From Klebsiella phage 05F01: 64,000 nt of DNA. Positions 1-64,000 of the stretch are shown here, in pieces. The notes under the pieces are model-generated. The model saw only the letters and a list, made by a program, of their open reading frames with translations. It was not told where the DNA came from and ran no database searches. The stretch is from sequence record LC483177.1. One strand, written 5' to 3'. A program made the position numbers and the translations under genes. Position 1 is the first letter of the stretch. Each line of letters opens with the position of its first letter.

Positions 1-873
1 AACATAGATTTTTTGGACCCCTGTTTCAAATTTTTCAGAATCGGGAAATATCTGTTTAGAATCATCGACTTAGATATAATATCATACTTTAATCGAGGTT
101 TCAATAGGAGAATTGTAAAGATTGAGAGATATATTGCCTCATCTCAAAAATCTCTTTATAAATCAATGCAATAACATTTATAAACTAGTGTTTAGAAAGT
201 GTTATGTTATGGCTTACGCCTCTCACGTATCATCGCATTAATCAAAAGTCAAGTGAAATCTCATAACAAATAGGGAAAATTCTGATTGACAGCCATTTCA
301 CAATAAAGTAATCTCTCTTAAAGGGCTGTGCTCAACATTCCCCGCTAAAGCGGGTAATATTTTGCCCACGAACATTATTCATTGCCGGAGGCAATTCGCT
401 TAACAATGTAAATTGTTTCGCTTTAATATTATTATTGTGCTAAACATATATGTTACAGCGTAACATAATGATGTTTGTCAATGCATTTGTAATACATGAC
501 AACATGCAACGCATGCCGTAATACAACGTATTACAATATATAAGCATAAGCATGTGAATGCGGAGCATTTACAATGCCCTCGCAGCAATAGACATTCATG
601 TTATGAATGGGTAGGGGTGTGATATGCTTATATATTGTTAGAAAGTGGGAGCTTTCAAACAATAACATTCTGTGAAATAAAAGAGAGAAAAGGCTTGTTT
701 TATAGTGAGAGTGAGTGTATATTGTATTCATTGAAGTAATTCAATCGCCAGGATAGTGAATGCACAGGGCGTTAAATAGGACAGACTCCACGTGTTAGCT
801 AACACAGGTCATCGGAGACTAAACCGAATAGCTAAAACATCTTAGATTATGTTATAATTAAGAGGAAAATATA

Positions 874-1110
874 ATGCATTATCCTGATAAAGCTAAAGCG
901 GCAGCACAAACTTACTTTAATTCCTTTGCTCGACTGTTTGGTAAAACACCTAACTTCCCATCGAGTGAAGAACGTCTGTCAGCTTTGTATTGTATCGAGA
1001 CCATTATTCTAGAAAACATGCGTAAGTATTCAGGAGATCCCGCCATGCCTAGAATTGTTGATATGGAAGTTCTGGATAAAATGGAAGAACTGATTAACAC
1101 ATACCAGTAG
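874..1110 (+). CDS. hypothetical protein (78 aa)
   Basis: ORF with an AAGAGGAAAA RBS-like stretch upstream. No recognisable motif. Confidence 0.4.
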   Translation: MHYPDKAKAAAQTYFNSFARLFGKTPNFPSSEERLSALYCIETIILENMRKYSGDPAMPRIVDMEVLDKMEELINTYQ

Positions 1111-1118
1111 TTGTTAAG

Positions 1119-1307
1119 GTGAATATAATGGTTTTTGATGATCTTCTTTTAGGTGGTGAATATAAATCTTATTTTGATGTTTGTAGTGATACAAGATATA
1201 CCATTACACAAATAGGGTTTTTATATGTCTCGGTGTCTGTTAGTGGTGCCAGCTTTATAGCAAAACTGACTGTTAAAAACTTTTTAGAAAACTTCTACAA
1301 AGTTTAA
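1119..1307 (+). CDS. hypothetical small protein (62 aa)
   Basis: Short ORF right after the previous gene with a hydrophobic stretch. Weak support. Confidence 0.25.
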   Translation: MNIMVFDDLLLGGEYKSYFDVCSDTRYTITQIGFLYVSVSVSGASFIAKLTVKNFLENFYKV

Positions 1308-1585
1308 GGTTGTAGGTAGAAAATAATTATGCACTAAAATTGAATAGTAATTCACTTGTAAATGAGAAATTTATCATTAAGAGGAGGAATTAGGTTTTCT
1401 TCTCTTTTTGGTGTTATCTAAGAAGTTGAACCACTAATTAGGCTTTATCAGCGACGTTCTAAGAGGTTGTAGTGTTTAGGTGTATGATGGTATCAAGTGG
1501 CGGAGATCTCTTTATAGCGCGTTTTATGCAAAAAGTTTCTGTGAGAGGTTTTGATAGGTGAAATCTCTAATCATAGATAACATGC

Positions 1586-1608
1586 AAAAGAAAGGGCCTT
1601 TCGGCCCT
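1586..1608. terminator. GC hairpin AGGGCC-tttc-GGCCCT, likely a bidirectional intrinsic terminator
   Basis: Perfect 6-bp GC stem. It is T-rich on the minus-strand side and overlaps the stop codon of the 1607..2032(-) gene. Confidence 0.5.
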
Positions 1609-2032
1609 ATTTGATGTTTAATTTGTTTGCTAGATGATAAGCCCTATCTTTCAGGTTGTTCATTTGTATGTGATACATTTCTAAAACATCTTGCTTTCTT
1701 TCTTCGCTTCGCGTTGTTTCGTATTTCTCTTTGTATTGAACTCTCAATTCTGATTTTGCTGTCTTAATCTGGTTTGCTTCTTGCTTTGCTTCTTTCCACT
1801 TGTTAGGCATTACACCAGACCCGCCACACTTATAACACACTCCCATTTGAATTTCTTTGTAACACTCTATCTTCTTCTTGCCTTTACACCTTGAGCAAGT
1901 AATGTCTTTTTGTTCGTGTTTATCAGCTTCATTGATGATTTTGTCTAAGATACAAACTTTTGTGATTTTCATTTTGTTTATCTCATTCGTTGCCTGAGAT
2001 AAGATAATACGACAAAAGGCCAGAGGATGCAA
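1607..2032 (-). CDS. hypothetical Cys-rich (CxxC...CxxC) putative zinc-binding protein
   Basis: 141-aa ORF with the motifs CSRCKGKKKIECY...CYKCGGSG. It lies in a leftward gene block. Confidence 0.5.
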   Translation of the reverse strand: MHPLAFCRIILSQATNEINKMKITKVCILDKIINEADKHEQKDITCSRCKGKKKIECYKEIQMGVCYKCGGSGVMPNKWKEAKQEANQIKTAKSELRVQYKEKYETTRSEERKQDVLEMYHIQMNNLKDRAYHLANKLNIK

Positions 2033-2061
2033 CCCCCTAGCCCAATATTTTATGGATTATT

Positions 2062-2241
2062 TTAAATTGCGTCTTTACTTAAGCTGTTACCTGTCATGAT
2101 GTAATTAGTAACACTGTGGTTTAATAGGTCTATACCAGTAATAATAACTTTAGGTTCTGATTTACGGTCTTCACGTTCTTTCTGCATTTCTTCCCAACGT
2201 TTAGCCCCAAATTTTGCAATCATTTTTTCTGAAAAAGTCAT
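2062..2241 (-). CDS. small hypothetical protein (59 aa), not in the ORF track
   Basis: Hand translation gives MTFSEKMIAKFGAKRWEEMQKEREDRK... An AGAGGTAAG RBS lies 6 nt upstream of the ATG. Confidence 0.35.
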   Translation of the reverse strand: MTFSEKMIAKFGAKRWEEMQKEREDRKSEPKVIITGIDLLNHSVTNYIMTGNSLSKDAI

Positions 2242-2671
2242 TTTATCTTACCTCTATTTATATGTTTAGGATTTTTATCCCCTCTGATAAACATCATATC
2301 ACAATGAAGATAAGACGCAAGAGTAGAATTGTAAATAAATAGAATAAATTCCTTGTTTCTTAAGATAACACTATAGGGTATTTGTCAAATTTATTTTCAT
2401 TCACTGTATAAACCAACATACCTTTTAAACGCTCTAAAACACGTTCTAAGCGCTTTTGTGTCCTGGCAATACCCTAGCTCATAAACAAATAGATCTCACC
2501 AATAAGAGTAATTCTCATTTGTAAATTAAAGTTGGCATGATATTTGTTGAGAATCATTCTCAATATAAATTACACGTAGCTCCAGTGTGTTTCCTTCGGT
2601 TTCATCGTTGCCGCCCATAGAAAACATGATAACAAAATCCAGGGCAAAAGCAAGCCCTGGAATTGTAAAGA

Positions 2672-2959
2672 TTAAATCTCTTCTCTAGCATTATTGAACT
2701 TTGAATCATCATAGCCATCGCGATAATGGATGTTTTCCCTTTGAGATTCATCAAAAGGCTTACCGTTTACAAAATCATTCCATCCATCATCGTAGTATTT
2801 CATATTTACGGGGTTTATTTCTTCCACCTTTCTGATCAGTGAGTCAACCTCTTTTAAGTGTTGTTGAAATTCTCCATTCGTTTCAAATGGTTCTCTCATG
2901 TTACGGGGATAATCTTTTAACACTTTTAACAACAATGCTTTTTCTTTGACTGTAAACAT
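2672..2959 (-). CDS. hypothetical protein (95 aa)
   Basis: ORF in the leftward block. Confidence 0.45.
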   Translation of the reverse strand: MFTVKEKALLLKVLKDYPRNMREPFETNGEFQQHLKEVDSLIRKVEEINPVNMKYYDDGWNDFVNGKPFDESQRENIHYRDGYDDSKFNNAREEI

Positions 2960-2997
2960 AATCTTTACCTCTTCAATGTCTTATGTTGATAAGTTAA

Positions 2998-3333
2998 TCA
3001 TTTTGTGTTACCTCTTTTTATTTCTCCTTCTTTCGGTAACAATAACAAATCCTCTGCTTTCCATCCGTTACGGGAGACTTGATATATTGCTTCCTCCACC
3101 TCTTCAATTTTGGCTTGCAATGCTGCTCTACGTTGGATCAAGGCTAAATGTAAGTTTTTAACGGCTTCTCCTGTTGTGGCTCCTGTGCTTTCGATCTCTC
3201 CGTTTCCAGTGCCTGGCATAGCTCCCGCTGTGCTGCTGGCGGTATAATGTCCACGCTTAGACCAGTAGACACGAAAATTTGACATTTGGAAAACATATTT
3301 TTTAAGGATATTGCAAAAGATAATCATTCTCAT
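2998..3333 (-). CDS. hypothetical protein
   Basis: ORF in the leftward block. The true start may be an internal Met. Confidence 0.4.
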   Translation of the reverse strand: MRMIIFCNILKKYVFQMSNFRVYWSKRGHYTASSTAGAMPGTGNGEIESTGATTGEAVKNLHLALIQRRAALQAKIEEVEEAIYQVSRNGWKAEDLLLLPKEGEIKRGNTK

Positions 3334-3353
3334 TAACCTTTTATTATGCTTGA

Positions 3354-3683
3354 TTAATTATTTGAACATTGCCATTCTGCCCCGTCTTGGGACATTAGAT
3401 CATTGGCCCAATCTAACGTTTCACAATATAACTTCGCTGTCAAGCTCTGCCGTAAATCATCCTGCGCCCACTGCCGAACCGCCTGATCGAAACTAGGGTA
3501 ATCATAAGCGTAAGCCTGATCGGTGTTATGCCACGGATAGCAATAAAGATAAACCTTTTCCAAGGCTTCACGTTGCTGTTCAAACGTCATTGATTCAGGA
3601 TCATACAACATAAACGGCTCAAAGTGATCAAGGCGTTCAAGTGATTGATCATTGCTTGTCTGTAACGTGTTAATGTATGGCAT
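3354..3683 (-). CDS. hypothetical protein, GC-richer moron-like gene
   Basis: 109-aa ORF. Its codon composition is visibly more GC-rich than the flanks. A GAGGTGA RBS and a GC hairpin lie upstream. Confidence 0.5.
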   Translation of the reverse strand: MPYINTLQTSNDQSLERLDHFEPFMLYDPESMTFEQQREALEKVYLYCYPWHNTDQAYAYDYPSFDQAVRQWAQDDLRQSLTAKLYCETLDWANDLMSQDGAEWQCSNN

Positions 3684-3728
3684 GTTATCACCTCAAAGGC
3701 GGGGAACCGTAGCGGCTCCCCTGAATTG

Positions 3729-3992
3729 TTAGATTTTACCTTCCATCATTAAACCCTCTACCAGGGTCATTTGATAGCGTTTAGGCTGATAGGCTTGCAT
3801 CGCCTTTTCTGCGCCCTTACGGGTTTTATAAGGCTTGATAGGCATCTTTGCCACTGTCACGCCAGCGCCCCGACCATAATCAACTTCTTTAACAACCTCA
3901 AAGAGTCCATTTGCATTTTGAACCACTACCAAACGTTTGAAAGCGATCAGGCCAGTCTCTTTGACGGTGTAACGCTCCAGGATGATTTCCAT
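3729..3992 (-). CDS. hypothetical protein, GC-richer moron-like gene
   Basis: 87-aa ORF with its own minus-strand promoter (TTGCAA-17-TATAGT) and a 5' GC hairpin. Confidence 0.5.
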   Translation of the reverse strand: MEIILERYTVKETGLIAFKRLVVVQNANGLFEVVKEVDYGRGAGVTVAKMPIKPYKTRKGAEKAMQAYQPKRYQMTLVEGLMMEGKI

Positions 3993-4043
3993 TTTTATTA
4001 CCCTTTAAGGATTGAGCGGGAGAAGTTCCCGCCCTTCAAAGTA

Positions 4044-4072
4044 ACTATAGCAAACGGCGATCAGACTTGCAA
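4044..4072 (-). promoter_or_regulatory. sigma70-like promoter (TTGCAA-17nt-TATAGT) for the 3729..3992 gene
   Basis: Read on the minus strand: the -35 is at 4067..4072 and the -10 (TATAGT) at 4044..4049. A GC hairpin at 4016..4032 follows. Confidence 0.45.
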
Positions 4073-4080
4073 ACAATTTA

Positions 4081-4449
4081 TTAAAAGTTTTCAAAAACCA
4101 TAATAGGATTTTCGCCATTGCACAAGATTTCAAAATCGAAACTTTTATACCAATCTAAAAGAGAAAAGGCGTTATCTTCTCCATTGTCGCACTCAAGAAA
4201 GATAAATTGGCAATCATAACACTCATCAATAAAATTACTAAGCAGTAAAGTTCCCTTCCCCTCCCCTCTCGAATCTTCTTCTACATAAAGATTATTAATA
4301 ACAGCAACATTAATATTTTTTTCAAGGACAGGAGGCACTAAAAACCTTTTAGTAAACCAATTTACAATTTGCTCCTGGTCAGAAGAAACTTTATAACCTT
4401 CAATAGAACCTTTTTCATCTTCATCATAAATAGTGATTTGTTCGTACAT
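4081..4449 (-). CDS. GNAT-family N-acetyltransferase (putative)
   Basis: GNAT motif A, RGEGKG, within YVEEDSRGEGKGTLLLSNFID. 122 aa. Confidence 0.45.
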   Translation of the reverse strand: MYEQITIYDEDEKGSIEGYKVSSDQEQIVNWFTKRFLVPPVLEKNINVAVINNLYVEEDSRGEGKGTLLLSNFIDECYDCQFIFLECDNGEDNAFSLLDWYKSFDFEILCNGENPIMVFENF

Positions 4450-4521
4450 AATATTTATCCGTAATAGTTAGGAATCTATTTAAATATGATTACTTATGGC
4501 TTATATGTTTCCTTTTCCTCT

Positions 4522-4905
4522 TTAAAAATAAATTTTCCCATCGTCGCCAATGTATGGATCAGCTTCGCCGTATGTCTGCGCTAACGTGGTGAGGCGCTCC
4601 CCTAAATCACCTAAACCACGATCCCAGAATCCCGCGCCGTGATGGTTGCGAGTTAGCCAGAAGTCATGCCCCGCATAAGCGTATGCGCCGCCGTCGCCTT
4701 TCCCGTACCATTCAGGCAGATCAGCCAGGAGGTTAGCCCCTGCAAATAAGAATGATTCGCATTCTTCTTTCGCCTTGCGTTTCGCTTCGGTTGACAGGTC
4801 GAACCCTTCCAGGCTCTCCACCTCTTCACCGTCCTGGTCTGTGCCGCTGCTACTCCACAACATCGCCTCAATATAAGCCGCTAAAAAGACTTCAAAGTTG
4901 GTCAT
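4522..4905 (-). CDS. hypothetical protein, GC-richer moron-like gene
   Basis: Start re-assigned to the MTNFEV Met, which has an AGGAA RBS. GC-richer codon usage. Has its own promoter and a perfect 8-bp GC hairpin upstream. Confidence 0.5.
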   Translation of the reverse strand: MTNFEVFLAAYIEAMLWSSSGTDQDGEEVESLEGFDLSTEAKRKAKEECESFLFAGANLLADLPEWYGKGDGGAYAYAGHDFWLTRNHHGAGFWDRGLGDLGERLTTLAQTYGEADPYIGDDGKIYF

Positions 4906-4957
4906 GAGAATCATTCCTATTTGTGAGGCGGGAACCATTCCCGCCCCTCTGATAAAC

Positions 4958-4986
4958 ACTATAGCAAACATTCGGCAGCAGAGCAA
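4958..4986 (-). promoter_or_regulatory. sigma70-like promoter (TTGCTC-17nt-TATAGT) for the 4522..4905 gene
   Basis: Minus-strand -35 at 4981..4986 and -10 at 4958..4963. The hairpin GGCGGGAA-cca-TTCCCGCC lies at 4927..4945. Confidence 0.4.
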
Positions 4987-5234
4987 GCTACTTTTAATCT
5001 TTCAACAATAACTAATCTATCAGCTGTAATAGTAGTTGATCCGGTTTTTCCACTTTGATAATGATAGTCAATTCCAATAAAATCCCCCATCGGTCTTAAG
5101 TTGTCAACTTTCACCTTATAGGCTTCTAATAGGAAAGTTTCACGGTGTAAGATATCCCCTGGCTTTATCTCCATGCCCTTTATGATGTGCTTTTTCACTA
5201 ACAGAAAACGTAAGATAGTTTTAATGATATTCAT
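4959..5234 (-). CDS. hypothetical protein
   Basis: Start placed at the MNIIKTIL Met, which has a GAGGG RBS. Confidence 0.4.
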   Translation of the reverse strand: MNIIKTILRFLLVKKHIIKGMEIKPGDILHRETFLLEAYKVKVDNLRPMGDFIGIDYHYQSGKTGSTTITADRLVIVERLKVACSAAECLL

Positions 5235-5385
5235 TTTGTAACCCTCATGTTTTGTTGAATCCATTATTGCAAAGGAACAAAAGCAAGTCAAAAAATTTTA
5301 TAGAAAATTATTTTAATTTTTCTCTTTACTTCTTCTTTGCCTATGTTATGATGTTTGTATAGAGGACGAACTAGGAAACAAGGCA

Positions 5386-5661
5386 ATGAAAATTTCAAAA
5401 TCAGTTGTTAACTATGCAGGACGTAGAAACATCTCTCTGGACACCTTCAAAGAAGGGACAAAAACCACTTTATGTTTTTATGAGTCTGATAATGATAACG
5501 AGTGGATGTTTTCATATACTTGTAATGAAGATGGTACCCTCACCTGGAACGGCAATATCTATCTTTCTCAGAGCATCAAAGAGGAGTTGCCAGCCACAAT
5601 CTTTAATGAAAAGCAACTTAAAGAAGTAATTGATTTTGTTAGCAAAGAAATCAAAAAATAA
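5386..5661 (+). CDS. hypothetical protein (91 aa)
   Basis: ORF with RBS. First gene of the rightward early block. Confidence 0.5.
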   Translation: MKISKSVVNYAGRRNISLDTFKEGTKTTLCFYESDNDNEWMFSYTCNEDGTLTWNGNIYLSQSIKEELPATIFNEKQLKEVIDFVSKEIKK

Positions 5662-5721
5662 TGTTGACTATGCCCCAATAATGGGGCATGATACATAAAC
5701 ACCAAACAATGAGGATATAAC

Positions 5722-6150
5722 ATGAAAATCACAGAAAAAGATATTGCACCGGGTAGAGTATTTTATTGTGTTGATTTCTTACCTGGTCGCAGTGAAGCTA
5801 AACTAATGGCAAAGATTATTGTAACATCATTTGTTAATACTAATAACAATATTAAAAAACCGTGGTTTACTTGTATCCACGATTACCGACCTTATGGCTT
5901 CGATTGGGAGCATAAAGATGCGCATGACTTTTTACATGATATCGGCATTGGTGCATGCTACAATATGCACAGGATGTTTACAACCGAAGAGAGCGCACTT
6001 GATTATGTTAAACAATGTAATTCAGGGGTATTTGTAGACAAAACTGATCAAGAGTATTATGATAGTGAAACCCGCCCTGATGCAGTGGAACGTAGGGCAC
6101 TCTTTGATGAATTTGATTATGATTATTTTTGTTTAGATGTTAGATACTAA
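5722..6150 (+). CDS. hypothetical protein (142 aa)
   Basis: ORF with an AGGATATAA RBS region. Confidence 0.55.
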   Translation: MKITEKDIAPGRVFYCVDFLPGRSEAKLMAKIIVTSFVNTNNNIKKPWFTCIHDYRPYGFDWEHKDAHDFLHDIGIGACYNMHRMFTTEESALDYVKQCNSGVFVDKTDQEYYDSETRPDAVERRALFDEFDYDYFCLDVRY

Positions 6151-6164
6151 TTAAGGTTGACAAG

Positions 6165-6467
6165 ATGAATTCAGCAAAGTTATTAACACTATTAAGATCA
6201 ATCACTAATGACACGATTAAGGCGTGTCAAATTGGGGAATATACCCCTGATGCCATATTTCGTATCCATAACGAGAAAGTGTTAAATGTCAATAATATTG
6301 TGCGGTATAATCAAGATTTAAATAAAAAAGTTAAATTGAAATACTTTGCTGAAATTCGTAAAATTTCACTTGATCCATGCAGGAATAAAGGTTATGATGT
6401 AATCAGAAACCAGTTAATGACTAAAGCAAAAACATTAACAGGGTGTATCACTTTAAGTAAGCGTTAA
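6165..6467 (+). CDS. hypothetical protein (100 aa)
   Basis: ORF with RBS. Confidence 0.5.
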   Translation: MNSAKLLTLLRSITNDTIKACQIGEYTPDAIFRIHNEKVLNVNNIVRYNQDLNKKVKLKYFAEIRKISLDPCRNKGYDVIRNQLMTKAKTLTGCITLSKR

Positions 6468-6468
6468 G

Positions 6469-6496
6469 TTGACTTTTCGTTATAGCGTCCTATAAT
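6469..6496 (+). promoter_or_regulatory. sigma70-like promoter: TTGACT-16nt-TATAAT, with the -10 embedded in the palindrome ATAGCG...CGCTAT
   Basis: Near-consensus hexamers. The inverted repeat 6482..6487 / 6500..6505 flanks the -10. Confidence 0.55.
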
Positions 6497-6542
6497 GGGC
6501 GCTATAGAGAAGAGAAACTAGTCCAACAAAGAGAGTAAGCAA

Positions 6543-6716
6543 ATGGAAATTATAGCAGAACTTAAAATAAAAGGTATCGACCCGGTTATTATGACTTATG
6601 AGGATCTGCAATATACCGTAATATATGGGGAACAATCAGAAACTTACGATTATTACGATGAGGCGGAGCAGGCTTTTAAAGCGTTTGCCGAGCTTGCGAT
6701 GGATGAATATCGTTAA
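6543..6716 (+). CDS. small hypothetical protein (57 aa), not in the ORF track
   Basis: Hand translation gives MEIIAELKIKGIDPVIMTYEDLQYTVIYGEQSETYDYYDEAEQAFKAFAELAMDEYR. It lies downstream of the 6469 promoter. Confidence 0.35.
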   Translation: MEIIAELKIKGIDPVIMTYEDLQYTVIYGEQSETYDYYDEAEQAFKAFAELAMDEYR

Positions 6717-6723
6717 AAATAAG

Positions 6724-6752
6724 TTGACTTTCTGTAATGGCTGTGGAACAAT
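6724..6752 (+). promoter_or_regulatory. promoter cassette: TTGACT-17nt-AACAAT, with the palindrome AATGGCTGT...ACAGCCATT
   Basis: A duplicate of the cassette at 11480. It is followed by GAAGAGAGAAAC. Confidence 0.45.
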
Positions 6753-6796
6753 ACAGCCATTGAAGAGAGAAACCAAACAATCTAACGAGGTGTAAA

Positions 6797-7018
6797 ATGA
6801 TTACATTTGCAATTATTTCCCTGGTAGCTGGTGAAGTGATGATTAACGATACTTTCCAAGCTGATGAGAATAAACAGGGCGAGATCACTGATGCTTACAA
6901 CGATTGCAAAGCAAACGAACGCATGTTATCACCTTGCATGCTTATGAGTGTGCGAGATGATAAAACAATTGTGTTTACTAATGTTGAAACATGGTATCAA
7001 TTGGTGGTTGCAAAATAA
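6797..7018 (+). CDS. hypothetical protein (73 aa)
   Basis: ORF downstream of the promoter cassette. Confidence 0.45.
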   Translation: MITFAIISLVAGEVMINDTFQADENKQGEITDAYNDCKANERMLSPCMLMSVRDDKTIVFTNVETWYQLVVAK

Positions 7019-7035
7019 ATTTCATCTAGTATAAT
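7008..7035 (+). promoter_or_regulatory. sigma70-like promoter: TTGCAA-16nt-TATAAT
   Basis: Near-consensus hexamers upstream of the 7068 gene. Confidence 0.5.
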
Positions 7036-7067
7036 ACTAACATCACTTGAGCAAAAAGAGGTCACAC

Positions 7068-7325
7068 ATGAAAGTTTTACATAATTATACTGGTATGAAA
7101 ATTTTGGGTATGGATTTTGCCAGCAACTACGGCGACGAAATTCATGGATGCGTTGTGTTCAATTACAAAGGTTTTGAAATTTCTGCCAGCACAGGTGCAA
7201 TTAATGCTGTGCAAGGTATGAACACCGCTGGCCCAACTCCTGTACTCGTTACCAATCTTGCTACTAAAGAAGAGATGGATTTTTACACTATTCAGGATGC
7301 GATTGATCATATCATTACATTGTAA
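7068..7325 (+). CDS. hypothetical protein
   Basis: The track ORF starts at a TTG at 7047. The ATG at 7068 has an AAGAGG RBS and is preferred. Confidence 0.5.
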   Translation: MKVLHNYTGMKILGMDFASNYGDEIHGCVVFNYKGFEISASTGAINAVQGMNTAGPTPVLVTNLATKEEMDFYTIQDAIDHIITL

Positions 7326-7338
7326 TTATTAAAAGTAC

Positions 7339-7366
7339 TTGCAAAGTAAGCTGAGTATTGTATAAT
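7339..7366 (+). promoter_or_regulatory. sigma70-like promoter: TTGCAA-16nt-TATAAT, followed by a leader hairpin (7377..7395)
   Basis: AAAAGTACTTGCAA...TATAAT, then GGGAGAG-atagc-CTCTCCC. Confidence 0.55.
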
Positions 7367-7414
7367 GTTTTTCATAGGGAGAGATAGCCTCTCCCACTTT
7401 TAAGGAATACTATC

Positions 7415-7765
7415 ATGTTTATGAATCTGGCTGATATGGTTGAAGAAAATGGTAAAACCGTTCGTGAAAACAATGAGGCATTGCAACATAACATTCCACT
7501 CTATACAATGGTGGAAGTAGAAAGCGATGAACCTGGGAAATTTTTACGCCTTTTTGTTGTAGAACATGCCCGCGATTGTGATGGTACCCCATTATATTCT
7601 TTGTCGTTTGACAAAAATTCGGTGATTGAACGTAACAAAATGGAACGCGATCTATTATCTAGTACTCCCGGAACATTTGAACATTCTGTTAACGTATCAT
7701 TTTATCATCGCTTTAGTGGTGCAATTTTGAACGGATATCCTGAGAGTTCACTCACTATCATTTAA
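7415..7765 (+). CDS. hypothetical protein (116 aa)
   Basis: ORF with an AAGGAATAC RBS. Confidence 0.5.
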   Translation: MFMNLADMVEENGKTVRENNEALQHNIPLYTMVEVESDEPGKFLRLFVVEHARDCDGTPLYSLSFDKNSVIERNKMERDLLSSTPGTFEHSVNVSFYHRFSGAILNGYPESSLTII

Positions 7766-7778
7766 TACTAAAAAGTGG

Positions 7779-7807
7779 TTGCAAAGTAATTCCAATACTG
7801 TCATAAT
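7779..7807 (+). promoter_or_regulatory. sigma70-like promoter: TTGCAA-17nt-CATAAT
   Basis: AAAAGTGGTTGCAA motif. The track ORF's TTG start codon is actually the -35 element. Confidence 0.45.
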
Positions 7808-7838
7808 GACTTTATTGAAACGAAACAACATTAAGGAA

Positions 7839-8078
7839 ATGAAAATGACTGTACTGAATATTGGTTACTCACGCCGTGTAGAAGTATCAATGGAAGTCGA
7901 GATCGTAGCAGTAGGAGTGGACGCTAATGACCTGATGGAAGGTCTGACAGCGGGAAGCTATGAGGTTATGACTGGTACGGGTGAAATCATTAACAATAAG
8001 GGCGACATAGTAGCACGTTATAAAGAGTATGAGGAAGATAACGAACGTCACTGTGAGTTCGAATTGTTTGAAGAATAA
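7839..8078 (+). CDS. hypothetical protein
   Basis: Start moved from the track's TTG (7779) to an ATG downstream of the promoter, where there is an AAGGAA RBS. Confidence 0.4.
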   Translation: MKMTVLNIGYSRRVEVSMEVEIVAVGVDANDLMEGLTAGSYEVMTGTGEIINNKGDIVARYKEYEEDNERHCEFELFEE

Positions 8079-8361
8079 AGTTTTACTATGGTACTTGACA
8101 ATAGAATCTAGTCCTAGCATGTTTGATACTGAATTAAAAGCTAAAGATGTTTATTTTTTGTTATAGTGGTGATAATATAATACCTTATAAACTTAATACA
8201 TGGTGAATTTATGAAAGGCCCAACAAAAGAAATCATGATAGAAGCAAGTCGATTTTCTAATAAAAAAGAAAAGAGACAATGCTTTATTCTTTGTGGTGTA
8301 ACGCTTGCAATTGGTTTAATTTGTGTTATCATCACTTATACAAACATTTGAGGGCCTTAAA

Positions 8362-8658
8362 ATGAAATCAACAAAAGAATATTTCTTCCTTAATGAGATC
8401 AAAGACGGGGTTATTGTTAGCATTGACAATGACACAAAATCACCTAATACAACTTCTCTTCATTTCACAGAAGAGGTGGCACCATACAGTAAAAACTTGT
8501 ATATTGAAGTGAAACAAGTATGTCCTAATGAATATACTATAGCTTATGAGGCTACATCAAAGAGCATACAAGAACAGATTAGTCAAGTAGAATCTAAGAA
8601 AATTCCTGGTGAAATTCTTAACTGCACAATTGCATTGATAGTGAATGATTTTTTCTAA
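8362..8658 (+). CDS. hypothetical protein
   Basis: Internal Met (MKSTKEY) with a GAGGG RBS chosen as the start. Confidence 0.45.
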   Translation: MKSTKEYFFLNEIKDGVIVSIDNDTKSPNTTSLHFTEEVAPYSKNLYIEVKQVCPNEYTIAYEATSKSIQEQISQVESKKIPGEILNCTIALIVNDFF

Positions 8659-8724
8659 AAAGTAGTTGACACTTATTATCTAGTATAAGAAAATACATAT
8701 CAAGGGCGGGGATGTCTTCGCTTA

Positions 8725-9084
8725 ATGAGAGAAAACAAAATGACTAAAGAAATTAACAAAGCTCCTAAAGTTGATGTAAATCTTTCTGATGTTGAATGTG
8801 TTCATATCCTGGCGCGGCGATGGTTCCAACGTTCATATGGAAACACTTACTTTTCTTTGTCGGTTGATGTAGAGGTAGATGGTAAATTAATTGAGGTTGT
8901 TAATGTCCCGTTTGAATATGGATATGGAGATCATTACGACACGGTGGCATTGCAGCAATTTAAAAAAGCTGTTAATATCGATATAGATTTAGCTGATTAC
9001 TGCTACTTGTCGCGTAGCCTTAAGGAATCAGGGATCAAAGTATACAACCATGTTTCTGATGTAGACCGTAAAAAAGATTTATAA
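8725..9084 (+). CDS. hypothetical protein (119 aa)
   Basis: ORF downstream of the AAAGTAGTTGACA motif at 8659. Confidence 0.5.
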   Translation: MRENKMTKEINKAPKVDVNLSDVECVHILARRWFQRSYGNTYFSLSVDVEVDGKLIEVVNVPFEYGYGDHYDTVALQQFKKAVNIDIDLADYCYLSRSLKESGIKVYNHVSDVDRKKDL

Positions 9085-9089
9085 AAAGA

Positions 9090-9118
9090 TTGACAGTAAG
9101 AAAGGTATAGCAGATAAT
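9090..9118 (+). promoter_or_regulatory. sigma70-like promoter: TTGACA-17nt-GATAAT
   Basis: Near-consensus hexamers. Confidence 0.5.
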
Positions 9119-9172
9119 GTATCACATAGAGCGGGGCAATGGTGCAACGCTAAATAATCAGAGTAGATTAAA

Positions 9173-9556
9173 ATGGAACATAAAGAACATATTAAAAACG
9201 CGGTAGCAGTTCGTGAGTATGTAGTAAACGCGATTGATTGCTCTGGTGATACAACTCAAAAGTTAAATTATTTTTTCAAAAACTTCAAAGCTGAATACGA
9301 TTATGAAGCAAATCGTAAACGTTATGGAAGTTTGACTAACATGGTAAGAGAGTACCTGTTAGGGCTTCCATCTACAATAAGTGTTGAATTCACTTATTTT
9401 GAGATCGAAAAACTTCTTAAAGAGTGGGGCTATATCCATGATAGAACCACTGAAAAACAATATGAAATTGAACTTGATAATTATTGGAAATACCTTGCTG
9501 TTGGGCTTTGCGTGATGGGGCGTAGAGCGGGGATTAAAGGCATTAAAGGTTTATAA
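9173..9556 (+). CDS. hypothetical protein (127 aa)
   Basis: ORF. Confidence 0.5.
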   Translation: MEHKEHIKNAVAVREYVVNAIDCSGDTTQKLNYFFKNFKAEYDYEANRKRYGSLTNMVREYLLGLPSTISVEFTYFEIEKLLKEWGYIHDRTTEKQYEIELDNYWKYLAVGLCVMGRRAGIKGIKGL

Positions 9557-9562
9557 AAGTAG

Positions 9563-9590
9563 TTGACTATTCGTTATGACCTGTTAGAAT
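9563..9590 (+). promoter_or_regulatory. promoter cassette: TTGACT-16nt-TAGAAT, with the palindrome ATGACCTGT...GCAGGTCAT
   Basis: A duplicate of the cassette at 12165. It is followed by AGAGAAAAGAAAC. Confidence 0.55.
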
Positions 9591-9637
9591 GCAGGTCATA
9601 GAGAAAAGAAACTAACCACTAATCGGGAATATAAAAA

Positions 9638-10030
9638 ATGAACGCATCTAACTTTGACTTTTCAAACATCGTTGTAGAATCAACTGAATCATTGAAAGGT
9701 TTTAGAAGAGAAAGCGGATATTATAAGTCACTTTCTTTAGTTGCTTTATATGGTGAAGAAATTCGTTCATTTGCTGAAATACGCTATTATAAGACTAAAG
9801 CTACAAACTCTGTTTGTTTCTGGATTCATTCCCCAATTTTAGGCCTATATGGTCAAGTTGGCGGTAAAGCTGGTGGTTATGGATATAATCGTGCTGAGGC
9901 GGCATTATCACAGGCAGCTAATAAATTTAACATTGCTGTCCCTTCTTGGTGTGATGAAAAAAGATTATTAGAAGAATTTGCAAAATATTTAGGTTTAGAA
10001 GTATATTCTGTTATTGAAACCAACGCATAA
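9638..10030 (+). CDS. hypothetical protein (130 aa)
   Basis: ORF. Confidence 0.5.
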   Translation: MNASNFDFSNIVVESTESLKGFRRESGYYKSLSLVALYGEEIRSFAEIRYYKTKATNSVCFWIHSPILGLYGQVGGKAGGYGYNRAEAALSQAANKFNIAVPSWCDEKRLLEEFAKYLGLEVYSVIETNA

Positions 10031-10048
10031 ATAAAGGAGAAAGTAAAG

Positions 10049-10294
10049 ATGAAAAAAGAAATTAAAAGTAATGTAACGCCGAAAGCTGGTGATTCTGTTT
10101 ATATTGGTTTCATCACTGAAAACGGTGTTTTTCAGAAAGGTAAAGCAATGTTTACATTCGATAAAATCGACGCTGTTTATGCTGAAACCAGCAACAACAA
10201 AAAGGGAGATCTGCTGTATCATGTTCGTGTGAAATCTGGTGATTTCCTTAAAGTTTTGATGACAAGTAAAGGGCATTGGCAAGCGGTAGCATAA
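10049..10294 (+). CDS. hypothetical protein (81 aa)
   Basis: ORF with an AAGGAGAAAG RBS. A terminator follows. Confidence 0.5.
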   Translation: MKKEIKSNVTPKAGDSVYIGFITENGVFQKGKAMFTFDKIDAVYAETSNNKKGDLLYHVRVKSGDFLKVLMTSKGHWQAVA

Positions 10295-10307
10295 AAAATC
10301 TTTAATA

Positions 10308-10335
10308 AAAGCGCCAGTAAAGGCGCTTTTTTATT
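10308..10335 (+). terminator. rho-independent terminator: GCGCC-agtaaa-GGCGC + TTTTTT
   Basis: Hairpin followed by a T-run. Confidence 0.6.
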
Positions 10336-10376
10336 TGGTAGACTGTTATTATCTTTATTCTCTGAGAGTGTAATGT

Positions 10377-10628
10377 ATGTTCTATTTGAAAGTTAACAAT
10401 GTTGTGTTAAGGTATGACACTATAGAGGCGTTATCTCTTGCCAGGTATATTGCCACGTTTCCCGGTTCTGTTATCAAGATCCCCGATGGTTGGAAAGTAT
10501 GGAACCATAGAACCGGAATCAATACATTCATAAGAGAGTTATCAAATGGATACACTTACAATCTGTCACCTTGTAATGATGGGGCTAGCCTCTATCGTTT
10601 ATGTGCTGTTATCTCTGGAGGAGGTTGA
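10377..10628 (+). CDS. hypothetical protein (83 aa)
   Basis: ORF. Confidence 0.4.
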   Translation: MFYLKVNNVVLRYDTIEALSLARYIATFPGSVIKIPDGWKVWNHRTGINTFIRELSNGYTYNLSPCNDGASLYRLCAVISGGG

Positions 10629-10630
10629 CA

Positions 10631-11311
10631 ATGGGTCGTGAATATGTAATTCAATCTTGGGTGAAGCATGATAAAGGGGATCACAGAATCATCCCAGATG
10701 AACTAATAGATCATGCACCTGGTTACAGTGGTGAACAGATTGGAAACCGCAACGCAAAGAGCAATGGCAACACATGGTCACGTGTAGCGCCTGGCTGGTT
10801 ACCTAATGGTAAAGCTGACCTATCAACTGCTGTTGATGTCTCAGAAGAGAGCAAAGGTAATCCCCTGGTCTTGGTAGACAGTGCATATAAAACACTCTTA
10901 GATTATGAGGGTAAAGTTACAGCGCTAAAAAATGCCCTTGCAGCACATAAGATAACTAAAGGTAGTTATGATCAAGCTCTTAAAGTGTTAGATGCCAAGC
11001 TGTACAACGCTGAGAAGCGTTTAGAGAAGCTACTTAATACTATCCCACCAGATGAGGATAAAAGCTCTTATATTGAGTCTGAGGAGGTTTTAGAGGAGGA
11101 TGAATACCCGCTACATTATCCACATGGTGCGGAGAAATTTAAATCAGATTATTTTTATGAAAATTGTATTGTGACTGTTGACGTGCAGAAAGAAAGCTCC
11201 TATGATGTATCACATAGAGAGGCAATAATGCCAATCAACAAAAGAGATAAATCATTATGGCAAATCTTAACATTGTTTTTTATAACAATGCTTCCAACGG
11301 TGAAAGATTGA
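10631..11311 (+). CDS. hypothetical protein
   Basis: Start placed at MGREYV, which has a GGAGGAGG RBS. Confidence 0.5.
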   Translation: MGREYVIQSWVKHDKGDHRIIPDELIDHAPGYSGEQIGNRNAKSNGNTWSRVAPGWLPNGKADLSTAVDVSEESKGNPLVLVDSAYKTLLDYEGKVTALKNALAAHKITKGSYDQALKVLDAKLYNAEKRLEKLLNTIPPDEDKSSYIESEEVLEEDEYPLHYPHGAEKFKSDYFYENCIVTVDVQKESSYDVSHREAIMPINKRDKSLWQILTLFFITMLPTVKD

Positions 11312-11472
11312 TCAGTGTTATGGTGAATGGGTTTAGTGAAATGGATCTCCCTGTTGATGAGTATCTGACAGTGTTTTCTTTCCTTGACTCTTTAGTTGAA
11401 ATGTGTGTCATTACAAATGAACAGAAACAAGAAAAGATTAAACGGATTAAAAAAGTTCTAGATATCGAATAA
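11257..11472 (+). CDS. hypothetical protein (71 aa)
   Basis: Overlaps the 3' end of the previous ORF. Uncertain. Confidence 0.3.
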   Translation: MANLNIVFYNNASNGERLISVMVNGFSEMDLPVDEYLTVFSFLDSLVEMCVITNEQKQEKIKRIKKVLDIE

Positions 11473-11479
11473 AAAGTAG

Positions 11480-11508
11480 TTGACTTTCTGTAATGGCTGT
11501 TAGATAAT
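11480..11508 (+). promoter_or_regulatory. promoter cassette: TTGACT...GATAAT, with the palindrome AATGGCTGT...ACAGCCATT
   Basis: Duplicate of the cassette at 6724. Confidence 0.5.
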
Positions 11509-11543
11509 ACAGCCATTGAAGAGAGAAACTAACAGGTGATAAC

Positions 11544-11690
11544 ATGAAACAATATGTAATGAAGATTCACACTAAAAACGGCGCTACTGTTTCAACTCCT
11601 TTAAGATTTGCAGTAAAAACACGTTGCAATCGCCTTAAAAGAGAGTTATCTTTAAACAAAGATTCTGGATTTAGACGTTGGGGAAAGTGA
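11544..11690 (+). CDS. small hypothetical basic protein (48 aa), not in the ORF track
   Basis: Hand translation gives MKQYVMKIHTKNGATVSTPLRFAVKTRCNRLKRELSLNKDSGFRRWGK. Confidence 0.3.
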   Translation: MKQYVMKIHTKNGATVSTPLRFAVKTRCNRLKRELSLNKDSGFRRWGK

Positions 11691-11692
11691 AG

Positions 11693-12052
11693 ATGAAAAA
11701 ATTAATCATTGCTCTTACTTTAGTTTCATGCTCTTTTAGCTCTATGGCTTCGGATTCTACCTACCCATATTTAAAGGCTAAAGAAGACATTAAAAACTAT
11801 ACATTGGTTGCTTTTCCTGATAAAGAGCCAATTGATACTGCATATTCATTATTAAATATGGTTGATAATGAAATTGGAAAACAGCTTGCAAATAACCAGG
11901 ATTGTAGATACACTAAAGATACAGTAGTTCCTGCCGTGTCATATATTACACGAAAAGAAGATAGCAACAAAGTAATTGAGAATTTGCATAATAAAATGGT
12001 GAAATCTGTTTCTGATTATGTTACTGTTAAGTGTAAGGAGTTAACAGAATGA
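11693..12052 (+). CDS. putative lipoprotein (lipobox LVSC)
   Basis: Signal peptide MKKLIIALTLVSCSF. Confidence 0.5.
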   Translation: MKKLIIALTLVSCSFSSMASDSTYPYLKAKEDIKNYTLVAFPDKEPIDTAYSLLNMVDNEIGKQLANNQDCRYTKDTVVPAVSYITRKEDSNKVIENLHNKMVKSVSDYVTVKCKELTE

Positions 12053-12164
12053 AATTTTTAATTAAAAAAGAAAATAGCTTGACAGTTGGGGTATTAAATG
12101 GTTTAATTTGTTGTATCCCTTTTTACTTTGTTTTATTTATTATCTTTTTAGTTATAAAATGTGC

Positions 12165-12192
12165 TTGACTATTCGTTATGACCTGTTAGAAT
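12165..12192 (+). promoter_or_regulatory. promoter cassette: TTGACT-16nt-TAGAAT, with the palindrome ATGACCTGT...ACAGGTCAT
   Basis: Near-identical copy of the ~60-bp region at 9563. Confidence 0.55.
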
Positions 12193-12238
12193 ACAGGTCA
12201 TAGAGAAAAGAAACCACAACCAACAAAGAGAGATACAA

Positions 12239-12406
12239 ATGAACACTTTCAAAACTCGTGAAATTGCCCGTAACGTTGTTAGTATTGTTAACGCTAAGTG
12301 CATTGCAAAAATGAAAGCTCCAGTAAAAGACCCGGTTTCTGGTGAATGGGTGATTCCTGGATTACGTCATGAAGATGGGAAAGGCACACTGAAAGTGTCC
12401 CGTTAA
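12239..12406 (+). CDS. small hypothetical protein (55 aa), not in the ORF track
   Basis: Hand translation gives MNTFKTREIARNVVSIVNAKCIAKMKAPVKDPVSGEWVIPGLRHEDGKGTLKVSR. It lies downstream of the promoter cassette. Confidence 0.3.
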   Translation: MNTFKTREIARNVVSIVNAKCIAKMKAPVKDPVSGEWVIPGLRHEDGKGTLKVSR

Positions 12407-13076
12407 TAAAAATTACACAATAACATAAACATAAGGTAGAATAAATGCAACACACTAAAACAGTAGAAAAGATCCGCAGTAATAAAAAATTTTCCTGGAA
12501 TGAAGAAGTAGTAAAGAAAGGGGACAAACGCAATAAAACTAAACGTTCACGTGCTGAAAAAGAAATGTGCTACGATTTTTAATGCTGTTAATATAAATAA
12601 ATGGCCTCACGGTCCTTTTTTGTTTTTGTCTTAAAGTAAATACCACAAAACAACTTCACAGAATCGATTCTAAGCGCTTTAAACTCTCACTTAATACCTT
12701 TGCTCACCCTTTAATTAGAACCTCTCATAATAGCTTATAGGAGACATAGCACGCATATAAGTGATCTCCTATAGGATCATGTACACTTTCCTACCGTAAA
12801 AAATCGACTAATAAAATATTAGCGGCGGTCTCCTGATCCATTTTTATTTTTACCTGGGAGGCTGGGAAAATTTTTTCTTAATAGGTGAAAGTGTGGTAAA
12901 AATTTTTTGCCTCATATAAAACTCACTAGCAAAAATTTTTGAGTATATGAAAACTTCTACATGAAAAAATCGAGATCCTAAAACTCAAATCAGAAAAAAT
13001 TTTGCTTGCGCTTTTCCTGGTGTGCTGTATAGTAGTTATCAAGCCGCCACGGTGGGGGCATAAAGAGGATCAAGCA

Positions 13077-13346
13077 ATGACCAATACAGAACTTTTAATG
13101 AAGGCTTTAGGCTGGCAAGGTGGCACCGTTCACCAGGTGGCACAAGTAACTAAGTTAAATGTAATGACAATCTTAAACCTTCATGAAATAAAGATCACTG
13201 ATACATACCAGCTTGCTATGTATAATGGAGGCTACTTATGGCTAGTTAATGGTGGGAGTGAAAAAAACATTGACAAAGATAGTTTAGGGTACCCTCTTTT
13301 TTGGTTGGGTGTGTTGGATGCAATGAAACAAAAGATACCTAGTTAA
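13077..13346 (+). CDS. hypothetical protein
   Basis: The internal ATG (MTNTELLMKALGW...) is preferred over the track's TTG start. Confidence 0.35.
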   Translation: MTNTELLMKALGWQGGTVHQVAQVTKLNVMTILNLHEIKITDTYQLAMYNGGYLWLVNGGSEKNIDKDSLGYPLFWLGVLDAMKQKIPS

Positions 13347-13348
13347 TG

Positions 13349-13378
13349 TTGACAAGCCCCAGGGAATGGGGCTATAAT
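13349..13378 (+). promoter_or_regulatory. strong sigma70-like promoter, TTGACA-18nt-TATAAT, with no downstream ORF
   Basis: Consensus hexamers. The spacer contains the palindrome CCCCA...TGGGG. Confidence 0.55.
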
Positions 13379-13609
13379 CATGGCATACAGAAGAGGACAC
13401 GCCACCCCACGGCGTAAAGGCGGGGCTAACATACCTGGAAAGGTAGCCAGGATGTAAGGTCGATCGCAGGTAGCTCGACTCGAATTTCTTTTGTAAAGAT
13501 TAATTAAAGTGCTTGCGTCCTAGGTTGGTTGTGTTAATATATCTACATGGCGAGGGGTAACGGGAATCGCGAGACAAACACAGAACCTGCGCGTCATCCT
13601 GTAAATGCG

Positions 13610-13622
13610 AATGAGTCTCATT
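13610..13622. promoter_or_regulatory. perfect palindrome AATGAG-T-CTCATT (putative operator)
   Basis: 13-bp palindrome in a non-coding region. Confidence 0.35.
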
Positions 13623-13639
13623 TCGGTCTCTAAATGAGA

Positions 13640-13673
13640 ATGATTATCATTTACAAATAAGAATGATTATCAT
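13640..13673. promoter_or_regulatory. two copies of GAATGATTATCAT (palindrome ATGAT-T-ATCAT) 23 bp apart; operator or Fur-box-like
   Basis: Cores at 13640..13650 and 13663..13673. They differ by one base from the Fur-box core AATGATAATCATT. Confidence 0.4.
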
Positions 13674-13696
13674 CTATGTGTAAGGGGAAATATCAC

Positions 13697-13744
13697 ATTA
13701 TAAATTTAGGTTTTGGTTTTCCTGGAAAAAAACTTTAAATAAAT
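13697..13744 (+). repeat. 45-bp repeat, copy 1: ATTATAAATTTAGGTTTTGGTTTT-n-AACTTTAAATAAAT
   Basis: One of three copies, at 13697, 13820 and 22812. Confidence 0.6.
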
Positions 13745-13819
13745 GGGAAATTTTTGGTTAAATTTTATTCTGTATTTTAACTTTTACTACCACAGTATTA
13801 ATATTTTTAAACAAACCTA

Positions 13820-13867
13820 ATTATAAATTCAGGTTTTGGTTTTAACAGACAGAAAGTTTAAATAATT
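13820..13867 (+). repeat. 45-bp repeat, copy 2
   Basis: ATTATAAATTCAGGTTTTGGTTTT...AGTTTAAATAATT. Confidence 0.6.
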
Positions 13868-13965
13868 TGGTAGAATTACACAGAAATTTTTATCATTATT
13901 TTAAATAATAAATCTTTAATGTAATGCAAACAAAATAAAATAGCTTATAGACATATAAGATATAA

Positions 13966-13982
13966 ATGTTATATTATAACAT
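13966..13982. repeat. perfect palindrome ATGTTATA-T-TATAACAT
   Basis: The same palindrome core recurs at 22861..22875, next to repeat copy 3. Confidence 0.5.
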
Positions 13983-14093
13983 AACAGAGTTTGTCATTTA
14001 TTAAAATGAAATATAAAATGTGGGAGGTGAGTGCTCTTTGTTTTTGGAACACCCCACCCCCTTAATTTTATTTACATATTTTTATAAATATCA

Positions 14094-14612
14094 CTAAATA
14101 TCTTTACTTAAAAAGTAATTAATTAAATCATTGTGCCACTTACCAAGCAGGTTTTGTCCCTTCCAGTTACTAGAGTCCTCTACCCCTTGATCATACATTC
14201 CCATCTTAATGCCATAGATTGCATCGTAAGGGCTAGCCTCTACGAATACCTTGTCTACGTATTTCATCAACTCTGTTTTGAGTTCAGGGTTTTGAGTATA
14301 CTTCATGAACAAACCACGTTTAACAATAACCTCCCGCCAATGCAACCACATTTCTTCCTCATAACCTTTAACTTCTCTTCCCATTCGTTTGTAGTAAGCT
14401 TGATCTTTTTCTCCTACACGTTTACGGCTTCCATTTAGGATTGCTAATGCAGTGTCATAGTCTTTAAACAATGAGGCTTTGCGCCACATCATATATTGTT
14501 CGACACAATCAAAATATTTACATCTCATTTTGTCATAGAATGGTGCAACATACCAGTTACTGAAAACATCTTTATCTGTGAAGAAGAATACATACTTATC
14601 TGTTACTCTCAC
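14094..14612 (-). CDS. NADAR (DUF1768 / YbiA-like) domain protein
   Basis: FFF...FSNWY..PF, EQYMMWRKA, QNPELK and VEASPYDAIYGI match the NADAR signature. Confidence 0.65.
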   Translation of the reverse strand: MRVTDKYVFFFTDKDVFSNWYVAPFYDKMRCKYFDCVEQYMMWRKASLFKDYDTALAILNGSRKRVGEKDQAYYKRMGREVKGYEEEMWLHWREVIVKRGLFMKYTQNPELKTELMKYVDKVFVEASPYDAIYGIKMGMYDQGVEDSSNWKGQNLLGKWHNDLINYFLSKDI

Positions 14613-14962
14613 CAGTAGCCTCCTGTTTTGCTTATATCTATTACACGATCAATATTTTCTTTTATATATTGAAGAATACTCTTTTTTGTAGAAAATTCCC
14701 CATCATAAGAGGAACACTCAAGCCATGCAATTGGGTGAGAATCCACACTACCATCCCAAGTATTAGTTGTTTCTTGATAAATCTCAATAAATATATCATC
14801 TTTTTCTGCTGGATAATACCTCTCAGCATTATAAGATGCGACAATGTCATAATCCCAACAAATTAGGTGTTTTTCTAAAGCTTCTATAAGATCCATTTCT
14901 TCCCAACGTAAAATACCCACTTCAACTTTCATTAATTTTCCTCCATAAATTAAAAGCCCCAT
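14609..14962 (-). CDS. hypothetical protein (117 aa)
   Basis: ORF in the leftward block. Confidence 0.45.
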   Translation of the reverse strand: MGLLIYGGKLMKVEVGILRWEEMDLIEALEKHLICWDYDIVASYNAERYYPAEKDDIFIEIYQETTNTWDGSVDSHPIAWLECSSYDGEFSTKKSILQYIKENIDRVIDISKTGGYW

Positions 14963-14977
14963 AAGGGGCTTGTTCTA

Positions 14978-15481
14978 CTATAGTTTATGAACCTCAAATG
15001 ACATCTCATTTTGAACATAAACACTTCTTTCTTGTTTTACATCTACAGTATGCACATATATAGGCCAGCAAGCAGATGGGAAGGAAATTAAGTCACTTAA
15101 ACCAAATTTAATTAATACATTATGTGGACGTTCTTTTGAAACCTTAACTAACACCTTCTTAAGAAACATGTCAGAAAAATAGGTTAAAATACCCTCTTCA
15201 AAAAATGTGCCATCCTCCCAAGATAATACCTCTGTAATCAGTTTATCATTATAAGGCAAGACAATATCTGCTGTATAAAAATCGAGATTTTCGTCAACAT
15301 ATTCAATGACATCACCTTCATGTAAAAATCGACTTAGCTGTTTATTAAATAAGGTATTTATGGCACAGTTAACATCACCACTCATACCATCTGAGAAATT
15401 TTTGTGTTCATTAAAATTTGTAATCTCATGCTTACTTGCTAAGTAACGCATATTTCCACGTTCAGTCTTTTTAGGTAACAT
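14978..15481 (-). CDS. hypothetical protein (167 aa)
   Basis: ORF. Confidence 0.5.
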   Translation of the reverse strand: MLPKKTERGNMRYLASKHEITNFNEHKNFSDGMSGDVNCAINTLFNKQLSRFLHEGDVIEYVDENLDFYTADIVLPYNDKLITEVLSWEDGTFFEEGILTYFSDMFLKKVLVKVSKERPHNVLIKFGLSDLISFPSACWPIYVHTVDVKQERSVYVQNEMSFEVHKL

Positions 15482-15512
15482 ATTTAAAACTCCTTAATTT
15501 AATAGATTATGA

Positions 15513-15983
15513 TCACCACCAAAGTGATCTGAAAAATTTTCCAAACAGTAAATGACCTTCAGATACTTTCTCCCAATGACTGTCTTCATCTGCACGGTAT
15601 CTATCGTATTCAGATTGATTTGTTGGAGAGATATCAACTTTGCTTAATCCATCTTCCATAGTCTTAGTAGAGTGATTGAAGCTGAAATTATAGTCTTTTA
15701 GGTTAGGTTCATTCTTTAAATTAAAGGCATAGATCATTTTGTCAATTATCTCTAACCACAACTTAGACCCTTCTTCTAACTGTCCATCTGTGTAACTTCC
15801 TTGGTGTTCTGGATAGAGTTCTGATAAAACAAGACTAGGAGTCCCCATCCAACTAATACGGGATGGGTCAGTCACTACTTCTTTAAACTTTGTTAAAGCA
15901 GATAAGATAATTGGACTAAGAGAAGCATCTAAACTCCACGTATCTTTAACACCAAACTGAACACCCTTACGATTCATATACAT
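15513..15983 (-). CDS. hypothetical protein (156 aa)
   Basis: ORF. Confidence 0.5.
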   Translation of the reverse strand: MYMNRKGVQFGVKDTWSLDASLSPIILSALTKFKEVVTDPSRISWMGTPSLVLSELYPEHQGSYTDGQLEEGSKLWLEIIDKMIYAFNLKNEPNLKDYNFSFNHSTKTMEDGLSKVDISPTNQSEYDRYRADEDSHWEKVSEGHLLFGKFFRSLWW

Positions 15984-15998
15984 AAATATACCCCCCTT

Positions 15999-16262
15999 TT
16001 AAAATTCTACTAATTCTTTTGAAAAATGCTTATCCTGAATGTCATTTACACAAACAACTTCAACTAACCCTTTCTTAATCCCTATATTAATGACTCCAAA
16101 GTAATCCCCAAAAAGTACTTCTGGTTCTATTTTGTGTGGAGTGACGACAACCACTTCCTCACCTGCAAGGTATTTTCTCCACACTACCCCACATTTGTGA
16201 ATGAAATCTTGTTGATCCTCTGAAATCAAACTTTTCTTTTTTCTTTCATCTGTATTCAACAT
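15999..16262 (-). CDS. hypothetical protein (87 aa)
   Basis: ORF. Confidence 0.45.
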   Translation of the reverse strand: MLNTDERKKKSLISEDQQDFIHKCGVVWRKYLAGEEVVVVTPHKIEPEVLFGDYFGVINIGIKKGLVEVVCVNDIQDKHFSKELVEF

Positions 16263-16395
16263 GATTAACGGATCCTAGTTACAGATTTAATATCGTGTGA
16301 ATGAAGACCAGTTTTCTCAAGGAAAAGATGAATTGCTACAATCATATCTGTTTCCAAAAAGCTGTGAGTTGTGCCATTGTGTGCGATCACTTCAA

Positions 16396-16686
16396 TCATA
16401 ATAAAACCCTCTTTGTCTCTTTAGGTGAATTATCAAACATTGTGATTATCTTGTCAAGCATTTTTACAATTTCATTCGTTAGGGAATATTCTCTGTAAGA
16501 CTTCAACAAAGTCTTTTCATCTCCCTTTTTATACAACACTTTTATAGGACGATCAACCATCAGGTTATGATTATCATCCTCTTCGAAAGAGGCACTCCAC
16601 TTCTCATCACCACCTACCACCGTTACAATAACCCCATATCCATCTAAAGTTTCAGTAATGTTTTTGGTTGCGTAACTTATTTTCAT
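16396..16686 (-). CDS. hypothetical protein (96 aa)
   Basis: ORF. Confidence 0.45.
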   Translation of the reverse strand: MKISYATKNITETLDGYGVIVTVVGGDEKWSASFEEDDNHNLMVDRPIKVLYKKGDEKTLLKSYREYSLTNEIVKMLDKIITMFDNSPKETKRVLL

Positions 16687-16705
16687 ATCACACCCCTAGC
16701 GTAAA

Positions 16706-16891
16706 CTACTTTATAGGAAAATTTCTATCTGCATAATTAAGGATACAGTTTCTAATATTAGAAAGATATGGGGATAACTCACTAATTTTATTTACGGAAA
16801 CTTCTACCAGTAAAACAAAGAACAGTGGTATTGCAATTACACCACGAAAAACATACTTATTCAGTAAAGTTTTGTTAGTTAACTTCTTCAT
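16706..16891 (-). CDS. small putative membrane protein (61 aa)
   Basis: Single hydrophobic helix, VIAIPLFFVLLVEV. Confidence 0.35.
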   Translation of the reverse strand: MKKLTNKTLLNKYVFRGVIAIPLFFVLLVEVSVNKISELSPYLSNIRNCILNYADRNFPIK

Positions 16892-16898
16892 TATTAGA

Positions 16899-17171
16899 TT
16901 ATTTCCTTACCTCATACCCATTTGACTCTGTCCACAGGAGAAGAACACCAGTGGATTTGTATATTTCAATGCATTTTGTCATATGCAGAATGTACATGTC
17001 AATCTCTTTAATATCTTTTCTGAATTTATTTACAGAAAGAGAAAAGCAAGATTGAGGGATACTTTTACGATTTACAAGGTCACGTTTAAAGTGTTGAAAA
17101 TCTTTTACTAATCGTTTCCTTTCTGCCTTAATTGCTTTAAGTGCAGTTCCATCATACGGGTGCTTTTTCAT
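16899..17171 (-). CDS. hypothetical protein (90 aa)
   Basis: ORF. Confidence 0.45.
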   Translation of the reverse strand: MKKHPYDGTALKAIKAERKRLVKDFQHFKRDLVNRKSIPQSCFSLSVNKFRKDIKEIDMYILHMTKCIEIYKSTGVLLLWTESNGYEVRK

Positions 17172-18421
17172 TAATCCTCACATTTCAATAAGAACTTATT
17201 GTTAATAACTTTGAAGTGCACTGTGATACCATTCACTTTAGATACACTCTTGTATACATCACCTTCAGCGATTTTATGCTTGATAGATGCATGATCAGCA
17301 GAATCAAGCGCCTCTTTAATAGAAGAGTACTCATCGAAGAAGGACACAATATCACCTTGTGGGACAGTTGTCAACCCTAGTAGTGAAGATAGCGTTAAGA
17401 AATCATCATCATCAAGGAAGCAACGGTTGTCAATATCCCAGATACGGAATGCGTAGAACTGGTAATCTTCTAGTTCTTCACGATTGCCCTGAATACCCGG
17501 CCCCATACATTCACCTTGGATAGCTAGCTGACGATTATTAGCTACACAATACTCTTTTAGACGTTCTGGAATATTGTCTTTTAGTGCTGCTTTCCAGAAG
17601 TGAGATTCTGGGTCAAATTTCAGTGCTAGATTACGAGAACAAACAGAAATCTGACCGCAATCCCACTGGAATGGATAAGGCTTAACTTCTACAACCTCCA
17701 GTTCTTGAGTTTCTTCATTCCATGCACGAATTTCATCGTCAACTTTATCAACATAAAAATCTGGGTTACTCATGAAGGCAATAGTCTGACTAGAGCCGTC
17801 TAGTTTCAATGATTTACGAAAACTTACACCTTTCATGGTATGAGAGAATTTACCAAATACGTTCTGGATACGGTCTTCATCAGTTTTTGGAATTACAATA
17901 GGGAAGTTACCTGCTGCTTTACATTTACCTAAACCACCATTGCGTTCGTCAGGACGTTCGTACTTAGTTACGTGCACAAATTGTTCAATACCGTCACGAG
18001 ACTCTTCGAGATCTGCAAGTAGTAGCTCACGTGTTTTTGCAGTGAAAGAGTCTGGATGGTAACCATTAGCAGTGTCGATATCTTCTAGTACAGATTCGAA
18101 CATAGTTACTGGTAGAGCAAGGCCCTGAGAAACAACGCCACGTAGTTTACGTGTACGTAGACGGAAACGCTCAACATTCTGTTCGTCAATCTTACATGCA
18201 CTTCCTGCTAAGAATGAAAACTGCTGTGCCTTTACTGGTAGGAAGGAATCAATTTCGAAGAATACACAGTAATCTCCAACTTGAAATTCACCTTTTTTAA
18301 CTACAACATCCCAACCATCTACAGTTGCTTTTACGATCATATCCGCACCTTCAATCGGATCAATAGCATTAATTTTACGAATAGTGACCAGTTTACGACC
18401 TTCTTTAATTAGCTCTTTCAT
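17171..18421 (-). CDS. ATP-dependent polynucleotide ligase, Rnl-like (N-terminal domain + nucleotidyltransferase domain)
   Basis: Ligase motifs are present: I (KLDGSS), III (FYAFRIWD), IV (AEGDVYK) and V (VHFKVIN). There is no C-terminal OB domain. The ~200-aa N-terminal domain resembles Rnl5-type RNA ligases. Confidence 0.5.
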   Translation of the reverse strand: MKELIKEGRKLVTIRKINAIDPIEGADMIVKATVDGWDVVVKKGEFQVGDYCVFFEIDSFLPVKAQQFSFLAGSACKIDEQNVERFRLRTRKLRGVVSQGLALPVTMFESVLEDIDTANGYHPDSFTAKTRELLLADLEESRDGIEQFVHVTKYERPDERNGGLGKCKAAGNFPIVIPKTDEDRIQNVFGKFSHTMKGVSFRKSLKLDGSSQTIAFMSNPDFYVDKVDDEIRAWNEETQELEVVEVKPYPFQWDCGQISVCSRNLALKFDPESHFWKAALKDNIPERLKEYCVANNRQLAIQGECMGPGIQGNREELEDYQFYAFRIWDIDNRCFLDDDDFLTLSSLLGLTTVPQGDIVSFFDEYSSIKEALDSADHASIKHKIAEGDVYKSVSKVNGITVHFKVINNKFLLKCED

Positions 18422-18433
18422 TATTTCCCCCTA

Positions 18434-18760
18434 TTAATTCACATTAATACCGAAAGATTCACTTAACATCTTCCATTCTGTGCTATAAAAGTCCCGCCCA
18501 TGTATACAACGAACAAAACACATGCAGTATTCTTTCAGCAAATCAAAAACACTTAAGTCTTTATAAAAAATTACTTCACTATCACCATACCGCATATTGA
18601 TTGTGATTGCCTCTCCATCATCCGTAAGATACATACCACTTTTTGCTTGTGTATTTAAATCAGCTTCCCAAATACCCCTATCTTTGTCAAATGAAATTGA
18701 TACATAAATTCCCTTTTCAGATAAAAACTCAAGAGATCTTACTACTTTTTCATTAAACAT
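18434..18760 (-). CDS. hypothetical protein
   Basis: Start placed at MFNEK, which has an AAGGAG RBS. Confidence 0.45.
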   Translation of the reverse strand: MFNEKVVRSLEFLSEKGIYVSISFDKDRGIWEADLNTQAKSGMYLTDDGEAITINMRYGDSEVIFYKDLSVFDLLKEYCMCFVRCIHGRDFYSTEWKMLSESFGINVN

Positions 18761-19268
18761 CTTTATCTCCTTCGATAAGAGTAACACCCACCTTACTTAA
18801 AGTAGATGTTGACATATGCGGGTATTTTTCAAAATCTTGTAAATCTTTCTTAAGCTGCTCTTGTCGTTCTTTAAAAACTTTTTCAACTAATTTAGAAACA
18901 ACTTCTTGGTTAAGTTTTGGTCTGCTTTCTTCTAGTTCGAGCAGTTCATTCTCATGCCGCTTTTTAAGTTCAACTAACTTGTTATTATGTTCAACTTCAT
19001 CCATTGCATCTTTGCATACACAGCAATGACCAATATCATAATAACCTGTAAAGAAACCTCGGCCTTTTTCTAGCTCACCTTGAATAGGTAATGCTTTTCT
19101 TCCGCAATAAGCACAATATTTATGATAGAAACCTTCAATGGACAGAACTTTTGTTGGTTTTGCTCCAGATGTAGAATTATACTCACCCACATACCCGTCT
19201 CTACCGTATACATGATGAAAGAATGGGTAGGCACGTTCATCTACATGTTCTTCATTACGTCGCGTCAT
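18753..19268 (-). CDS. hypothetical Cys-rich protein (171 aa)
   Basis: CAYCGRK...HCCVCKD motifs. Confidence 0.45.
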   Translation of the reverse strand: MTRRNEEHVDERAYPFFHHVYGRDGYVGEYNSTSGAKPTKVLSIEGFYHKYCAYCGRKALPIQGELEKGRGFFTGYYDIGHCCVCKDAMDEVEHNNKLVELKKRHENELLELEESRPKLNQEVVSKLVEKVFKERQEQLKKDLQDFEKYPHMSTSTLSKVGVTLIEGDKDV

Positions 19269-19271
19269 TTA

Positions 19272-19562
19272 TTAATCCTCTAACAAGTAATCGTGGAGTT
19301 CTTCACAACTTAAACCTTCTTCCCACATGAAGTGAACATCTTTTGTTTCACTTCCATAGTTGGCATCTATTGGGAAGTAGCGGAACTCATAATGGTTACT
19401 ATTCTTTTTAATATTCAGCATTATATCCATCTCACTATCAATGATATTTCCTATATCATTATATGTTAATGCACACTGAGATAATAAAGTAGGGAATGGA
19501 GAAACACCATCATCCCACCCTAAAAGAACCATAAAGCATAAGTCTTCATTAACACTTTTCAT
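19272..19562 (-). CDS. hypothetical protein (96 aa)
   Basis: ORF. Confidence 0.45.
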   Translation of the reverse strand: MKSVNEDLCFMVLLGWDDGVSPFPTLLSQCALTYNDIGNIIDSEMDIMLNIKKNSNHYEFRYFPIDANYGSETKDVHFMWEEGLSCEELHDYLLED

Positions 19563-19759
19563 CAGATTTCCTCTTCGTATTTGATGAACTTAGTGTATGC
19601 AATTACGTTAGATTTGTCAAAGTAAAATGCACCATTAATGATAGATATTTTACCACTTGCTGCGTTATGCACTTCACAATACCCATACTCACCATCTTCC
19701 ATGTAGACGAGACACATACCTAAAGGAAGATCTTCTGTTGACTTAACTTTAATCCACAT
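19562..19759 (-). CDS. hypothetical protein (65 aa)
   Basis: ORF. Confidence 0.4.
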   Translation of the reverse strand: MWIKVKSTEDLPLGMCLVYMEDGEYGYCEVHNAASGKISIINGAFYFDKSNVIAYTKFIKYEEEI

Positions 19760-19776
19760 ACTTACTCCAGATATTT

Positions 19777-20013
19777 TTAATTAATGACTGGATACTCTCT
19801 TTCATAGGTTCTAAAAGACAGACTATCACCACACCATTCTATACCTAAATATGGGTCATCTAAGTGTTCTATATCAAGAACACAAGCATTTCCTACTTCG
19901 TACCTTTCTCCATAAGCATCAATATATGTAGGTACCGCATCAATCAATAAGACAGCAACAACTTTAGTATATACCTTATCATGATTATCTTTCACATACA
20001 AAGTATTTATCAT
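19777..20013 (-). CDS. hypothetical protein (78 aa)
   Basis: ORF. Confidence 0.4.
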   Translation of the reverse strand: MINTLYVKDNHDKVYTKVVAVLLIDAVPTYIDAYGERYEVGNACVLDIEHLDDPYLGIEWCGDSLSFRTYEREYPVIN

Positions 20014-20390
20014 TATCGCACCTCTAAGCTTGGGATTAAGGTTTGTGGAGCAAAGATAACACGAGTGTGGTCAACACTCACCTGAGCACCATCCACTTGC
20101 TCAATAAAGTATGTAGTATCAGTAGATAGCCCCATGTAATGTTTCTTCACAGAACCGTTAGCCTTATCACGACAAGTGATGATGAGTGTTCGATCAGTGC
20201 TACTATTGTCTTTTGCACAATACCCTTCAATGCGCATCAGCTCTTTGTCTGTACGAGTATTGATGAAGTGGGTAGAACGCAACACTTCAAAATTATCGCC
20301 AGCTGTGGCGATGTTACGGCTCGCAACGTCAGCAGCTTGTTCACAACCAACCAAACTCATGAATAGAATAGCCATTAAAACCTTTTTCAT
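20013..20390 (-). CDS. putative lipoprotein (lipobox LVGC), GC-richer
   Basis: Signal peptide MKKVLMAILFMSLVGC. GC-richer codon usage. Confidence 0.5.
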   Translation of the reverse strand: MKKVLMAILFMSLVGCEQAADVASRNIATAGDNFEVLRSTHFINTRTDKELMRIEGYCAKDNSSTDRTLIITCRDKANGSVKKHYMGLSTDTTYFIEQVDGAQVSVDHTRVIFAPQTLIPSLEVR

Positions 20391-20552
20391 TTTTTACTCT
20401 CCTCTATTTGAAAATTTTATAGTAAGGAAGTTTTTTGATCAACTCCTCTGGTGTTCTACTTTCAGTCCAAGTGGCTCCACCATCCGTAGAGGCGTAGCCC
20501 TTGTTGCCAACGTATTTACGCATGATAGCACGAAACTGATTTTGATAGATAG

Positions 20553-20777
20553 TCATTCCATCTCCTTTATTGCATAATCTAAAACATCTCTAAGGTTTTT
20601 AGCATCTTGCAAAGTTAAAGAGAAACCTAAACCACAAGAGTTCAATTTGAGTCGTATCTGATCATCATAATCCGGGTAGCAATATGCAAATACCTCTTGA
20701 CGGCCAAAATTACCCTCAGCAGCATATAATCTTACTTGACGAGGCCAAACATCCAACGGTCTTTCCACTCTTACCAT
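20553..20777 (-). CDS. hypothetical protein (74 aa)
   Basis: ORF. Confidence 0.4.
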   Translation of the reverse strand: MVRVERPLDVWPRQVRLYAAEGNFGRQEVFAYCYPDYDDQIRLKLNSCGLGFSLTLQDAKNLRDVLDYAIKEME

Positions 20778-20778
20778 T

Positions 20779-21003
20779 TTATACCCCTGGTGGTAAAGTT
20801 ATACCGCCGCTACTGCGACAGCGGGAAAGATACCCTGTATTGTGAGCCGAAGACGTTTTTTCAAGCCACTCTACCTTATCATGAAGGTCTTGACATTGTA
20901 AATACATCTCCCAAAATTGAATAATTACCTGTTGTTTAGGTACACCACGGAAATGTTCTTGGAACTCTTCAAAATGTTCCATCGTAAGCTGTTCTGATTT
21001 CAT
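20779..21003 (-). CDS. hypothetical protein (74 aa)
   Basis: ORF. Confidence 0.4.
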   Translation of the reverse strand: MKSEQLTMEHFEEFQEHFRGVPKQQVIIQFWEMYLQCQDLHDKVEWLEKTSSAHNTGYLSRCRSSGGITLPPGV

Positions 21004-21197
21004 TTCTTATCCTTTTCAACAGAGTAGCCACGTGATTTAAGGTATTCTAAACACAACATCTCCATATGAGATGGATCTGTGCAATACTTACCTTCAATCT
21101 TATCTAGATCTGAAACCTTAACACGAAAGCCTATAACTCTAGTATCTTCAATTTCCCTAGAATTGCCCCCAGGTGAATTGATTACAGAAATGATCAT
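21000..21197 (-). CDS. hypothetical protein (65 aa)
   Basis: ORF. Confidence 0.4.
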   Translation of the reverse strand: MIISVINSPGGNSREIEDTRVIGFRVKVSDLDKIEGKYCTDPSHMEMLCLEYLKSRGYSVEKDKK

Positions 21198-21205
21198 AAA
21201 TCCTC

Positions 21206-21499
21206 CTACCAGATTTGAAAATGTGCTTCTAAACGGTAATGTTTTTGTTTATTACCCCATACTGCATACACTCCTGAGTTCCACCCACTTCCATCTCTTG
21301 AAGCTTTCCTTGCATGTTCCGGTGTTAACAACATAGTATCATAATCGTTCTTACATTTATATAGAGTATTCTCTCCTGTTACAATTCTTTGGCACTCATT
21401 TTTTACTTTATCATATTGAATCATAAACTCTTCAGCAGTTGTTGTTTCTAGAGTACAACCACTGATAACTAAAGTCAACATCAAAACTAAGTATTTCAT
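21206..21499 (-). CDS. putative lipoprotein (lipobox ISGC), paralog of 24943..25239
   Basis: EEFMIQYDKVKNECQRI matches HEFMLQYNKVKKECSRI in the 24943 protein. Confidence 0.5.
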   Translation of the reverse strand: MKYLVLMLTLVISGCTLETTTAEEFMIQYDKVKNECQRIVTGENTLYKCKNDYDTMLLTPEHARKASRDGSGWNSGVYAVWGNKQKHYRLEAHFQIW

Positions 21500-21966
21500 T
21501 TCTTTTTCCTTTTCTGGAGCTTGTTATGACCTTTACCTTTCTTAATCTTGTGTTGAGTGTAATCAAAGCAACCCGGTTTTTTAACCATCACTTCCGGTGT
21601 CTTAAAATTAATCTCAACATCACGACACATTTCCTTAATAGAGTGCGAGAAATGAGCTAGTACTCTCTCCTCAATAAATGAAAAATCCATCTCAGTAAGA
21701 GTAGACGAGATTTCTTTACGTTCATCTACGCTCAGTCTCACTTCATCTTCCTTCCATTCGTAGTGATCTTCAACCACCATCCAACCATCATTCTGCCATT
21801 CTTCGCCACGGAACCAACTATCCATCGGGTATCCAGCTTCATCTACCATTCGCCCACCGTTGTTAGCTGGCATGTGAAAATACTCTTCACCTGTAAAGTA
21901 TTCATGTTTCACTTTACAACCTTGCTCCATCATTGCCACTGCTTGTGTGTAAGATAAATTATACAT
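21496..21966 (-). CDS. DUF2829 (Tad2-like) domain protein with a C-terminal extension
   Basis: The N-terminus, LSYTQAVAMMEQGCKVKHEYF...MDSWFRGEEWQNDGWMVVE, resembles the DUF2829 pattern (AL..GKKV.R..W ... PW..SQ.DLLAEDWEIV). Start placed at MYNLS. Confidence 0.35.
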   Translation of the reverse strand: MYNLSYTQAVAMMEQGCKVKHEYFTGEEYFHMPANNGGRMVDEAGYPMDSWFRGEEWQNDGWMVVEDHYEWKEDEVRLSVDERKEISSTLTEMDFSFIEERVLAHFSHSIKEMCRDVEINFKTPEVMVKKPGCFDYTQHKIKKGKGHNKLQKRKKK

Positions 21967-22036
21967 TCTGTGTCTCCTCTCGTTTGTATGCATACATCTT
22001 AACACAGCTTATGGGTATGTCAACAACTAAATCCTA

Positions 22037-22064
22037 TTGACTTTGATTATTTTTTGACTACTAT
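22037..22064 (+). promoter_or_regulatory. candidate promoter: TTGACT-16nt-TACTAT
   Basis: Lies upstream of the first rightward gene. The -10 is imperfect. Confidence 0.35.
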
Positions 22065-22092
22065 AGAAAGAAAACACAGCTAAGGGGGAAGT

Positions 22093-22665
22093 ATGAAATT
22101 TTCAGATTTAGGTATCACTGTAGAGGACTTAGAGGGGATTTGGTATGAAGATGGTATGGAGGAGGATTTTGATGATGACAATCCAGACTCTAAGTTTTCC
22201 TATCTTAGTCAAGGAGCAAACTCCGTAGTCTTTAACATCAAAGACTGTCCATCATGTGTGCTTAAGCTTGTGATGTTCGATGGCGACCCTTTCATTGAGT
22301 TAATGAAGTTGAGTGAAGAAGACAGGAAACTCTGTTCTCTGCCTGTATTGTATGATAAGTATGAGAATGGGGGACTCTACCTTTACTTGATTGAGAGATG
22401 CTATGATGCTAAGTTTGACCAGACAGAGTATCAGGACCTGTTTGGTATCCCTTATTGTTTTGAGGAAGTAAGGAGTAGTAGACTTAAGAAATTGGAGAGT
22501 AGTTGTGATAAGCTTACTGAACTATTTAGTGATAGGATTAATGAAGAGGGAAGTATTGTATCTCCTCTTGGTGAGTTGATGTGGGATTGGGATATTTATG
22601 ATGACAATATTCTTATGAGGAAGAATGGAGAGTTAGTAATAGTTGATCCATTCTGTGCTGGATAA
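22093..22665 (+). CDS. hypothetical protein with a possible protein-kinase-like fold
   Basis: GANSVVFNI...VLKL has a glycine-loop / VAIK-like shape. DDNILMRKNGELVIVDPF has a catalytic-loop / DFG-like shape. Weak support. Confidence 0.3.
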   Translation: MKFSDLGITVEDLEGIWYEDGMEEDFDDDNPDSKFSYLSQGANSVVFNIKDCPSCVLKLVMFDGDPFIELMKLSEEDRKLCSLPVLYDKYENGGLYLYLIERCYDAKFDQTEYQDLFGIPYCFEEVRSSRLKKLESSCDKLTELFSDRINEEGSIVSPLGELMWDWDIYDDNILMRKNGELVIVDPFCAG

Positions 22666-22811
22666 ACTAATTGTTTCATTCCCCTTCTTTCAGAAGTGTC
22701 ATGAAACATAGATATATTATATAATCTTTTCCTTCGGAAACCTATAGGGTTAGGGTAACATGGGAATTTAAATACGTCAATACCTAATTTATAAGTTGTT
22801 GTAAACACTAC

Positions 22812-22860
22812 ATTTTAAATTTAGGTTTTGGTTTATGTGGAGAAAAAGTTTAAATAATTA
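22812..22860 (+). repeat. 45-bp repeat, copy 3
   Basis: ATTTTAAATTTAGGTTTTGGTTT...AAAGTTTAAATAATTA. The palindrome TGTTATATTATAACA (22861..22875) follows immediately. Confidence 0.6.
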
Positions 22861-22893
22861 TGTTATATTATAACAATAACGAAGGGTATAAGT

Positions 22894-22930
22894 TGTTATA
22901 CCAATTACATGTGGGATGTTATACCAATTA
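22894..22930 (+). repeat. direct repeats TGTTATACCAATTA x2, 23 bp apart (iteron-like)
   Basis: Copies at 22894..22907 and 22917..22930. Confidence 0.5.
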
Positions 22931-23032
22931 TAGGGTTAATACCTTAAGTGTTTGAATTAATGTGGTTTACATCTTCCATTAACATACTAATGAATAAATC
23001 TGGTCTAGACCAGATACAACAGGAGAAAATAG

Positions 23033-23218
23033 ATGAGAGATAAATTTGAGCTTTACATGGCGGGTAAGTTAGGTTATCTTGTCTCTGAGATTAAGTATGC
23101 TAGAGACCCATTTGATGGATATCTCTACGCTTTCGATGTCACACACCCACTACACTGCTTAGATAGTGCGTGGCGTTTGTGGAAAGTTGCTTACAATATG
23201 GGAGCTAAAGATGACTAA
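23033..23218 (+). CDS. hypothetical protein (61 aa)
   Basis: ORF. Confidence 0.4.
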   Translation: MRDKFELYMAGKLGYLVSEIKYARDPFDGYLYAFDVTHPLHCLDSAWRLWKVAYNMGAKDD

Positions 23219-23408
23219 ATACACCTGCTTAGAAAAAATTACTTACGATTTTAATGATGAACAGATTGACAAGGTAGTTTTTTCTGTTAAGGTCGAATGG
23301 GACAAATATACACATCATTCTGGTTGGTGGTTGCCTTTTGAGACATTAGGTAAGAAACAGTATCAGTGTGGTGTAGAGCAATATATTGTATGGAAGGAGG
23401 TAGTATGA
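23211..23408 (+). CDS. hypothetical protein
   Basis: Internal Met (MTKYTCLEK) chosen as the start. Confidence 0.4.
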   Translation: MTKYTCLEKITYDFNDEQIDKVVFSVKVEWDKYTHHSGWWLPFETLGKKQYQCGVEQYIVWKEVV

Positions 23409-23725
23409 AAGTACGTATTGATAAAGATTACTGTTCAGAACCTGTATGGGTTTGTGATAATGAAGAAGGATTTTTCCCTAATGGAGATCTTGACGACTTT
23501 AAAGGAATGCTATCTGAAGACTTAATCAAAGAGTTACAGGAGTACAGCGATTTGTGGGAAAGTGTTTATTGGGACCACAGTAATATCACCACACAAGCCT
23601 ATGAAGCTTTTGATAAATTATTTGAAAAGCTGACAAAATCATTAGCTAAAGCTTGCAAAGAGCAGCAACCTCAAATAGAATGGTGCTATTGGTGTTCAAG
23701 TAAAGGAACAGAAATCTACGTGTAA
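23405..23725 (+). CDS. hypothetical protein
   Basis: Start at MKVRIDK, which has a strong GGAAGGAGG RBS. Confidence 0.5.
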   Translation: MKVRIDKDYCSEPVWVCDNEEGFFPNGDLDDFKGMLSEDLIKELQEYSDLWESVYWDHSNITTQAYEAFDKLFEKLTKSLAKACKEQQPQIEWCYWCSSKGTEIYV

Positions 23726-23735
23726 GGGGGTTACT

Positions 23736-23933
23736 ATGGTGTACGTGAATGTGATGCTACCGCTTGATCCTAACCGTTCTGATGATCGTCAATTTGAACT
23801 TACTGTCTACAACGAGGGAATTCTCCTTGAACGTGAGGCTAATGAAATGTACGATTATGAATCAGTGGCTCTGAGTAAAGAACAAGCACTGCGTCTTGCA
23901 GCTTTTATCTTTGCATCCTATGATATAAAGTAG
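23736..23933 (+). CDS. hypothetical protein (65 aa)
   Basis: ORF. Confidence 0.4.
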   Translation: MVYVNVMLPLDPNRSDDRQFELTVYNEGILLEREANEMYDYESVALSKEQALRLAAFIFASYDIK

Positions 23934-23942
23934 GAACTGATC

Positions 23943-24200
23943 ATGAAGACACAGATGCAAGTTGTTTTAAATGCGATAGAAAAACTTGAGAGTATGCCTG
24001 ATATTGATTTTTATGATACTCTTGTCACAGCAGGGATTGTCTCAGGAGAAGAAACATATTCCCTTTGGGGTAGTATGGGAGTTGATTATGACAATTACTT
24101 ACTAAAAAGAAATCTATCTTATAAAGATGCTATATACTACCGGAGTGTGTATCTGGTTACCTGGAGAGATGTTTTTCTAAAAGAGGAAGATATATTATAA
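23943..24200 (+). CDS. hypothetical protein (85 aa)
   Basis: ORF. Confidence 0.45.
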   Translation: MKTQMQVVLNAIEKLESMPDIDFYDTLVTAGIVSGEETYSLWGSMGVDYDNYLLKRNLSYKDAIYYRSVYLVTWRDVFLKEEDIL

Positions 24201-24745
24201 TGACAACTATAATTTCTGATCTTCGACATGGTGATGTCTACACTGATAGCAGAGGGACTTATGTCTCTACTTATGGTTTCTTTAAAAAGAAAGAAAAGAT
24301 CCATAGCCACGTTAAATCTATGAAGGTGTTTAAACTTAAAGGATTACTCTGTGCAAAAGTTGGAAATACAATTGGGTCTGATGCGGTAATAAACCAAATT
24401 AAAAAAGGAACATTCCAAGACATTTTAGGGTCATCATTCAAAGTTCTTAAAGATCATGCAGGTGGTGTGGTAATCACTCGTAAAGGCTATTGCATCTTTC
24501 TTAGAGTTGATAGTGAAGGGAAATTTACCAGAAAAGTTTATTTTGGGACAGAATCTATAAAAACTTTTGGTAGTGGACTCTCTGCTGCGGTTTTAAGGAA
24601 TCTTGGTAGAAATCTAAAGTCAATATCTCTCTTAGATAGGGATATTTTGATTAGAGTTATGAAATATAATTCTTTGTTTGACAAGTACAGTGATGATGAG
24701 ATAGTGTACAGCAATCAAACATTAGAGCATTGGGTGTATAAATAA
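24200..24745 (+). CDS. hypothetical protein (181 aa)
   Basis: ORF. Confidence 0.5.
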   Translation: MTTIISDLRHGDVYTDSRGTYVSTYGFFKKKEKIHSHVKSMKVFKLKGLLCAKVGNTIGSDAVINQIKKGTFQDILGSSFKVLKDHAGGVVITRKGYCIFLRVDSEGKFTRKVYFGTESIKTFGSGLSAAVLRNLGRNLKSISLLDRDILIRVMKYNSLFDKYSDDEIVYSNQTLEHWVYK

Positions 24746-24746
24746 G

Positions 24747-24950
24747 ATGATTCCATACAAAATTTATGAGAAAGTTTTAGTAGATGGCAAGGAAGCCACA
24801 ATTAGAGATATCTACACTCGTGCATACCGTGATGACGATAACGAGATAAAGTTTTATCTCTCATACAGGATACATGAAAAAGGTTGGTGGGGAGATGATG
24901 TTCATCCAAGTCGAGTTCAAAAGTTAAAAGGGGAAATGAATTTTGTATAA
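24747..24950 (+). CDS. hypothetical protein (67 aa)
   Basis: ORF. Confidence 0.4.
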   Translation: MIPYKIYEKVLVDGKEATIRDIYTRAYRDDDNEIKFYLSYRIHEKGWWGDDVHPSRVQKLKGEMNFV

Positions 24951-25239
24951 AACTATTTTATTTGCACTATTGACATGCAGCTTATTTGGCTGTTATGATT
25001 CATCTGAAGACTTAACAGCACATGAATTCATGTTACAATATAACAAAGTCAAAAAAGAATGCTCAAGAATTGAGTTTTTAGATCTTGTTACTTATGAATG
25101 CAAAGATAAAAAAGATGATATGACTTTTAAGATTGAAAATAAGAAGTGGGTTGGGCGTGGTTACTCACAAAGTGGTGCTACTGTTATCTGGGGAATTAAA
25201 ACTGCTTTCATCAAAGCACCAGAAGATACTAAATGGTAA
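24943..25239 (+). CDS. putative lipoprotein (lipobox LFGC), paralog of 21206..21499
   Basis: Signal peptide MYKTILFALLTCSLFGC. A conserved QY.KVK.EC block is shared with the 21206 protein. Confidence 0.5.
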   Translation: MYKTILFALLTCSLFGCYDSSEDLTAHEFMLQYNKVKKECSRIEFLDLVTYECKDKKDDMTFKIENKKWVGRGYSQSGATVIWGIKTAFIKAPEDTKW

Positions 25240-25248
25240 GGAGTAAAA

Positions 25249-25704
25249 ATGTTTAAAAAAGGTGATACTGTAATTATTACAGGGGATTCCCCAAAAGCAT
25301 TATCAAAATTCAAAGAACATGGTTTGCAGGTAGGGGATACTGGTGTTGTGAAAGGGAATTTTATTCGAGACATGCCTTATATTAAGTTTGATAAATTAGA
25401 GTTTAGTATGTATGTTTTCAAAGAGGAGGTGATTGTGAAAAATAAACTTAAGATTGAGTATGAAGATGGAGATGTGTATAACCTTAAAAACATCCAGCAT
25501 TTGGTGATTAACAATAAAAATCAGGTAGTTACTTTTGACTATGCTCAGGTTAAGGGTGGACTCACTGTAAGGAGTAATGTAGAAATTACTTTTTCGTGCT
25601 TAAAATCATTTAAGTTTAATGAAGATGAGTATGTTAAAATTAAAGAACATTTCTATAAAGTAGACTATGCCCTTTGTGGACAAGAAAAAACTGTTGTATT
25701 TTAA
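25249..25704 (+). CDS. hypothetical protein (151 aa)
   Basis: ORF. Confidence 0.5.
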   Translation: MFKKGDTVIITGDSPKALSKFKEHGLQVGDTGVVKGNFIRDMPYIKFDKLEFSMYVFKEEVIVKNKLKIEYEDGDVYNLKNIQHLVINNKNQVVTFDYAQVKGGLTVRSNVEITFSCLKSFKFNEDEYVKIKEHFYKVDYALCGQEKTVVF

Positions 25705-25713
25705 GGAGAATAA

Positions 25714-26028
25714 ATGATGAATAAACTTCGAGTATGGCATATCCCACAAGTTCTAGGAAAAGCTTTTCATGTTTATGTAAATACAGTAGATGAAGCTGTA
25801 TTAGTTATGAATGCACTAGCTGATTATGACCTTTTTCAATATGATAACAATATTAAAGGTGACTATTGTAATGTCTCTGGTTTAGAAATGTATGACGAGT
25901 CTCTCACAGAAGAAGACTTAGTTGATATGGATCTAAAAGATAAGTGGATTGAGTGGTATTTAGAAGATACAGATAACGATATCTACTATGAAGATATACA
26001 AGACTATATTCGATCAAATGAAGAATAA
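25714..26028 (+). CDS. hypothetical acidic protein (104 aa)
   Basis: ORF. Confidence 0.45.
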   Translation: MMNKLRVWHIPQVLGKAFHVYVNTVDEAVLVMNALADYDLFQYDNNIKGDYCNVSGLEMYDESLTEEDLVDMDLKDKWIEWYLEDTDNDIYYEDIQDYIRSNEE

Positions 26029-26596
26029 GAAGATTGTTTATGCTCTCTTTGATGGTAGTGGAATATCTGTACTAGATTGGGCTAAAGCAGGGCATACATG
26101 TTACTGTTTTAATGCAGATGAAGCAGATCATGGTGAGTATTTTATCAAGATGGAACACCCAAACATCCATTATATAAACATTTGGATTGATGAATCTTTC
26201 CATGAAAATATTAATCTGCCCCCTCCAGATATTATTTTTTCTTTCCCAAGTTGCACATTTACATCAGGATCAGGTAGTAAGCATGAAAGGACAGATGAAG
26301 AAAAATCTGAGACACTTAAATTAGCAAGATATGTTGAGTGGTTAGGTGAAGAATATTACAACTGCCCTTGGTATGTTGAAAACCCGGTAGGGAGTTTGTC
26401 TACTGAATGGAGAAAACCTAACTATTATTTTCATCCTTATGAGTTTGGTGGATACCTAACAGATGAAGAAGGAAGCTTTCACCATCATATGCCTCTCAGG
26501 GATGGCTATACAAAGAAAACATGTATATGGTGTGGTAATGGGTTAGTTTGGCCCTTAAAACGCCCTGTAGCTCATTGTGGCTACTTTTGGGGATGA
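26018..26596 (+). CDS. minimal C5-cytosine DNA methyltransferase-like protein (tentative)
   Basis: Motif I-like LFDGSG, PC-like FPSC and ENV (YVENPVG) are present. At ~190 aa it is too short to hold a canonical target-recognition domain. Confidence 0.35.
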   Translation: MKNKKIVYALFDGSGISVLDWAKAGHTCYCFNADEADHGEYFIKMEHPNIHYINIWIDESFHENINLPPPDIIFSFPSCTFTSGSGSKHERTDEEKSETLKLARYVEWLGEEYYNCPWYVENPVGSLSTEWRKPNYYFHPYEFGGYLTDEEGSFHHHMPLRDGYTKKTCIWCGNGLVWPLKRPVAHCGYFWG

Positions 26597-26694
26597 GCTA
26601 AACTTGGTGGCAAATCAACAAAGACTAAAGTATTACGGAGTCTCACCCCAAGAGGTTTTGCAAGAGCAATTTTTAAATATAATGAGGAGAATTA

Positions 26695-28077
26695 ATGAAC
26701 AGTACACAATTTGTTTTAGAAACTTTTAAAAATACACTAAGTTCTCATATTGGCACTATGAAAGAACATAATGTAATGGTTGCAGGTGGGGTCTTCACTT
26801 CTGCATTTAGTAAGACACAAGTAAATGATATCGATTGTTATTTTCGTTCTGAACGTGACTTGATTAATTTTGTGGCATATCTGGCAGAAGACCACGGATT
26901 CCTACGTTGCACAAGCTTCACTGATAAATCCCTAACATTTGTTTCTGATGATGTTCAACTTCAACTTATTTATTTTAAATATTTTGAAGACTTGCATCAT
27001 GTATTTAAATCATTTGATTTCACTATTAATATGTGTGGTTGGGATTCTGCTACTGATGAACTCGTATATAATGAAAACTTCTTCCCTGACCTTGCTGCAC
27101 GGCGTCTATCTTTTAATAAAGATACAGACTACCCGTTGGTTAGTGCATTACGTATTCAAAAATATGTATCACGTGGGTTCAGTATCTCCAGAAGTGAAAC
27201 TATTAAAGTTATGCTTGCAGTAGCTGACATCAAAATTGATACGCTAGAGGATTTTGTTGCCCAAGTAGGTGGGATGTATGGTAATTCTGTAATGCATTAC
27301 TTGGATCAAATGCAAGGTGAATTTTCTGTAGAAAAAGCTATGAATGCCCTTGCAAAAGCTGAAGTAAGCAGCACACTGCAAATTGGTGACAAAGATCTTA
27401 GCCATGCACCTAGTGAAAGTGTAGATATGCGCGTTGCTCTTTCAGCTTTAATTAATAAGGATAAGTTCCTTGACGGGGGTTGGTATGTTGATCCTAGTAA
27501 CACTAAATTTGCAAAATATAAAACTGTAAATGGTCGTTCTGATTCTATTCCAGTAAGTATTGCCTATATGTTTGCTAAAGATAAGCAGGTAACACAGAAA
27601 GAAGGTGAGGATAAAAATGTAGTCCTTTATAAATGGGTTACAAAAGATGATAACGGTGTCCTTTGTTCTATCTACAAGAATAATTTCAAGTATCCTTATA
27701 GTGGTGTTGTGGAGGATACGGGTAAGGGGATGTTTATGCTACAGCATCATGAAGTAGAAGACCATTACTTTAAAGATAAATCGTCACACCTGATTGTAGC
27801 AACAGCAAAAGTTAGTGATCTTTCAAAATCAGGTAGCAATGTCCTAAGTAAAAAGATTAACGTTATCTTTGCTATCCCACGTGAACAAGTTAACTATGCT
27901 AACCTTAGTGAAACAGATTTAGCAGGATTTAGTGCAGATTCTGATGGATATGCTATTGACAACACTTCACATGAAATGTATATTTCTATCTCTGACCTTT
28001 TTGAGGAGAAAGAAGATGAAGTGGCACCTAGCTTTATTCCCATTACTGCTGTTAATGTTGTTGACGACCGCATCTAA
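26695..28077 (+). CDS. class II nucleotidyltransferase (CCA-adding / poly(A) polymerase head-domain family)
   Basis: GGVFTSAF-x-DIDCYF matches GG..R-D.D. DFTINM matches the RDFTIN motif. RLSFN...LRIQKYV matches the neck region. Confidence 0.5.
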   Translation: MNSTQFVLETFKNTLSSHIGTMKEHNVMVAGGVFTSAFSKTQVNDIDCYFRSERDLINFVAYLAEDHGFLRCTSFTDKSLTFVSDDVQLQLIYFKYFEDLHHVFKSFDFTINMCGWDSATDELVYNENFFPDLAARRLSFNKDTDYPLVSALRIQKYVSRGFSISRSETIKVMLAVADIKIDTLEDFVAQVGGMYGNSVMHYLDQMQGEFSVEKAMNALAKAEVSSTLQIGDKDLSHAPSESVDMRVALSALINKDKFLDGGWYVDPSNTKFAKYKTVNGRSDSIPVSIAYMFAKDKQVTQKEGEDKNVVLYKWVTKDDNGVLCSIYKNNFKYPYSGVVEDTGKGMFMLQHHEVEDHYFKDKSSHLIVATAKVSDLSKSGSNVLSKKINVIFAIPREQVNYANLSETDLAGFSADSDGYAIDNTSHEMYISISDLFEEKEDEVAPSFIPITAVNVVDDRI

Positions 28078-28387
28078 TGCTGCTGGGTTTAAGGTAGCAA
28101 CAGAAGGTAGTAGGATGTTTACATATTACGGCAAGGATGCCGTATATCAAGATGAGAAGGACAAGACCCATTGTAAGTTTAATGACAAGATAGATAGTGT
28201 AGACAATGATGGTAATGCATATAAAGCATTTGGATTCAAGTGTAATAAAAATCTATATATTGTCATAAAACAATACAAAGATAATGAAAACGTATCAATA
28301 AATCTTGTAAGCCCATTGACAGGTGAGATAAAAAAGGTATACAATTCTTACTGGTTAATGAAGTATAGAGAAGATAAAGATGAATGA
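28016..28387 (+). CDS. secreted hypothetical protein (signal peptide)
   Basis: Start re-assigned to MKWHLALFPLLLLMLLTTASNAAG, which has a GAGGAG RBS. Confidence 0.45.
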   Translation: MKWHLALFPLLLLMLLTTASNAAGFKVATEGSRMFTYYGKDAVYQDEKDKTHCKFNDKIDSVDNDGNAYKAFGFKCNKNLYIVIKQYKDNENVSINLVSPLTGEIKKVYNSYWLMKYREDKDE

Positions 28388-28524
28388 AATCAATTAATTT
28401 TATATAGTTGTATAATAGTTAATTATGTAGGAGTATTCCTATTGTTATTTACTCTATGATTTGGTAATATCGAAGTGTTAAGTCAATGTTATTGGCTGCT
28501 AAATATACTTTATCTGGAGATAGT

Positions 28525-28776
28525 ATGGGAAAATTTAAAGTTAGCGTCTATATATGTTATGAACAGAATACAATGGACTTTAAAATAGGTGATGCTGTAT
28601 ATCCTATTGGATTTTTGGAAAGTGTCGGTGTTCATCTTGTACCTGAATACCTAAGACTTCTTGCTTCTGGTGTTTTTGTTGCAATAGGAGAAGATTTAGA
28701 AGATGCCCCAAGGGGTGTTTTCAAAGGTGAGTGGGAAATAGATTCACCATTTGACTTGACAAAGAGGATAGGATAA
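28525..28776 (+). CDS. hypothetical protein
   Basis: Internal Met with a GGAGAT RBS. Confidence 0.35.
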   Translation: MGKFKVSVYICYEQNTMDFKIGDAVYPIGFLESVGVHLVPEYLRLLASGVFVAIGEDLEDAPRGVFKGEWEIDSPFDLTKRIG

Positions 28777-28847
28777 TTGACCCTTACTGAGAGGTATCAA
28801 AAAGTATCTCTCGTTGAGGGAAATAATTTTATGGTGGGGGGTGTGTT

Positions 28848-29342
28848 ATGAAACGTTTTGGAAGAAATCAAAAAAGAAAACTTAAAGAAGAGATATTAAA
28901 CCTGAAAAAGAAGTCCATCTCCTTAGAGAAAGAGATTTCTTGGGAAAAGTCTAAAAATAATGATTATAAATACTTACTTAGTTTGATAGAAGAAACATTT
29001 AATCAATATTTTCCATTAACAGAAACAAAATGTATTTCTGCTGCATATACACCCATTTCTATGGTTAGACAGGAAATGAGTAGTTCAGGATATAACTTCC
29101 TTTCAGAAAAAGAATGTATATACAATATGACAAATAGAGTTTTGTCACTAGATACAATCAAATACAGAGCAGAGATTGATAAACTGAAAGATATGTATTA
29201 TCTTATTGTAAATACACCAGAAGGTGGTAGTGTAGGTTGGACACAGAGCTTCAGTGAATTGCCTGAAGAAGCAATCGAGTACCTCTTGAAGAGAGATTTA
29301 TTACCTATGTTAGTTAAGGAGATCAAGAAACGTGAATATTAA
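28848..29342 (+). CDS. hypothetical protein (164 aa)
   Basis: ORF. Confidence 0.5.
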   Translation: MKRFGRNQKRKLKEEILNLKKKSISLEKEISWEKSKNNDYKYLLSLIEETFNQYFPLTETKCISAAYTPISMVRQEMSSSGYNFLSEKECIYNMTNRVLSLDTIKYRAEIDKLKDMYYLIVNTPEGGSVGWTQSFSELPEEAIEYLLKRDLLPMLVKEIKKREY

Positions 29343-30885
29343 TTTAGGGTTCACACCAACAGTAGAGCAAGATGTTTGTGCAGATATCTTCAAAGACCCT
29401 TTGGTTAAATGGCTTACTATCCAGGCACGTTCTGGCTCAGGAAAGACGAGCACACTTCGTTATCTCGCACACTTAACTAAAGAGAAAGTGATTTACTTAG
29501 CTTTTAACAAAGCTATGGCACTAGAAGCTGCGAAGAAAATGCCAAATAATGTAGAATGTAGGACATTGCATTCACTATGTTATTCATTCCTTGACAAAAA
29601 TCTTCGGAGTAAGTTAACACGGCCTGAAGGTAAGTATGTAAATGTTGCTGGAACAGGTAGTGAAATCGCAAAGAAATACAAAATCTCTAACCTTGTTACC
29701 AAAGAGGGTTTGATAATGGTGACTCGTGGTATGTTGGGGTTGATGGTAAAAGAGACTGTAGGTAAGTATGAGTTCTCTGATGATAAACATCTCAAACGAG
29801 AACACTTCCCTCATCATCTACTTAAAGATATTAAGAAAAAGTATCCATCACTAAATGAAACAGTGGTCATTAATGACGTTGTTAAATATGCAAAACAGTT
29901 GTGGCGTGACCGTATTGATCCTAAATCTGATGTTCTAATGACACATGATACATATGTAAAATTATTTGAACTATCAGGACGTGATATCGGGTATGGCGTT
30001 ATTTTTGGTGACGAATTCCAGGATGTTAATCCTGCATTTGTATCTATTCTTCGTAATGCAGAATCAGCTAAGAAGATTGTGGTTGTTGGTGATGAATACC
30101 AATCCATTTATCAATTCCGTGGTAGCGAGAATATGATGGGTGTCACCTCTAAGTACGGTAAAGAAACTTACCTCACAGCATGTTTCCGTTTTGGTGATAA
30201 GGTTGCTACATTAGCAAATAAAATGTTGTCTTGGGATAAGCCAATGGTAGGGGAACTTTCTGGATTAGGTTTTAATACTGTTGCAGGAGGAATGAAATCT
30301 AACTTGATTGATACCTCAAAACCTTATACAATCATCTACCGCAAGAACATGACACTTCTGATGGATGCAATGGATAAGATTGCAGCAGGAGAGTCTGTTA
30401 GCCTTAACGTTGATGTTAAAGACTTTGTATCAATGGTGGATAGTGTCAACGCACTTCGTAGAGGTGAAATTGAAAAGATCCGTCATGAATCTATTCTTCC
30501 ATATGCAACATGGCAAGAGTTCGTTGATGATGCAGAAGTTGATCCTGATGTAAAGCGGCTCCTTAACATTATTGTTTCTGGTAAGGCACAAGAGATTGCA
30601 TTCACTTTACGTCAACATAAAAACCCCAAGAATGCGAAAGTAACATTAACAACAGCACATAAGTGTAAAGGGTTAGAGTGGGAGCAGGTGATTATTGCTA
30701 ACGACTTCCCTAGTATGTATGATAAAGAGAAAAATCTTGTTGGTTTGAATGATGCAGAAAGAAATCTCTTGTATGTAGCACACACACGTGCTATAAAGGT
30801 ATTGAAGTGGAACAGCACAATGCAAGAGGTTGTTGACTTGTTTAAAGTGTCTGGTGAACAAAAGATTACTAAGGAGAAATCATGA
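29332..30885 (+). CDS. UvrD/PcrA-like superfamily 1 DNA helicase
   Basis: Walker A (SGSGKTST), Walker B (GDEFQDVN), VVVGDEYQSIYQFRG and the C-terminal TTAHKCKGLEWEQVII motif. GTG start. Confidence 0.75.
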   Translation: MNINLGFTPTVEQDVCADIFKDPLVKWLTIQARSGSGKTSTLRYLAHLTKEKVIYLAFNKAMALEAAKKMPNNVECRTLHSLCYSFLDKNLRSKLTRPEGKYVNVAGTGSEIAKKYKISNLVTKEGLIMVTRGMLGLMVKETVGKYEFSDDKHLKREHFPHHLLKDIKKKYPSLNETVVINDVVKYAKQLWRDRIDPKSDVLMTHDTYVKLFELSGRDIGYGVIFGDEFQDVNPAFVSILRNAESAKKIVVVGDEYQSIYQFRGSENMMGVTSKYGKETYLTACFRFGDKVATLANKMLSWDKPMVGELSGLGFNTVAGGMKSNLIDTSKPYTIIYRKNMTLLMDAMDKIAAGESVSLNVDVKDFVSMVDSVNALRRGEIEKIRHESILPYATWQEFVDDAEVDPDVKRLLNIIVSGKAQEIAFTLRQHKNPKNAKVTLTTAHKCKGLEWEQVIIANDFPSMYDKEKNLVGLNDAERNLLYVAHTRAIKVLKWNSTMQEVVDLFKVSGEQKITKEKS

Positions 30886-31454
30886 ACATCATTGAAAAAG
30901 TAACTGAAGAGGATATTGGAAGAATTGCCGTTTCTAAGGAGACAGTATGGGGTTGCTTCGTTGTCAAGGTGCTTTCCGCTTCTAATGAATATGGCGAGTG
31001 TATAGTGGAGCATTTAGAGGAAAGCTGTGGAACTGGTATTGCTAATAATTTTTCAATTATTGGGGGTGGCTGGCCCATGATGTGGAAAGATGGCTATAGT
31101 AATCCACGCCGTAAAAATAAACCTAAAAAGCATCCACCTAAGCGTAAGAAGACAGACGTAACATTAAACTATGTTGATGGGAAATCTTACACACTTAAAA
31201 ATGTTAAAAGTATTACATGTAATATAGATAAATGGGATAAAAGTATTCATTTCAGGATTCAGACGGAAGTTAATAAAATTAAAAGTAGTGTATCAGTATC
31301 TATTCCAGTAGAGGACATACACTTTATTGATATTAAATCACCAAGTGGTAAAATGAGTGTTATTTTCTACCACGAATATGTAGATATCATAGATGTGGAT
31401 TTAACCTTTACCCAGAAAGTAGATGAACTTAATTTCATTAAGAGGTTCAAATGA
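30882..31454 (+). CDS. hypothetical protein with a basic linker + conserved C-terminal module (paralogous module 1 of 3)
   Basis: PKKHPPKRKKTDVTLNYVDGKSYTLKNV aligns with the C-termini of the 33706 and 47237 ORFs. Confidence 0.5.
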   Translation: MNIIEKVTEEDIGRIAVSKETVWGCFVVKVLSASNEYGECIVEHLEESCGTGIANNFSIIGGGWPMMWKDGYSNPRRKNKPKKHPPKRKKTDVTLNYVDGKSYTLKNVKSITCNIDKWDKSIHFRIQTEVNKIKSSVSVSIPVEDIHFIDIKSPSGKMSVIFYHEYVDIIDVDLTFTQKVDELNFIKRFK

Positions 31455-31849
31455 AACTAGAAGAGATTTTATCACTGCAACCACAATGCTCTGCTGTTGA
31501 GTATGGAAAAGAGCCTAGCCTTTATGAACTTATTGAAAAATACTATGAGCCACATTTTCCAACAAAGTATAAAGATGTAGCTAAGGAATATGTAGAAGAG
31601 TTGAAGAAACTGGTAGTTAATGATACTAAAAGTTTCTTAGTAGGTAGCACTGTAAAAGTAGTTTTTGATGAGAATGAAGATAACCCAAACTCATTCAATA
31701 ATGAAGGTGTTTATATTGGTGATTATGGAGTAATTACTAATATGGGCGAAAGAGGTGAATTCCCTATTGATGTTTATATTCCAAGTATAGGATCAACAAT
31801 TGGATTTACACAAAATGAATTGGAGGTGGTGAATCATGCTGAAGTATAA
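31451..31849 (+). CDS. hypothetical protein (132 aa)
   Basis: ORF. Confidence 0.5.
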   Translation: MKLEEILSLQPQCSAVEYGKEPSLYELIEKYYEPHFPTKYKDVAKEYVEELKKLVVNDTKSFLVGSTVKVVFDENEDNPNSFNNEGVYIGDYGVITNMGERGEFPIDVYIPSIGSTIGFTQNELEVVNHAEV

Positions 31850-32459
31850 AGTTGGAGATTTGATTGAAGCAGCACGTAATGGTGAAGTTAACTACATTGG
31901 ACATGGATGTAACTGCTATACCACTATGGGCAGTGGAATTGCACCGTTGATTAAGGCTGCTTTCCCTTACGCCTACAAAGTTGACTGTCAGACAGGTAAA
32001 GGTGATATTACTAAGCTTGGTAGTTTCTCTGAGGCAGACCCACTTGAGTTTGATATGGAAGGTCCTGTTGTATTTAACTTATATACTCAGTATGGTTATT
32101 GGGGACGTAATCAAGGTAAGCGTGACCTTAACTATGATGCTATCTATAATGCACTTTCAGCAATGGCAGAACGTATGCATGATTTTGACAAAGGAGACCA
32201 AGAACGCCATGTAGTAGGACTACCAAAAATTGGTGCTGGGTACGCGGGTGGAGATTGGGATATCATTGAACTGATTATTAAGAAAACTCTATGTGCGCAA
32301 GGTATCGATGTTATTATCTATGTCCTTACAGAAGAAGAGATTCCAAGTAACATGCAGAAATTAATTACCTGTATGCAAGAAACTCTTGGTTGCTCGCGTC
32401 ATGAGGCAAAGAGCCTTATCTATCGTCAAGTTTATAGTATGGATGGTGGTAATGTATAA
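31836..32459 (+). CDS. macro-domain protein (ADP-ribose binding / hydrolase fold)
   Basis: VNYIGHGCNCYTTMGSGIAPLI follows the N-x-x-N...G-x-G-h-A pattern. VVGLPKIGAGYAGGDWD matches the SIAFPAISTGIYGYP motif. Confidence 0.55.
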   Translation: MLKYKVGDLIEAARNGEVNYIGHGCNCYTTMGSGIAPLIKAAFPYAYKVDCQTGKGDITKLGSFSEADPLEFDMEGPVVFNLYTQYGYWGRNQGKRDLNYDAIYNALSAMAERMHDFDKGDQERHVVGLPKIGAGYAGGDWDIIELIIKKTLCAQGIDVIIYVLTEEEIPSNMQKLITCMQETLGCSRHEAKSLIYRQVYSMDGGNV

Positions 32460-33261
32460 ATTCCCTGCTTCTGTTATCAAGAATATGAAGGACAAGTATC
32501 CTCTTCATGCCGAAGCTACTATTGAGGTTGCCCTACGGGGCTTCCTTGAGTATATAGAATTAGTGAAATTGTATGGTGAAGTGCCTATGTTCTCTAAATC
32601 GGTAGATGATGTTTGGCATTTTATGATCCTTGATACAAAGGAGTATCAGAAATTTTGTGAAGAACGTTTAGGATATTTCTTGCATCATGTTCCTACAGGA
32701 GAAGGGGACAAGACCCAGGAAGAAGAAAATAAAGCACTTCGTCTTTTATGGATGAGAGCCTGTAAACTTAGAGGATTTAACCCTTTTTCATATAGTCCTT
32801 ATGAGTGCCCTGACTTATTTTATGCAGACAAAGTACTACATTCTACTTCTATTTCAACAATCAACTTGGTTGGGGAAGTGACATATGCTAAAGCATCAGT
32901 AGAAAATAGAGAAAAAGGTTTGTTTTCAGTTTTTCGTAAAAAAGATACATCTGATTATACTAAGGCGTTAAAAGATAAGTATGACTCATATGGTAAGGAA
33001 GTGTATGACCCCAATACTGATCTTATGCTGCAAACACTAGTTGTGTCTAGTATTTTTGATAGTTCTGGTAACGTAAAGGAAGATGTAAAGAAAGAAACTA
33101 TAATTTCATCTGATCCTCTTGACATCTATTCCAGTTCATATTACGATACACCTACATCGAACAACCACCACACGCATAGTTGTAGTAGTTGTTCAACTAG
33201 TTCATGTTCAAGTAGCAGTTGCTCTTCAAGTAGTTGTTCGAGTAGTAGTTGCTCTAGTTAA
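32452..33261 (+). CDS. hypothetical protein ending in a Cys/Ser repeat tail (SSSSC)n
   Basis: The C-terminus reads SCSSCSTSSCSSSSCSSSSCSSSSCSS. The middle region has WHFMILDTKEYQKFCEERLGYFLHHVP, which is possibly DUF1399/GRDP-like. Confidence 0.45.
   Translation: MYKFPASVIKNMKDKYPLHAEATIEVALRGFLEYIELVKLYGEVPMFSKSVDDVWHFMILDTKEYQKFCEERLGYFLHHVPTGEGDKTQEEENKALRLLWMRACKLRGFNPFSYSPYECPDLFYADKVLHSTSISTINLVGEVTYAKASVENREKGLFSVFRKKDTSDYTKALKDKYDSYGKEVYDPNTDLMLQTLVVSSIFDSSGNVKEDVKKETIISSDPLDIYSSSYYDTPTSNNHHTHSCSSCSTSSCSSSSCSSSSCSSSSCSS
33190..33258 (+). repeat. 15-nt tandem repeat coding for (SSSSC)n
   Basis: AGTAGYAGTTGYTCN units. Confidence 0.55.
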
Positions 33262-33271
33262 GGGAGATATT

Positions 33272-33709
33272 ATGAGTATTGTTACACAAATGAAAGCTGA
33301 TCGCATTGTGGCACGAGTTTCTGATAAAGGTACTTTTGCACTTCTTACTAATATTATTGGTGAGTATGACCTTGCTCGCACTCAAAAAGCTAATTTGAGT
33401 AAGTCAGAAGACGATGTTATGACTAAAGTTGTTAAGGTAGGTATTTCACATGCCAAGGAACAGCTATCTTCATTACAAAAAGTAGGTGCACCACAATCAC
33501 AGATTGAACGTGCCATGCGAGATATTGTAGTTCTTGAAAATTACCTCCCAGAAATGTTAAGTGAAGAGGACTTACGTGATATTGCAGAGAACTCTAAACT
33601 TTTGGGATGGAAAATGCCAGATATGATGAGACATCTTCGAGAGGGGTTTCCTAATTGTTATGATGGTGATCTTGCTGTAAAAATCGCAAAAGAGGTGTTA
33701 GATAAATGA
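33272..33709 (+). CDS. GatB/YqeY domain protein
   Basis: ENYLPEMLSEEDLRDIAE and DGDLAVKIAKEVL match the YqeY family signature (EEYLP.QLSEEE... and DGKLVNQIVKEKL). Confidence 0.6.
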   Translation: MSIVTQMKADRIVARVSDKGTFALLTNIIGEYDLARTQKANLSKSEDDVMTKVVKVGISHAKEQLSSLQKVGAPQSQIERAMRDIVVLENYLPEMLSEEDLRDIAENSKLLGWKMPDMMRHLREGFPNCYDGDLAVKIAKEVLDK

Positions 33710-34608
33710 AACTTAAAGACTTACTTGTAAAGTATTCTGATGACGTTGACCATCTACTTGACAAGATTAAAAATATCTGGGATAGTGACGTAGAATTCAT
33801 AACTCAAGACAATAGTGGTGAAGTTTGTTTTTGGAGGAATGTTAATTTATATCATGAATCTAAAGATAAAGGCTGGTTTAGTGAGGAAGGTGATTCTCTG
33901 GTTATATATGAATTCCTCTTTAACGGTGAGGTTGCAGATGATTATGAGACAGCAGTAATTAAAAAAGAGGATTATTTAAACATGGTAAATAAAAAAGATA
34001 TTTATAAACTTGCATTCTATACTAATACAATTACAAAGGATCAGCTGCAAAAACTTTATGATATTTTACATGACAATGGTGTAGATACCTACTTTGAATC
34101 AGCAGAAGCACATGCATCAAGTAGTAATATCTTTAGTAAAGACGATCATACTATTTTTCTATGTGGTGATGTTGGTATTGAAGGGGGTAGACACAATGCT
34201 AATCTGCGAGAGATTGTCTCTTATGAGGAATTTTATTCTTTACTAAAAGAGAAACACCCGTTGGTAAAAGAAAAATCACCATCTCCACGTTTCCATAAGA
34301 AGCGAATCCCTGTTCCTGTTCGCAAGAAGGTGGATGTTGTTGTAAAATATAAAGATGGGTCTAGATATTGCTTTAAAGATGTAGTATACTGGAATGCTAC
34401 CGAAAACTCCTTCTATGTTAAAGAACGTAAAGTGGTTTCAGAAGGCATTGAGTCATCTATTGGTACATACATTGATAAAAAATATATCCAATCAGTTAAT
34501 ATCAAAGAGATTGGTGGATCTGTGAACATTGTCAGTGTAACGGATTTCTGGTATTACGGAGACTCAAGTAAGTTTTTCGGTGAAGGACTCTTCTCAAAAT
34601 CTTACTAA
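33706..34608 (+). CDS. hypothetical protein with a basic linker + conserved C-terminal module (2 of 3)
   Basis: RKKVDVVVKYKDGSRYCFKDVVYWN. Confidence 0.5.
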   Translation: MKLKDLLVKYSDDVDHLLDKIKNIWDSDVEFITQDNSGEVCFWRNVNLYHESKDKGWFSEEGDSLVIYEFLFNGEVADDYETAVIKKEDYLNMVNKKDIYKLAFYTNTITKDQLQKLYDILHDNGVDTYFESAEAHASSSNIFSKDDHTIFLCGDVGIEGGRHNANLREIVSYEEFYSLLKEKHPLVKEKSPSPRFHKKRIPVPVRKKVDVVVKYKDGSRYCFKDVVYWNATENSFYVKERKVVSEGIESSIGTYIDKKYIQSVNIKEIGGSVNIVSVTDFWYYGDSSKFFGEGLFSKSY

Positions 34609-34612
34609 TATA

Positions 34613-34637
34613 AGCCCCTTTTGGGGCTTTATTTTTA
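34613..34637 (+). terminator. rho-independent terminator: AAGCCCC-ttt-GGGGCTT + T-run
   Basis: Hairpin followed by TATTTTTAT. Confidence 0.6.
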
Positions 34638-34647
34638 TCTAAAGTAG

Positions 34648-34676
34648 TTGACATAGTATGTAGGGTAAGATAAAGT
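34648..34676 (+). promoter_or_regulatory. sigma70-like promoter: AAAGTAGTTGACA-17nt-TAAAGT
   Basis: Consensus -35 with an A-rich upstream region. The -10 is imperfect. Confidence 0.4.
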
Positions 34677-34702
34677 GTATTCATGAAAACAAATGAGGAA
34701 AC

Positions 34703-35365
34703 ATGATGACTATCAAACATATCTCTTTCGATGTATGGAATACCTTAATCACTGCCAATAAGGGGTATGCTTTAGAGCGTTCTCAGGTGATATCTTACTT
34801 TGCAGGTATTTCCACTAAAGAAGCAGCAGAAGCTTATGCACTTGTTAAAATGTCACTTGATATGGACGCTTCTCTTGGTATCTGTAATGGTGTAAGTCAT
34901 GCATGGTATGAACTAGGTAAGTTTTTGGGAGTAGATAGGTCAACAGCAGATAAAATCAGAACGCACTGTGAGAAAGCTTTTATTGCAAACCCACCTCACC
35001 TTGATAAATCTCTGGTTGACGAGTTATCTGCTCTTAGTAATAAACATGAGTTGAGTATTAAAAGTAATACCAACTTTATTTCAGGAGAGGTATTATCTGA
35101 GACTTTGGGTTTTTATGAGATGCCGTGGTGGAGCTTCACCCACTTCTCGGATGATTATGGTTGGTGCAAACCAGATCCACTATTCTTCCAATGGACACAG
35201 GTTTGTAGTGATATTCAAGGTATTCGTGCAGAAGAAATTTTACATGTAGGTGATAGTGAAATTTTTGATGGCAAATGTGTTGACATTGGATTTAACTTCT
35301 GTAAAATTGATAACCCTGAACACTTACTGAATAAACTTAAAAATGGAGAACTCATTAATGCGTAA
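34703..35365 (+). CDS. HAD-superfamily hydrolase (variant motif I)
   Basis: ISFDVWNTLI is motif I with the second Asp replaced. HVGDSEIFD is motif IV. Confidence 0.45.
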   Translation: MMTIKHISFDVWNTLITANKGYALERSQVISYFAGISTKEAAEAYALVKMSLDMDASLGICNGVSHAWYELGKFLGVDRSTADKIRTHCEKAFIANPPHLDKSLVDELSALSNKHELSIKSNTNFISGEVLSETLGFYEMPWWSFTHFSDDYGWCKPDPLFFQWTQVCSDIQGIRAEEILHVGDSEIFDGKCVDIGFNFCKIDNPEHLLNKLKNGELINA

Positions 35366-36185
35366 AACAACTCAATTCTTTGCACACAATTTTTCATCTC
35401 TGGCTGATGCAGGTTTTTCTACAGATGACTACTCCAAACTTAAATTTGGTAGTAATCAGTCAGCAAAGCGTTTGGGTTATGAATTAGCAGATAGGTTCTT
35501 TATTACTAAATGTGCTGATAAGTTTAATGAGCGATTCGTGGTAATTCCTTCACCATACAATCATGTTCACAATGCAGCAACAGAAATGTCTAATCATTTT
35601 GTAAACCGATTGAATTATCTATTCTCATGCAATAAGTATAAGAATAGTGTGGAGTGGGATATTATTCACCGTAAAGTCAGTTATATCAATGATTATGGTT
35701 TCTTGAGCAAAGAGGATCGTAAATCACTTATTGATGGGGATAGCTTCTACCTCAATAAAGAATTCTGGAGTGGAAAGACACTTATTTTTATTGATGATGT
35801 CAACATTACTGGTACCCATGAAGATAAGCTAGTAGACATTCTTAACGAAAATGAAGTAGAAAATGACACTTATTTTCTTTACTTTGCAAAATACACAGGG
35901 ACCGAGGCTAATACCGAAGCTGCATTAAACTTCAGCTATATCCATAGTGTAGAGAAGTTTATTGAGATGATTAAGGAAGAACATGATGCTAAATGTCTGG
36001 TTCGACCAATTAAGTATTTGATGTCTCAACCTGAGATAACATTTAAAGTGGCGATTTCACAATTACCAACCAACTATGTTGAACACTTGTTTTTCGGTTG
36101 CTTGGCAGAAGGCTATGACAAGATTGAAAAATACAATGAGAACTTTGAGTTCTTGAAACATTTCTATGAAAGTAATATCATGTAA
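35343..36185 (+). CDS. type I phosphoribosyltransferase-fold protein (PRPP-binding motif)
   Basis: TLIFIDDVNITGTHEDKL matches the hhhhDDhxxTGxT PRPP loop. The upstream VVIPSPYN resembles the PRTase and Prs pattern. Confidence 0.4.
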   Translation: MENSLMRKTTQFFAHNFSSLADAGFSTDDYSKLKFGSNQSAKRLGYELADRFFITKCADKFNERFVVIPSPYNHVHNAATEMSNHFVNRLNYLFSCNKYKNSVEWDIIHRKVSYINDYGFLSKEDRKSLIDGDSFYLNKEFWSGKTLIFIDDVNITGTHEDKLVDILNENEVENDTYFLYFAKYTGTEANTEAALNFSYIHSVEKFIEMIKEEHDAKCLVRPIKYLMSQPEITFKVAISQLPTNYVEHLFFGCLAEGYDKIEKYNENFEFLKHFYESNIM

Positions 36186-36196
36186 GGAGAGATAAA

Positions 36197-36823
36197 ATGA
36201 GTAAATTTAAAGCAGGTGATGTAGTGGTTCGTATCAATTCCACTCTAGGCGAGTCTAATTACAGCTTAGAAGAAGTGCCTATTGGATATGTGGGTGTTGT
36301 TTATGAAGGGTTCACTGATGATGATTATTTTGATTTTGGTGACAAATTCAAATACACGTATGACGATGAGGATTTTGTGTTAGCAATTTCATCTTCACCA
36401 TTATTGAGTAAGTCAGCTTATGGTGAATTCCTTGAATCAGCACAGGCGATTGCTAAAGTGCAAGGGAAAGCTTGTATTGATGAAATTACAGCTACTATTA
36501 GTAAACTTACTGCTATCCACACATATGTTGACGATGTAATTGCTGAGTTGGAAAAAATTAAAGATGAAGTATCTAAGGTTGAAAAATTCACATCAGAGCA
36601 ACTTGAAATTCTTTCAGCTTCTGTAAAAATCACCAAGTTAGTGGGTGAATACTATCGTGATGGTAAAAGTGAACCTCTGTTCTTGAATGGTAGTGGTAAG
36701 ATTCGTCCTCCTATGAACACTCAACTGCCAACAGATACATTTAGTATTGATGAAGTAGAAGGGACATTGGCTGGTATTTCTTTAGATAAAGAAGCTATCC
36801 TCACTTTGCTGCGTAGTTTTTAA
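36197..36823 (+). CDS. hypothetical protein (208 aa)
   Basis: ORF with an AAGGAGAGATAAA RBS. Confidence 0.5.
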   Translation: MSKFKAGDVVVRINSTLGESNYSLEEVPIGYVGVVYEGFTDDDYFDFGDKFKYTYDDEDFVLAISSSPLLSKSAYGEFLESAQAIAKVQGKACIDEITATISKLTAIHTYVDDVIAELEKIKDEVSKVEKFTSEQLEILSASVKITKLVGEYYRDGKSEPLFLNGSGKIRPPMNTQLPTDTFSIDEVEGTLAGISLDKEAILTLLRSF

Positions 36824-36826
36824 ATA

Positions 36827-36850
36827 AAGGGGCGCAAGCCCCTTATTTTT
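36827..36850 (+). terminator. rho-independent terminator: AAGGGGC-gcaa-GCCCCTT + ATTTTT
   Basis: GNRA-type tetraloop hairpin followed by a T-run. Confidence 0.6.
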
Positions 36851-36860
36851 AGGGTACAAT

Positions 36861-37202
36861 ATGTCAGACTTCAGTTATGTAAAGATGGTTAAAGCAAATA
36901 AAGTCCATAGATGTTGTGAATGTAGGGGTAAAATACATAAATCAGATAAGTATGAAAAATCTTTTATTGTTCAGGATGGTGATGTAAGTGAATATAAAGT
37001 ATGTAAACACTGCTGTGAGTCTCGTGATTGGTTATTAGACCATACAGACTGGAACCATGATATTGATGGAGAAGGGCATTCTTTTTATTACACAATGCTA
37101 CGAGAACATCTGAAGGAGCAAGCCACATATGGTAATAAAGATCTATCTTTTGCTTGCTATAGACATATCGTGAGAATGGACCAAAGGAGAAAAAATGAAT
37201 AA
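36861..37202 (+). CDS. zinc-ribbon protein (CCxC...CxxCC)
   Basis: HRCCECRGK...VCKHCCES. First gene of the operon that also holds the PARP-like and radical-SAM genes. Confidence 0.5.
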   Translation: MSDFSYVKMVKANKVHRCCECRGKIHKSDKYEKSFIVQDGDVSEYKVCKHCCESRDWLLDHTDWNHDIDGEGHSFYYTMLREHLKEQATYGNKDLSFACYRHIVRMDQRRKNE

Positions 37203-37333
37203 ACTATATTGGATACTCCTTATTTTGTCATACATCATGTTGAGTTATAATACAATTGAGTCATCTATATTTGGTTCAATGATTCTTATATCTGCAAATA
37301 CAATAGTATTTTATGATTGCAAAAGGAGGGAAA

Positions 37334-38614
37334 ATGTCAGAAAGTAAAATGTTGATTATGTTCGATTCTAAGAATAACAACAATAAATATTATGAAGCTA
37401 CATTAGATGATGCAGGAAATATCTCTGTTCGTTATGGGCGTGTTGGTGGTGGTGCTCAAACCACATCATATTCTGGTGGTAAACGTAAATTTGATAGCCT
37501 CATCTCCTCTAAAATTAAGAAAGGGTATAAAGAGGCACAACTTGAAGTGGTGAGCAGTGATACCGGATTAGTTAAACGTGGTAACGTTGTTGATGTTGCA
37601 CTGAAGCAGATTGATACTCAAGATGATATGAGTCGTGCTTTAATTCAGACCATCGCTAAAGCAAATATTCATAACATCACAAGCAGCACTAACATTAAAT
37701 ATGATGAAAAAGATGGCTTGTTTAAGACTCCTCTTGGAGTAGTTAAGAAGGAGGCTGTAGAAGAAGCAACTGCTTTACTGAGTAAGATCGAAGTTCATTT
37801 ACCTGCTTACTTAAATGATGGGAGTATGGAAGCAGAAATCTCTTCCCTAAATGACTCTTATTTTGTGCTTATTCCAAATAAGGTAAATACTACACGAGAT
37901 AAACGTTTTCTTCTCTTTAGTCAGAAAAATATTGATGTTCAAAAATCTGTATGTAAGGCACTATTGGAGACACTAGACCTTATTGAAGATCTTAAAAACA
38001 ATACAAATGAAGAAGAAAAAGTTGAAGTAGAGAAGATCTTTAACTTAGAAATCTCTCATGTAGAAGATGCCCAAACTATTGACCGTATTGTAAAATACTA
38101 CAATGAGAGTAAAAACTCCGATCATGGTGGTAGAATTATGGGGAGTCGTGTTAAAAACATTTACAAGATTAATCTGGGTAATCAGCAACAGCCTTTTGAG
38201 GAAGCTAAAGAGAAGTATGGGAACGTCCATGAGTTCTGGCATGGCACACGTGTAGCTAACCTCCTCTCTATCTTCTGTAAAGGACTTATGATGCCTAAAG
38301 AGAGTCCTGGAGCTAAGGCTGGTGCAATGTTTGGTTATGGAATTTACTTTGCTAACCAAAGTTCAAAAAGTATTAACTATTGTGACGGAATGTACTGGAC
38401 AGGTGGAAGTAACAGTGGTAAAGTTTACATGTTCCTTGCTTCTGTGGCTGTAGGTAAAGCGTATACGCCACCTCATTCTACACAAAGTAATCCACCAAAA
38501 GGTTATGATAGCTATTGGGCTAAAGCAGGTAAGTCTGGTGTTAGAAACGATGAGATCATTGTCTTTGACTTGAGTCAAGTTAGACTTGATTATTTACTCG
38601 AAATTGAAATCTAA
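37334..38614 (+). CDS. PARP-like ADP-ribosyltransferase (WGR domain + helical domain + catalytic domain with an H-Y-E triad)
   Basis: WGR-like YYEATLDDAGNISVRYGRVGG. Catalytic HGTR, GYGIYFA and NDEIIVFD (E-x-E-type Glu). Start moved to the ATG with an AGGAGGG RBS. Confidence 0.7.
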   Translation: MSESKMLIMFDSKNNNNKYYEATLDDAGNISVRYGRVGGGAQTTSYSGGKRKFDSLISSKIKKGYKEAQLEVVSSDTGLVKRGNVVDVALKQIDTQDDMSRALIQTIAKANIHNITSSTNIKYDEKDGLFKTPLGVVKKEAVEEATALLSKIEVHLPAYLNDGSMEAEISSLNDSYFVLIPNKVNTTRDKRFLLFSQKNIDVQKSVCKALLETLDLIEDLKNNTNEEEKVEVEKIFNLEISHVEDAQTIDRIVKYYNESKNSDHGGRIMGSRVKNIYKINLGNQQQPFEEAKEKYGNVHEFWHGTRVANLLSIFCKGLMMPKESPGAKAGAMFGYGIYFANQSSKSINYCDGMYWTGGSNSGKVYMFLASVAVGKAYTPPHSTQSNPPKGYDSYWAKAGKSGVRNDEIIVFDLSQVRLDYLLEIEI

Positions 38615-38630
38615 TTAAGGGGAAGGTTTT

Positions 38631-39560
38631 ATGAAGAAGATAGTCTCTGAGAATGGTATGGTGACAAAATACCTCCATAATAATGGAACAGAAACATCCT
38701 TTAAGAAACAGTTATCAGGTAGCTACGTAGATTCACTAGTTAAGCCTGATTTTAAAGATAAGAAAAAGTATAGCTTAGTTTTGTCATGTTCTCATGGATG
38801 TCAGTTATCTTGTTCATTTTGCCACTTAACTCAAAATGGTAAACCTTTCAATAAGATCAACACTGAAGATGTTATTGAAAATATTAAAGAGGTCATTACT
38901 GATCAAATTAATGAAGATCCTTCACTGAAAAGTAAGTATATAAAATTTTGCTGGCTGGGGGAAGGTGAACCATTACTTAATTATGAGATGATTAAGCGTG
39001 CTACTATTGAAGTGCTATTTTGGGTATTAGAAAACAAATATGCTCTTGGTTTGGATGGAGTTGACATTTCAACTTCAATGCCAAGGGTCAAGAAAGAAAC
39101 AATAAAGGATCTTAAATGGTTCAATAAATATCTTTCTGTATTCAATAAAAACCCAAACAACAAAGATAAAACAGCACTAAGATTATTTTATTCTTTACAT
39201 GCAGTAGATAATGACATTAGGTCTAAAATGATGCCAAAAACCATTCATATTAATGATGCTGTGAAATGCATGAAGGAAGTTGGTGATGAATTTGGAATTG
39301 ACACAATTTTCCATTATACATGGATAGAAGGTAAGAATGATTCAGATGATGATGTAGATAATCTTATTAAGTTTTGGAATGAGAACTCTCTACAGAAAAG
39401 TCAACTTCGTGTCTTAAGGTACAATAGTGGGACTAATCTAGATGAAGAAAGTGAAAATCTTGGTAAGATAATTTCAAAATTAAAGAAATTCATTCCAAAT
39501 CTGAAAGTTCAACATTCAGCAGGAAAAGAGGTCCAATCTTCTTGTGGTATGTTCAACTAA
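38631..39560 (+). CDS. RlmN/Cfr-family radical-SAM RNA methyltransferase homolog (minimal, without the N-terminal domain)
   Basis: [20 protein letters not shown] matches the RlmN segment [20 protein letters not shown] (Cx3Cx2C plus the extra upstream Cys). Further matches: [23 protein letters not shown] (SLHAPNDEIR) and a C-terminal SSCGMF (the CGQL methyl-Cys region). Confidence 0.7.
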   Translation: [309 protein letters not shown]

Positions 39561-39615
39561 TCTTGATTAAGATCATTATAAAAAGTGATGGAATACGTTA
39601 AAATAATAAGACACA

Positions 39616-39640
39616 AGCCGGAATTTTCCGGCTTTATTTC
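39616..39640 (+). terminator. rho-independent terminator: AGCCGG-aatttt-CCGGCT + TTATTT
   Basis: Hairpin followed by a T-run after the radical-SAM gene. Confidence 0.55.
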
Positions 39641-39654
39641 ATTATGGAGGATAA

Positions 39655-41769
39655 GTGAAAAAAGTTATTAAGCGTGATGGCAGAAAAGAAAATTATGATG
39701 AAGGCAAGATTTATCAGGCAGTGTATCAGGCTGCAAATAGTATCAACCTACTATCATTAACTTGTGAAGAAATTGCTAATGATGTTGCAGAGCACATTTC
39801 AAATAAAGTAAAGAATAGAGATGAATTAAAAATAAAAGATATTGAGTCTCTGGTAGAAAATTATCTTATGTCAAAGAATAAGACCAGAGATGTGGCAAGA
39901 AAGTATATTGAATATCGTCATGATAGAGATAGTGCAAGAGAATCTGGCGGAAAACTCTATAATGATTTGTTAGGTTTTCTTGACCAAAGCAATGAAGAGT
40001 TCACGAGAGAGAATGCCAATAAACCAAGTACCCTCGTAAACACCCACAGAGACCTCTTAGCGGGTATTTTAAGTAAACACATAGCAACCACACAGATTCT
40101 CCCTAAAAACCTCTCAGAATGGCATAGAGAAGGTTGGGGACACATTCATGACTTAGATTATTTAGTTAGTCCTCTCACGAATTGTTGTTTGGTTAACTAT
40201 CGTGATATGTTAGAGAATGGATTTAAGATTGGTAATGCTCAAATTGAAAAACCCAAGTCAATTGGTGTAGCTACTACAGTGCTTACTCAAATCATTCAAG
40301 CTGTAGCATCTAGTCAATATGGTGGACAAACTTGTGCTCATATTGATTCAGGATTGAAACAGTATGTAGAACTCTCTTTCAATAAGAATGTAAAACTTAT
40401 TAGGAACTTGTTTGGTGCTGAAATAAAAACAAACGCTATGCAACTCACCGAACAAGATGTATATGATGCAATGCAGACGCTTATCTATCAAGTCAATACC
40501 TTAATGAGTGTAAATGGTCAATCTCCTTTTATTACTATCAGTCTGGGACTAGATACCTCAGAATTTGGTAGAATGATCACCAGGAATTATTTACAGATCC
40601 ATAAAGAAGGGTTAGGGGTTGATAAAGTCACTCCCGTATTCCCTAAAGTTATCTTCTTCCTTGAAGAAGGTGTTAATATGAATCCAGGTGACCCTAATTA
40701 TGATTTAAAACAATTGGCACTGGAGTGTTGTTCTGAACGTATTTATCCAGATTTTATTTCAGTTCCTCGTAATAAGATGGTAACTAATTCTTCTGATGGA
40801 CATGTAACCAGCATGGGATGCAGGTCGTTCCTTTCTTACTATGCTACTGAGCAAGGTGAGAAATATGATGGGAGATTTAATCTTGGTGTTGTCTCTGTCA
40901 ATCTTCCTATGATTGCCAAAGATTGTGTAGTAAATGGGAAGCTCTTCATTGAAGAACTCTATAAGCACATGAGGAACGCCTTTGATGCCCATATGGTGAG
41001 GATTAATCGGTTAAAAGGAACAAAAGCAAAACAAAATCCTGTCTTGTTCATGGAAGGTGCATTATCACGTCTGGATGCAGAAGATACTATTGACAAACTT
41101 TTCTATAAAGGATATGCTTCAGCTAGCTTTGGCTATGTTGGGTTATATGAAGCTGTTCAGATTTTGTATCCTAATACATCTCTAGAAGAGTATCGAGAAA
41201 AAGGATCTTTTATTCTTGATCGAATGCAGAGTATGTCAGATGAATATAAAAATAAGACTAATATTAGCTTCAGTCTTTATGGTACCCCTGCTGAAAGCTT
41301 GTGTTACAAATTTGCATCTCAACTTAATGATAAGTTCCCTGGAACATTAGAAAAAGATTATTTAACAAACTCTTTTCATGTCCCTGTTGATGTAGCTGTT
41401 AACCCATTCACTAAATGGGAAATTGAATCTGGATTTGACATTTTAAGTAGTGGTGGGAATATCGGGTATGTTGAGACACCTAATCTAAAAGGGAATATGA
41501 AAGCACTAGAGACGCTTGTTGACTTTGGTTATAGTAATATACATTACTTTGGTATCAATCAGCCAATTGATAAGTGCTTTAAATGTGGGTTCAGTGGTGA
41601 GTTTAAAGCCACACAAGATGGATTTAGTTGTCCTGAATGTGGTAACTCAGATGAAGAAACTATCAGTGTGATTCGTCGTGTTAGTGGATACTTATCTAGT
41701 CCTAATAGTAGACCTTTTAACAAAGGGAAGATGCAAGAAGTTGTCCAACGTGTGAAACACACTAGTTGA
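39655..41769 (+). CDS. nrdD: anaerobic ribonucleoside-triphosphate reductase (class III)
   Basis: N-terminal ATP-cone (VIKRDGRKENYDEGKI). C-terminal Zn ribbon (CFKCG...CPECG) and the glycyl-radical motif RRVSGYL. GTG start with a GGAGG RBS. Confidence 0.85.
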   Translation: MKKVIKRDGRKENYDEGKIYQAVYQAANSINLLSLTCEEIANDVAEHISNKVKNRDELKIKDIESLVENYLMSKNKTRDVARKYIEYRHDRDSARESGGKLYNDLLGFLDQSNEEFTRENANKPSTLVNTHRDLLAGILSKHIATTQILPKNLSEWHREGWGHIHDLDYLVSPLTNCCLVNYRDMLENGFKIGNAQIEKPKSIGVATTVLTQIIQAVASSQYGGQTCAHIDSGLKQYVELSFNKNVKLIRNLFGAEIKTNAMQLTEQDVYDAMQTLIYQVNTLMSVNGQSPFITISLGLDTSEFGRMITRNYLQIHKEGLGVDKVTPVFPKVIFFLEEGVNMNPGDPNYDLKQLALECCSERIYPDFISVPRNKMVTNSSDGHVTSMGCRSFLSYYATEQGEKYDGRFNLGVVSVNLPMIAKDCVVNGKLFIEELYKHMRNAFDAHMVRINRLKGTKAKQNPVLFMEGALSRLDAEDTIDKLFYKGYASASFGYVGLYEAVQILYPNTSLEEYREKGSFILDRMQSMSDEYKNKTNISFSLYGTPAESLCYKFASQLNDKFPGTLEKDYLTNSFHVPVDVAVNPFTKWEIESGFDILSSGGNIGYVETPNLKGNMKALETLVDFGYSNIHYFGINQPIDKCFKCGFSGEFKATQDGFSCPECGNSDEETISVIRRVSGYLSSPNSRPFNKGKMQEVVQRVKHTS

Positions 41770-41779
41770 GGATATAACA

Positions 41780-41998
41780 ATGAATGATAGATATGAAGTT
41801 AAACAAGTAGATTGTGATGATACAAGTTTAGTTCTTGATAATATAAATGGAAAATACATAGGAATTTATATCAGAGAGTCTGGAATAGGGTACACTAGAA
41901 AGATCATAACTTATGAAGAAGCCCTAAGATTAAATGAATGGTTAAGTTTTCAATTGAAAGGTACTTCATTAGGAGGTAAGAATGGGAGAACGAGTTAA
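41780..41998 (+). CDS. hypothetical protein (72 aa)
   Basis: ORF between nrdD and nrdG. Confidence 0.4.
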   Translation: MNDRYEVKQVDCDDTSLVLDNINGKYIGIYIRESGIGYTRKIITYEEALRLNEWLSFQLKGTSLGGKNGRTS

Positions 41999-42126
41999 GG
42001 TAGTGATAGAAAGACGTGGGGACAAATGGTATTCTCTTGGTAAATACTTTAAGCGCTTTGGTCAGTGTAAGAAATATGTCTGGTCAAAGGGATTTAATGG
42101 CGTTAGATTAGATTAAGGAGAGAATA

Positions 42127-42672
42127 ATGAATTATAACTTTAAAGGTAGTCCAGGTAATTGGTTTTATGGGGAGTATGGTGGTGTTGACGGACAGGGCTT
42201 CTTTGTTGGCTCTAATCAGTATTACGACGGCTGCAATTATGTTGCTCGTATAAATGGAACAACAGAAAAACATAAAGCTGATGCAAAACTCATTTCTAAA
42301 TGTCCAGAATTACTTAAAACAATCATTGGAGATAATCACACTCTTCCAGAATTACTAGATTGGGTTGCTGACAGGTTGGTATATGTCTATCATGAGCACC
42401 ATAATGTAGATTTTGTTCAGGAGTTACGGAATAGATCGAAGAAACTTCAAAGTATTCTTGATGAAGTTGTTCATGAAGAGTTGCCAAAGATACTTTCAAG
42501 AGATGAAAAGATAGAGTTCATTAAAATTAGGTACCTCAATAACGAGAATGGTGTTTATTTTTGTAATCAAGATGGTGTCGCTACATATTTTTCACATATG
42601 CATAATATTGTTTTCTCAAGAAAAGAGTGGGAAGATGAAATTTGGCCTAAGTTGCAGCAGGAGGTAAAATGA
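42127..42672 (+). CDS. hypothetical protein (181 aa)
   Basis: ORF between nrdD and nrdG. Confidence 0.5.
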   Translation: MNYNFKGSPGNWFYGEYGGVDGQGFFVGSNQYYDGCNYVARINGTTEKHKADAKLISKCPELLKTIIGDNHTLPELLDWVADRLVYVYHEHHNVDFVQELRNRSKKLQSILDEVVHEELPKILSRDEKIEFIKIRYLNNENGVYFCNQDGVATYFSHMHNIVFSRKEWEDEIWPKLQQEVK

Positions 42673-42827
42673 ATGCATACAAAGAGATCATTGAGGCATT
42701 AGAGTGGTATTTAGGCGATGGCGTAAACCCACTGAGTTCAGACTGTATATATGAAATTATTAATCAAGAGCACGACCCTATTGAAACAATAGCAAAAGCT
42801 CTGGATTATTATAGGGAAAATAAATGA
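42669..42827 (+). CDS. small hypothetical protein (52 aa), not in the ORF track
   Basis: MNAYKEIIEALEWYLGDGVNPLSS... It has ATGA overlaps with both neighbouring genes, suggesting translational coupling. Confidence 0.3.
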   Translation: MNAYKEIIEALEWYLGDGVNPLSSDCIYEIINQEHDPIETIAKALDYYRENK

Positions 42828-43312
42828 ACTACGCAGGGTACATTTTTGGTGACCTTGTGAATGGAGAGGGAGCTAGATGTTCCCTTTTTGTTTCTGGTTG
42901 CTCAAGAGGTTGTGAAGGGTGCTTTAACAAAGAGACTTGGGATTATTCCTATGGTTCTGTGTATACAAAAGAAACACAAGAAATGATTCTAAGAGATTTA
43001 TCAAAAGGTTACATCTCAGGACTGAGTATCTTAGGAGGTAATCCTTTAGAGAGAAAGAATTTTGATGTAGTGTACAACTTATGTGAAGAAGTTAAAAACA
43101 CATTTACAAACAAAGACATATGGATTTGGTGTGGTCAAACTTTTGAAGAAATCTCAAATGATAGTAAATTTAGTAAGATATTGCCCTTGACAGATGTTTT
43201 GGTGGATGGTAAATTTATCCCATCGAAAGCGAATCCTTCCTTGAAGTGGAGAGGTTCAAGTAATCAGAACATTTGGGTTAAGAGGGATGAAGAGTGGATT
43301 ATTCAACATTAA
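42824..43312 (+). CDS. nrdG: anaerobic RNR activating enzyme (radical SAM)
   Basis: CSLFVSGCSRGCEGCFN cluster, and GGNPLE. Confidence 0.8.
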   Translation: MNYAGYIFGDLVNGEGARCSLFVSGCSRGCEGCFNKETWDYSYGSVYTKETQEMILRDLSKGYISGLSILGGNPLERKNFDVVYNLCEEVKNTFTNKDIWIWCGQTFEEISNDSKFSKILPLTDVLVDGKFIPSKANPSLKWRGSSNQNIWVKRDEEWIIQH

Positions 43313-43695
43313 GTGACCTTGAGATTGCTATCTTAGTAGGGAAACACTTTCCAGATGAGGTTATTGTTTCAGAAGATTATGCATACAAGTTAATTCCTTG
43401 TGCGGCATCTGCATATACAGGTATTGACTATGAAGAGGTTGATTTTGACCCTTGCAATAATGTTTATGATGCATGGAAGGTCATTGTTGAGAACCGGATT
43501 TTTATTGGCCCTATTTTTGTTAGTGATTGGTGTGCAACATCTGAATGTGATAGCTATCGTAGTATTAATAAAAACCCACTCAGGGCTGCTATGATTGTGT
43601 TCATTATGATGAAGGAAAGTGAGACAATTTCTAAATGTATGTTAGATAATCTCAAAAACACAGCTAAACATGAGGATTTCAATACTTATGAATAG
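43294..43695 (+). CDS. hypothetical protein (133 aa)
   Basis: ORF. Confidence 0.45.
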   Translation: MDYSTLSDLEIAILVGKHFPDEVIVSEDYAYKLIPCAASAYTGIDYEEVDFDPCNNVYDAWKVIVENRIFIGPIFVSDWCATSECDSYRSINKNPLRAAMIVFIMMKESETISKCMLDNLKNTAKHEDFNTYE

Positions 43696-44050
43696 CTCTT
43701 ACGACCTCATGGTAGATATTGATGGTAAGTTTTATGAATTTGATTTCGTAGAACAATTTATTCCTTATGGAAATAAAAGGTATCTGCACATTCCTTCACA
43801 TGGATACTTTGAATTAAAAAAGATGAAGAATCCACCTGCAAGTGAATGGTTGAAAATAATGAATAAAATAATTGAGTCAGGTATTCCTTGTGCTGTATGT
43901 GATTGTATTGCATACACTAAAGAATATATTGACTTCTTTGTAGCGCATACTGAAAAATTTATCCGTATGTTTTACACTGAAGAAGCGGGTAAGGTTAATT
44001 TTACTAATGTCGTCTTTATTGATGGACCAACTGAGTGGGGTAAAAGTTAA
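43670..44050 (+). CDS. hypothetical protein (126 aa)
   Basis: ORF. Confidence 0.45.
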   Translation: MRISILMNSSYDLMVDIDGKFYEFDFVEQFIPYGNKRYLHIPSHGYFELKKMKNPPASEWLKIMNKIIESGIPCAVCDCIAYTKEYIDFFVAHTEKFIRMFYTEEAGKVNFTNVVFIDGPTEWGKS

Positions 44051-44377
44051 ATGAAAGTAATTGTTAAAGAGTACATAGTAAAACCTGGTGACACTTTGTC
44101 AGGTATTGCTAAAGAACTGTATGGAGACTCGTCTACTTATCTCGATATAGCTGAGGTGAATAAAATTGAGAATACAAATCTTATTTTCCCTGGACAAGTG
44201 CTTAAACTACCTTATCCGGCAACAGATAAAAACTTTACCTTAGTTACAATTAAGCCTACAAGAGAGGCATTGGACAGAATCTCTAGTCTATTTTCACCAG
44301 GTTTCTGTGATGGAAGAATGGAGTATGCAATTTATGCAGCAGCTCTGGGAGTAGAAGAGCAATCTTACAATACATAA
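44051..44377 (+). CDS. LysM-domain protein
   Basis: YIVKPGDTLSGIAKELYGD...LIFPGQVLKLP. Confidence 0.65.
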   Translation: MKVIVKEYIVKPGDTLSGIAKELYGDSSTYLDIAEVNKIENTNLIFPGQVLKLPYPATDKNFTLVTIKPTREALDRISSLFSPGFCDGRMEYAIYAAALGVEEQSYNT

Positions 44378-44434
44378 GAACTGAAGAATAGCCTGCTGTG
44401 GGATCGGGAGTCTTTTACTGGCAGTAAAAATACG

Positions 44435-44462
44435 TTGACATCATAGAAATTGTATGTAGAAT
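44435..44462 (+). promoter_or_regulatory. sigma70-like promoter: TTGACA-16nt-TAGAAT
   Basis: Consensus hexamers with an A-rich upstream region. It precedes the TerC-family gene. Confidence 0.55.
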
Positions 44463-44510
44463 ATTTATCAAGAAGGGGGATGTCCCTCCTTCATAAACAG
44501 AGGAAAATAA

Positions 44511-45575
44511 ATGAACACTTTTATGAAATTTTACAAATGGCCCACATTCTTCTTTGTGTTGGCACTTTTAGCAGGGGCATGGATTGGCTTCGTTGAGGCT
44601 GGTGTAAGTGGAATGTTAAGTAGTGTATTGGCTGTTGGTATTCTGTGTATTCTTGAAATCTCACTGTCATTTGACAATGCGGTATTGAATGCTAAAAAAC
44701 TTCAAGATATGGAACAAAAATGGCGTGATTGGTTTATTAAGTGGGGGATGCTGATCGCCGTTTTCGGAATGCGCTTGGTTCTTCCTATCCTTATCGTATC
44801 TGTCTTAGGTGGAATGGCTCCGTGGACTGCTGTAAGCTTAGGTCTACATGACCCAGCTAAGTATGCAGAGGTGTTGCAAAGTAGCCACCATATTGTAGCT
44901 AGCTTTGGTGGTGCGTTCCTGATGATGGTTGCTCTTGAGTTCTTCCTTGATCATGAAAAAGATGTTCACTGGATGAAATGGATTGAATATCCTGTTAGTC
45001 ATATTGGTAAAGTGGGTATTGTTGCAGAAGCTTTCATTACACTTCTTATGATTATTGGAGCAAGTTTTGGTGCTCATGGAGATGATCAAGTGATGTTTAT
45101 TATCTCAGGTGTATGTGGTATCCTGCTCTTTGTGGGTATTCATTTCCTGAAAGAGTATCTTGAATCGAAGGATGAAGAGAAAGCAGCGGCATCTGTTGGT
45201 GCAGTAGTTAAATCAGGATTGGCTGGTGTTCTCTACCTAGAAGTTCTGGATGCATCTATGTCTTTTGATGGCCTGATTGCTGCATTTGCGATTACACAAT
45301 ATTTTCTTGTGATTATGTTAGGTTTGGGTGTTGGTGCCTTCTTTGTCCGAGAAATGACACTGCATGTTCTTGATAGTGGACATCTTGCTGAATTCCGTTA
45401 CCTTGAACATGGTGCTTTCTATGCTATCTTTTCTCTGGCTAGCATCATGCTCCTAAACTTCTTCTTTGAAGTCCCAGAAGTTGTCACCGGATTGATTGGT
45501 GTAGCATTCCTTACAGCAGCAGTGTGGCATAGTCATATCCTTAATAAACGTGAAGAGTCTCTTGTTACAAGTTGA
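44511..45575 (+). CDS. TerC-family integral membrane protein (DUF475/YceF-like)
   Basis: Multi-pass membrane protein with the LEISLSFDNAVLNA motif, the TerC family LS.DN signature. Confidence 0.55.
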   Translation: MNTFMKFYKWPTFFFVLALLAGAWIGFVEAGVSGMLSSVLAVGILCILEISLSFDNAVLNAKKLQDMEQKWRDWFIKWGMLIAVFGMRLVLPILIVSVLGGMAPWTAVSLGLHDPAKYAEVLQSSHHIVASFGGAFLMMVALEFFLDHEKDVHWMKWIEYPVSHIGKVGIVAEAFITLLMIIGASFGAHGDDQVMFIISGVCGILLFVGIHFLKEYLESKDEEKAAASVGAVVKSGLAGVLYLEVLDASMSFDGLIAAFAITQYFLVIMLGLGVGAFFVREMTLHVLDSGHLAEFRYLEHGAFYAIFSLASIMLLNFFFEVPEVVTGLIGVAFLTAAVWHSHILNKREESLVTS

Positions 45576-45578
45576 TAA

Positions 45579-45605
45579 AAAGCCCCGAAAGGGGCTTTAT
45601 TTTTA
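45579..45605 (+). terminator. rho-independent terminator: AAAGCCCC-gaaa-GGGGCTTT + ATTTTTATT
   Basis: Perfect 8-bp stem, GNRA-type loop and a T-run. Confidence 0.65.
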
Positions 45606-45634
45606 TTGACAGAATATCACTGGTAAGATAAGAT
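45606..45634 (+). promoter_or_regulatory. sigma70-like promoter: TTGACA-17nt-TAAGAT
   Basis: Lies immediately after the terminator. Confidence 0.5.
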
Positions 45635-45659
45635 GTATCTATCAAATGAAGAGGAGAAA

Positions 45660-46220
45660 ATGATGAACGTAACTAAAGATATGATTGATGCTTGGGTTAA
45701 GGATGCACCTGAATGGGCGGTAGGGATTGTTAAACGTGAAAGTAAACACGAACATAACAACTGTGCTTATGCATATGTAGGTGAAAAATTTGGGTATCAA
45801 TATATACTTTTTTCAAATGACGTATATCTTGACTATGTAGGTAAAAAATTTGCTTTTCAGGAATTTCAAACAGATGGTGATTCCTTCAAATATGAAGTGC
45901 TAGCGAAAACACATCAAGAACCTGTTGTTGGTGAAGATGTATTGGTCCACTTTGATGGAGATAATTCTAGTGTTTGGACGAAGTTTAAATTAGAATACCA
46001 GAAAGGTGACGTTGTTGTTCTATATGACTATCGTATTGAAGATGTAGAGACTTACAGATTTTCTCGTATCACAATGAAGAAATATGTTAAAACTGTAAGA
46101 GAAAATGCTATTGACCAGATTGCAAGTTTAATTGGTCGTGGGACTTTTGCAGAAGATGCTGAAGCAATCTATGATGCAATCAAGAGTAATGAGATCTCAA
46201 TTTTTACAGAGGAGAAATAA
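45660..46220 (+). CDS. hypothetical protein
   Basis: Start at MMNVTKD, which has a GAGGAGAAA RBS. Confidence 0.5.
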   Translation: MMNVTKDMIDAWVKDAPEWAVGIVKRESKHEHNNCAYAYVGEKFGYQYILFSNDVYLDYVGKKFAFQEFQTDGDSFKYEVLAKTHQEPVVGEDVLVHFDGDNSSVWTKFKLEYQKGDVVVLYDYRIEDVETYRFSRITMKKYVKTVRENAIDQIASLIGRGTFAEDAEAIYDAIKSNEISIFTEEK

Positions 46221-46221
46221 A

Positions 46222-46656
46222 ATGAAAAATAAATTTATGGTGGCGGTTGTTCTGTCTTGTGCATTTCTTTTTGGTTGTGATGAAGATGTGCAACAGACTG
46301 CTGTTCCGGTATATCAGCAAGAACCTAACCCGGCTCCTGTGGTTGTAAATAATCCCGCACCTGTTGTAGTTCAAAATCATGATAGTGGTATGGGAAGCTT
46401 TATTGCAGGTGCCTTAGTTGGACATGCACTTAGTGGTGGTAGTAACACACGGGAACGTGTTGTTGAGCACCATTATTATGACAATCGTCCTGCCTCTACA
46501 AGCAATTACCGTAGTAATGGAAGTAGTAGCTCTCAAACAAAATACTCTGCTCCTAGTAGTCGTATCCAGACAATGAAGACACAACCTACTAAACGTAGCA
46601 CTTATACACCATTTAGCCGTTCTAGTAGCTCTAAATATTCTTCACGTAAACGTTAA
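46222..46656 (+). CDS. putative lipoprotein (lipobox LFGC) with a Ser-rich C-terminus
   Basis: Signal peptide MKNKFMVAVVLSCAFLFGC. Confidence 0.5.
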   Translation: MKNKFMVAVVLSCAFLFGCDEDVQQTAVPVYQQEPNPAPVVVNNPAPVVVQNHDSGMGSFIAGALVGHALSGGSNTRERVVEHHYYDNRPASTSNYRSNGSSSSQTKYSAPSSRIQTMKTQPTKRSTYTPFSRSSSSKYSSRKR

Positions 46657-46657
46657 T

Positions 46658-47236
46658 ATGCAAACTGAAGAATCTATTAAAGTCTTGTGGCGTAAGGTGA
46701 TGACTGAACTAAAGGAACATCACCCTACCTACTATAAACTACTTCTTGACAACGGGTACCGTGTAGGAGTAAGATTTAAGCATAATAATTCTTTTGGGTG
46801 GGCAAATGGAGTGGAGAAACTTGCTATTATTAATTTGTTTCTACATAGGAATAGTAATGATAGTATGGTGGTAGATACAATGTGGCATGAGTTGGCCCAT
46901 TGCATTGATTACTGTAAAAGAGGGTATTCAGATCATGGACCTAAATGGAAAGCTATAGCATCTGAAATAGGTGCAACACCAGAACGTGTTTCAAAAAGAG
47001 CAGTAAAAGTTGATTATAAATATGTTTGTGTGTACAGAAAGAGTAGTGTAGAATACATAGTATTGAAAGGGTATCACAGGAAACCTCCAGGATATAAAGC
47101 TAATAGCTTAATGTCAGATACATTCCAACGTGGCAACAAAGAAGGTAGCTACGGAAAAGTTTGGCTATATACTTGGGATAAATGGAAAGATATCTGTGAA
47201 CAACTAGGCAAATCTCCATATAAAGAGGAAAATTAA
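46658..47236 (+). CDS. SprT-like zinc metalloprotease domain protein
   Basis: The HExxH motif in TMWHELAHCIDYC, followed by H.GP.W (SDHGPKWKAI). Confidence 0.55.
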   Translation: MQTEESIKVLWRKVMTELKEHHPTYYKLLLDNGYRVGVRFKHNNSFGWANGVEKLAIINLFLHRNSNDSMVVDTMWHELAHCIDYCKRGYSDHGPKWKAIASEIGATPERVSKRAVKVDYKYVCVYRKSSVEYIVLKGYHRKPPGYKANSLMSDTFQRGNKEGSYGKVWLYTWDKWKDICEQLGKSPYKEEN

Positions 47237-47818
47237 ATGAAAAAGTGGAAAGTGGTTAAAGGTGATGGTAATCTTTTTAAAAATGCACCCAAATGGTGTA
47301 CTCAAATTTCTTCCGATGAAGATGGAACTCGCCGTTATTATGAGGAAGCTTTTGGTGTTAATGGGGCAAAATTTCAGAACATTCGTGAAGGTGCTGTTTG
47401 GTGTTTGAACAATAAAGACACCTTTAATGATGGCCTTGTAGTTATCGCTGAACGCGAATTAATTGAAGAAAAAGAAACTTCACCTAAACGAGTTAAAGGT
47501 CCTAAGCAACCTAAGAAAACATCCAATAAAGTTGTTGTAAACTATAATACAGGAGAAACCTACACAATTAAAGGTGTTGCTAGTGTGTCCCTGGAAGATA
47601 ACTCTTTCCAAGTATTCAAAGAATACAAACACGTAAATGAAATATTTAAATTTAATGGGTGTGAATTCCCATCTAAAGATGTTGCAAGTATTGAAATTCA
47701 TGGGGTTAATAAGACATATATTATTCACAAAAGTGAGGATTTTACAAACAACTTTGCATTTGTAACACAAAGCGGGGATTTTATTCTTAGTAATAGTTTT
47801 TCCTTAGTTGATTTTTGA
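47237..47818 (+). CDS. hypothetical protein with a basic linker + conserved C-terminal module (3 of 3)
   Basis: PKQPKKTSNKVVVNYNTGETYTIKGV. Confidence 0.5.
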   Translation: MKKWKVVKGDGNLFKNAPKWCTQISSDEDGTRRYYEEAFGVNGAKFQNIREGAVWCLNNKDTFNDGLVVIAERELIEEKETSPKRVKGPKQPKKTSNKVVVNYNTGETYTIKGVASVSLEDNSFQVFKEYKHVNEIFKFNGCEFPSKDVASIEIHGVNKTYIIHKSEDFTNNFAFVTQSGDFILSNSFSLVDF

Positions 47819-47825
47819 GGTGACA

Positions 47826-48974
47826 ATGAAAAAAGTAAAACTAAGTATTGTTGAAGATTACGTAAGTCACTGGTCTTGGTGGGAAGGTGTCCGAGAACTT
47901 TTACAGAACGCCATCGATACAAAAGAATATGAAGTTGATTTTCTTTCCAATGCGATTAAGATCTCATCTCATGGAGGTAAAATACCTACACAAGCACTTC
48001 TGATGGGGCGCTCATCTAAGCAAGATGATGAAAGCACTATTGGTAAGTTTGGTGAAGGTATGAAACTTGGTTTTCTTGTCCTTATTCGTGAAGGTGCAAA
48101 AGTTCATGTTAATAACTTCTCAGATGTTTGGGAACCTGCTATGGAAATGGATGACACATTCGATCAGGAGATTCTGTGTGTGAATATTCATGAGAATATT
48201 TTACCAATGAATCAGAAAGTCGAAGTGGTGATTAATAATATCCCTAACCATGCTATGGCAGAGATTAAAGAGAAATTTGCACCACAAAAAGATTTAAAAG
48301 TGGCAATATCCAATGATAAGGGAACTGCTTACTTTAAAGATCGTGAAGGAAGTGATTGTAATTTATATGTTAGTGGGCTATTTGTATGCTCTGTTCAGGG
48401 TAAATACAAATTTGACTATGATTTCAAACCGGATGTGTTTGAACTCGATCGTGATAGGGATTCTGTTAGTGAGTTTAATGTTCAGTATTATGCATCACAA
48501 CTCATCTCTGAAAGTGACGATATCGAACTGTTGGTTGAACTTGCAATGGAAGAGTTTGACGATTTGAAATACTTTGAGGGTCGTAGAAAGAAAAACTCTG
48601 TAGGTAAATATTGGGGATGTTCATTAGATGAAAGTGAAGAAGATATTCTCACTGACCATGCTGTTGAACTTTTTGAAGAGAAGTATGGATATGATGCTGT
48701 CCCTATCAACGATTCCTGGAGTCAAGAGAAGAAATCCACTATCACAAAAGTGGCTATCTCTAAGGGATTTACTCCTATTGCAGTTAAAAAATCCCTTTAC
48801 AGTATGATTCAAGGTAGATACAATATTGAAGGTGAAGTTAACGAAATCTTGAAATTTGATGCTCTGGATTTCTTGGAGAATTTCCTTAAAAAATATGAGC
48901 GTAAGTTGTATAATAAGCCACGAAAAGAAATTGAGAATGTTATCTTCAAACTTAAACTTGCAAAAGAAAAGTGA
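47826..48974 (+). CDS. GHKL-type (HATPase_c, MORC-like) ATPase, tentative
   Basis: N-box ELLQNAIDT and G-box IGKFGEGMKLGF. Confidence 0.4.
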   Translation: MKKVKLSIVEDYVSHWSWWEGVRELLQNAIDTKEYEVDFLSNAIKISSHGGKIPTQALLMGRSSKQDDESTIGKFGEGMKLGFLVLIREGAKVHVNNFSDVWEPAMEMDDTFDQEILCVNIHENILPMNQKVEVVINNIPNHAMAEIKEKFAPQKDLKVAISNDKGTAYFKDREGSDCNLYVSGLFVCSVQGKYKFDYDFKPDVFELDRDRDSVSEFNVQYYASQLISESDDIELLVELAMEEFDDLKYFEGRRKKNSVGKYWGCSLDESEEDILTDHAVELFEEKYGYDAVPINDSWSQEKKSTITKVAISKGFTPIAVKKSLYSMIQGRYNIEGEVNEILKFDALDFLENFLKKYERKLYNKPRKEIENVIFKLKLAKEK

Positions 48975-48980
48975 GGTAGT

Positions 48981-50036
48981 ATGACAAGCCCTTTTAAACA
49001 ACAAACAGCTACAAAAGCTAAGTCACCGTTTGGTAACGTAGAGATTAAGAATAGTCCTATCAAGGCCCCAACTATTTCTAAAATTCCTAAAACACCTGTT
49101 ATCCGTTTGACTGAAGAAGAGATTGAATCCCTTGGAAGTGCTACTGGCACTTCTTTGAGGGCAGTATCTGGACAAATGCTGGCATTTCAACAGAACAATT
49201 CTAATGATGAAATGACCAGTCGTCTCAACACTATGATGCTGGAAGCTAAAAAACTTGATCCAGATTCTATCAAGCAAGCTAAAGGTATTTCTAAATTCAT
49301 TAAAAAGATTATGGGTGTAAAAGAAAACCTCTTTGCTGAATTTAAGACAATTGAGGCTCGCATTAATGAACTGTCAGAAGAAATTATGAAGGATATCCGA
49401 AAGCAAAATGATAGCTTGGTGTTCCTTGATAATTTAAAACGATCTGTAGGTGAGTTTCTACTTTCTATGGAACGTGACCTACAAATTCTGCAAGCAGAGT
49501 ATGAGAAGACTGAAGAAGACTTTAATATTGCTGATCCAGAAGACAAAAATGAACTACAGGCACGTCTTGACCTTATTTTAACTCGTGTTGCAGATATTAA
49601 AGGATTCAGAATCCTTTGTGTTCAGATGGGGCAGCGCATTGACAATATGAAGAAAACCAGTAAGATGCTTACTGTAGGTGCTAAGAACTTGCTAGAAAAA
49701 GCTGTTCCGGCTTATGCAGCATCTTTCTCCATTTACATTACAGCGAAAGAACAAGTTGAGGCTGCTAAAACTCAGAATAATATTATTGATGGATTTAATG
49801 ATGTTATTCAGAAAGGTAATGAAATGGCTAATGTTGCTCAAATTGAAGCAACTAAACTGTCAAATAAACAGACTGTTTCTCTTGAAACACTAAACCATGC
49901 TAAAGAGTCAATGTTCACTCTATTTGATGAAGTTGACCGCCTTAATAAAGAGGCTCGTGCAAACACACTTGAGTATATCAAAGCAGCAGATGTCCTTGAG
50001 TCCGATATTGCTAAACGTATTAGGGATGCCCGATAA
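48981..50036 (+). CDS. coiled-coil protein, possibly TelA-like (toxic anion resistance family). Low confidence.
   Basis: ~350 aa, long helical/coiled-coil content, and a position in a Ter-like neighbourhood. No diagnostic motif verified. Confidence 0.3.
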   Translation: MTSPFKQQTATKAKSPFGNVEIKNSPIKAPTISKIPKTPVIRLTEEEIESLGSATGTSLRAVSGQMLAFQQNNSNDEMTSRLNTMMLEAKKLDPDSIKQAKGISKFIKKIMGVKENLFAEFKTIEARINELSEEIMKDIRKQNDSLVFLDNLKRSVGEFLLSMERDLQILQAEYEKTEEDFNIADPEDKNELQARLDLILTRVADIKGFRILCVQMGQRIDNMKKTSKMLTVGAKNLLEKAVPAYAASFSIYITAKEQVEAAKTQNNIIDGFNDVIQKGNEMANVAQIEATKLSNKQTVSLETLNHAKESMFTLFDEVDRLNKEARANTLEYIKAADVLESDIAKRIRDAR

Positions 50037-50230
50037 TGAAAACTATTACATTGACACCACTAGAACTCATTACTATCATGGAAGATGCTTTTATTGATGG
50101 GTGGAATAAAGCAGAACAAAATGAATGGTGGGACCCAAAATTGTTCTTAGAACTTTATAAAGAGGAAGGTGATTCATCAGAAACCACAACTGCAATAGAA
50201 GATATTAAGGAGGAATACAATGTCTCGTAA
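50036..50230 (+). CDS. hypothetical acidic protein (64 aa)
   Basis: ORF with an ATGA overlap to the previous gene. Confidence 0.4.
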   Translation: MKTITLTPLELITIMEDAFIDGWNKAEQNEWWDPKLFLELYKEEGDSSETTTAIEDIKEEYNVS

Positions 50231-50939
50231 TGTGGAAGATCCAAAAGAGGAAGTATGTAAAGAGGGGAGTTTACATGACTACTCTATCACACACCCAGCA
50301 TATGGTATTGTTACGGTTACTCACCCAACAGGTGGTGAAATGAAATTGTTTGGTAGTGACATGAAGCATAATAACCGTGTGTGCCTAACTTTCTACAAGG
50401 CAGTGGAAGACCGTTCACTAAGTAACTCTTGGATACACGGGAAAGAGATTCTTATGGAAGTCGAACTATCTGAAACTCAGTGGGCTAGTTTAGTTAGCAG
50501 TAATATGGGAAGCCCTACACCGATCACTTATCGTCACTATCGTGATGGAAACTTGGTAAATGTCCCTCTTATTGGTCAACAGAAGACAGAAAGAGAGAAG
50601 TTTAGTAAGGAATACCAGGATACTATCAGAACCCACATGGAGCGTGGTCAAGCTGCTTTAGCTAAACTTATGGAGCTTAAAGAAAAAGGTAAAGCTGGTA
50701 AAAAAGATATTGACGACCTTATCAGTATTATGCAACAATCATTAGGTAGATTCGCGGCAGATACAGTTTTCTCTGCTAAATGCTTTGAAGAAGTTATGGA
50801 GAAAACTGTTACACATGCTCAAGTTGAGATTGAGAATTCAATCAGCAACCTGGCAAAACGAATTGGCGCGGAACATTTAGGTATTAGCTTAGATAAAAAT
50901 TTATTAAGCAACATTAAAGAGGAAGACAATGACAATTAA
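50220..50939 (+). CDS. hypothetical protein (239 aa)
   Basis: ORF. Confidence 0.5.
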   Translation: MSRNVEDPKEEVCKEGSLHDYSITHPAYGIVTVTHPTGGEMKLFGSDMKHNNRVCLTFYKAVEDRSLSNSWIHGKEILMEVELSETQWASLVSSNMGSPTPITYRHYRDGNLVNVPLIGQQKTEREKFSKEYQDTIRTHMERGQAALAKLMELKEKGKAGKKDIDDLISIMQQSLGRFAADTVFSAKCFEEVMEKTVTHAQVEIENSISNLAKRIGAEHLGISLDKNLLSNIKEEDNDN

Positions 50940-51201
50940 GTTTGATAAAGTTAAGAAAGAAAATCAAAGTGATGTAGTGACTAAGTTTAGATATCTTGGT
51001 TTAGGTGAAACTTTTATGTATGAGGCTGCATACCGTTCTGATGGCCTAGATTTGGAGACTAATGTCTTATTTATTAAAACTGACCATAATACTGCGTTAG
51101 AACTTAACTATACAGGCAATAACTGTACTTGTGATGATGATTTAGGAGTTGTTGCTGTAGATTTAGAAGTTAGTTCTGTAAAACTGAAAGGAGAAAAATA
51201 A
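50929..51201 (+). CDS. hypothetical protein (90 aa)
   Basis: ORF. Confidence 0.4.
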   Translation: MTIKFDKVKKENQSDVVTKFRYLGLGETFMYEAAYRSDGLDLETNVLFIKTDHNTALELNYTGNNCTCDDDLGVVAVDLEVSSVKLKGEK

Positions 51202-52010
51202 TGAGTAAAATTTCACTACAAAAACGTCAAGAGGTTCTTAAAATTAGCCTTAAAAAGGCTAATGTATCCGACAAGCTTACACTACGTGTTGCTTGCGCAT
51301 TAGATATTTCAAGTAGTATGCAAAATCTCTATCGTAATGGTAGTGTTAGTGAGTTGGTTGGAAAGCTACTTCCTTTTGGTATGATGTTTGATGATAATGC
51401 ACAGATTGATATGTGGGCTTTTAATCATGGGAGCAGTGAACTTCCTCCTGCTACAGAATCTGTTTACGATGATTATGTAAATAATTGCATGAAAAATATT
51501 TCTATTAGTGGTGGAACTAATTATGCACCTGTTATGGCAGATATCTATAACGAATACTTTGGTGGTGGAATTGTTACCAAGACCGTGTATAAAGAAGTAG
51601 AAGTCGATGAATATGTTCCAGCTAAGGGTTTTATGGCTAAATTAACAGGTAAAAAAGAACTTGTTAAAGTCAAAAAACAGGTATCTGAGCAAGTTGTCGA
51701 TCATGAAGCAATGGCTAATGTTGATACTACTCCTGCTATGGTTTTCTTCCAGACTGATGGCTCCAATTCAGATGAAAGTGCTGTAATTAGTTTGTTAAAT
51801 CGAAACAAAGATAAACCTATCTATTGGTTTATGGTTGGTGTAGGTGACCCACGTTACTTTGGATTCATCAAACGTATCTCTGACGAATTTGATAACGTTG
51901 ATTTTATTTCTGTAAAAGACCTTGACTTGTCAGATGAAGAACTTTACAATAAACTTCTATCTGGCGAATTTGGTCAGTGGATTAAAACTGTTGGTGTTAA
52001 AGGCGCTTAA
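51201..52010 (+). CDS. vWA-domain protein (TerY-like) with a TerD-like N-terminal ISL.K...ISLKK motif
   Basis: MIDAS motif DISSSM, plus ISGGTNYAPV. The N-terminus MSKISLQKRQEVLKISLKK mirrors the TerD N-terminus. Confidence 0.55.
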   Translation: MSKISLQKRQEVLKISLKKANVSDKLTLRVACALDISSSMQNLYRNGSVSELVGKLLPFGMMFDDNAQIDMWAFNHGSSELPPATESVYDDYVNNCMKNISISGGTNYAPVMADIYNEYFGGGIVTKTVYKEVEVDEYVPAKGFMAKLTGKKELVKVKKQVSEQVVDHEAMANVDTTPAMVFFQTDGSNSDESAVISLLNRNKDKPIYWFMVGVGDPRYFGFIKRISDEFDNVDFISVKDLDLSDEELYNKLLSGEFGQWIKTVGVKGA

Positions 52011-52038
52011 TAATTTAAATAAATAAGGAGATATAAAC

Positions 52039-52638
52039 ATGGCTAAGATTTCACTGAAAAAAGGTTCCACTAATAAGATTTCTCTTAAAAAATCTGCACC
52101 ACTTCTTCGTAAGATTCGTGTAGAATTTTCTTGGACCTCTAATAGTAAACTGGACCTTGATGCAAGTGCATTGCTGTGTCGTAAAGACTCAAATGGTGCT
52201 GCACAAATTATTAGTGAAAAGCATATGGTTTTTTATGCACAAGGCTGTCAATTTGACCAATCTAAATCAGTGTTCTACGGTGGTGATGTTCGAGATGGTA
52301 GTGGTGATAAAGAAACAATTGAGATCAATCTTGAAACTCTCCCATCAGATATTGAAATTATTCCTCTGATCCTGACTATTGATGACCCACGTGATCAAGG
52401 ACTTACTTTTGGTAATGCAACTGGCGGTTTGCTTAAAATTATTAACGCAGAAACTGATGAAGAGATCCTTGACTTTGATTTCCTGGCTGACGATCTTAAA
52501 AACCTCAGCATTATTCATGTTGCAAATATTGAAGTAAATGGTGCTGATTGGAATGTTGAAGGTGTTGGAGTTGGTGGTGTAGGTGGTATTCTTGATGCAT
52601 TCCTCATGTTCGGTGCTTCTGCTGACTGGTTTGAATAA
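52039..52638 (+). CDS. terD: TerD-family protein
   Basis: ISLKKGSTNKISLKK...LDLDASALL...FYGGDVRDGSGDKETIEINL...ADW. This is the canonical TerD pattern. Confidence 0.75.
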   Translation: MAKISLKKGSTNKISLKKSAPLLRKIRVEFSWTSNSKLDLDASALLCRKDSNGAAQIISEKHMVFYAQGCQFDQSKSVFYGGDVRDGSGDKETIEINLETLPSDIEIIPLILTIDDPRDQGLTFGNATGGLLKIINAETDEEILDFDFLADDLKNLSIIHVANIEVNGADWNVEGVGVGGVGGILDAFLMFGASADWFE

Positions 52639-52650
52639 GTAGGTAGAGAA

Positions 52651-52675
52651 GGAGGGTAATTCCCCTCCTTTTGCA
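52651..52675 (+). terminator. rho-independent terminator: GGAGGG-taattc-CCCTCC + TTTTG
   Basis: Hairpin followed by a T-run. Confidence 0.55.
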
Positions 52676-52699
52676 TAATCCCTCTAAATGTGCTATAAT
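52671..52699 (+). promoter_or_regulatory. sigma70-like promoter: TTGCAT-17nt-TATAAT
   Basis: Near-consensus hexamers. Confidence 0.5.
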
Positions 52700-52730
52700 A
52701 GATAGACATAAACACAAAATGGAGGTAGTA

Positions 52731-53255
52731 TTGCATAATAAAATTAAGAAATCCTTATTAGGTGGATTGTTGGTAACAGCTTTTACCTTTTCTCCTATTA
52801 ATGCAGAAGCAAAAGTAAAGGCAGTTAATAATCAAGTAGTACATATCTGTAATAAGAAAGATACGCCTGTTAACTTACTTGCTTGTGCCATGTATGCTGA
52901 AGGACGTGGAGAAGGTGAGAAGGGTATGTTTGCTATAGGGAATGTCATACTAAATAGAGATTCATCAGAAGATTTTCCCGATGGAATACACTCTGTTGTC
53001 TACCAAAAAGGGCAGTTTACATACCTAAAAAGATTTTCTATTAGAATAAAAGATAAAGACTCTTGGGAAAAAGCACTGAAAGTTAGTAGAAAACTAATTT
53101 ATCTAAATGACAATTTTCCTGAGTTACGTGTAGCTAATGATATAACACGTGGTGCCACCTATTACAAAAGGTGGGATGTCCATCCTAAGTGGTCTAAGAA
53201 AATGAAAGTTGTCTATAGATATAAAGGTCATGTTTTTTATAAGGAGAGGAAATGA
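52731..53255 (+). CDS. secreted cell-wall hydrolase (SleB/CwlJ Hydrolase_2 family), a candidate endolysin
   Basis: LLACAMYAEGRGEGEKGMFAIGNVILNR...FPDGIHSVVYQKGQFTYL. TTG start 5 nt after a GGAGG RBS. N-terminal signal/TM segment. Confidence 0.6.
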   Translation: MHNKIKKSLLGGLLVTAFTFSPINAEAKVKAVNNQVVHICNKKDTPVNLLACAMYAEGRGEGEKGMFAIGNVILNRDSSEDFPDGIHSVVYQKGQFTYLKRFSIRIKDKDSWEKALKVSRKLIYLNDNFPELRVANDITRGATYYKRWDVHPKWSKKMKVVYRYKGHVFYKERK

Positions 53256-53542
53256 ACAATCTTTTTGATACAGGGCAATATGTAGCATCCTTTGCGGTTA
53301 AAGGTATGAGTGAAGAACAACTACTCTTTGCACGTAAACTGCTGCAAGGTGTTGCTGCAATTTATTTTCCGCAAGGTGCTGATGATACAATGTGGTGTAT
53401 CTCTTTTATAGTTGTAAGTGGTGAGACTCAACTTGTTCTTATCATTGATAAAGATTACTACGATGATTTTGTTGACAACAACCAGAATTTGGAGTACTCT
53501 TTATTTGAAGCGCAACCAGCAATCATTGAGGAGACACATTAA
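53252..53542 (+). CDS. hypothetical protein (96 aa)
   Basis: ORF. Confidence 0.45.
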   Translation: MNNLFDTGQYVASFAVKGMSEEQLLFARKLLQGVAAIYFPQGADDTMWCISFIVVSGETQLVLIIDKDYYDDFVDNNQNLEYSLFEAQPAIIEETH

Positions 53543-53778
53543 TGGGCGAAGTTATTGAAGTTAACTTTAAAGAAAAGAAAAAGATCCAGAAGTATGTGAT
53601 CAAGAATTATATTTGTCTTGTTTGTAATCAGAAGTTTGTAAATGATAGCCGTTTAACTGAAGAAGAAAACCCTAGTCTCATCTCTGTAGGTGTCCGTGGG
53701 TATTGTGTCTGTAAGGATTGTGCTGTAGATGTAGCAAATGTTGTTAAAGAAGAGAAATGGGAGAGCAGCCATGACTAA
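53542..53778 (+). CDS. hypothetical Zn-finger-like protein (78 aa)
   Basis: CLVCNQ...CVCKDC. Confidence 0.4.
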   Translation: MGEVIEVNFKEKKKIQKYVIKNYICLVCNQKFVNDSRLTEEENPSLISVGVRGYCVCKDCAVDVANVVKEEKWESSHD

Positions 53779-54235
53779 TATCATAGAACTGGCGCGGAGC
53801 ATGAAAGTAGCGTCAGAGAAAGCCAAACATGCAGGGGAGTCTCCTATAATGCCGTTTGATAATCGGATCTCTGCACTGAATGAATACCAGATTACGGTAT
53901 GCCCAGATAATGTTCTCGCTTTGGTAGAGGCGCTGGAGAAGGCTCATACAAAAGCAGATGTATACGACATGCTTCGTGATGACTACGGTTTGCGCAAAAA
54001 AGGTGTTGGGCTTGCAGATTTCGTTGACTGGCAGGCTAATCGTATCGCAGAGCTAGAGTCCCGCACCGTCAACATCAAATTTGCGCCAATTCAGGTAGAG
54101 GAATTGGGCAATGTTCGTGATGGGAAAAAGCATCCCTATATGTTCGGAGCTGGCTATAACAGCGCAGTTATTCACTGTGAGAGCGTTATTCAGCAGGAGT
54201 TAGACGCTAAAGGCATCAAGTGGGAGGCTGAGTGA
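53771..54235 (+). CDS. hypothetical protein, GC-rich and probably recently acquired
   Basis: Start placed at MTNIIELARS. Codon composition is clearly more GC-rich than the surrounding genes. Confidence 0.45.
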   Translation: MTNIIELARSMKVASEKAKHAGESPIMPFDNRISALNEYQITVCPDNVLALVEALEKAHTKADVYDMLRDDYGLRKKGVGLADFVDWQANRIAELESRTVNIKFAPIQVEELGNVRDGKKHPYMFGAGYNSAVIHCESVIQQELDAKGIKWEAE

Positions 54236-54465
54236 TGTCAAATGCAAAACTAATTTCTGTTGCACCACAAATGCTAGATTCTTTGGTTTGGTCATTACAA
54301 CTTGCAGAAGTTGCTTTAGAAGATTGCAGAATAAACCGTATTAGATGCGGTCACTTAGATATCGTTAGTAAATACAAAGATGGTCGTGTATGTATTGGCC
54401 TGTGGCAAGATGAAGTAGATAAACTAGAGTCAGCTAGGGAAGTTTTACGAAAGGTTTTAGAATGA
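54232..54465 (+). CDS. hypothetical protein (77 aa), GC-richer
   Basis: ORF. Confidence 0.4.
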   Translation: MMSNAKLISVAPQMLDSLVWSLQLAEVALEDCRINRIRCGHLDIVSKYKDGRVCIGLWQDEVDKLESAREVLRKVLE

Positions 54466-54659
54466 TGAATAAAAAATCCATATTTATTAGGGTTATATTG
54501 TTCCCTGTCTATCTTATTTTATGGACATTAGGTCTTTTAGCTATTATAGGTAGCTTTATTTTCAATGAATTCTATGACAAAATGGATTATATACGAGACT
54601 TATTTCAAATGTGGGTTGATAAAATTGCCCCTTTAGACAACAAAAAAGGAGAAAAATAA
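54462..54659 (+). CDS. small membrane protein (65 aa)
   Basis: Hydrophobic helix VILFPVYLILWTLGLLAIIGSFIF. Confidence 0.35.
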   Translation: MMNKKSIFIRVILFPVYLILWTLGLLAIIGSFIFNEFYDKMDYIRDLFQMWVDKIAPLDNKKGEK

Positions 54660-54841
54660 TGGATCATGAAATCCGTCACTATGATTTAAATAAAATTGAG
54701 AGCATTCCTACTGATAAATTGATTAAGATCCGAGATGTTCAGAAGGCATATGCTGCCCAATGTTATCAAGAGTTTAGTGAAGCACGTAGCACAGAGACTC
54801 TGATTAAGATGGAATTGGAGCGTCGTTTCACTAAAAATTGA
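54659..54841 (+). CDS. hypothetical protein (60 aa)
   Basis: ORF. Confidence 0.35.
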   Translation: MDHEIRHYDLNKIESIPTDKLIKIRDVQKAYAAQCYQEFSEARSTETLIKMELERRFTKN

Positions 54842-54890
54842 TAGGAAAAACCTCCTGGACTTACGGGAGGTATTATGTTAAGGTGGTTAT

Positions 54891-55496
54891 ATGAATCCAA
54901 TATATGTCCACCACATTACACCATTCCTGGATGGTGATATTGTTGGTGGTATCAACAAAGCAATTGAAAACCTTCCTGATGATGCTATCATCTGTCTACG
55001 AGATGCAGATACTCTCTTTCTCTTACCAAATCAACAAGAACAAGTTGATCATTTGGCAAGAGTTTATATACAATCCGGTGAATACGATGTAATCTCATGC
55101 ATGACAAATAGACTTGGTAGAAAACAATCTCATCAACTCTATCTAGGAGAAAGAAGCGATAACACAGACATCATAGAACATATGTGTATTGCAGCAGACC
55201 TACAATCAATGAAATACTTGAATGTAAAACCTGTCCCTGAAGGTAAGATAGTTGCAGGTGTTATGTTAATGTTTAAGAAATCTCTCATAAAAGAAGTACC
55301 TATGCTCCAACGTTCTGTCCAATTCGATATTATATGGAGTAGAGAGTTACATAATAAAAATAAAAAGATTGGTATCGCAGAAGGACTATATCTATGGCAT
55401 ACGTATCGTCTAGGTTCTGATGATCCAGAACGTGCTCTAGGTCACTTAATAAAAGCACAAGACTTTGATCTTGTTATCTCTTTGGAGGAAAATTGA
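54891..55496 (+). CDS. hypothetical protein, possibly a nucleotide-sugar transferase-like protein
   Basis: DAIICLRDADTLF is a DxD-like motif. Weak support. Confidence 0.3.
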   Translation: MNPIYVHHITPFLDGDIVGGINKAIENLPDDAIICLRDADTLFLLPNQQEQVDHLARVYIQSGEYDVISCMTNRLGRKQSHQLYLGERSDNTDIIEHMCIAADLQSMKYLNVKPVPEGKIVAGVMLMFKKSLIKEVPMLQRSVQFDIIWSRELHNKNKKIGIAEGLYLWHTYRLGSDDPERALGHLIKAQDFDLVISLEEN

Positions 55497-56215
55497 TTAC
55501 AATTGATGATAAAGACTTTAAAGTGGGTGTAGGTGTAATTACTATAGGAAAAAGGAAATTACCTGACTATAAAACAGAAAAATCTGGTGCTGACTTTAAG
55601 GTCTTTATAGATAAAGATAGGAAAGGGGTGGCATACGCAAGGAATATGTTAATAAAACAGTTTTATGATTCAGGTTATGATTACTGGTTTATTTTTGATG
55701 ATGATGTATATCCAAATGAGCCAGATCATGTAAGCTATATTAAATATTTTACTGAAACAGCATACAAATTCAACTATGACTGTTTTCTAAGTCCTGAGTA
55801 TTTTAGAGACAGTATATGCGGTTCTACTGATAATGGTGAGGTAATTCTATTTAGTGATGCGATGAGCCAATTCATGTTTTGCAGTAGAAAAATGGTAGAA
55901 GTTATTGGCTATATACCTACTCTCCCTAATAATTATGGGTATGAGGATGCGCTATTTTTGGATATGTTAAAACTTGCCCAAAGAAAGGGATTAATTAATA
56001 ATGGTGTAAATGGAATACCTTGTCCAACTAAAGCTTTGTGCTTTATACATCCAACTGATATGTACTCGGATAATATAGAGTCATTTACAAATATGACTTA
56101 TGAAGAGAAACAAAGCGCAATTTCAGCTAATGCCCCTTATTTTGAAAAAATCAAAAATAAAATATCTGAAGGTAAATACTTTTTCTCTTTTGATGAGGTA
56201 ATGGATGGAAAATAA
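55493..56215 (+). CDS. GT-A fold (GT2-like) glycosyltransferase
   Basis: KGVAYARNMLIKQ...DYWFIFDDDV matches the G.a.ARN...yi.flDDD pattern. Confidence 0.45.
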   Translation: MITIDDKDFKVGVGVITIGKRKLPDYKTEKSGADFKVFIDKDRKGVAYARNMLIKQFYDSGYDYWFIFDDDVYPNEPDHVSYIKYFTETAYKFNYDCFLSPEYFRDSICGSTDNGEVILFSDAMSQFMFCSRKMVEVIGYIPTLPNNYGYEDALFLDMLKLAQRKGLINNGVNGIPCPTKALCFIHPTDMYSDNIESFTNMTYEEKQSAISANAPYFEKIKNKISEGKYFFSFDEVMDGK

Positions 56216-57128
56216 ACTTGCTTTAGATGTTAAGTATGGAACATCATGTGATTTCCATAGAATAATTTTACCATATTCATGTTCAAATATTACTTCTAAA
56301 GTTGATACTATCGTATTGAATAGGACACTGACTCAAGGAACACCACATTTGAAACGTATGAAGCGTGATGGGTGGAAAGTTGTTCTTGACTTAGACGATT
56401 ATTGGATGTTAAATAAAGAACATTACCTATACAATCATTATAAAAGCTTAGTTACTGATGTTATCATTGAGAATATAAAACTTGCAGATATTGTAACTGT
56501 AACAAATGTAGAGCTTGCAGAGAAAGTTACTCCGATAAACCCTAATGTGGTAATCGTGCCTAATGCACTACCTTTTGATGAATATCAGTTTACTAAGTCA
56601 CAAGATATTACGTCTAAATCTCCTTTAGTTTATGTAGCAGGTGCATCCCATTATCAAGATAGCTTAATGATGCGTGGAGGAATCAATCCTGCTGAATTGA
56701 CTTTGGCTGGTTATGAAGAAAATCATCCAGAGTGGATTAAAATGAAGGATGCATATCGCAACGCAAGACTAGATTCCCCTTTACCTGTTCATAACTATAT
56801 GAAACTTTATGATGGACATAAGATTGCACTAGCTCCTTTGATTAATAACGAGTTTAACCGTTGCAAGAGTAATCTTAAAGTATTGGAAGCAGGTGCAAAA
56901 GGTATTCCTATTGTATGTTCAAAAGTTTATCCATATTATAATGAAGTTGATAAAGATATTGTATTATATGCGGATTCCAAACCTGATTGGTATTATTTAA
57001 CTAATCGACTCAAAAAAGATAAGTCTTTTTATGAAGATAAAGCTAACTCTTTGATGGAGTTTGTGAGGGAAAAATATAATATGGAAAGTGCAAATAAAAT
57101 TAGACAGCAGGTGATGGATTCTTTATGA
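56205..57128 (+). CDS. hypothetical protein (307 aa), possibly a glycosyltransferase
   Basis: Follows the GT gene. No diagnostic motif. Confidence 0.35.
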   Translation: MENKLALDVKYGTSCDFHRIILPYSCSNITSKVDTIVLNRTLTQGTPHLKRMKRDGWKVVLDLDDYWMLNKEHYLYNHYKSLVTDVIIENIKLADIVTVTNVELAEKVTPINPNVVIVPNALPFDEYQFTKSQDITSKSPLVYVAGASHYQDSLMMRGGINPAELTLAGYEENHPEWIKMKDAYRNARLDSPLPVHNYMKLYDGHKIALAPLINNEFNRCKSNLKVLEAGAKGIPIVCSKVYPYYNEVDKDIVLYADSKPDWYYLTNRLKKDKSFYEDKANSLMEFVREKYNMESANKIRQQVMDSL

Positions 57129-57385
57129 TTAATAATATTATTACAGTAGATGTGGAAGTAAATGATGAAAGTTATGGTGATATTGTTTTAGAGATATCTT
57201 TTATATTTAATCCGGCAGACCCACTAGATTTTAGTTCTGATTGGAATTATGAAGGAAATATTGATATAACTTCAGTAAAAGCTTATGATGGAAAGCGTGA
57301 GTTAAATAATTATAAACTATCGGATCATGAAGCCTTGAATTTTGTTAAAGCAGCAATTAGAGAGGCAGAATTATCTAAAATGTAG
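57125..57385 (+). CDS. hypothetical protein (86 aa)
   Basis: ORF. Confidence 0.4.
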   Translation: MINNIITVDVEVNDESYGDIVLEISFIFNPADPLDFSSDWNYEGNIDITSVKAYDGKRELNNYKLSDHEALNFVKAAIREAELSKM

Positions 57386-57392
57386 AGGAAAT

Positions 57393-59183
57393 ATGTCTAA
57401 TACTATTACACGGTTTGGAGAGGTAATTGATTTAAGCATCGAGGGTCATACTGGATGCCCTCGTTGTCACTCTAAAGGGAAAGATAATAACAATAACAAT
57501 TTAATGGTTTACGGTTTAAATTTGAAAGGTGAACATCAAGGTGGTTATTGTTTTTCTTGTGAATACACAATCCCTAGTGAAGAGTGGTTGCGTGAACATG
57601 GTGAAGAATTAGAAGAGGAAGAGGAGGAATTAGTGGGAAGTGAGTTTAATCCAGAAATTCATAAGAAGTTAAAAGAACAGACAGGAACAAATCCAAAAGA
57701 GTATCGTGGTATTCGTGAAGATATTTCTAAACCCCTTGGTGTTAGACATTCATATGATTTGGAGAGTGGACTAGTGAATGAAACATTTTACCCCATCACC
57801 AAGAATTATGAGATTTCTGGTTATAAACGCCGAGTTCATCCAAAAGAATTTGCTTCACCTGGTCCAATTGGTGAAACAGGGAAAGATTGTGACCTGTTCT
57901 GTCAGTTTAAATACCGAAATCACAATGGAACATTACTTATTGTAGGTGGTGAACATGACTGTTTAGCTGCAACTCAAATGATTGCAGACAACAATAAGAA
58001 CTCTAAATATCAACTCCCAGCGATTGTATCAGGGACATGTGGCGAAGGTAGTTTGTATAAACAGCTTCAGAACCAATATAAATTCCTAAATCAATTCAAA
58101 AAGATTATTCTTTGCATGGATAATGATGATGCTGGTCGTAAGGCTGTAGAAAAATGTGTTAAAGTCTTGCCACGGAATAAAGTTTATATCATGGATCTGA
58201 CAGAAGTTAAAGACCCTAATGAGGCACTTCAGTTAGGTAAACAAGACCACTTTATCTCTCAGTATATTAAATCTCAAACTAAGCTGTATACTCCTGCTGG
58301 TGTATATGCATCTAATATGTTGTATGAAGCTGCACTTGAATGTCTTGAAGCAAAAGTAATTACTCTTCCAGCTTTCATGCGAGTAGCTGCAAATATGCTA
58401 GGTGGAGGTCTGGTAGAAGAAGAGATTACAGTTATTCTTGCTAAGACAAGTATTGGTAAGACGTTATTGGTCAATGAGATTACAAAGCATATTATCATAA
58501 ATCACCCAGAAAAAACTCTAGGTGTGCTCTCTCTAGAAGCAACTTATAAGAAATACTCACGTAACCTTTTGTCATCTTTCTTGCATATCCCTCTTCATCG
58601 TAAGACTGTTGAAGAGAAAAAGCTTATTCTTGAAGATAATAAAGATAAAATTGAACGCTTCTATACTCATGAAGATGGTCGTCCTAAATTCTTCGTGTGT
58701 GATGACCGTGGGGCTAATGTAGAGGATATCAAAGAGAAAGTGCTAGAAATGATCCAAAGCTATGGTGTAGATATTCTTGTCATAGACCCATATTCTGACT
58801 TACTTTCTGGTATGGATGTTTCTGCTCAAGAAGAGCTAGCCACCTGGTTGAAGCGTATTATGAAGGAATTTGGGATTACTATCATTGTAATTTCTCATGT
58901 GAAGAAATCTGCTAACAACACAGCGGAACACATCACTGAGGACGATGCAATGGGCAGTAGCTTCCTTGCTAAAGGTGCAGGTATCACTATTGCACTTGAA
59001 CGAGATAAGCAAGCAGAGAGCGTTATAGAACGAAATAGGACCTATTGTTATATTCTCAAGAACCGTGAATTCTCTGAGACTGGACCTGCTGGTAGCTTTT
59101 ACTATGACATCCCTACAGCAGCACTGCATGACTATGACACATACTTTGAAGGTGCAGACCCTCAACAAAAAGATGCAGCATAG
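57393..59183 (+). CDS. bifunctional DNA primase / DnaB-like helicase (T7 gp4-like)
   Basis: Zn finger CPRCH...CFSCEY. TOPRIM-like LIVGGEHD. Walker A ILAKTSIGKT and Walker B ILVIDPYSD. Start at MSNTITR, which has a GAGGAA RBS. Confidence 0.75.
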   Translation: MSNTITRFGEVIDLSIEGHTGCPRCHSKGKDNNNNNLMVYGLNLKGEHQGGYCFSCEYTIPSEEWLREHGEELEEEEEELVGSEFNPEIHKKLKEQTGTNPKEYRGIREDISKPLGVRHSYDLESGLVNETFYPITKNYEISGYKRRVHPKEFASPGPIGETGKDCDLFCQFKYRNHNGTLLIVGGEHDCLAATQMIADNNKNSKYQLPAIVSGTCGEGSLYKQLQNQYKFLNQFKKIILCMDNDDAGRKAVEKCVKVLPRNKVYIMDLTEVKDPNEALQLGKQDHFISQYIKSQTKLYTPAGVYASNMLYEAALECLEAKVITLPAFMRVAANMLGGGLVEEEITVILAKTSIGKTLLVNEITKHIIINHPEKTLGVLSLEATYKKYSRNLLSSFLHIPLHRKTVEEKKLILEDNKDKIERFYTHEDGRPKFFVCDDRGANVEDIKEKVLEMIQSYGVDILVIDPYSDLLSGMDVSAQEELATWLKRIMKEFGITIIVISHVKKSANNTAEHITEDDAMGSSFLAKGAGITIALERDKQAESVIERNRTYCYILKNREFSETGPAGSFYYDIPTAALHDYDTYFEGADPQQKDAA

Positions 59184-59186
59184 TGC

Positions 59187-59215
59187 TTGACATACCTAAC
59201 CTCCTCTTGTAAGAT
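59187..59215 (+). promoter_or_regulatory. sigma70-like promoter: TTGACA-17nt-TAAGAT, flanked by a 10-bp inverted repeat
   Basis: The inverted repeat CTCCTCTTGT (59201..59210) / ACAAGAGGAG (59230..59239) overlaps the RBS. Confidence 0.5.
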
Positions 59216-59247
59216 TAGTCACATCAAACACAAGAGGAGAAACAAAA

Positions 59248-59673
59248 ATGCGTATGACTTTAAACCTGAAAGCAAAAATCGAAAAAGCTGGTGCACTTGG
59301 TAAAGGTGTTGCTAAAAACGGACAAGCAATTGCTTTTGCTATGCCACATATGATTTGTGAAGACAATCAAGATTTTGAGATTGTCCATCTAGATAACATT
59401 ACTGTGATTCGTCATAAACTCACTGGAAAGAGCTACAAAGTTTGTTGTTCTAAATCATACCGCTTTGACATCAGCCCTTCCTTTACTAAAGGTGTTGGAC
59501 GTAGTAAAGATAAGATTTACTCTTATAAATACTACATTAATAAAGTTGCTGATGGTATTGCTTTCTGTCATGTTGCAAATAAAGAGTCTGTAGAAATTAT
59601 TTTCAAAGACACCAAGAATATTGTTCATAACGAGGATGGTATTGTTCACCTAATGGGAGATTATATTGAGTAA
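59248..59673 (+). CDS. hypothetical protein (141 aa)
   Basis: ORF with a GAGGAGAAAC RBS. Confidence 0.45.
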   Translation: MRMTLNLKAKIEKAGALGKGVAKNGQAIAFAMPHMICEDNQDFEIVHLDNITVIRHKLTGKSYKVCCSKSYRFDISPSFTKGVGRSKDKIYSYKYYINKVADGIAFCHVANKESVEIIFKDTKNIVHNEDGIVHLMGDYIE

Positions 59674-60439
59674 ACGTAATACTTTAGACCAGTATTACAC
59701 TAACCCAGAATATGCCGCATATCTTTGCGGCATTATTCATTCTAAGTGTAAGACTAAAAATTTTATTGAACCTTCAGCAGGATCTGGGGCATTTTCCAAA
59801 AACTTTGAATCAATAACATCATATGATATACATCCAATGTTTGATGGTTGTATCGAAAAAGACTTCTTGTCTATAAACCCAGATTCATTTCCAGATTCTT
59901 TAACATTTGTTGGAAATCCCCCATTTGGTAAAAATTCAAGTCTTGCTGTAAAATTCTTCAATCACTGTGCTATTAAATGTGATTATATCTGCTTTATATT
60001 ACCTAAAACATTCAAAAAGATATTTTTCAAAGATAAATTGAATAGTTCTATGCACTTAGTATTCGAAGTTGATTGTCCAGATAATGCATTTATTCTTAAT
60101 GGACAAACTTGGGATGTCCCTTGTGTATTCCAAATATGGGAGAAGAGTTCTTTTCGAAGAGAAAAAACTTATTTAGGACCTAATAAATGGTTTATTCAGT
60201 CAAATGAAAAGGATTACGATATCGCTGTTCGTAGGGCTGGAGGTAATGCAGGTAAAGTTTTAACAGATGGGGATTCACTTACACCAAGTTCAACATACTT
60301 CCTTAAGTCTAAAGTAGATAATCTTGATATTTATATTAGGAATATATACTCAGAATTGAGAGAGGAAGCCAGTAAAACTGCCGGAGTAAGGAGTTTAAGT
60401 TTAAGGGAATTGCAGTATATACTTGACATGAATTACTAA
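59666..60439 (+). CDS. N6-adenine DNA methyltransferase (gamma-class, TaqI-like, no obvious partner endonuclease)
   Basis: LDQYYTNPEYA resembles the FTP-type N-terminus. Motif I is EPSAGSGAF and motif IV is NPPFG. Confidence 0.55.
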   Translation: MSKRNTLDQYYTNPEYAAYLCGIIHSKCKTKNFIEPSAGSGAFSKNFESITSYDIHPMFDGCIEKDFLSINPDSFPDSLTFVGNPPFGKNSSLAVKFFNHCAIKCDYICFILPKTFKKIFFKDKLNSSMHLVFEVDCPDNAFILNGQTWDVPCVFQIWEKSSFRREKTYLGPNKWFIQSNEKDYDIAVRRAGGNAGKVLTDGDSLTPSSTYFLKSKVDNLDIYIRNIYSELREEASKTAGVRSLSLRELQYILDMNY

Positions 60440-60474
60440 TTAATGTAGAGTATTGCCCTTTATTAGGAGGATAG

Positions 60475-62649
60475 ATGAAGCAAATAACAAACTGGAGTCA
60501 AGCAACAGTATTCGACTGTGAAACTAATGGCCTCCTTAAAGAGGCAGTCCTTTACCATGTATTAAGCTTCCAAATGAAAGGTAAAGAAAATCCCTCTAGT
60601 ATCCCTGGAGAAGTGAAAGATCGATTAATAAACTTCTTCAAGTGGCACCTAGATAACAAAGTCCCTGTAGTAGCTCACAATGCTATTCTTTATGATATCC
60701 CGGTTGCGGAAAAACTATTAGGACTAGACCTCTCTGAGTTAATGGTAATTGATACATTGCCCCTTAGCTGGTACCTCAATGTTAATCGGAAGCAACACGG
60801 TTTAGATAGTTTCCACGCGGATTATGGTATTGAAAAACCAAAAATTGAGGATTGGAGTAATCTTTCTTACGAAGAATATAAGCATCGTTGTCAAGAAGAC
60901 GTTAAAATTAACGTGGCACTCTGGGAAGATTTTAAAGAGCGTTTAGTTGATATGTATACTAAAGCTAAAGATGCAATAGATGCAGGTTTAGTTGGTGGTA
61001 AACGTATTAGTGATGATGAAGTTATTTATATAGACAGATTGAAAGGTATTCCTGTTGAACAGCATATTGACCGAATATTGACATTCTTGATGGGTAAGAT
61101 GGATACATACCGTTTACAGGAAAAGCGTGGATTTCTAATGGATGTAGAACACTTAGTCATGAAAGATAAAGAATTCGATGAAAAGATTAATAGTGTTAAA
61201 ACAGAGTTAGAGTCTGTCATGCCGATGGTACCTGAGTATACTAAGAGGAAAAAACCTAAAGAGTTATTTAAAAAGAATGGAGATTACTCTGTATCTGGTG
61301 CTAAGTGGATTGAACTCGTAAGAAAATATAAAGAGAAAGAACTTGATGAGCACGGTAATCAAATAGTCATAATTAGTGATAATGAGATTAAAGATTCTGA
61401 GGGAAGAGTTAGATCTGCTGATTTTATTGAAGAGTTTAAAGAGATTACTAAATACAAACCAGCAAATGCAAACTCAGTTGACCAGATCAAATCCTTGCTT
61501 TATTCTCATGGTTGGGTTCCAGAGTCCTTTAATGAGGTAGATGATGAACCTGCAATTGAGAAATGGATTGCTAATGGAAAACGATGGAAAGATAAGCCAC
61601 CAAAACGAAAAGTCCCTCAAGTAACTATTAAAGGTGAGGATGGGAAAGAACTATGTCCTTCTGTAGAACGTTTAGCAGAAGATGTACCTCAAATCAAACT
61701 GTATTCAAACTACAACTTAGTTAAACATCGGTCTGGTGTTATTAAGGGATTCCTTAAGAATATGGACCCGGATACTCACCACATTGAAGCATCTATCGGA
61801 GGACTTACAAATACATTACGTGTATGTCATCGTAACGTTGTAAACTTAGTGGGGGTAGATAAACCCTATGGTGAAGATATCCGTGGAGCATTCATTGCAG
61901 GTGAAGGTAATATTGCATTAGGTAGTGACCTCTCTTCATTGGAAGATAGGGTTAAACACCACTTCATGATCCCCCATGATCCTGAGTATGTAAAAACCAT
62001 GATGGCACCTGATTTTGATCCTCACATTCTTATGGCTTTAGTGGCTAAATTTATTACACAAGAAGAATTTGATAATTTTAAGAAAGATAAAGACCATGCA
62101 CCTAAGCATGTTAAATCTGCAAGGAAATCAGGAAAATCAACAAACTATGCCAGCCAATATAATGCAGGTGGACCAACAATTGCTAAGACTGCTGGAGTAA
62201 GTGAAGCTGAAGGTTATATACTTCATGAAGCTTATTGGGACCTTAACTGGAGTATTAAAAAGATTGCTGAGGAACAAGTTGTTATTGAGACTTGTCGGAA
62301 TATTAGAGACCCTTTAAAATGGCTCATTAACCCAATTAACGGTATGTTATATAATATCCGCAAAGAAGGGGACATATTCTCTACTTTGTGTCAAGGGACT
62401 GGTAGCTTTTTCTTTGATATGTGGATTGACAATGTTCTTAATGCAATGTATGATGCATTTAAAATGAAAACTATTTCTCTTCAAATGCATGATGAGGGTG
62501 TTTGGGTATTTAAGGACACTGAGAAATTTAGAAAAATGTTCTATGGTTTTGTTGACAATGCAATCAAAAAGGTTAATGTTGATTACCTGCTACGCCGGGA
62601 GTTGGCATGTGATATTCAATTCGGACACCGTTACAGTGAAATTCACTAA
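60475..62649 (+). CDS. family A DNA polymerase with a 3'-5' exonuclease domain
   Basis: Exo I (FDCETNGL), Exo II (HNAILYDIPV) and Exo III (Y...D) motifs. Polymerase motif A (DLSSLEDR), motif B (RKSGKSTNYASQYNAG) and motif C (MHDEGVWV). Confidence 0.8.
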   Translation: MKQITNWSQATVFDCETNGLLKEAVLYHVLSFQMKGKENPSSIPGEVKDRLINFFKWHLDNKVPVVAHNAILYDIPVAEKLLGLDLSELMVIDTLPLSWYLNVNRKQHGLDSFHADYGIEKPKIEDWSNLSYEEYKHRCQEDVKINVALWEDFKERLVDMYTKAKDAIDAGLVGGKRISDDEVIYIDRLKGIPVEQHIDRILTFLMGKMDTYRLQEKRGFLMDVEHLVMKDKEFDEKINSVKTELESVMPMVPEYTKRKKPKELFKKNGDYSVSGAKWIELVRKYKEKELDEHGNQIVIISDNEIKDSEGRVRSADFIEEFKEITKYKPANANSVDQIKSLLYSHGWVPESFNEVDDEPAIEKWIANGKRWKDKPPKRKVPQVTIKGEDGKELCPSVERLAEDVPQIKLYSNYNLVKHRSGVIKGFLKNMDPDTHHIEASIGGLTNTLRVCHRNVVNLVGVDKPYGEDIRGAFIAGEGNIALGSDLSSLEDRVKHHFMIPHDPEYVKTMMAPDFDPHILMALVAKFITQEEFDNFKKDKDHAPKHVKSARKSGKSTNYASQYNAGGPTIAKTAGVSEAEGYILHEAYWDLNWSIKKIAEEQVVIETCRNIRDPLKWLINPINGMLYNIRKEGDIFSTLCQGTGSFFFDMWIDNVLNAMYDAFKMKTISLQMHDEGVWVFKDTEKFRKMFYGFVDNAIKKVNVDYLLRRELACDIQFGHRYSEIH

Positions 62650-62658
62650 GGAGAAATT

Positions 62659-63246
62659 ATGAATTATAATTTTGTAACTGCACAGTATCAAAGATCTGTT
62701 GCTAAAGACCTTCTTTCTCAAATCTCTATTGTAGATCCTTCAGCTATCTTGGCTGGAGGTGCTGTAAGAGATTGGTATCTAGGTGCACCTGCTAAAGATT
62801 TAGACATCTATGTTAGATGCCCTAATCACCAGACATACGATGATAAAGTGGATATGCTTACTAAAGTTGGTTTAGAAAATATTAAACCGTTATCCAAAAA
62901 TGGCGCAGCAAACTATGCTTCTTTACCAGGGCTATTGTCTGTATTTGAGGGAGATTATTGTGGAATGAGAGTTAATATTATGTTTATGAACACTTATTCA
63001 TATGGTGAAAATATTATCAAAGAATTTGACTGTAGTATTTGTGAGTGTTTTATGAACAAAGATGGTGAGTATTTTTACAGTAATAACTTCCTCAAAACAA
63101 TCGAATCTAAAGTTATTTTTGTGAATGAACGTTATACAGGTAATGAGCAGCATGTTATTAAGATGGCTGAACGTTTTCCAGAGTATATTTTAGCTAAAAT
63201 AATTAAGAAGTCTAAAAAAGAACTTGACTCATTTGAGAAATTTTGA
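62659..63246 (+). CDS. mini class II nucleotidyltransferase (CCA / poly(A)-polymerase head-domain only)
   Basis: GGAVRDWYLGAPAKDLDIYV (GGxVRD...DxD), and FDCSICE matching the DFTIN motif. Only 195 aa. Confidence 0.5.
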   Translation: MNYNFVTAQYQRSVAKDLLSQISIVDPSAILAGGAVRDWYLGAPAKDLDIYVRCPNHQTYDDKVDMLTKVGLENIKPLSKNGAANYASLPGLLSVFEGDYCGMRVNIMFMNTYSYGENIIKEFDCSICECFMNKDGEYFYSNNFLKTIESKVIFVNERYTGNEQHVIKMAERFPEYILAKIIKKSKKELDSFEKF

Positions 63247-63250
63247 TAAT

Positions 63251-63664
63251 ATGACGATATCAAATCAAAACAAAGTTAAAGTCTTGGATGTGGAACTTGA
63301 GTATGTCCCAAACAAACCTACATCAAGACTTTCTTTATCTTACTTCAATCCTGATGTAGATTATGGATTTTTTATTCAATTCATCTCCTTTCAATTAGGG
63401 GAGTTCATACTCCAGACAAGGGTAGATGATAGTGAATACATATCTATTTCTATAAAGAAAAAAGAATTTATGCTTATTCAAGATTCTTTCTGTCACATTA
63501 TTGATAATGAAGATACTATGGCGGAACTTAAACTTGGAGAGCATAATATACAGATAGTGAATATAAAAAACACTATCGGTATGCAGGTAGGTAAAATGCG
63601 ATACAGGATTCCAAAAGAATCTGTAATTAAATTAAGAAAATTCTCGGTAGAGATCTTTGACTGA
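63251..63664 (+). CDS. hypothetical protein
   Basis: Internal Met MTISNQ chosen as the start. Confidence 0.4.
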   Translation: MTISNQNKVKVLDVELEYVPNKPTSRLSLSYFNPDVDYGFFIQFISFQLGEFILQTRVDDSEYISISIKKKEFMLIQDSFCHIIDNEDTMAELKLGEHNIQIVNIKNTIGMQVGKMRYRIPKESVIKLRKFSVEIFD

Positions 63665-63689
63665 AAAACTAGTGAATAAAGGAGAGTAA

Positions 63690-64000
63690 ATGTCTGTAAT
63701 TAAAACTGAAACTGATCGTAAAGGTAAAACTGTAACTTACGCAACAGGTATTATTGATTTTGTTAAGCTGGATAAGTTTGCAGAACCAAAAACATTCCAT
63801 TGGGATGGTAAAGCGATTGTTTCTACCCACCGAGCATCTATTGCCATTAAAGAGAAAGGTGCAAAGCCAGAAGACAAAGGTATTTGGATCGGACTTGGTG
63901 ATATTGAACTTAAAGAAGGTTATGAAAATCTTCAGGTTAAGGTTGATGATAAATATGTCACCTTAGTGAAAGGTGTCGAGGTTAGCATTGACATTGATAA
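63690..64000 (+). CDS. hypothetical protein, partial (runs off the window end)
   Basis: ATG with an AAGGAG RBS. The ORF stays open to position 64000. MSVIKTETDRKGKTVTYATGIID... Confidence 0.35.
   Translation, partial: MSVIKTETDRKGKTVTYATGIIDFVKLDKFAEPKTFHWDGKAIVSTHRASIAIKEKGAKPEDKGIWIGLGDIELKEGYENLQVKVDDKYVTLVKGVEVSIDID

Follow-up and report, generated by a model that had tools for sequence, protein, structure and literature searches.

The window, a 64,000-nucleotide stretch of Klebsiella phage 05F01 (LC483177.1), carries at positions 44511-52638 a run of genes that an earlier, sequence-only reading interpreted as a tellurite-resistance-type (Ter-like) neighborhood. We recovered all of the open reading frames of this cluster, on the + strand and at the coordinates first reported, together with every motif string quoted from them. 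The cluster, its candidate regulatory signals, and its conserved flank comprise the following features.

44435..44462, +, sigma-70-like promoter candidate upstream of the DUF475 gene (TTGACA-16-TAGAAT, 11/12)
44511..45575, +, DUF475/TerC-clan polytopic inner-membrane protein, putative divalent-cation transporter (Pfam DUF475 PF04332, E 5e-93; TerC PF03741, 3e-17)
45579..45598, +, terminator-like hairpin directly after DUF475 (8-bp stem with 5 G-C pairs, then a T-run)
45606..45634, +, sigma-70-like promoter candidate before the long downstream unit (TTGACA-17-TAAGAT)
45633..46220, +, o195, lineage-specific 195-aa protein (no Pfam or PHROG match)
46222..46656, +, probable inner-membrane lipoprotein with a signal peptide and a Ser/Arg-rich tail
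46658..47236, +, SprT-like zinc metalloprotease (Pfam PF10263, 5.4e-7)
47237..47818, +, o193, 193-aa protein that follows SprT in relatives (matches only PHROGs without assigned function)
47826..48974, +, GHKL-fold ATPase-like protein (phrog_6077), rIIA-like at the fold level, a clade-specific insertion
48981..50036, +, TelA (toxic-anion-resistance family), soluble helical protein (Pfam PF05816, 8.3e-27)
50036..50230, +, o64, small conserved protein (49-58% identity with small ORFs that follow TelA in phAPEC8 and FKP3)
50220..50939, +, 239-aa protein with a beta-rich N-terminal half and a long helical hairpin (phrog_6452, E 3e-52)
50929..51201, +, o90, small conserved protein (38% and 32% identical to two phAPEC8 paralogs that flank the vWA gene)
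51201..52010, +, TerF-type vWA protein with a complete MIDAS motif (Pfam vWA-TerF-like PF10138, 1e-38)
52039..52638, +, TerD-domain protein (Pfam PF02342, 1.4e-30)
52719..53255, +, SleB-type cell-wall hydrolase with an N-terminal signal-like segment, the conserved flank (Pfam Hydrolase_2, 1.6e-19)

Profile searches bear out a Ter-type neighborhood on this phage, with Pfam matches that extend beyond TerD to DUF475/TerC, TelA, the TerF-like vWA domain, and the SprT-like domain. The TerD protein, recognized as such from the outset, aligns over its full length with the solved K. pneumoniae TerD (2kxt, E 4e-20), keeping the DLDAS and GD.R.DG.GD.E loops and differing by a 2-residue deletion. The coiled-coil protein described as TelA-like is matched by the TelA family over nearly its full length and by phrog_5890, annotated "tellurite resistance." The MIDAS motif of the vWA protein (DISSS at residue 35, GGTNY, FFQTDGSNSD) is complete, and the protein is 42-68% identical to its relatives; its type is TerF (PF10138) and not the TerY/PF00092 type originally suggested. 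Likewise, the membrane protein called a TerC-family member does match TerC but is strictly DUF475, a TerC-clan paralog, with ~8-9 hydrophobic segments and two copies of an E/D-x-S-L/M-S-F-D-N/G motif (residues 49 and 247). It is 83% identical to its FKP3 counterpart, and canonical TerC occupies its position in phAPEC8 and FBKp34, so that TerC and DUF475 stand in for one another at one phage position; bacterial DUF475 genes lie inside canonical Ter loci (with TerD copies, TerB, PRTase_2, and TelA) in two of the three genomes examined. We found no hydrophobic segments in TelA, the vWA protein, or TerD.

The boundaries originally drawn leave out the HAD and PRTase genes of the system, which lie 9 kb upstream and are separated from the other Ter genes by PARP, radical-SAM, and NrdDG genes.

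34612..34629, +, terminator-like hairpin closing the preceding unit (7-bp G+C-rich stem, then a T-run)
34648..34676, +, sigma-70-like promoter candidate, intergenic, before the HAD-like gene (TTGACA-17-TAAAGT, 10/12 positions)
34703..35365, +, o220, HAD-superfamily-like hydrolase, partner of the PRTase (Pfam Hydrolase PF00702, full length, E 0.031)
35343..36185, +, ComF-like phosphoribosyltransferase (PRTase_3), Ter-associated biosynthetic enzyme (Pfam PF15610, E 4.1e-44)
36197..36823, +, 208-aa protein, last gene of the unit (no family match)
36827..36844, +, terminator-like hairpin at the end of the unit

The PRTase is 54-70% identical to homologs in phAPEC8, FKP3, and FBKp34, and its matches almost always overlap the neighboring hydrolase/HAD gene. 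The assignment of o220 to the HAD superfamily is weak (E 0.007-0.03): the protein resembles the HAD phosphatase 2om6 (E 0.007), with an identical motif I, FDVWNTL, contains KPDP and GDSEIFD motifs, and is 51-55% identical to the "hydrolase" adjoining the PRTase in the same three phages. Whether the 208-aa protein, which is 37% identical to FBKp34 gp110, a neighbor of the PARP gene, belongs to the Ter system is uncertain. DUF475 and the HAD-PRTase unit are each bracketed by sigma-70-like promoter and terminator candidates, and we found no terminator between SprT and TerD. Promoter-like sites are no more numerous in the region than in shuffled sequence, and the promoter at 34648..34676 is therefore a candidate only; at the place equivalent to that upstream of DUF475, phAPEC8 has an annotated host-dependent promoter before its TerC gene.

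Among the interspersed genes, the SprT-like protein scores above the Pfam cut-off (29.9 versus 25.6 bits) and contains HELAH at residue 77, with HGPKW downstream, consistent with the HExxH protease proposed earlier. In phAPEC8 and FKP3, the genes immediately before TelA encode proteins with 44-49% identity to the 05F01 protease, and the phAPEC8 one is itself a Pfam SprT-like match (4e-9). Within the phAPEC8-like phage group, SprT is a conserved neighbor of TelA. The lipoprotein, also anticipated, probably starts at ATG 46222, which is preceded by an AGGAG ribosome-binding site, and its predicted signal peptide ends FLFGC|DEDV. Positional homologs in FKP3, phAPEC8, and L017 share the signal peptide, a Cys-Asp/Glu junction, an HDSG.G.F..G.L.GH..SGG motif, and the S/R-rich tail; L016 lacks a homolog. 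We infer that the protease and the lipoprotein are accessories specific to the phAPEC8-like group. Homologs of o193 in phAPEC8, L016, and L017 are weak (28-47% identical) yet occupy the same position, and o195, 55% identical to its L016 homolog, is absent from phAPEC8, FKP3, FBKp34, and L017. The phrog_6452 gene, for whose product the AF2 model has a pLDDT of 48, too low to be of use, also lies between TelA and the vWA gene in L016 and L017; in FBKp34 and phiCbK it is not near Ter genes. The SleB-type hydrolase, whose start we set by reference to gene calls of 174-178 aa in L010 and L016, follows TerD in phAPEC8, FKP3, L010, L016, and L017 and follows TelA in FBKp34; the annotations of these relatives name it endolysin or cell wall hydrolase.

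An entire Ter-like neighborhood on a phage was initially thought unusual. However, phAPEC8, FKP3, and FBKp34 (Stephanstirmvirinae) carry a syntenic cluster, located as in 05F01 between anaerobic ribonucleotide reductase and primase/polymerase genes, and TerD, TelA, and the PRTase match 147, 181, and 156 phage records, respectively, with nearly identical organism profiles. The common order is NrdD-NrdG-...-TerC/DUF475-...-SprT-TelA-...-vWA-TerD-endolysin-glycosyltransferases-primase (40-83% amino acid identity); FBKp34 keeps TerC, vWA, TerD, and TelA but has no recognizable SprT, and the metagenomic relatives L010, L016, and L017 share the gene order of 05F01. The arrangement is far beyond chance, since this gene order is found again in phages with proteins of only 40-70% identity. 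The Ter core of 05F01 shares 94-95% identity with that of L016, similar to NrdD (95%) and primase (96%), whereas the interspersed genes are 47-81% identical; this difference could partly reflect mosaic recombination instead of selection.

The GHKL ATPase-like gene, which probably starts at ATG 47826 (382 aa), differs from its neighbors in distribution. Its family alignment shows an invariant N-box (E24, N28, D31) and G2 box (G73, G76, G78), with Ser in place of Asp in the G1-box, and no Pfam or NCBIfam cut-off is passed (SACS 0.014; sacsin ATP-binding-like domain, 27 bits against a cut-off of 50). Homologs occur in 113 phages, mostly in unrelated contexts; phiTE has its copy next to the replication genes, and KP13-16 and L007-L009 have theirs among early genes for hypothetical proteins. 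The slot between o193 and TelA is filled only in the close clade of 05F01, and other phages carry the gene at different sites, so it is probably a passenger, separate from the cluster into which it was inserted. The view that GHKL and SprT are not standard Ter components is upheld, but their pairing is not, given that SprT is stable beside TelA across the phage group.

We conclude that the genes of this cluster are a real, cut-down copy of the bacterial Ter membrane stress system, which, compared with terZABCDEF, lacks TerB, multiple TerD paralogs, and TerA/Z/E; PADLOC defense models gave no match to its proteins. As the cluster is conserved and already published for a whole group of large E. 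coli and Klebsiella phages, it is an ordinary further example and not a discovery. Published descriptions of the cluster cover phiKp34, PhiPsa374, jumbo phages of Caulobacter, and Acinetobacter phage ME3, and phage Ter systems have appeared in the literature together with a superinfection-exclusion hypothesis (PMC7824862, PMC8386662, PMC9796965). On balance, we lean toward reading 44511-52638 as the part of a shortened, phage-encoded Ter stress-response system that acts at the membrane, the system being a module inherited in phAPEC8-like (Stephanstirmvirinae-related) myoviruses. Because no experiment on any phage Ter cluster turned up in the literature searched, we infer the functional steps from the published Ter model (Anantharaman/Iyer/Aravind, as summarized in PMC7824862) and from family knowledge, with component roles and the superinfection-exclusion idea taken from PMC7824862 and PMC8386662. 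The PRTase and HAD enzyme would act early in infection to produce a small molecule resembling a nucleoside. TerD, a cytoplasmic protein with a solved relative that binds Ca2+, would sense this molecule and/or Ca2+, TelA and the MIDAS-containing vWA protein would assemble under the inner membrane, and the TerC-clan transporter would alter divalent-cation flux across it. The infected cell's envelope might then withstand superinfecting phages, colicins, and membrane or ion stress until programmed lysis. Weighing against this reading are the missing TerB and TerD paralogs, the weak HAD assignment, the 9 kb between the HAD-PRTase unit and the other Ter genes, the absence of a PADLOC match, and the chance-level number of promoter-like sites. 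The roles suggested at first, in envelope or ion stress and superinfection exclusion, agree with the published hypothesis (PMC7824862).

In B. subtilis, TerC proteins are Mn2+ exporters that metalate secreted enzymes, and an unlikely alternative is that the TerC-clan transporter and TerD move Mn2+, Ca2+, or Zn2+ across the inner membrane for a purpose other than excluding competitors. The metal might metalate or regulate phage or host periplasmic enzymes, the adjoining secreted SleB-type hydrolase being a candidate target, or cytoplasmic levels might be kept right for phage metalloenzymes. Consistent with this, the NCBIfam profiles of two metal-transport TerC subfamilies, YkoY and YjbE, give weak matches, K. 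pneumoniae terC is reported to be tied to zinc besides tellurite (PMC12054061), a signal-bearing cell-wall hydrolase follows the last Ter gene in all relatives examined, and the cluster is placed among metal-dependent nucleotide-metabolism genes (NrdD/NrdG, radical SAM enzyme). However, metal supply leaves TelA, the vWA protein, and the PRTase-HAD pair unexplained, we know of no need for metalation in Hydrolase_2 (SleB-type) enzymes, and a search for direct evidence of such supply found none.

With similarly low probability, the cluster might act with the rIIA-like GHKL protein, the lipoprotein, and the adjoining endolysin to stabilize the inner membrane, either delaying lysis or resisting membrane-collapsing abortive-infection systems (lysis inhibition or counter-defense). 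An endolysin-type gene always adjoins the cluster (phAPEC8, FKP3, FBKp34), DUF475 is flanked by a LysM protein and the lipoprotein, and the named viral proteins closest to GHKL in structure are RIIA "protector from prophage-induced early lysis" proteins, rIIA being listed as a poorly understood counter-defense system (PMC7824862). Against this, a sequence-profile link between GHKL and RIIA was not found (probability 0.9%), most relatives that retain the Ter core have no GHKL in the slot, and we identified no holin or spanin within the cluster.

More doubtful still is that GHKL and SprT are integrated new components of the Ter system of this clade, for example an ATP-driven remodeler and a processing protease acting on a TelA-vWA assembly. 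GHKL keeps its slot between o193 and TelA in 05F01, L010, and L016 at 74-98% identity, SprT lies directly upstream of TelA or is separated from it only by o193 (phAPEC8, FKP3, L016, L017), and the stretch from SprT to TerD is free of terminators; yet both genes diverge far faster than the Ter core, and the scattered contexts of GHKL homologs, the G1-box substitution, and the SprT-less FBKp34 cluster argue against integration. Finally, tellurite, xenobiotic, or metal resistance conferred on infected or pseudolysogenic hosts, as by plasmid ter/telA operons, is improbable: tellurite resistance first defined the TelA and TerD families, and xenobiotic resistance during pseudolysogeny is raised as an additional possibility in PMC7824862, but in the relatives, which are virulent myoviruses, the regions examined contain no lysogeny module, TerB and TerA/Z/E are missing, and the cluster lies among early replication and nucleotide-metabolism genes, with a core as conserved as replication proteins, which points to a gain for the phage itself.

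Every ORF that the sequence-only reading had listed for a proposed phage-borne Ter-like cluster at 44511-52638 was present and in place, and all of the motif strings it had quoted were found. A Pfam search returned five families above their curated cut-offs, with the TelA-like coiled-coil protein matching TelA (PF05816, 8.3e-27), TerD matching its own family (PF02342, 1.4e-30), and the HExxH protein matching SprT (PF10263, 5.4e-7; 29.9 bits versus a cut-off of 25.6). The membrane protein assigned to the TerC family does match TerC, but secondarily (3e-17); its best family is DUF475 (5e-93). The vWA protein, described as TerY-like, matched only the vWA-TerF-like family at E <= 0.01 (PF10138, 1e-38) and not PF00092 or PF13519, and the cluster holds no PP2C or kinase partner of the kind seen in TerY-phosphatase-kinase triads.

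Residue-level features accompany these assignments. Over its full length, TerD aligns to the K. pneumoniae TerD structure 2kxt (E 4e-20), with a two-residue deletion, and keeps the DLDAS and GD..G.GD.E loops. The MIDAS signature of the vWA protein is intact (DISSS...T...D), and the SprT-like protein has both HExxH and the third histidine (H77-E-L-A-H81 ... D-H93-G-P-K-W). DUF475 carries a duplicated SxSFD(N/G) motif and is polytopic, with about 8-9 hydrophobic segments; none were found in TelA, vWA, TerD, SprT or the GHKL protein. The N-termini of vWA (51201-51260, MSKISLQKRQEVLKISLKK) and TerD (52039-52095, MAKISLKKGSTNKISLKK) are very similar, and the stand-alone vWA appears to keep a leading strand motif resembling that of TerD, as though it had come from a TerF-type fusion of TerD and vWA.

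The published model of Ter systems includes a biosynthetic arm (Iyer, Anantharaman, Krishnan, Burroughs and Aravind 2021, PMC7824862). The gene set first proposed for this phage had left that arm out; we located it at 34703-36185. It and the candidate transcription signals are as follows.

34612: terminator-like hairpin
34703-35365, + strand: HAD-like hydrolase, overlapping the next gene (PF00702, E 0.031, full length; the weaker assignment)
35343-36185, + strand: PRTase_3/ComF-like phosphoribosyltransferase (PF15610, 4e-44; firm)
36827: terminator-like hairpin
44435-44462: promoter-like site of the DUF475 gene
45579-45598: terminator of the DUF475 gene

The hydrolase additionally matches PDB 2om6 (E 0.007, with an identical FDVWNTL motif) and contains KPDP and GDSEIFD motifs. 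In all three Stephanstirmvirinae relatives compared (Escherichia phage phAPEC8 and Klebsiella phages FKP3 and FBKp34) the HAD-PRTase pair adjoins the Ter genes, whereas in the window it lies 9 kb away; in more distant phages, overlap between the PRTase match and a neighboring hydrolase or HAD gene is nearly universal. The two hairpins bracket HAD, PRTase and o208, a protein without a family name. In phAPEC8 the annotation places a host-type promoter ahead of TerC, in agreement with the DUF475 site. Because promoter-like sites are in total no more numerous than expected from shuffled sequence, we treat all of them as candidates only. Immediately upstream of the DUF475 promoter region lies a gene for a small LysM-domain protein (44051-44377, + strand; 6.6e-13); the loci of phAPEC8, FKP3, FBKp34 and the metagenomic relatives L016 and L017 revealed no homolog of it.

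The region thus holds TerD, a TerC-clan membrane protein, TelA together with a TerF-type vWA, and a linked PRTase and HAD enzyme. TerB (PF05099) gave no match in the Pfam-scanned ORFs of 31.8-53.3 kb. Published phage versions also do without TerB (PMC7824862), so we describe the cluster as an abbreviated Ter system. It is not a terZABCDEF operon proper, which is ruled out by the single TerD, the missing TerB, the presence of DUF475 in place of TerC, and the stand-alone vWA. PADLOC defense models returned no match to the Ter proteins except a weak generic one to the PRTase.

Bacterial Ter loci, including terZABCDEF of IncHI2 plasmids and E. coli O157 as well as loci with DUF475, share with the phage cluster TerD-domain proteins, a TerC-clan protein (DUF475 in the bacterial loci L013 and L015), TelA and a PRTase-based biosynthetic module. 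Only the bacterial loci have several TerD paralogs, TerB, PRTase_2/TRSP, StiP/PELOTA and a C-C bond lyase, none of which occurs in the phage ORFs scanned; the phage, in contrast, has PRTase_3 and the stand-alone TerF-type vWA.

The place of DUF475 in such systems was examined through a homolog search followed by neighborhood look-ups. Of three bacterial genomes examined, with DUF475 genes 45-48% identical to the window copy, two have the gene within a classical Ter locus. That of Novosphingobium sp. Leaf2 has four TerD-domain genes, PRTase_2/TRSP, StiP/PELOTA, a C-C bond lyase and TelA, and that of Marinagarivorans algicola has two TerD genes, TerB and PRTase_2; in the Chitinimonas neighborhood Ter genes were not found nearby. 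A scan of genome contigs with a single DUF475 protein yielded no confirmed locus. Among the phages, the position taken by DUF475 in the window and FKP3 is filled in phAPEC8 and FBKp34 by a canonical TerC (about 3e-40). Given this shared position and the bacterial DUF475 genes inside Ter loci, TerC and DUF475 look interchangeable within the Ter system, and the swap lends support to the two membrane proteins being functionally equivalent. The DUF475 genes of the window (44511-45575) and FKP3 (L002 6200-7246) are 83% identical in protein and 76% in DNA, against 41-70% for most of the other genes in common, and no other gene of the cluster gave a megablast hit; this suggests that the lineages have recently exchanged DUF475.

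Every large ORF beyond about 22 kb in the window lies on the + strand, and these ORFs encode replication and nucleotide-metabolism functions, including the following.

39655-41769, + strand: NrdD, anaerobic ribonucleotide reductase
42824-43312, + strand: NrdG
57342-59183, + strand: primase-helicase
60475-62649, + strand: family A DNA polymerase, 57% identical to that of Klebsiella phage vB_KpM_FBKp34
within the window, + strand: helicase, a replication gene

NrdD, the primase and many other window proteins are 40-80% identical to those of Stephanstirmvirinae phages, with gene order kept. A megablast of 44511-52638 against phages gave a sole match, the FKP3 DUF475 gene at 76% DNA identity, and hence no sequenced relative is close at the DNA level. 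Together, the protein identities, gene order and this single DNA match make the phage a relative, probably uncultivated, of phAPEC8-like myoviruses. Metagenomic contigs of about 140 kb contain versions that are near-identical or 81-95% identical, and an exact-sequence look-up of the window TelA found no record.

Several neighboring genes deserve mention. A radical-SAM protein (38631-39560, + strand; 2.3e-9) is encoded directly upstream of NrdD. NrdD itself is about 300 codons longer in FBKp34 (L006 76-3093), where the window protein matches in two blocks, and in L016 (1-2197) it is called as two genes with two small ORFs between them; this suggests that some lineages carry an intein or a homing-endonuclease insertion there. 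Three glycosyltransferase-like genes in a row (o201, o240 and GT307; 54891-57128, + strand) lie between the endolysin region and the primase and are conserved with four phAPEC8 glycosyltransferases. An RNA ligase (phrog_968, 6e-100; 17171-18421, - strand) belongs to the leftward-transcribed block.

The sequence-only reading had held that an entire Ter neighborhood carried by a phage is unusual. Its observation stands and its interpretation is borne out only partly: TerD matches 147 phage records, TelA 181 and PRTase 156, and the genes are syntenic in relatives. The organism profiles of the three proteins are nearly identical and consist mostly of Phapecoctavirus/Justusliebigvirus-type E. coli and Klebsiella phages, with Caulobacter, Brevundimonas and Rhizobium phages also represented. 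In phAPEC8, FKP3 and FBKp34 the order runs NrdD, NrdG, TerC-clan protein, lipoprotein, SprT-like protein, TelA, small ORFs, TerF-type vWA, TerD, SleB-type endolysin, glycosyltransferases and primase, and in FBKp34 the genes are already annotated as a Ter-type cluster. Because this synteny is conserved, we reject chance juxtaposition. Ter genes have been listed for phiKp34, another name of vB_KpM_FBKp34 (terC, terF-vWA, two terD and telA; PMC8386662), and PhiPsa374 (terC, terD, terF and telA), where they were noted to be widespread in phages (PMC9796965). Complete and abbreviated phage Ter systems have been described, with a role for each component and a proposed function in competition with superinfecting phages (PMC7824862).

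Compared with the Stephanstirmvirinae clusters, that of the window has the same gene set and order, HAD and PRTase nearby, and the same position between NrdDG and the glycosyltransferases and primase. The proteins are 40-83% identical, only the DUF475 gene matches at the DNA level, and the membrane protein is DUF475, as in FKP3, rather than the TerC of phAPEC8 and FBKp34. Extra genes are present in the window (o195 and o239, which have no family name, and the GHKL ATPase), and its HAD-PRTase pair, instead of adjoining the cluster, lies 9 kb upstream. FBKp34 differs in having two TerD genes, another order and no recognizable SprT. The Ter systems of Acinetobacter phage ME3 and Caulobacter jumbo phages share PRTase and HAD, TerD, TerC, TerF vWA and TelA and the same proposed role in competition with superinfecting phages; these are jumbo phages of other lineages, for which association with SprT, a lipoprotein or GHKL was not reported, and "certain other related smaller tailed phages" are mentioned only in passing (PMC7824862). 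We regard the window cluster as a diverged new example of this published phage module, varied in two minor ways: its TerC is replaced by DUF475, and an rIIA-like GHKL gene has been inserted.

Comparison with metagenomic relatives separates the genes that belong together from those interspersed among them. The window and L016, a relative at genus level, share 94-95% identity in the Ter core, comparable to NrdD (95%) and the primase (96%), while identity is much lower in the interspersed genes: o195 55%, SprT 69%, o193 47%, GHKL 74%, o64 73%, o239 81% and o90 64% (o193, like o195 and o239, has no family name; o64 and o90 are small conserved proteins). The more distant L017 keeps DUF475, lipoprotein, SprT, o193, TelA, o239, vWA, TerD and the hydrolase; the GHKL gene is absent from its locus. 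GHKL homologs occur in 113 phages, mostly in unrelated neighborhoods: they adjoin replication genes in phiTE and sit with hypothetical early genes in KP13-16 and, at 55% identity, in the three metagenomic contigs L007-L009. These contexts lead us to reject the idea that GHKL travels with Ter genes. A main rival reading holds that GHKL and SprT are truly integrated into the Ter system; from the L016 and L017 comparisons and the GHKL contexts, we instead interpret GHKL as an insertion in the window's clade, SprT as stably associated with TelA among these phages, though not recognizable in FBKp34, and o239 as a semi-stable companion. o239 (phrog_6452) was also considered as a hidden Ter component and rejected, because in FBKp34 and phiCbK its gene is not near the Ter genes; close homologs numbered only 8, and its AF2 model (pLDDT 48) is too poor to use.

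That the inserted protein has the GHKL (Bergerat) fold, as first read from its motifs, proved right, and structure prediction alone recognized the fold. Searches of Pfam, NCBIfam, PADLOC and PDB sequences gave nothing above threshold: HATPase_c and HATPase_c_3 do not match the window protein and score only 0.012-0.11 on its homologs, and the NCBIfam sacsin domain reaches 27 bits against a cut-off of 50. The protein belongs to PHROG 6077 (5e-115) and probably starts at ATG 47826, as in a 99% identical database protein, with a GAGGTG site upstream. In an alignment of 35 homologs, N-box residues E24, N28 and D31 (ExxxNxxD) and G2-box residues G73, G76 and G78 (GxxGxG) are invariant. The G1 box in these homologs is S48-x-G50-G51, with an invariant Ser, and not DxGxG with the adenine-contacting Asp, so ATP binding is only putative.

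The label MORC-like is not specifically supported. In a Foldseek search of predicted viral structures, the top ten were uncharacterized phage proteins, led by an Erwinia phage family homolog, and after them the nearest named neighbors of the GHKL model, GHKL388, were overwhelmingly RIIA proteins (E 3e-8 to 1e-5; TMq 0.35-0.42, below 0.5). Like T4 rIIA-type proteins, it has its GHKL domain at the N-terminus and a variable C-terminal part (PMC7824862), yet it is half as long, with 382 aa versus about 700-800 aa. The RIIA PHROG did not match it, and hhalign of its family against T4 RIIA was not significant (probability 0.9%, with only the G2-box segment aligned); for the latter reason we do not call it an rIIA family member. 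It is best described, from the model, as a short rIIA-like GHKL-fold protein with putative ATP binding. In the window, L010 and L016, members of a probably uncultivated clade, the gene occupies a slot between SprT/o193 and TelA, and we considered whether the Ter module might have taken in a GHKL protein with Ser for the adenine-contacting Asp, the two then acting together as a single membrane-integrity device. We think this improbable; if true, it would join rII-type protection against membrane-collapsing host defenses with the stress response of the Ter genes.

For the putative lipoprotein, the most likely start is ATG 46222, preceded by an AGGAG site. It has one N-terminal hydrophobic segment, and its N-terminus reads MKNKFMVAVVLSCAFLFG-C-D, the signal peptide ending in LFGC followed by Asp. 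The candidate lipobox Cys is conserved in 4 homologs, and the positional homologs in FKP3, phAPEC8 and L017 share the Cys-Asp/Glu junction, a glycine-rich HDSG.G.F..G.L.GH..SGG motif and a Ser/Arg-rich tail. Under the E. coli lipoprotein sorting rule, Asp at +2 directs inner-membrane retention, which suggests that the window lipoprotein is kept in the inner membrane.

Homologies, synteny, conservation and predicted localizations come from the present analysis; for a mechanism we draw on the published model and on knowledge of the families. The PRTase and HAD enzyme would produce a nucleoside-like signal, sensed by TerD, whose fold binds Ca2+ in 2kxt; TelA and the MIDAS vWA would form a sub-membrane assembly, and the TerC-clan protein would change divalent-cation flux. 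The envelope of the infected cell might then exclude competitors or tolerate membrane and ion stress until lysis. We lean slightly toward this mechanism as a whole. Its main rivals are a metal-supply role, a role in lysis timing or against abortive infection, and a resistance moron that benefits the host. About six genes conserved as tightly as replication proteins argue that Ter does something directly useful during infection. In the literature searched, phage Ter clusters had not been put to any experimental test. What the Ter system does biochemically has stayed unclear for three decades, and virulent phages with only about six Ter genes provide a natural minimal version, already open to study in the cultivable relatives phAPEC8, FKP3 and phiKp34. 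To these the window adds one diverged lineage, the TerC-to-DUF475 swap and the clade-specific rIIA-like GHKL insertion; it does not by itself open a new question.

Upstream of the cluster, a PARP-like protein (37313-38614, + strand) carries WGR, PARP regulatory and PARP catalytic domains (Pfam 4e-26, 1e-7 and 5e-6) and is 80% identical to FBKp34 gp111 ("poly [ADP-ribose] polymerase"), an unusually high conservation for the region. A weak YqeY-like match lies at 33119-33709 (+ strand; 2.4e-4), and the FBKp34 annotation has a YqeY-like gene close to PARP. A Macro-domain protein (31836-32459, + strand; Pfam 9.8e-5) is 45-52% identical to products of "phosphatase" genes of phAPEC8, FKP3 and FBKp34, and the presence of Macro-domain and PARP genes suggests a phage ADP-ribosylation writer/eraser pair.
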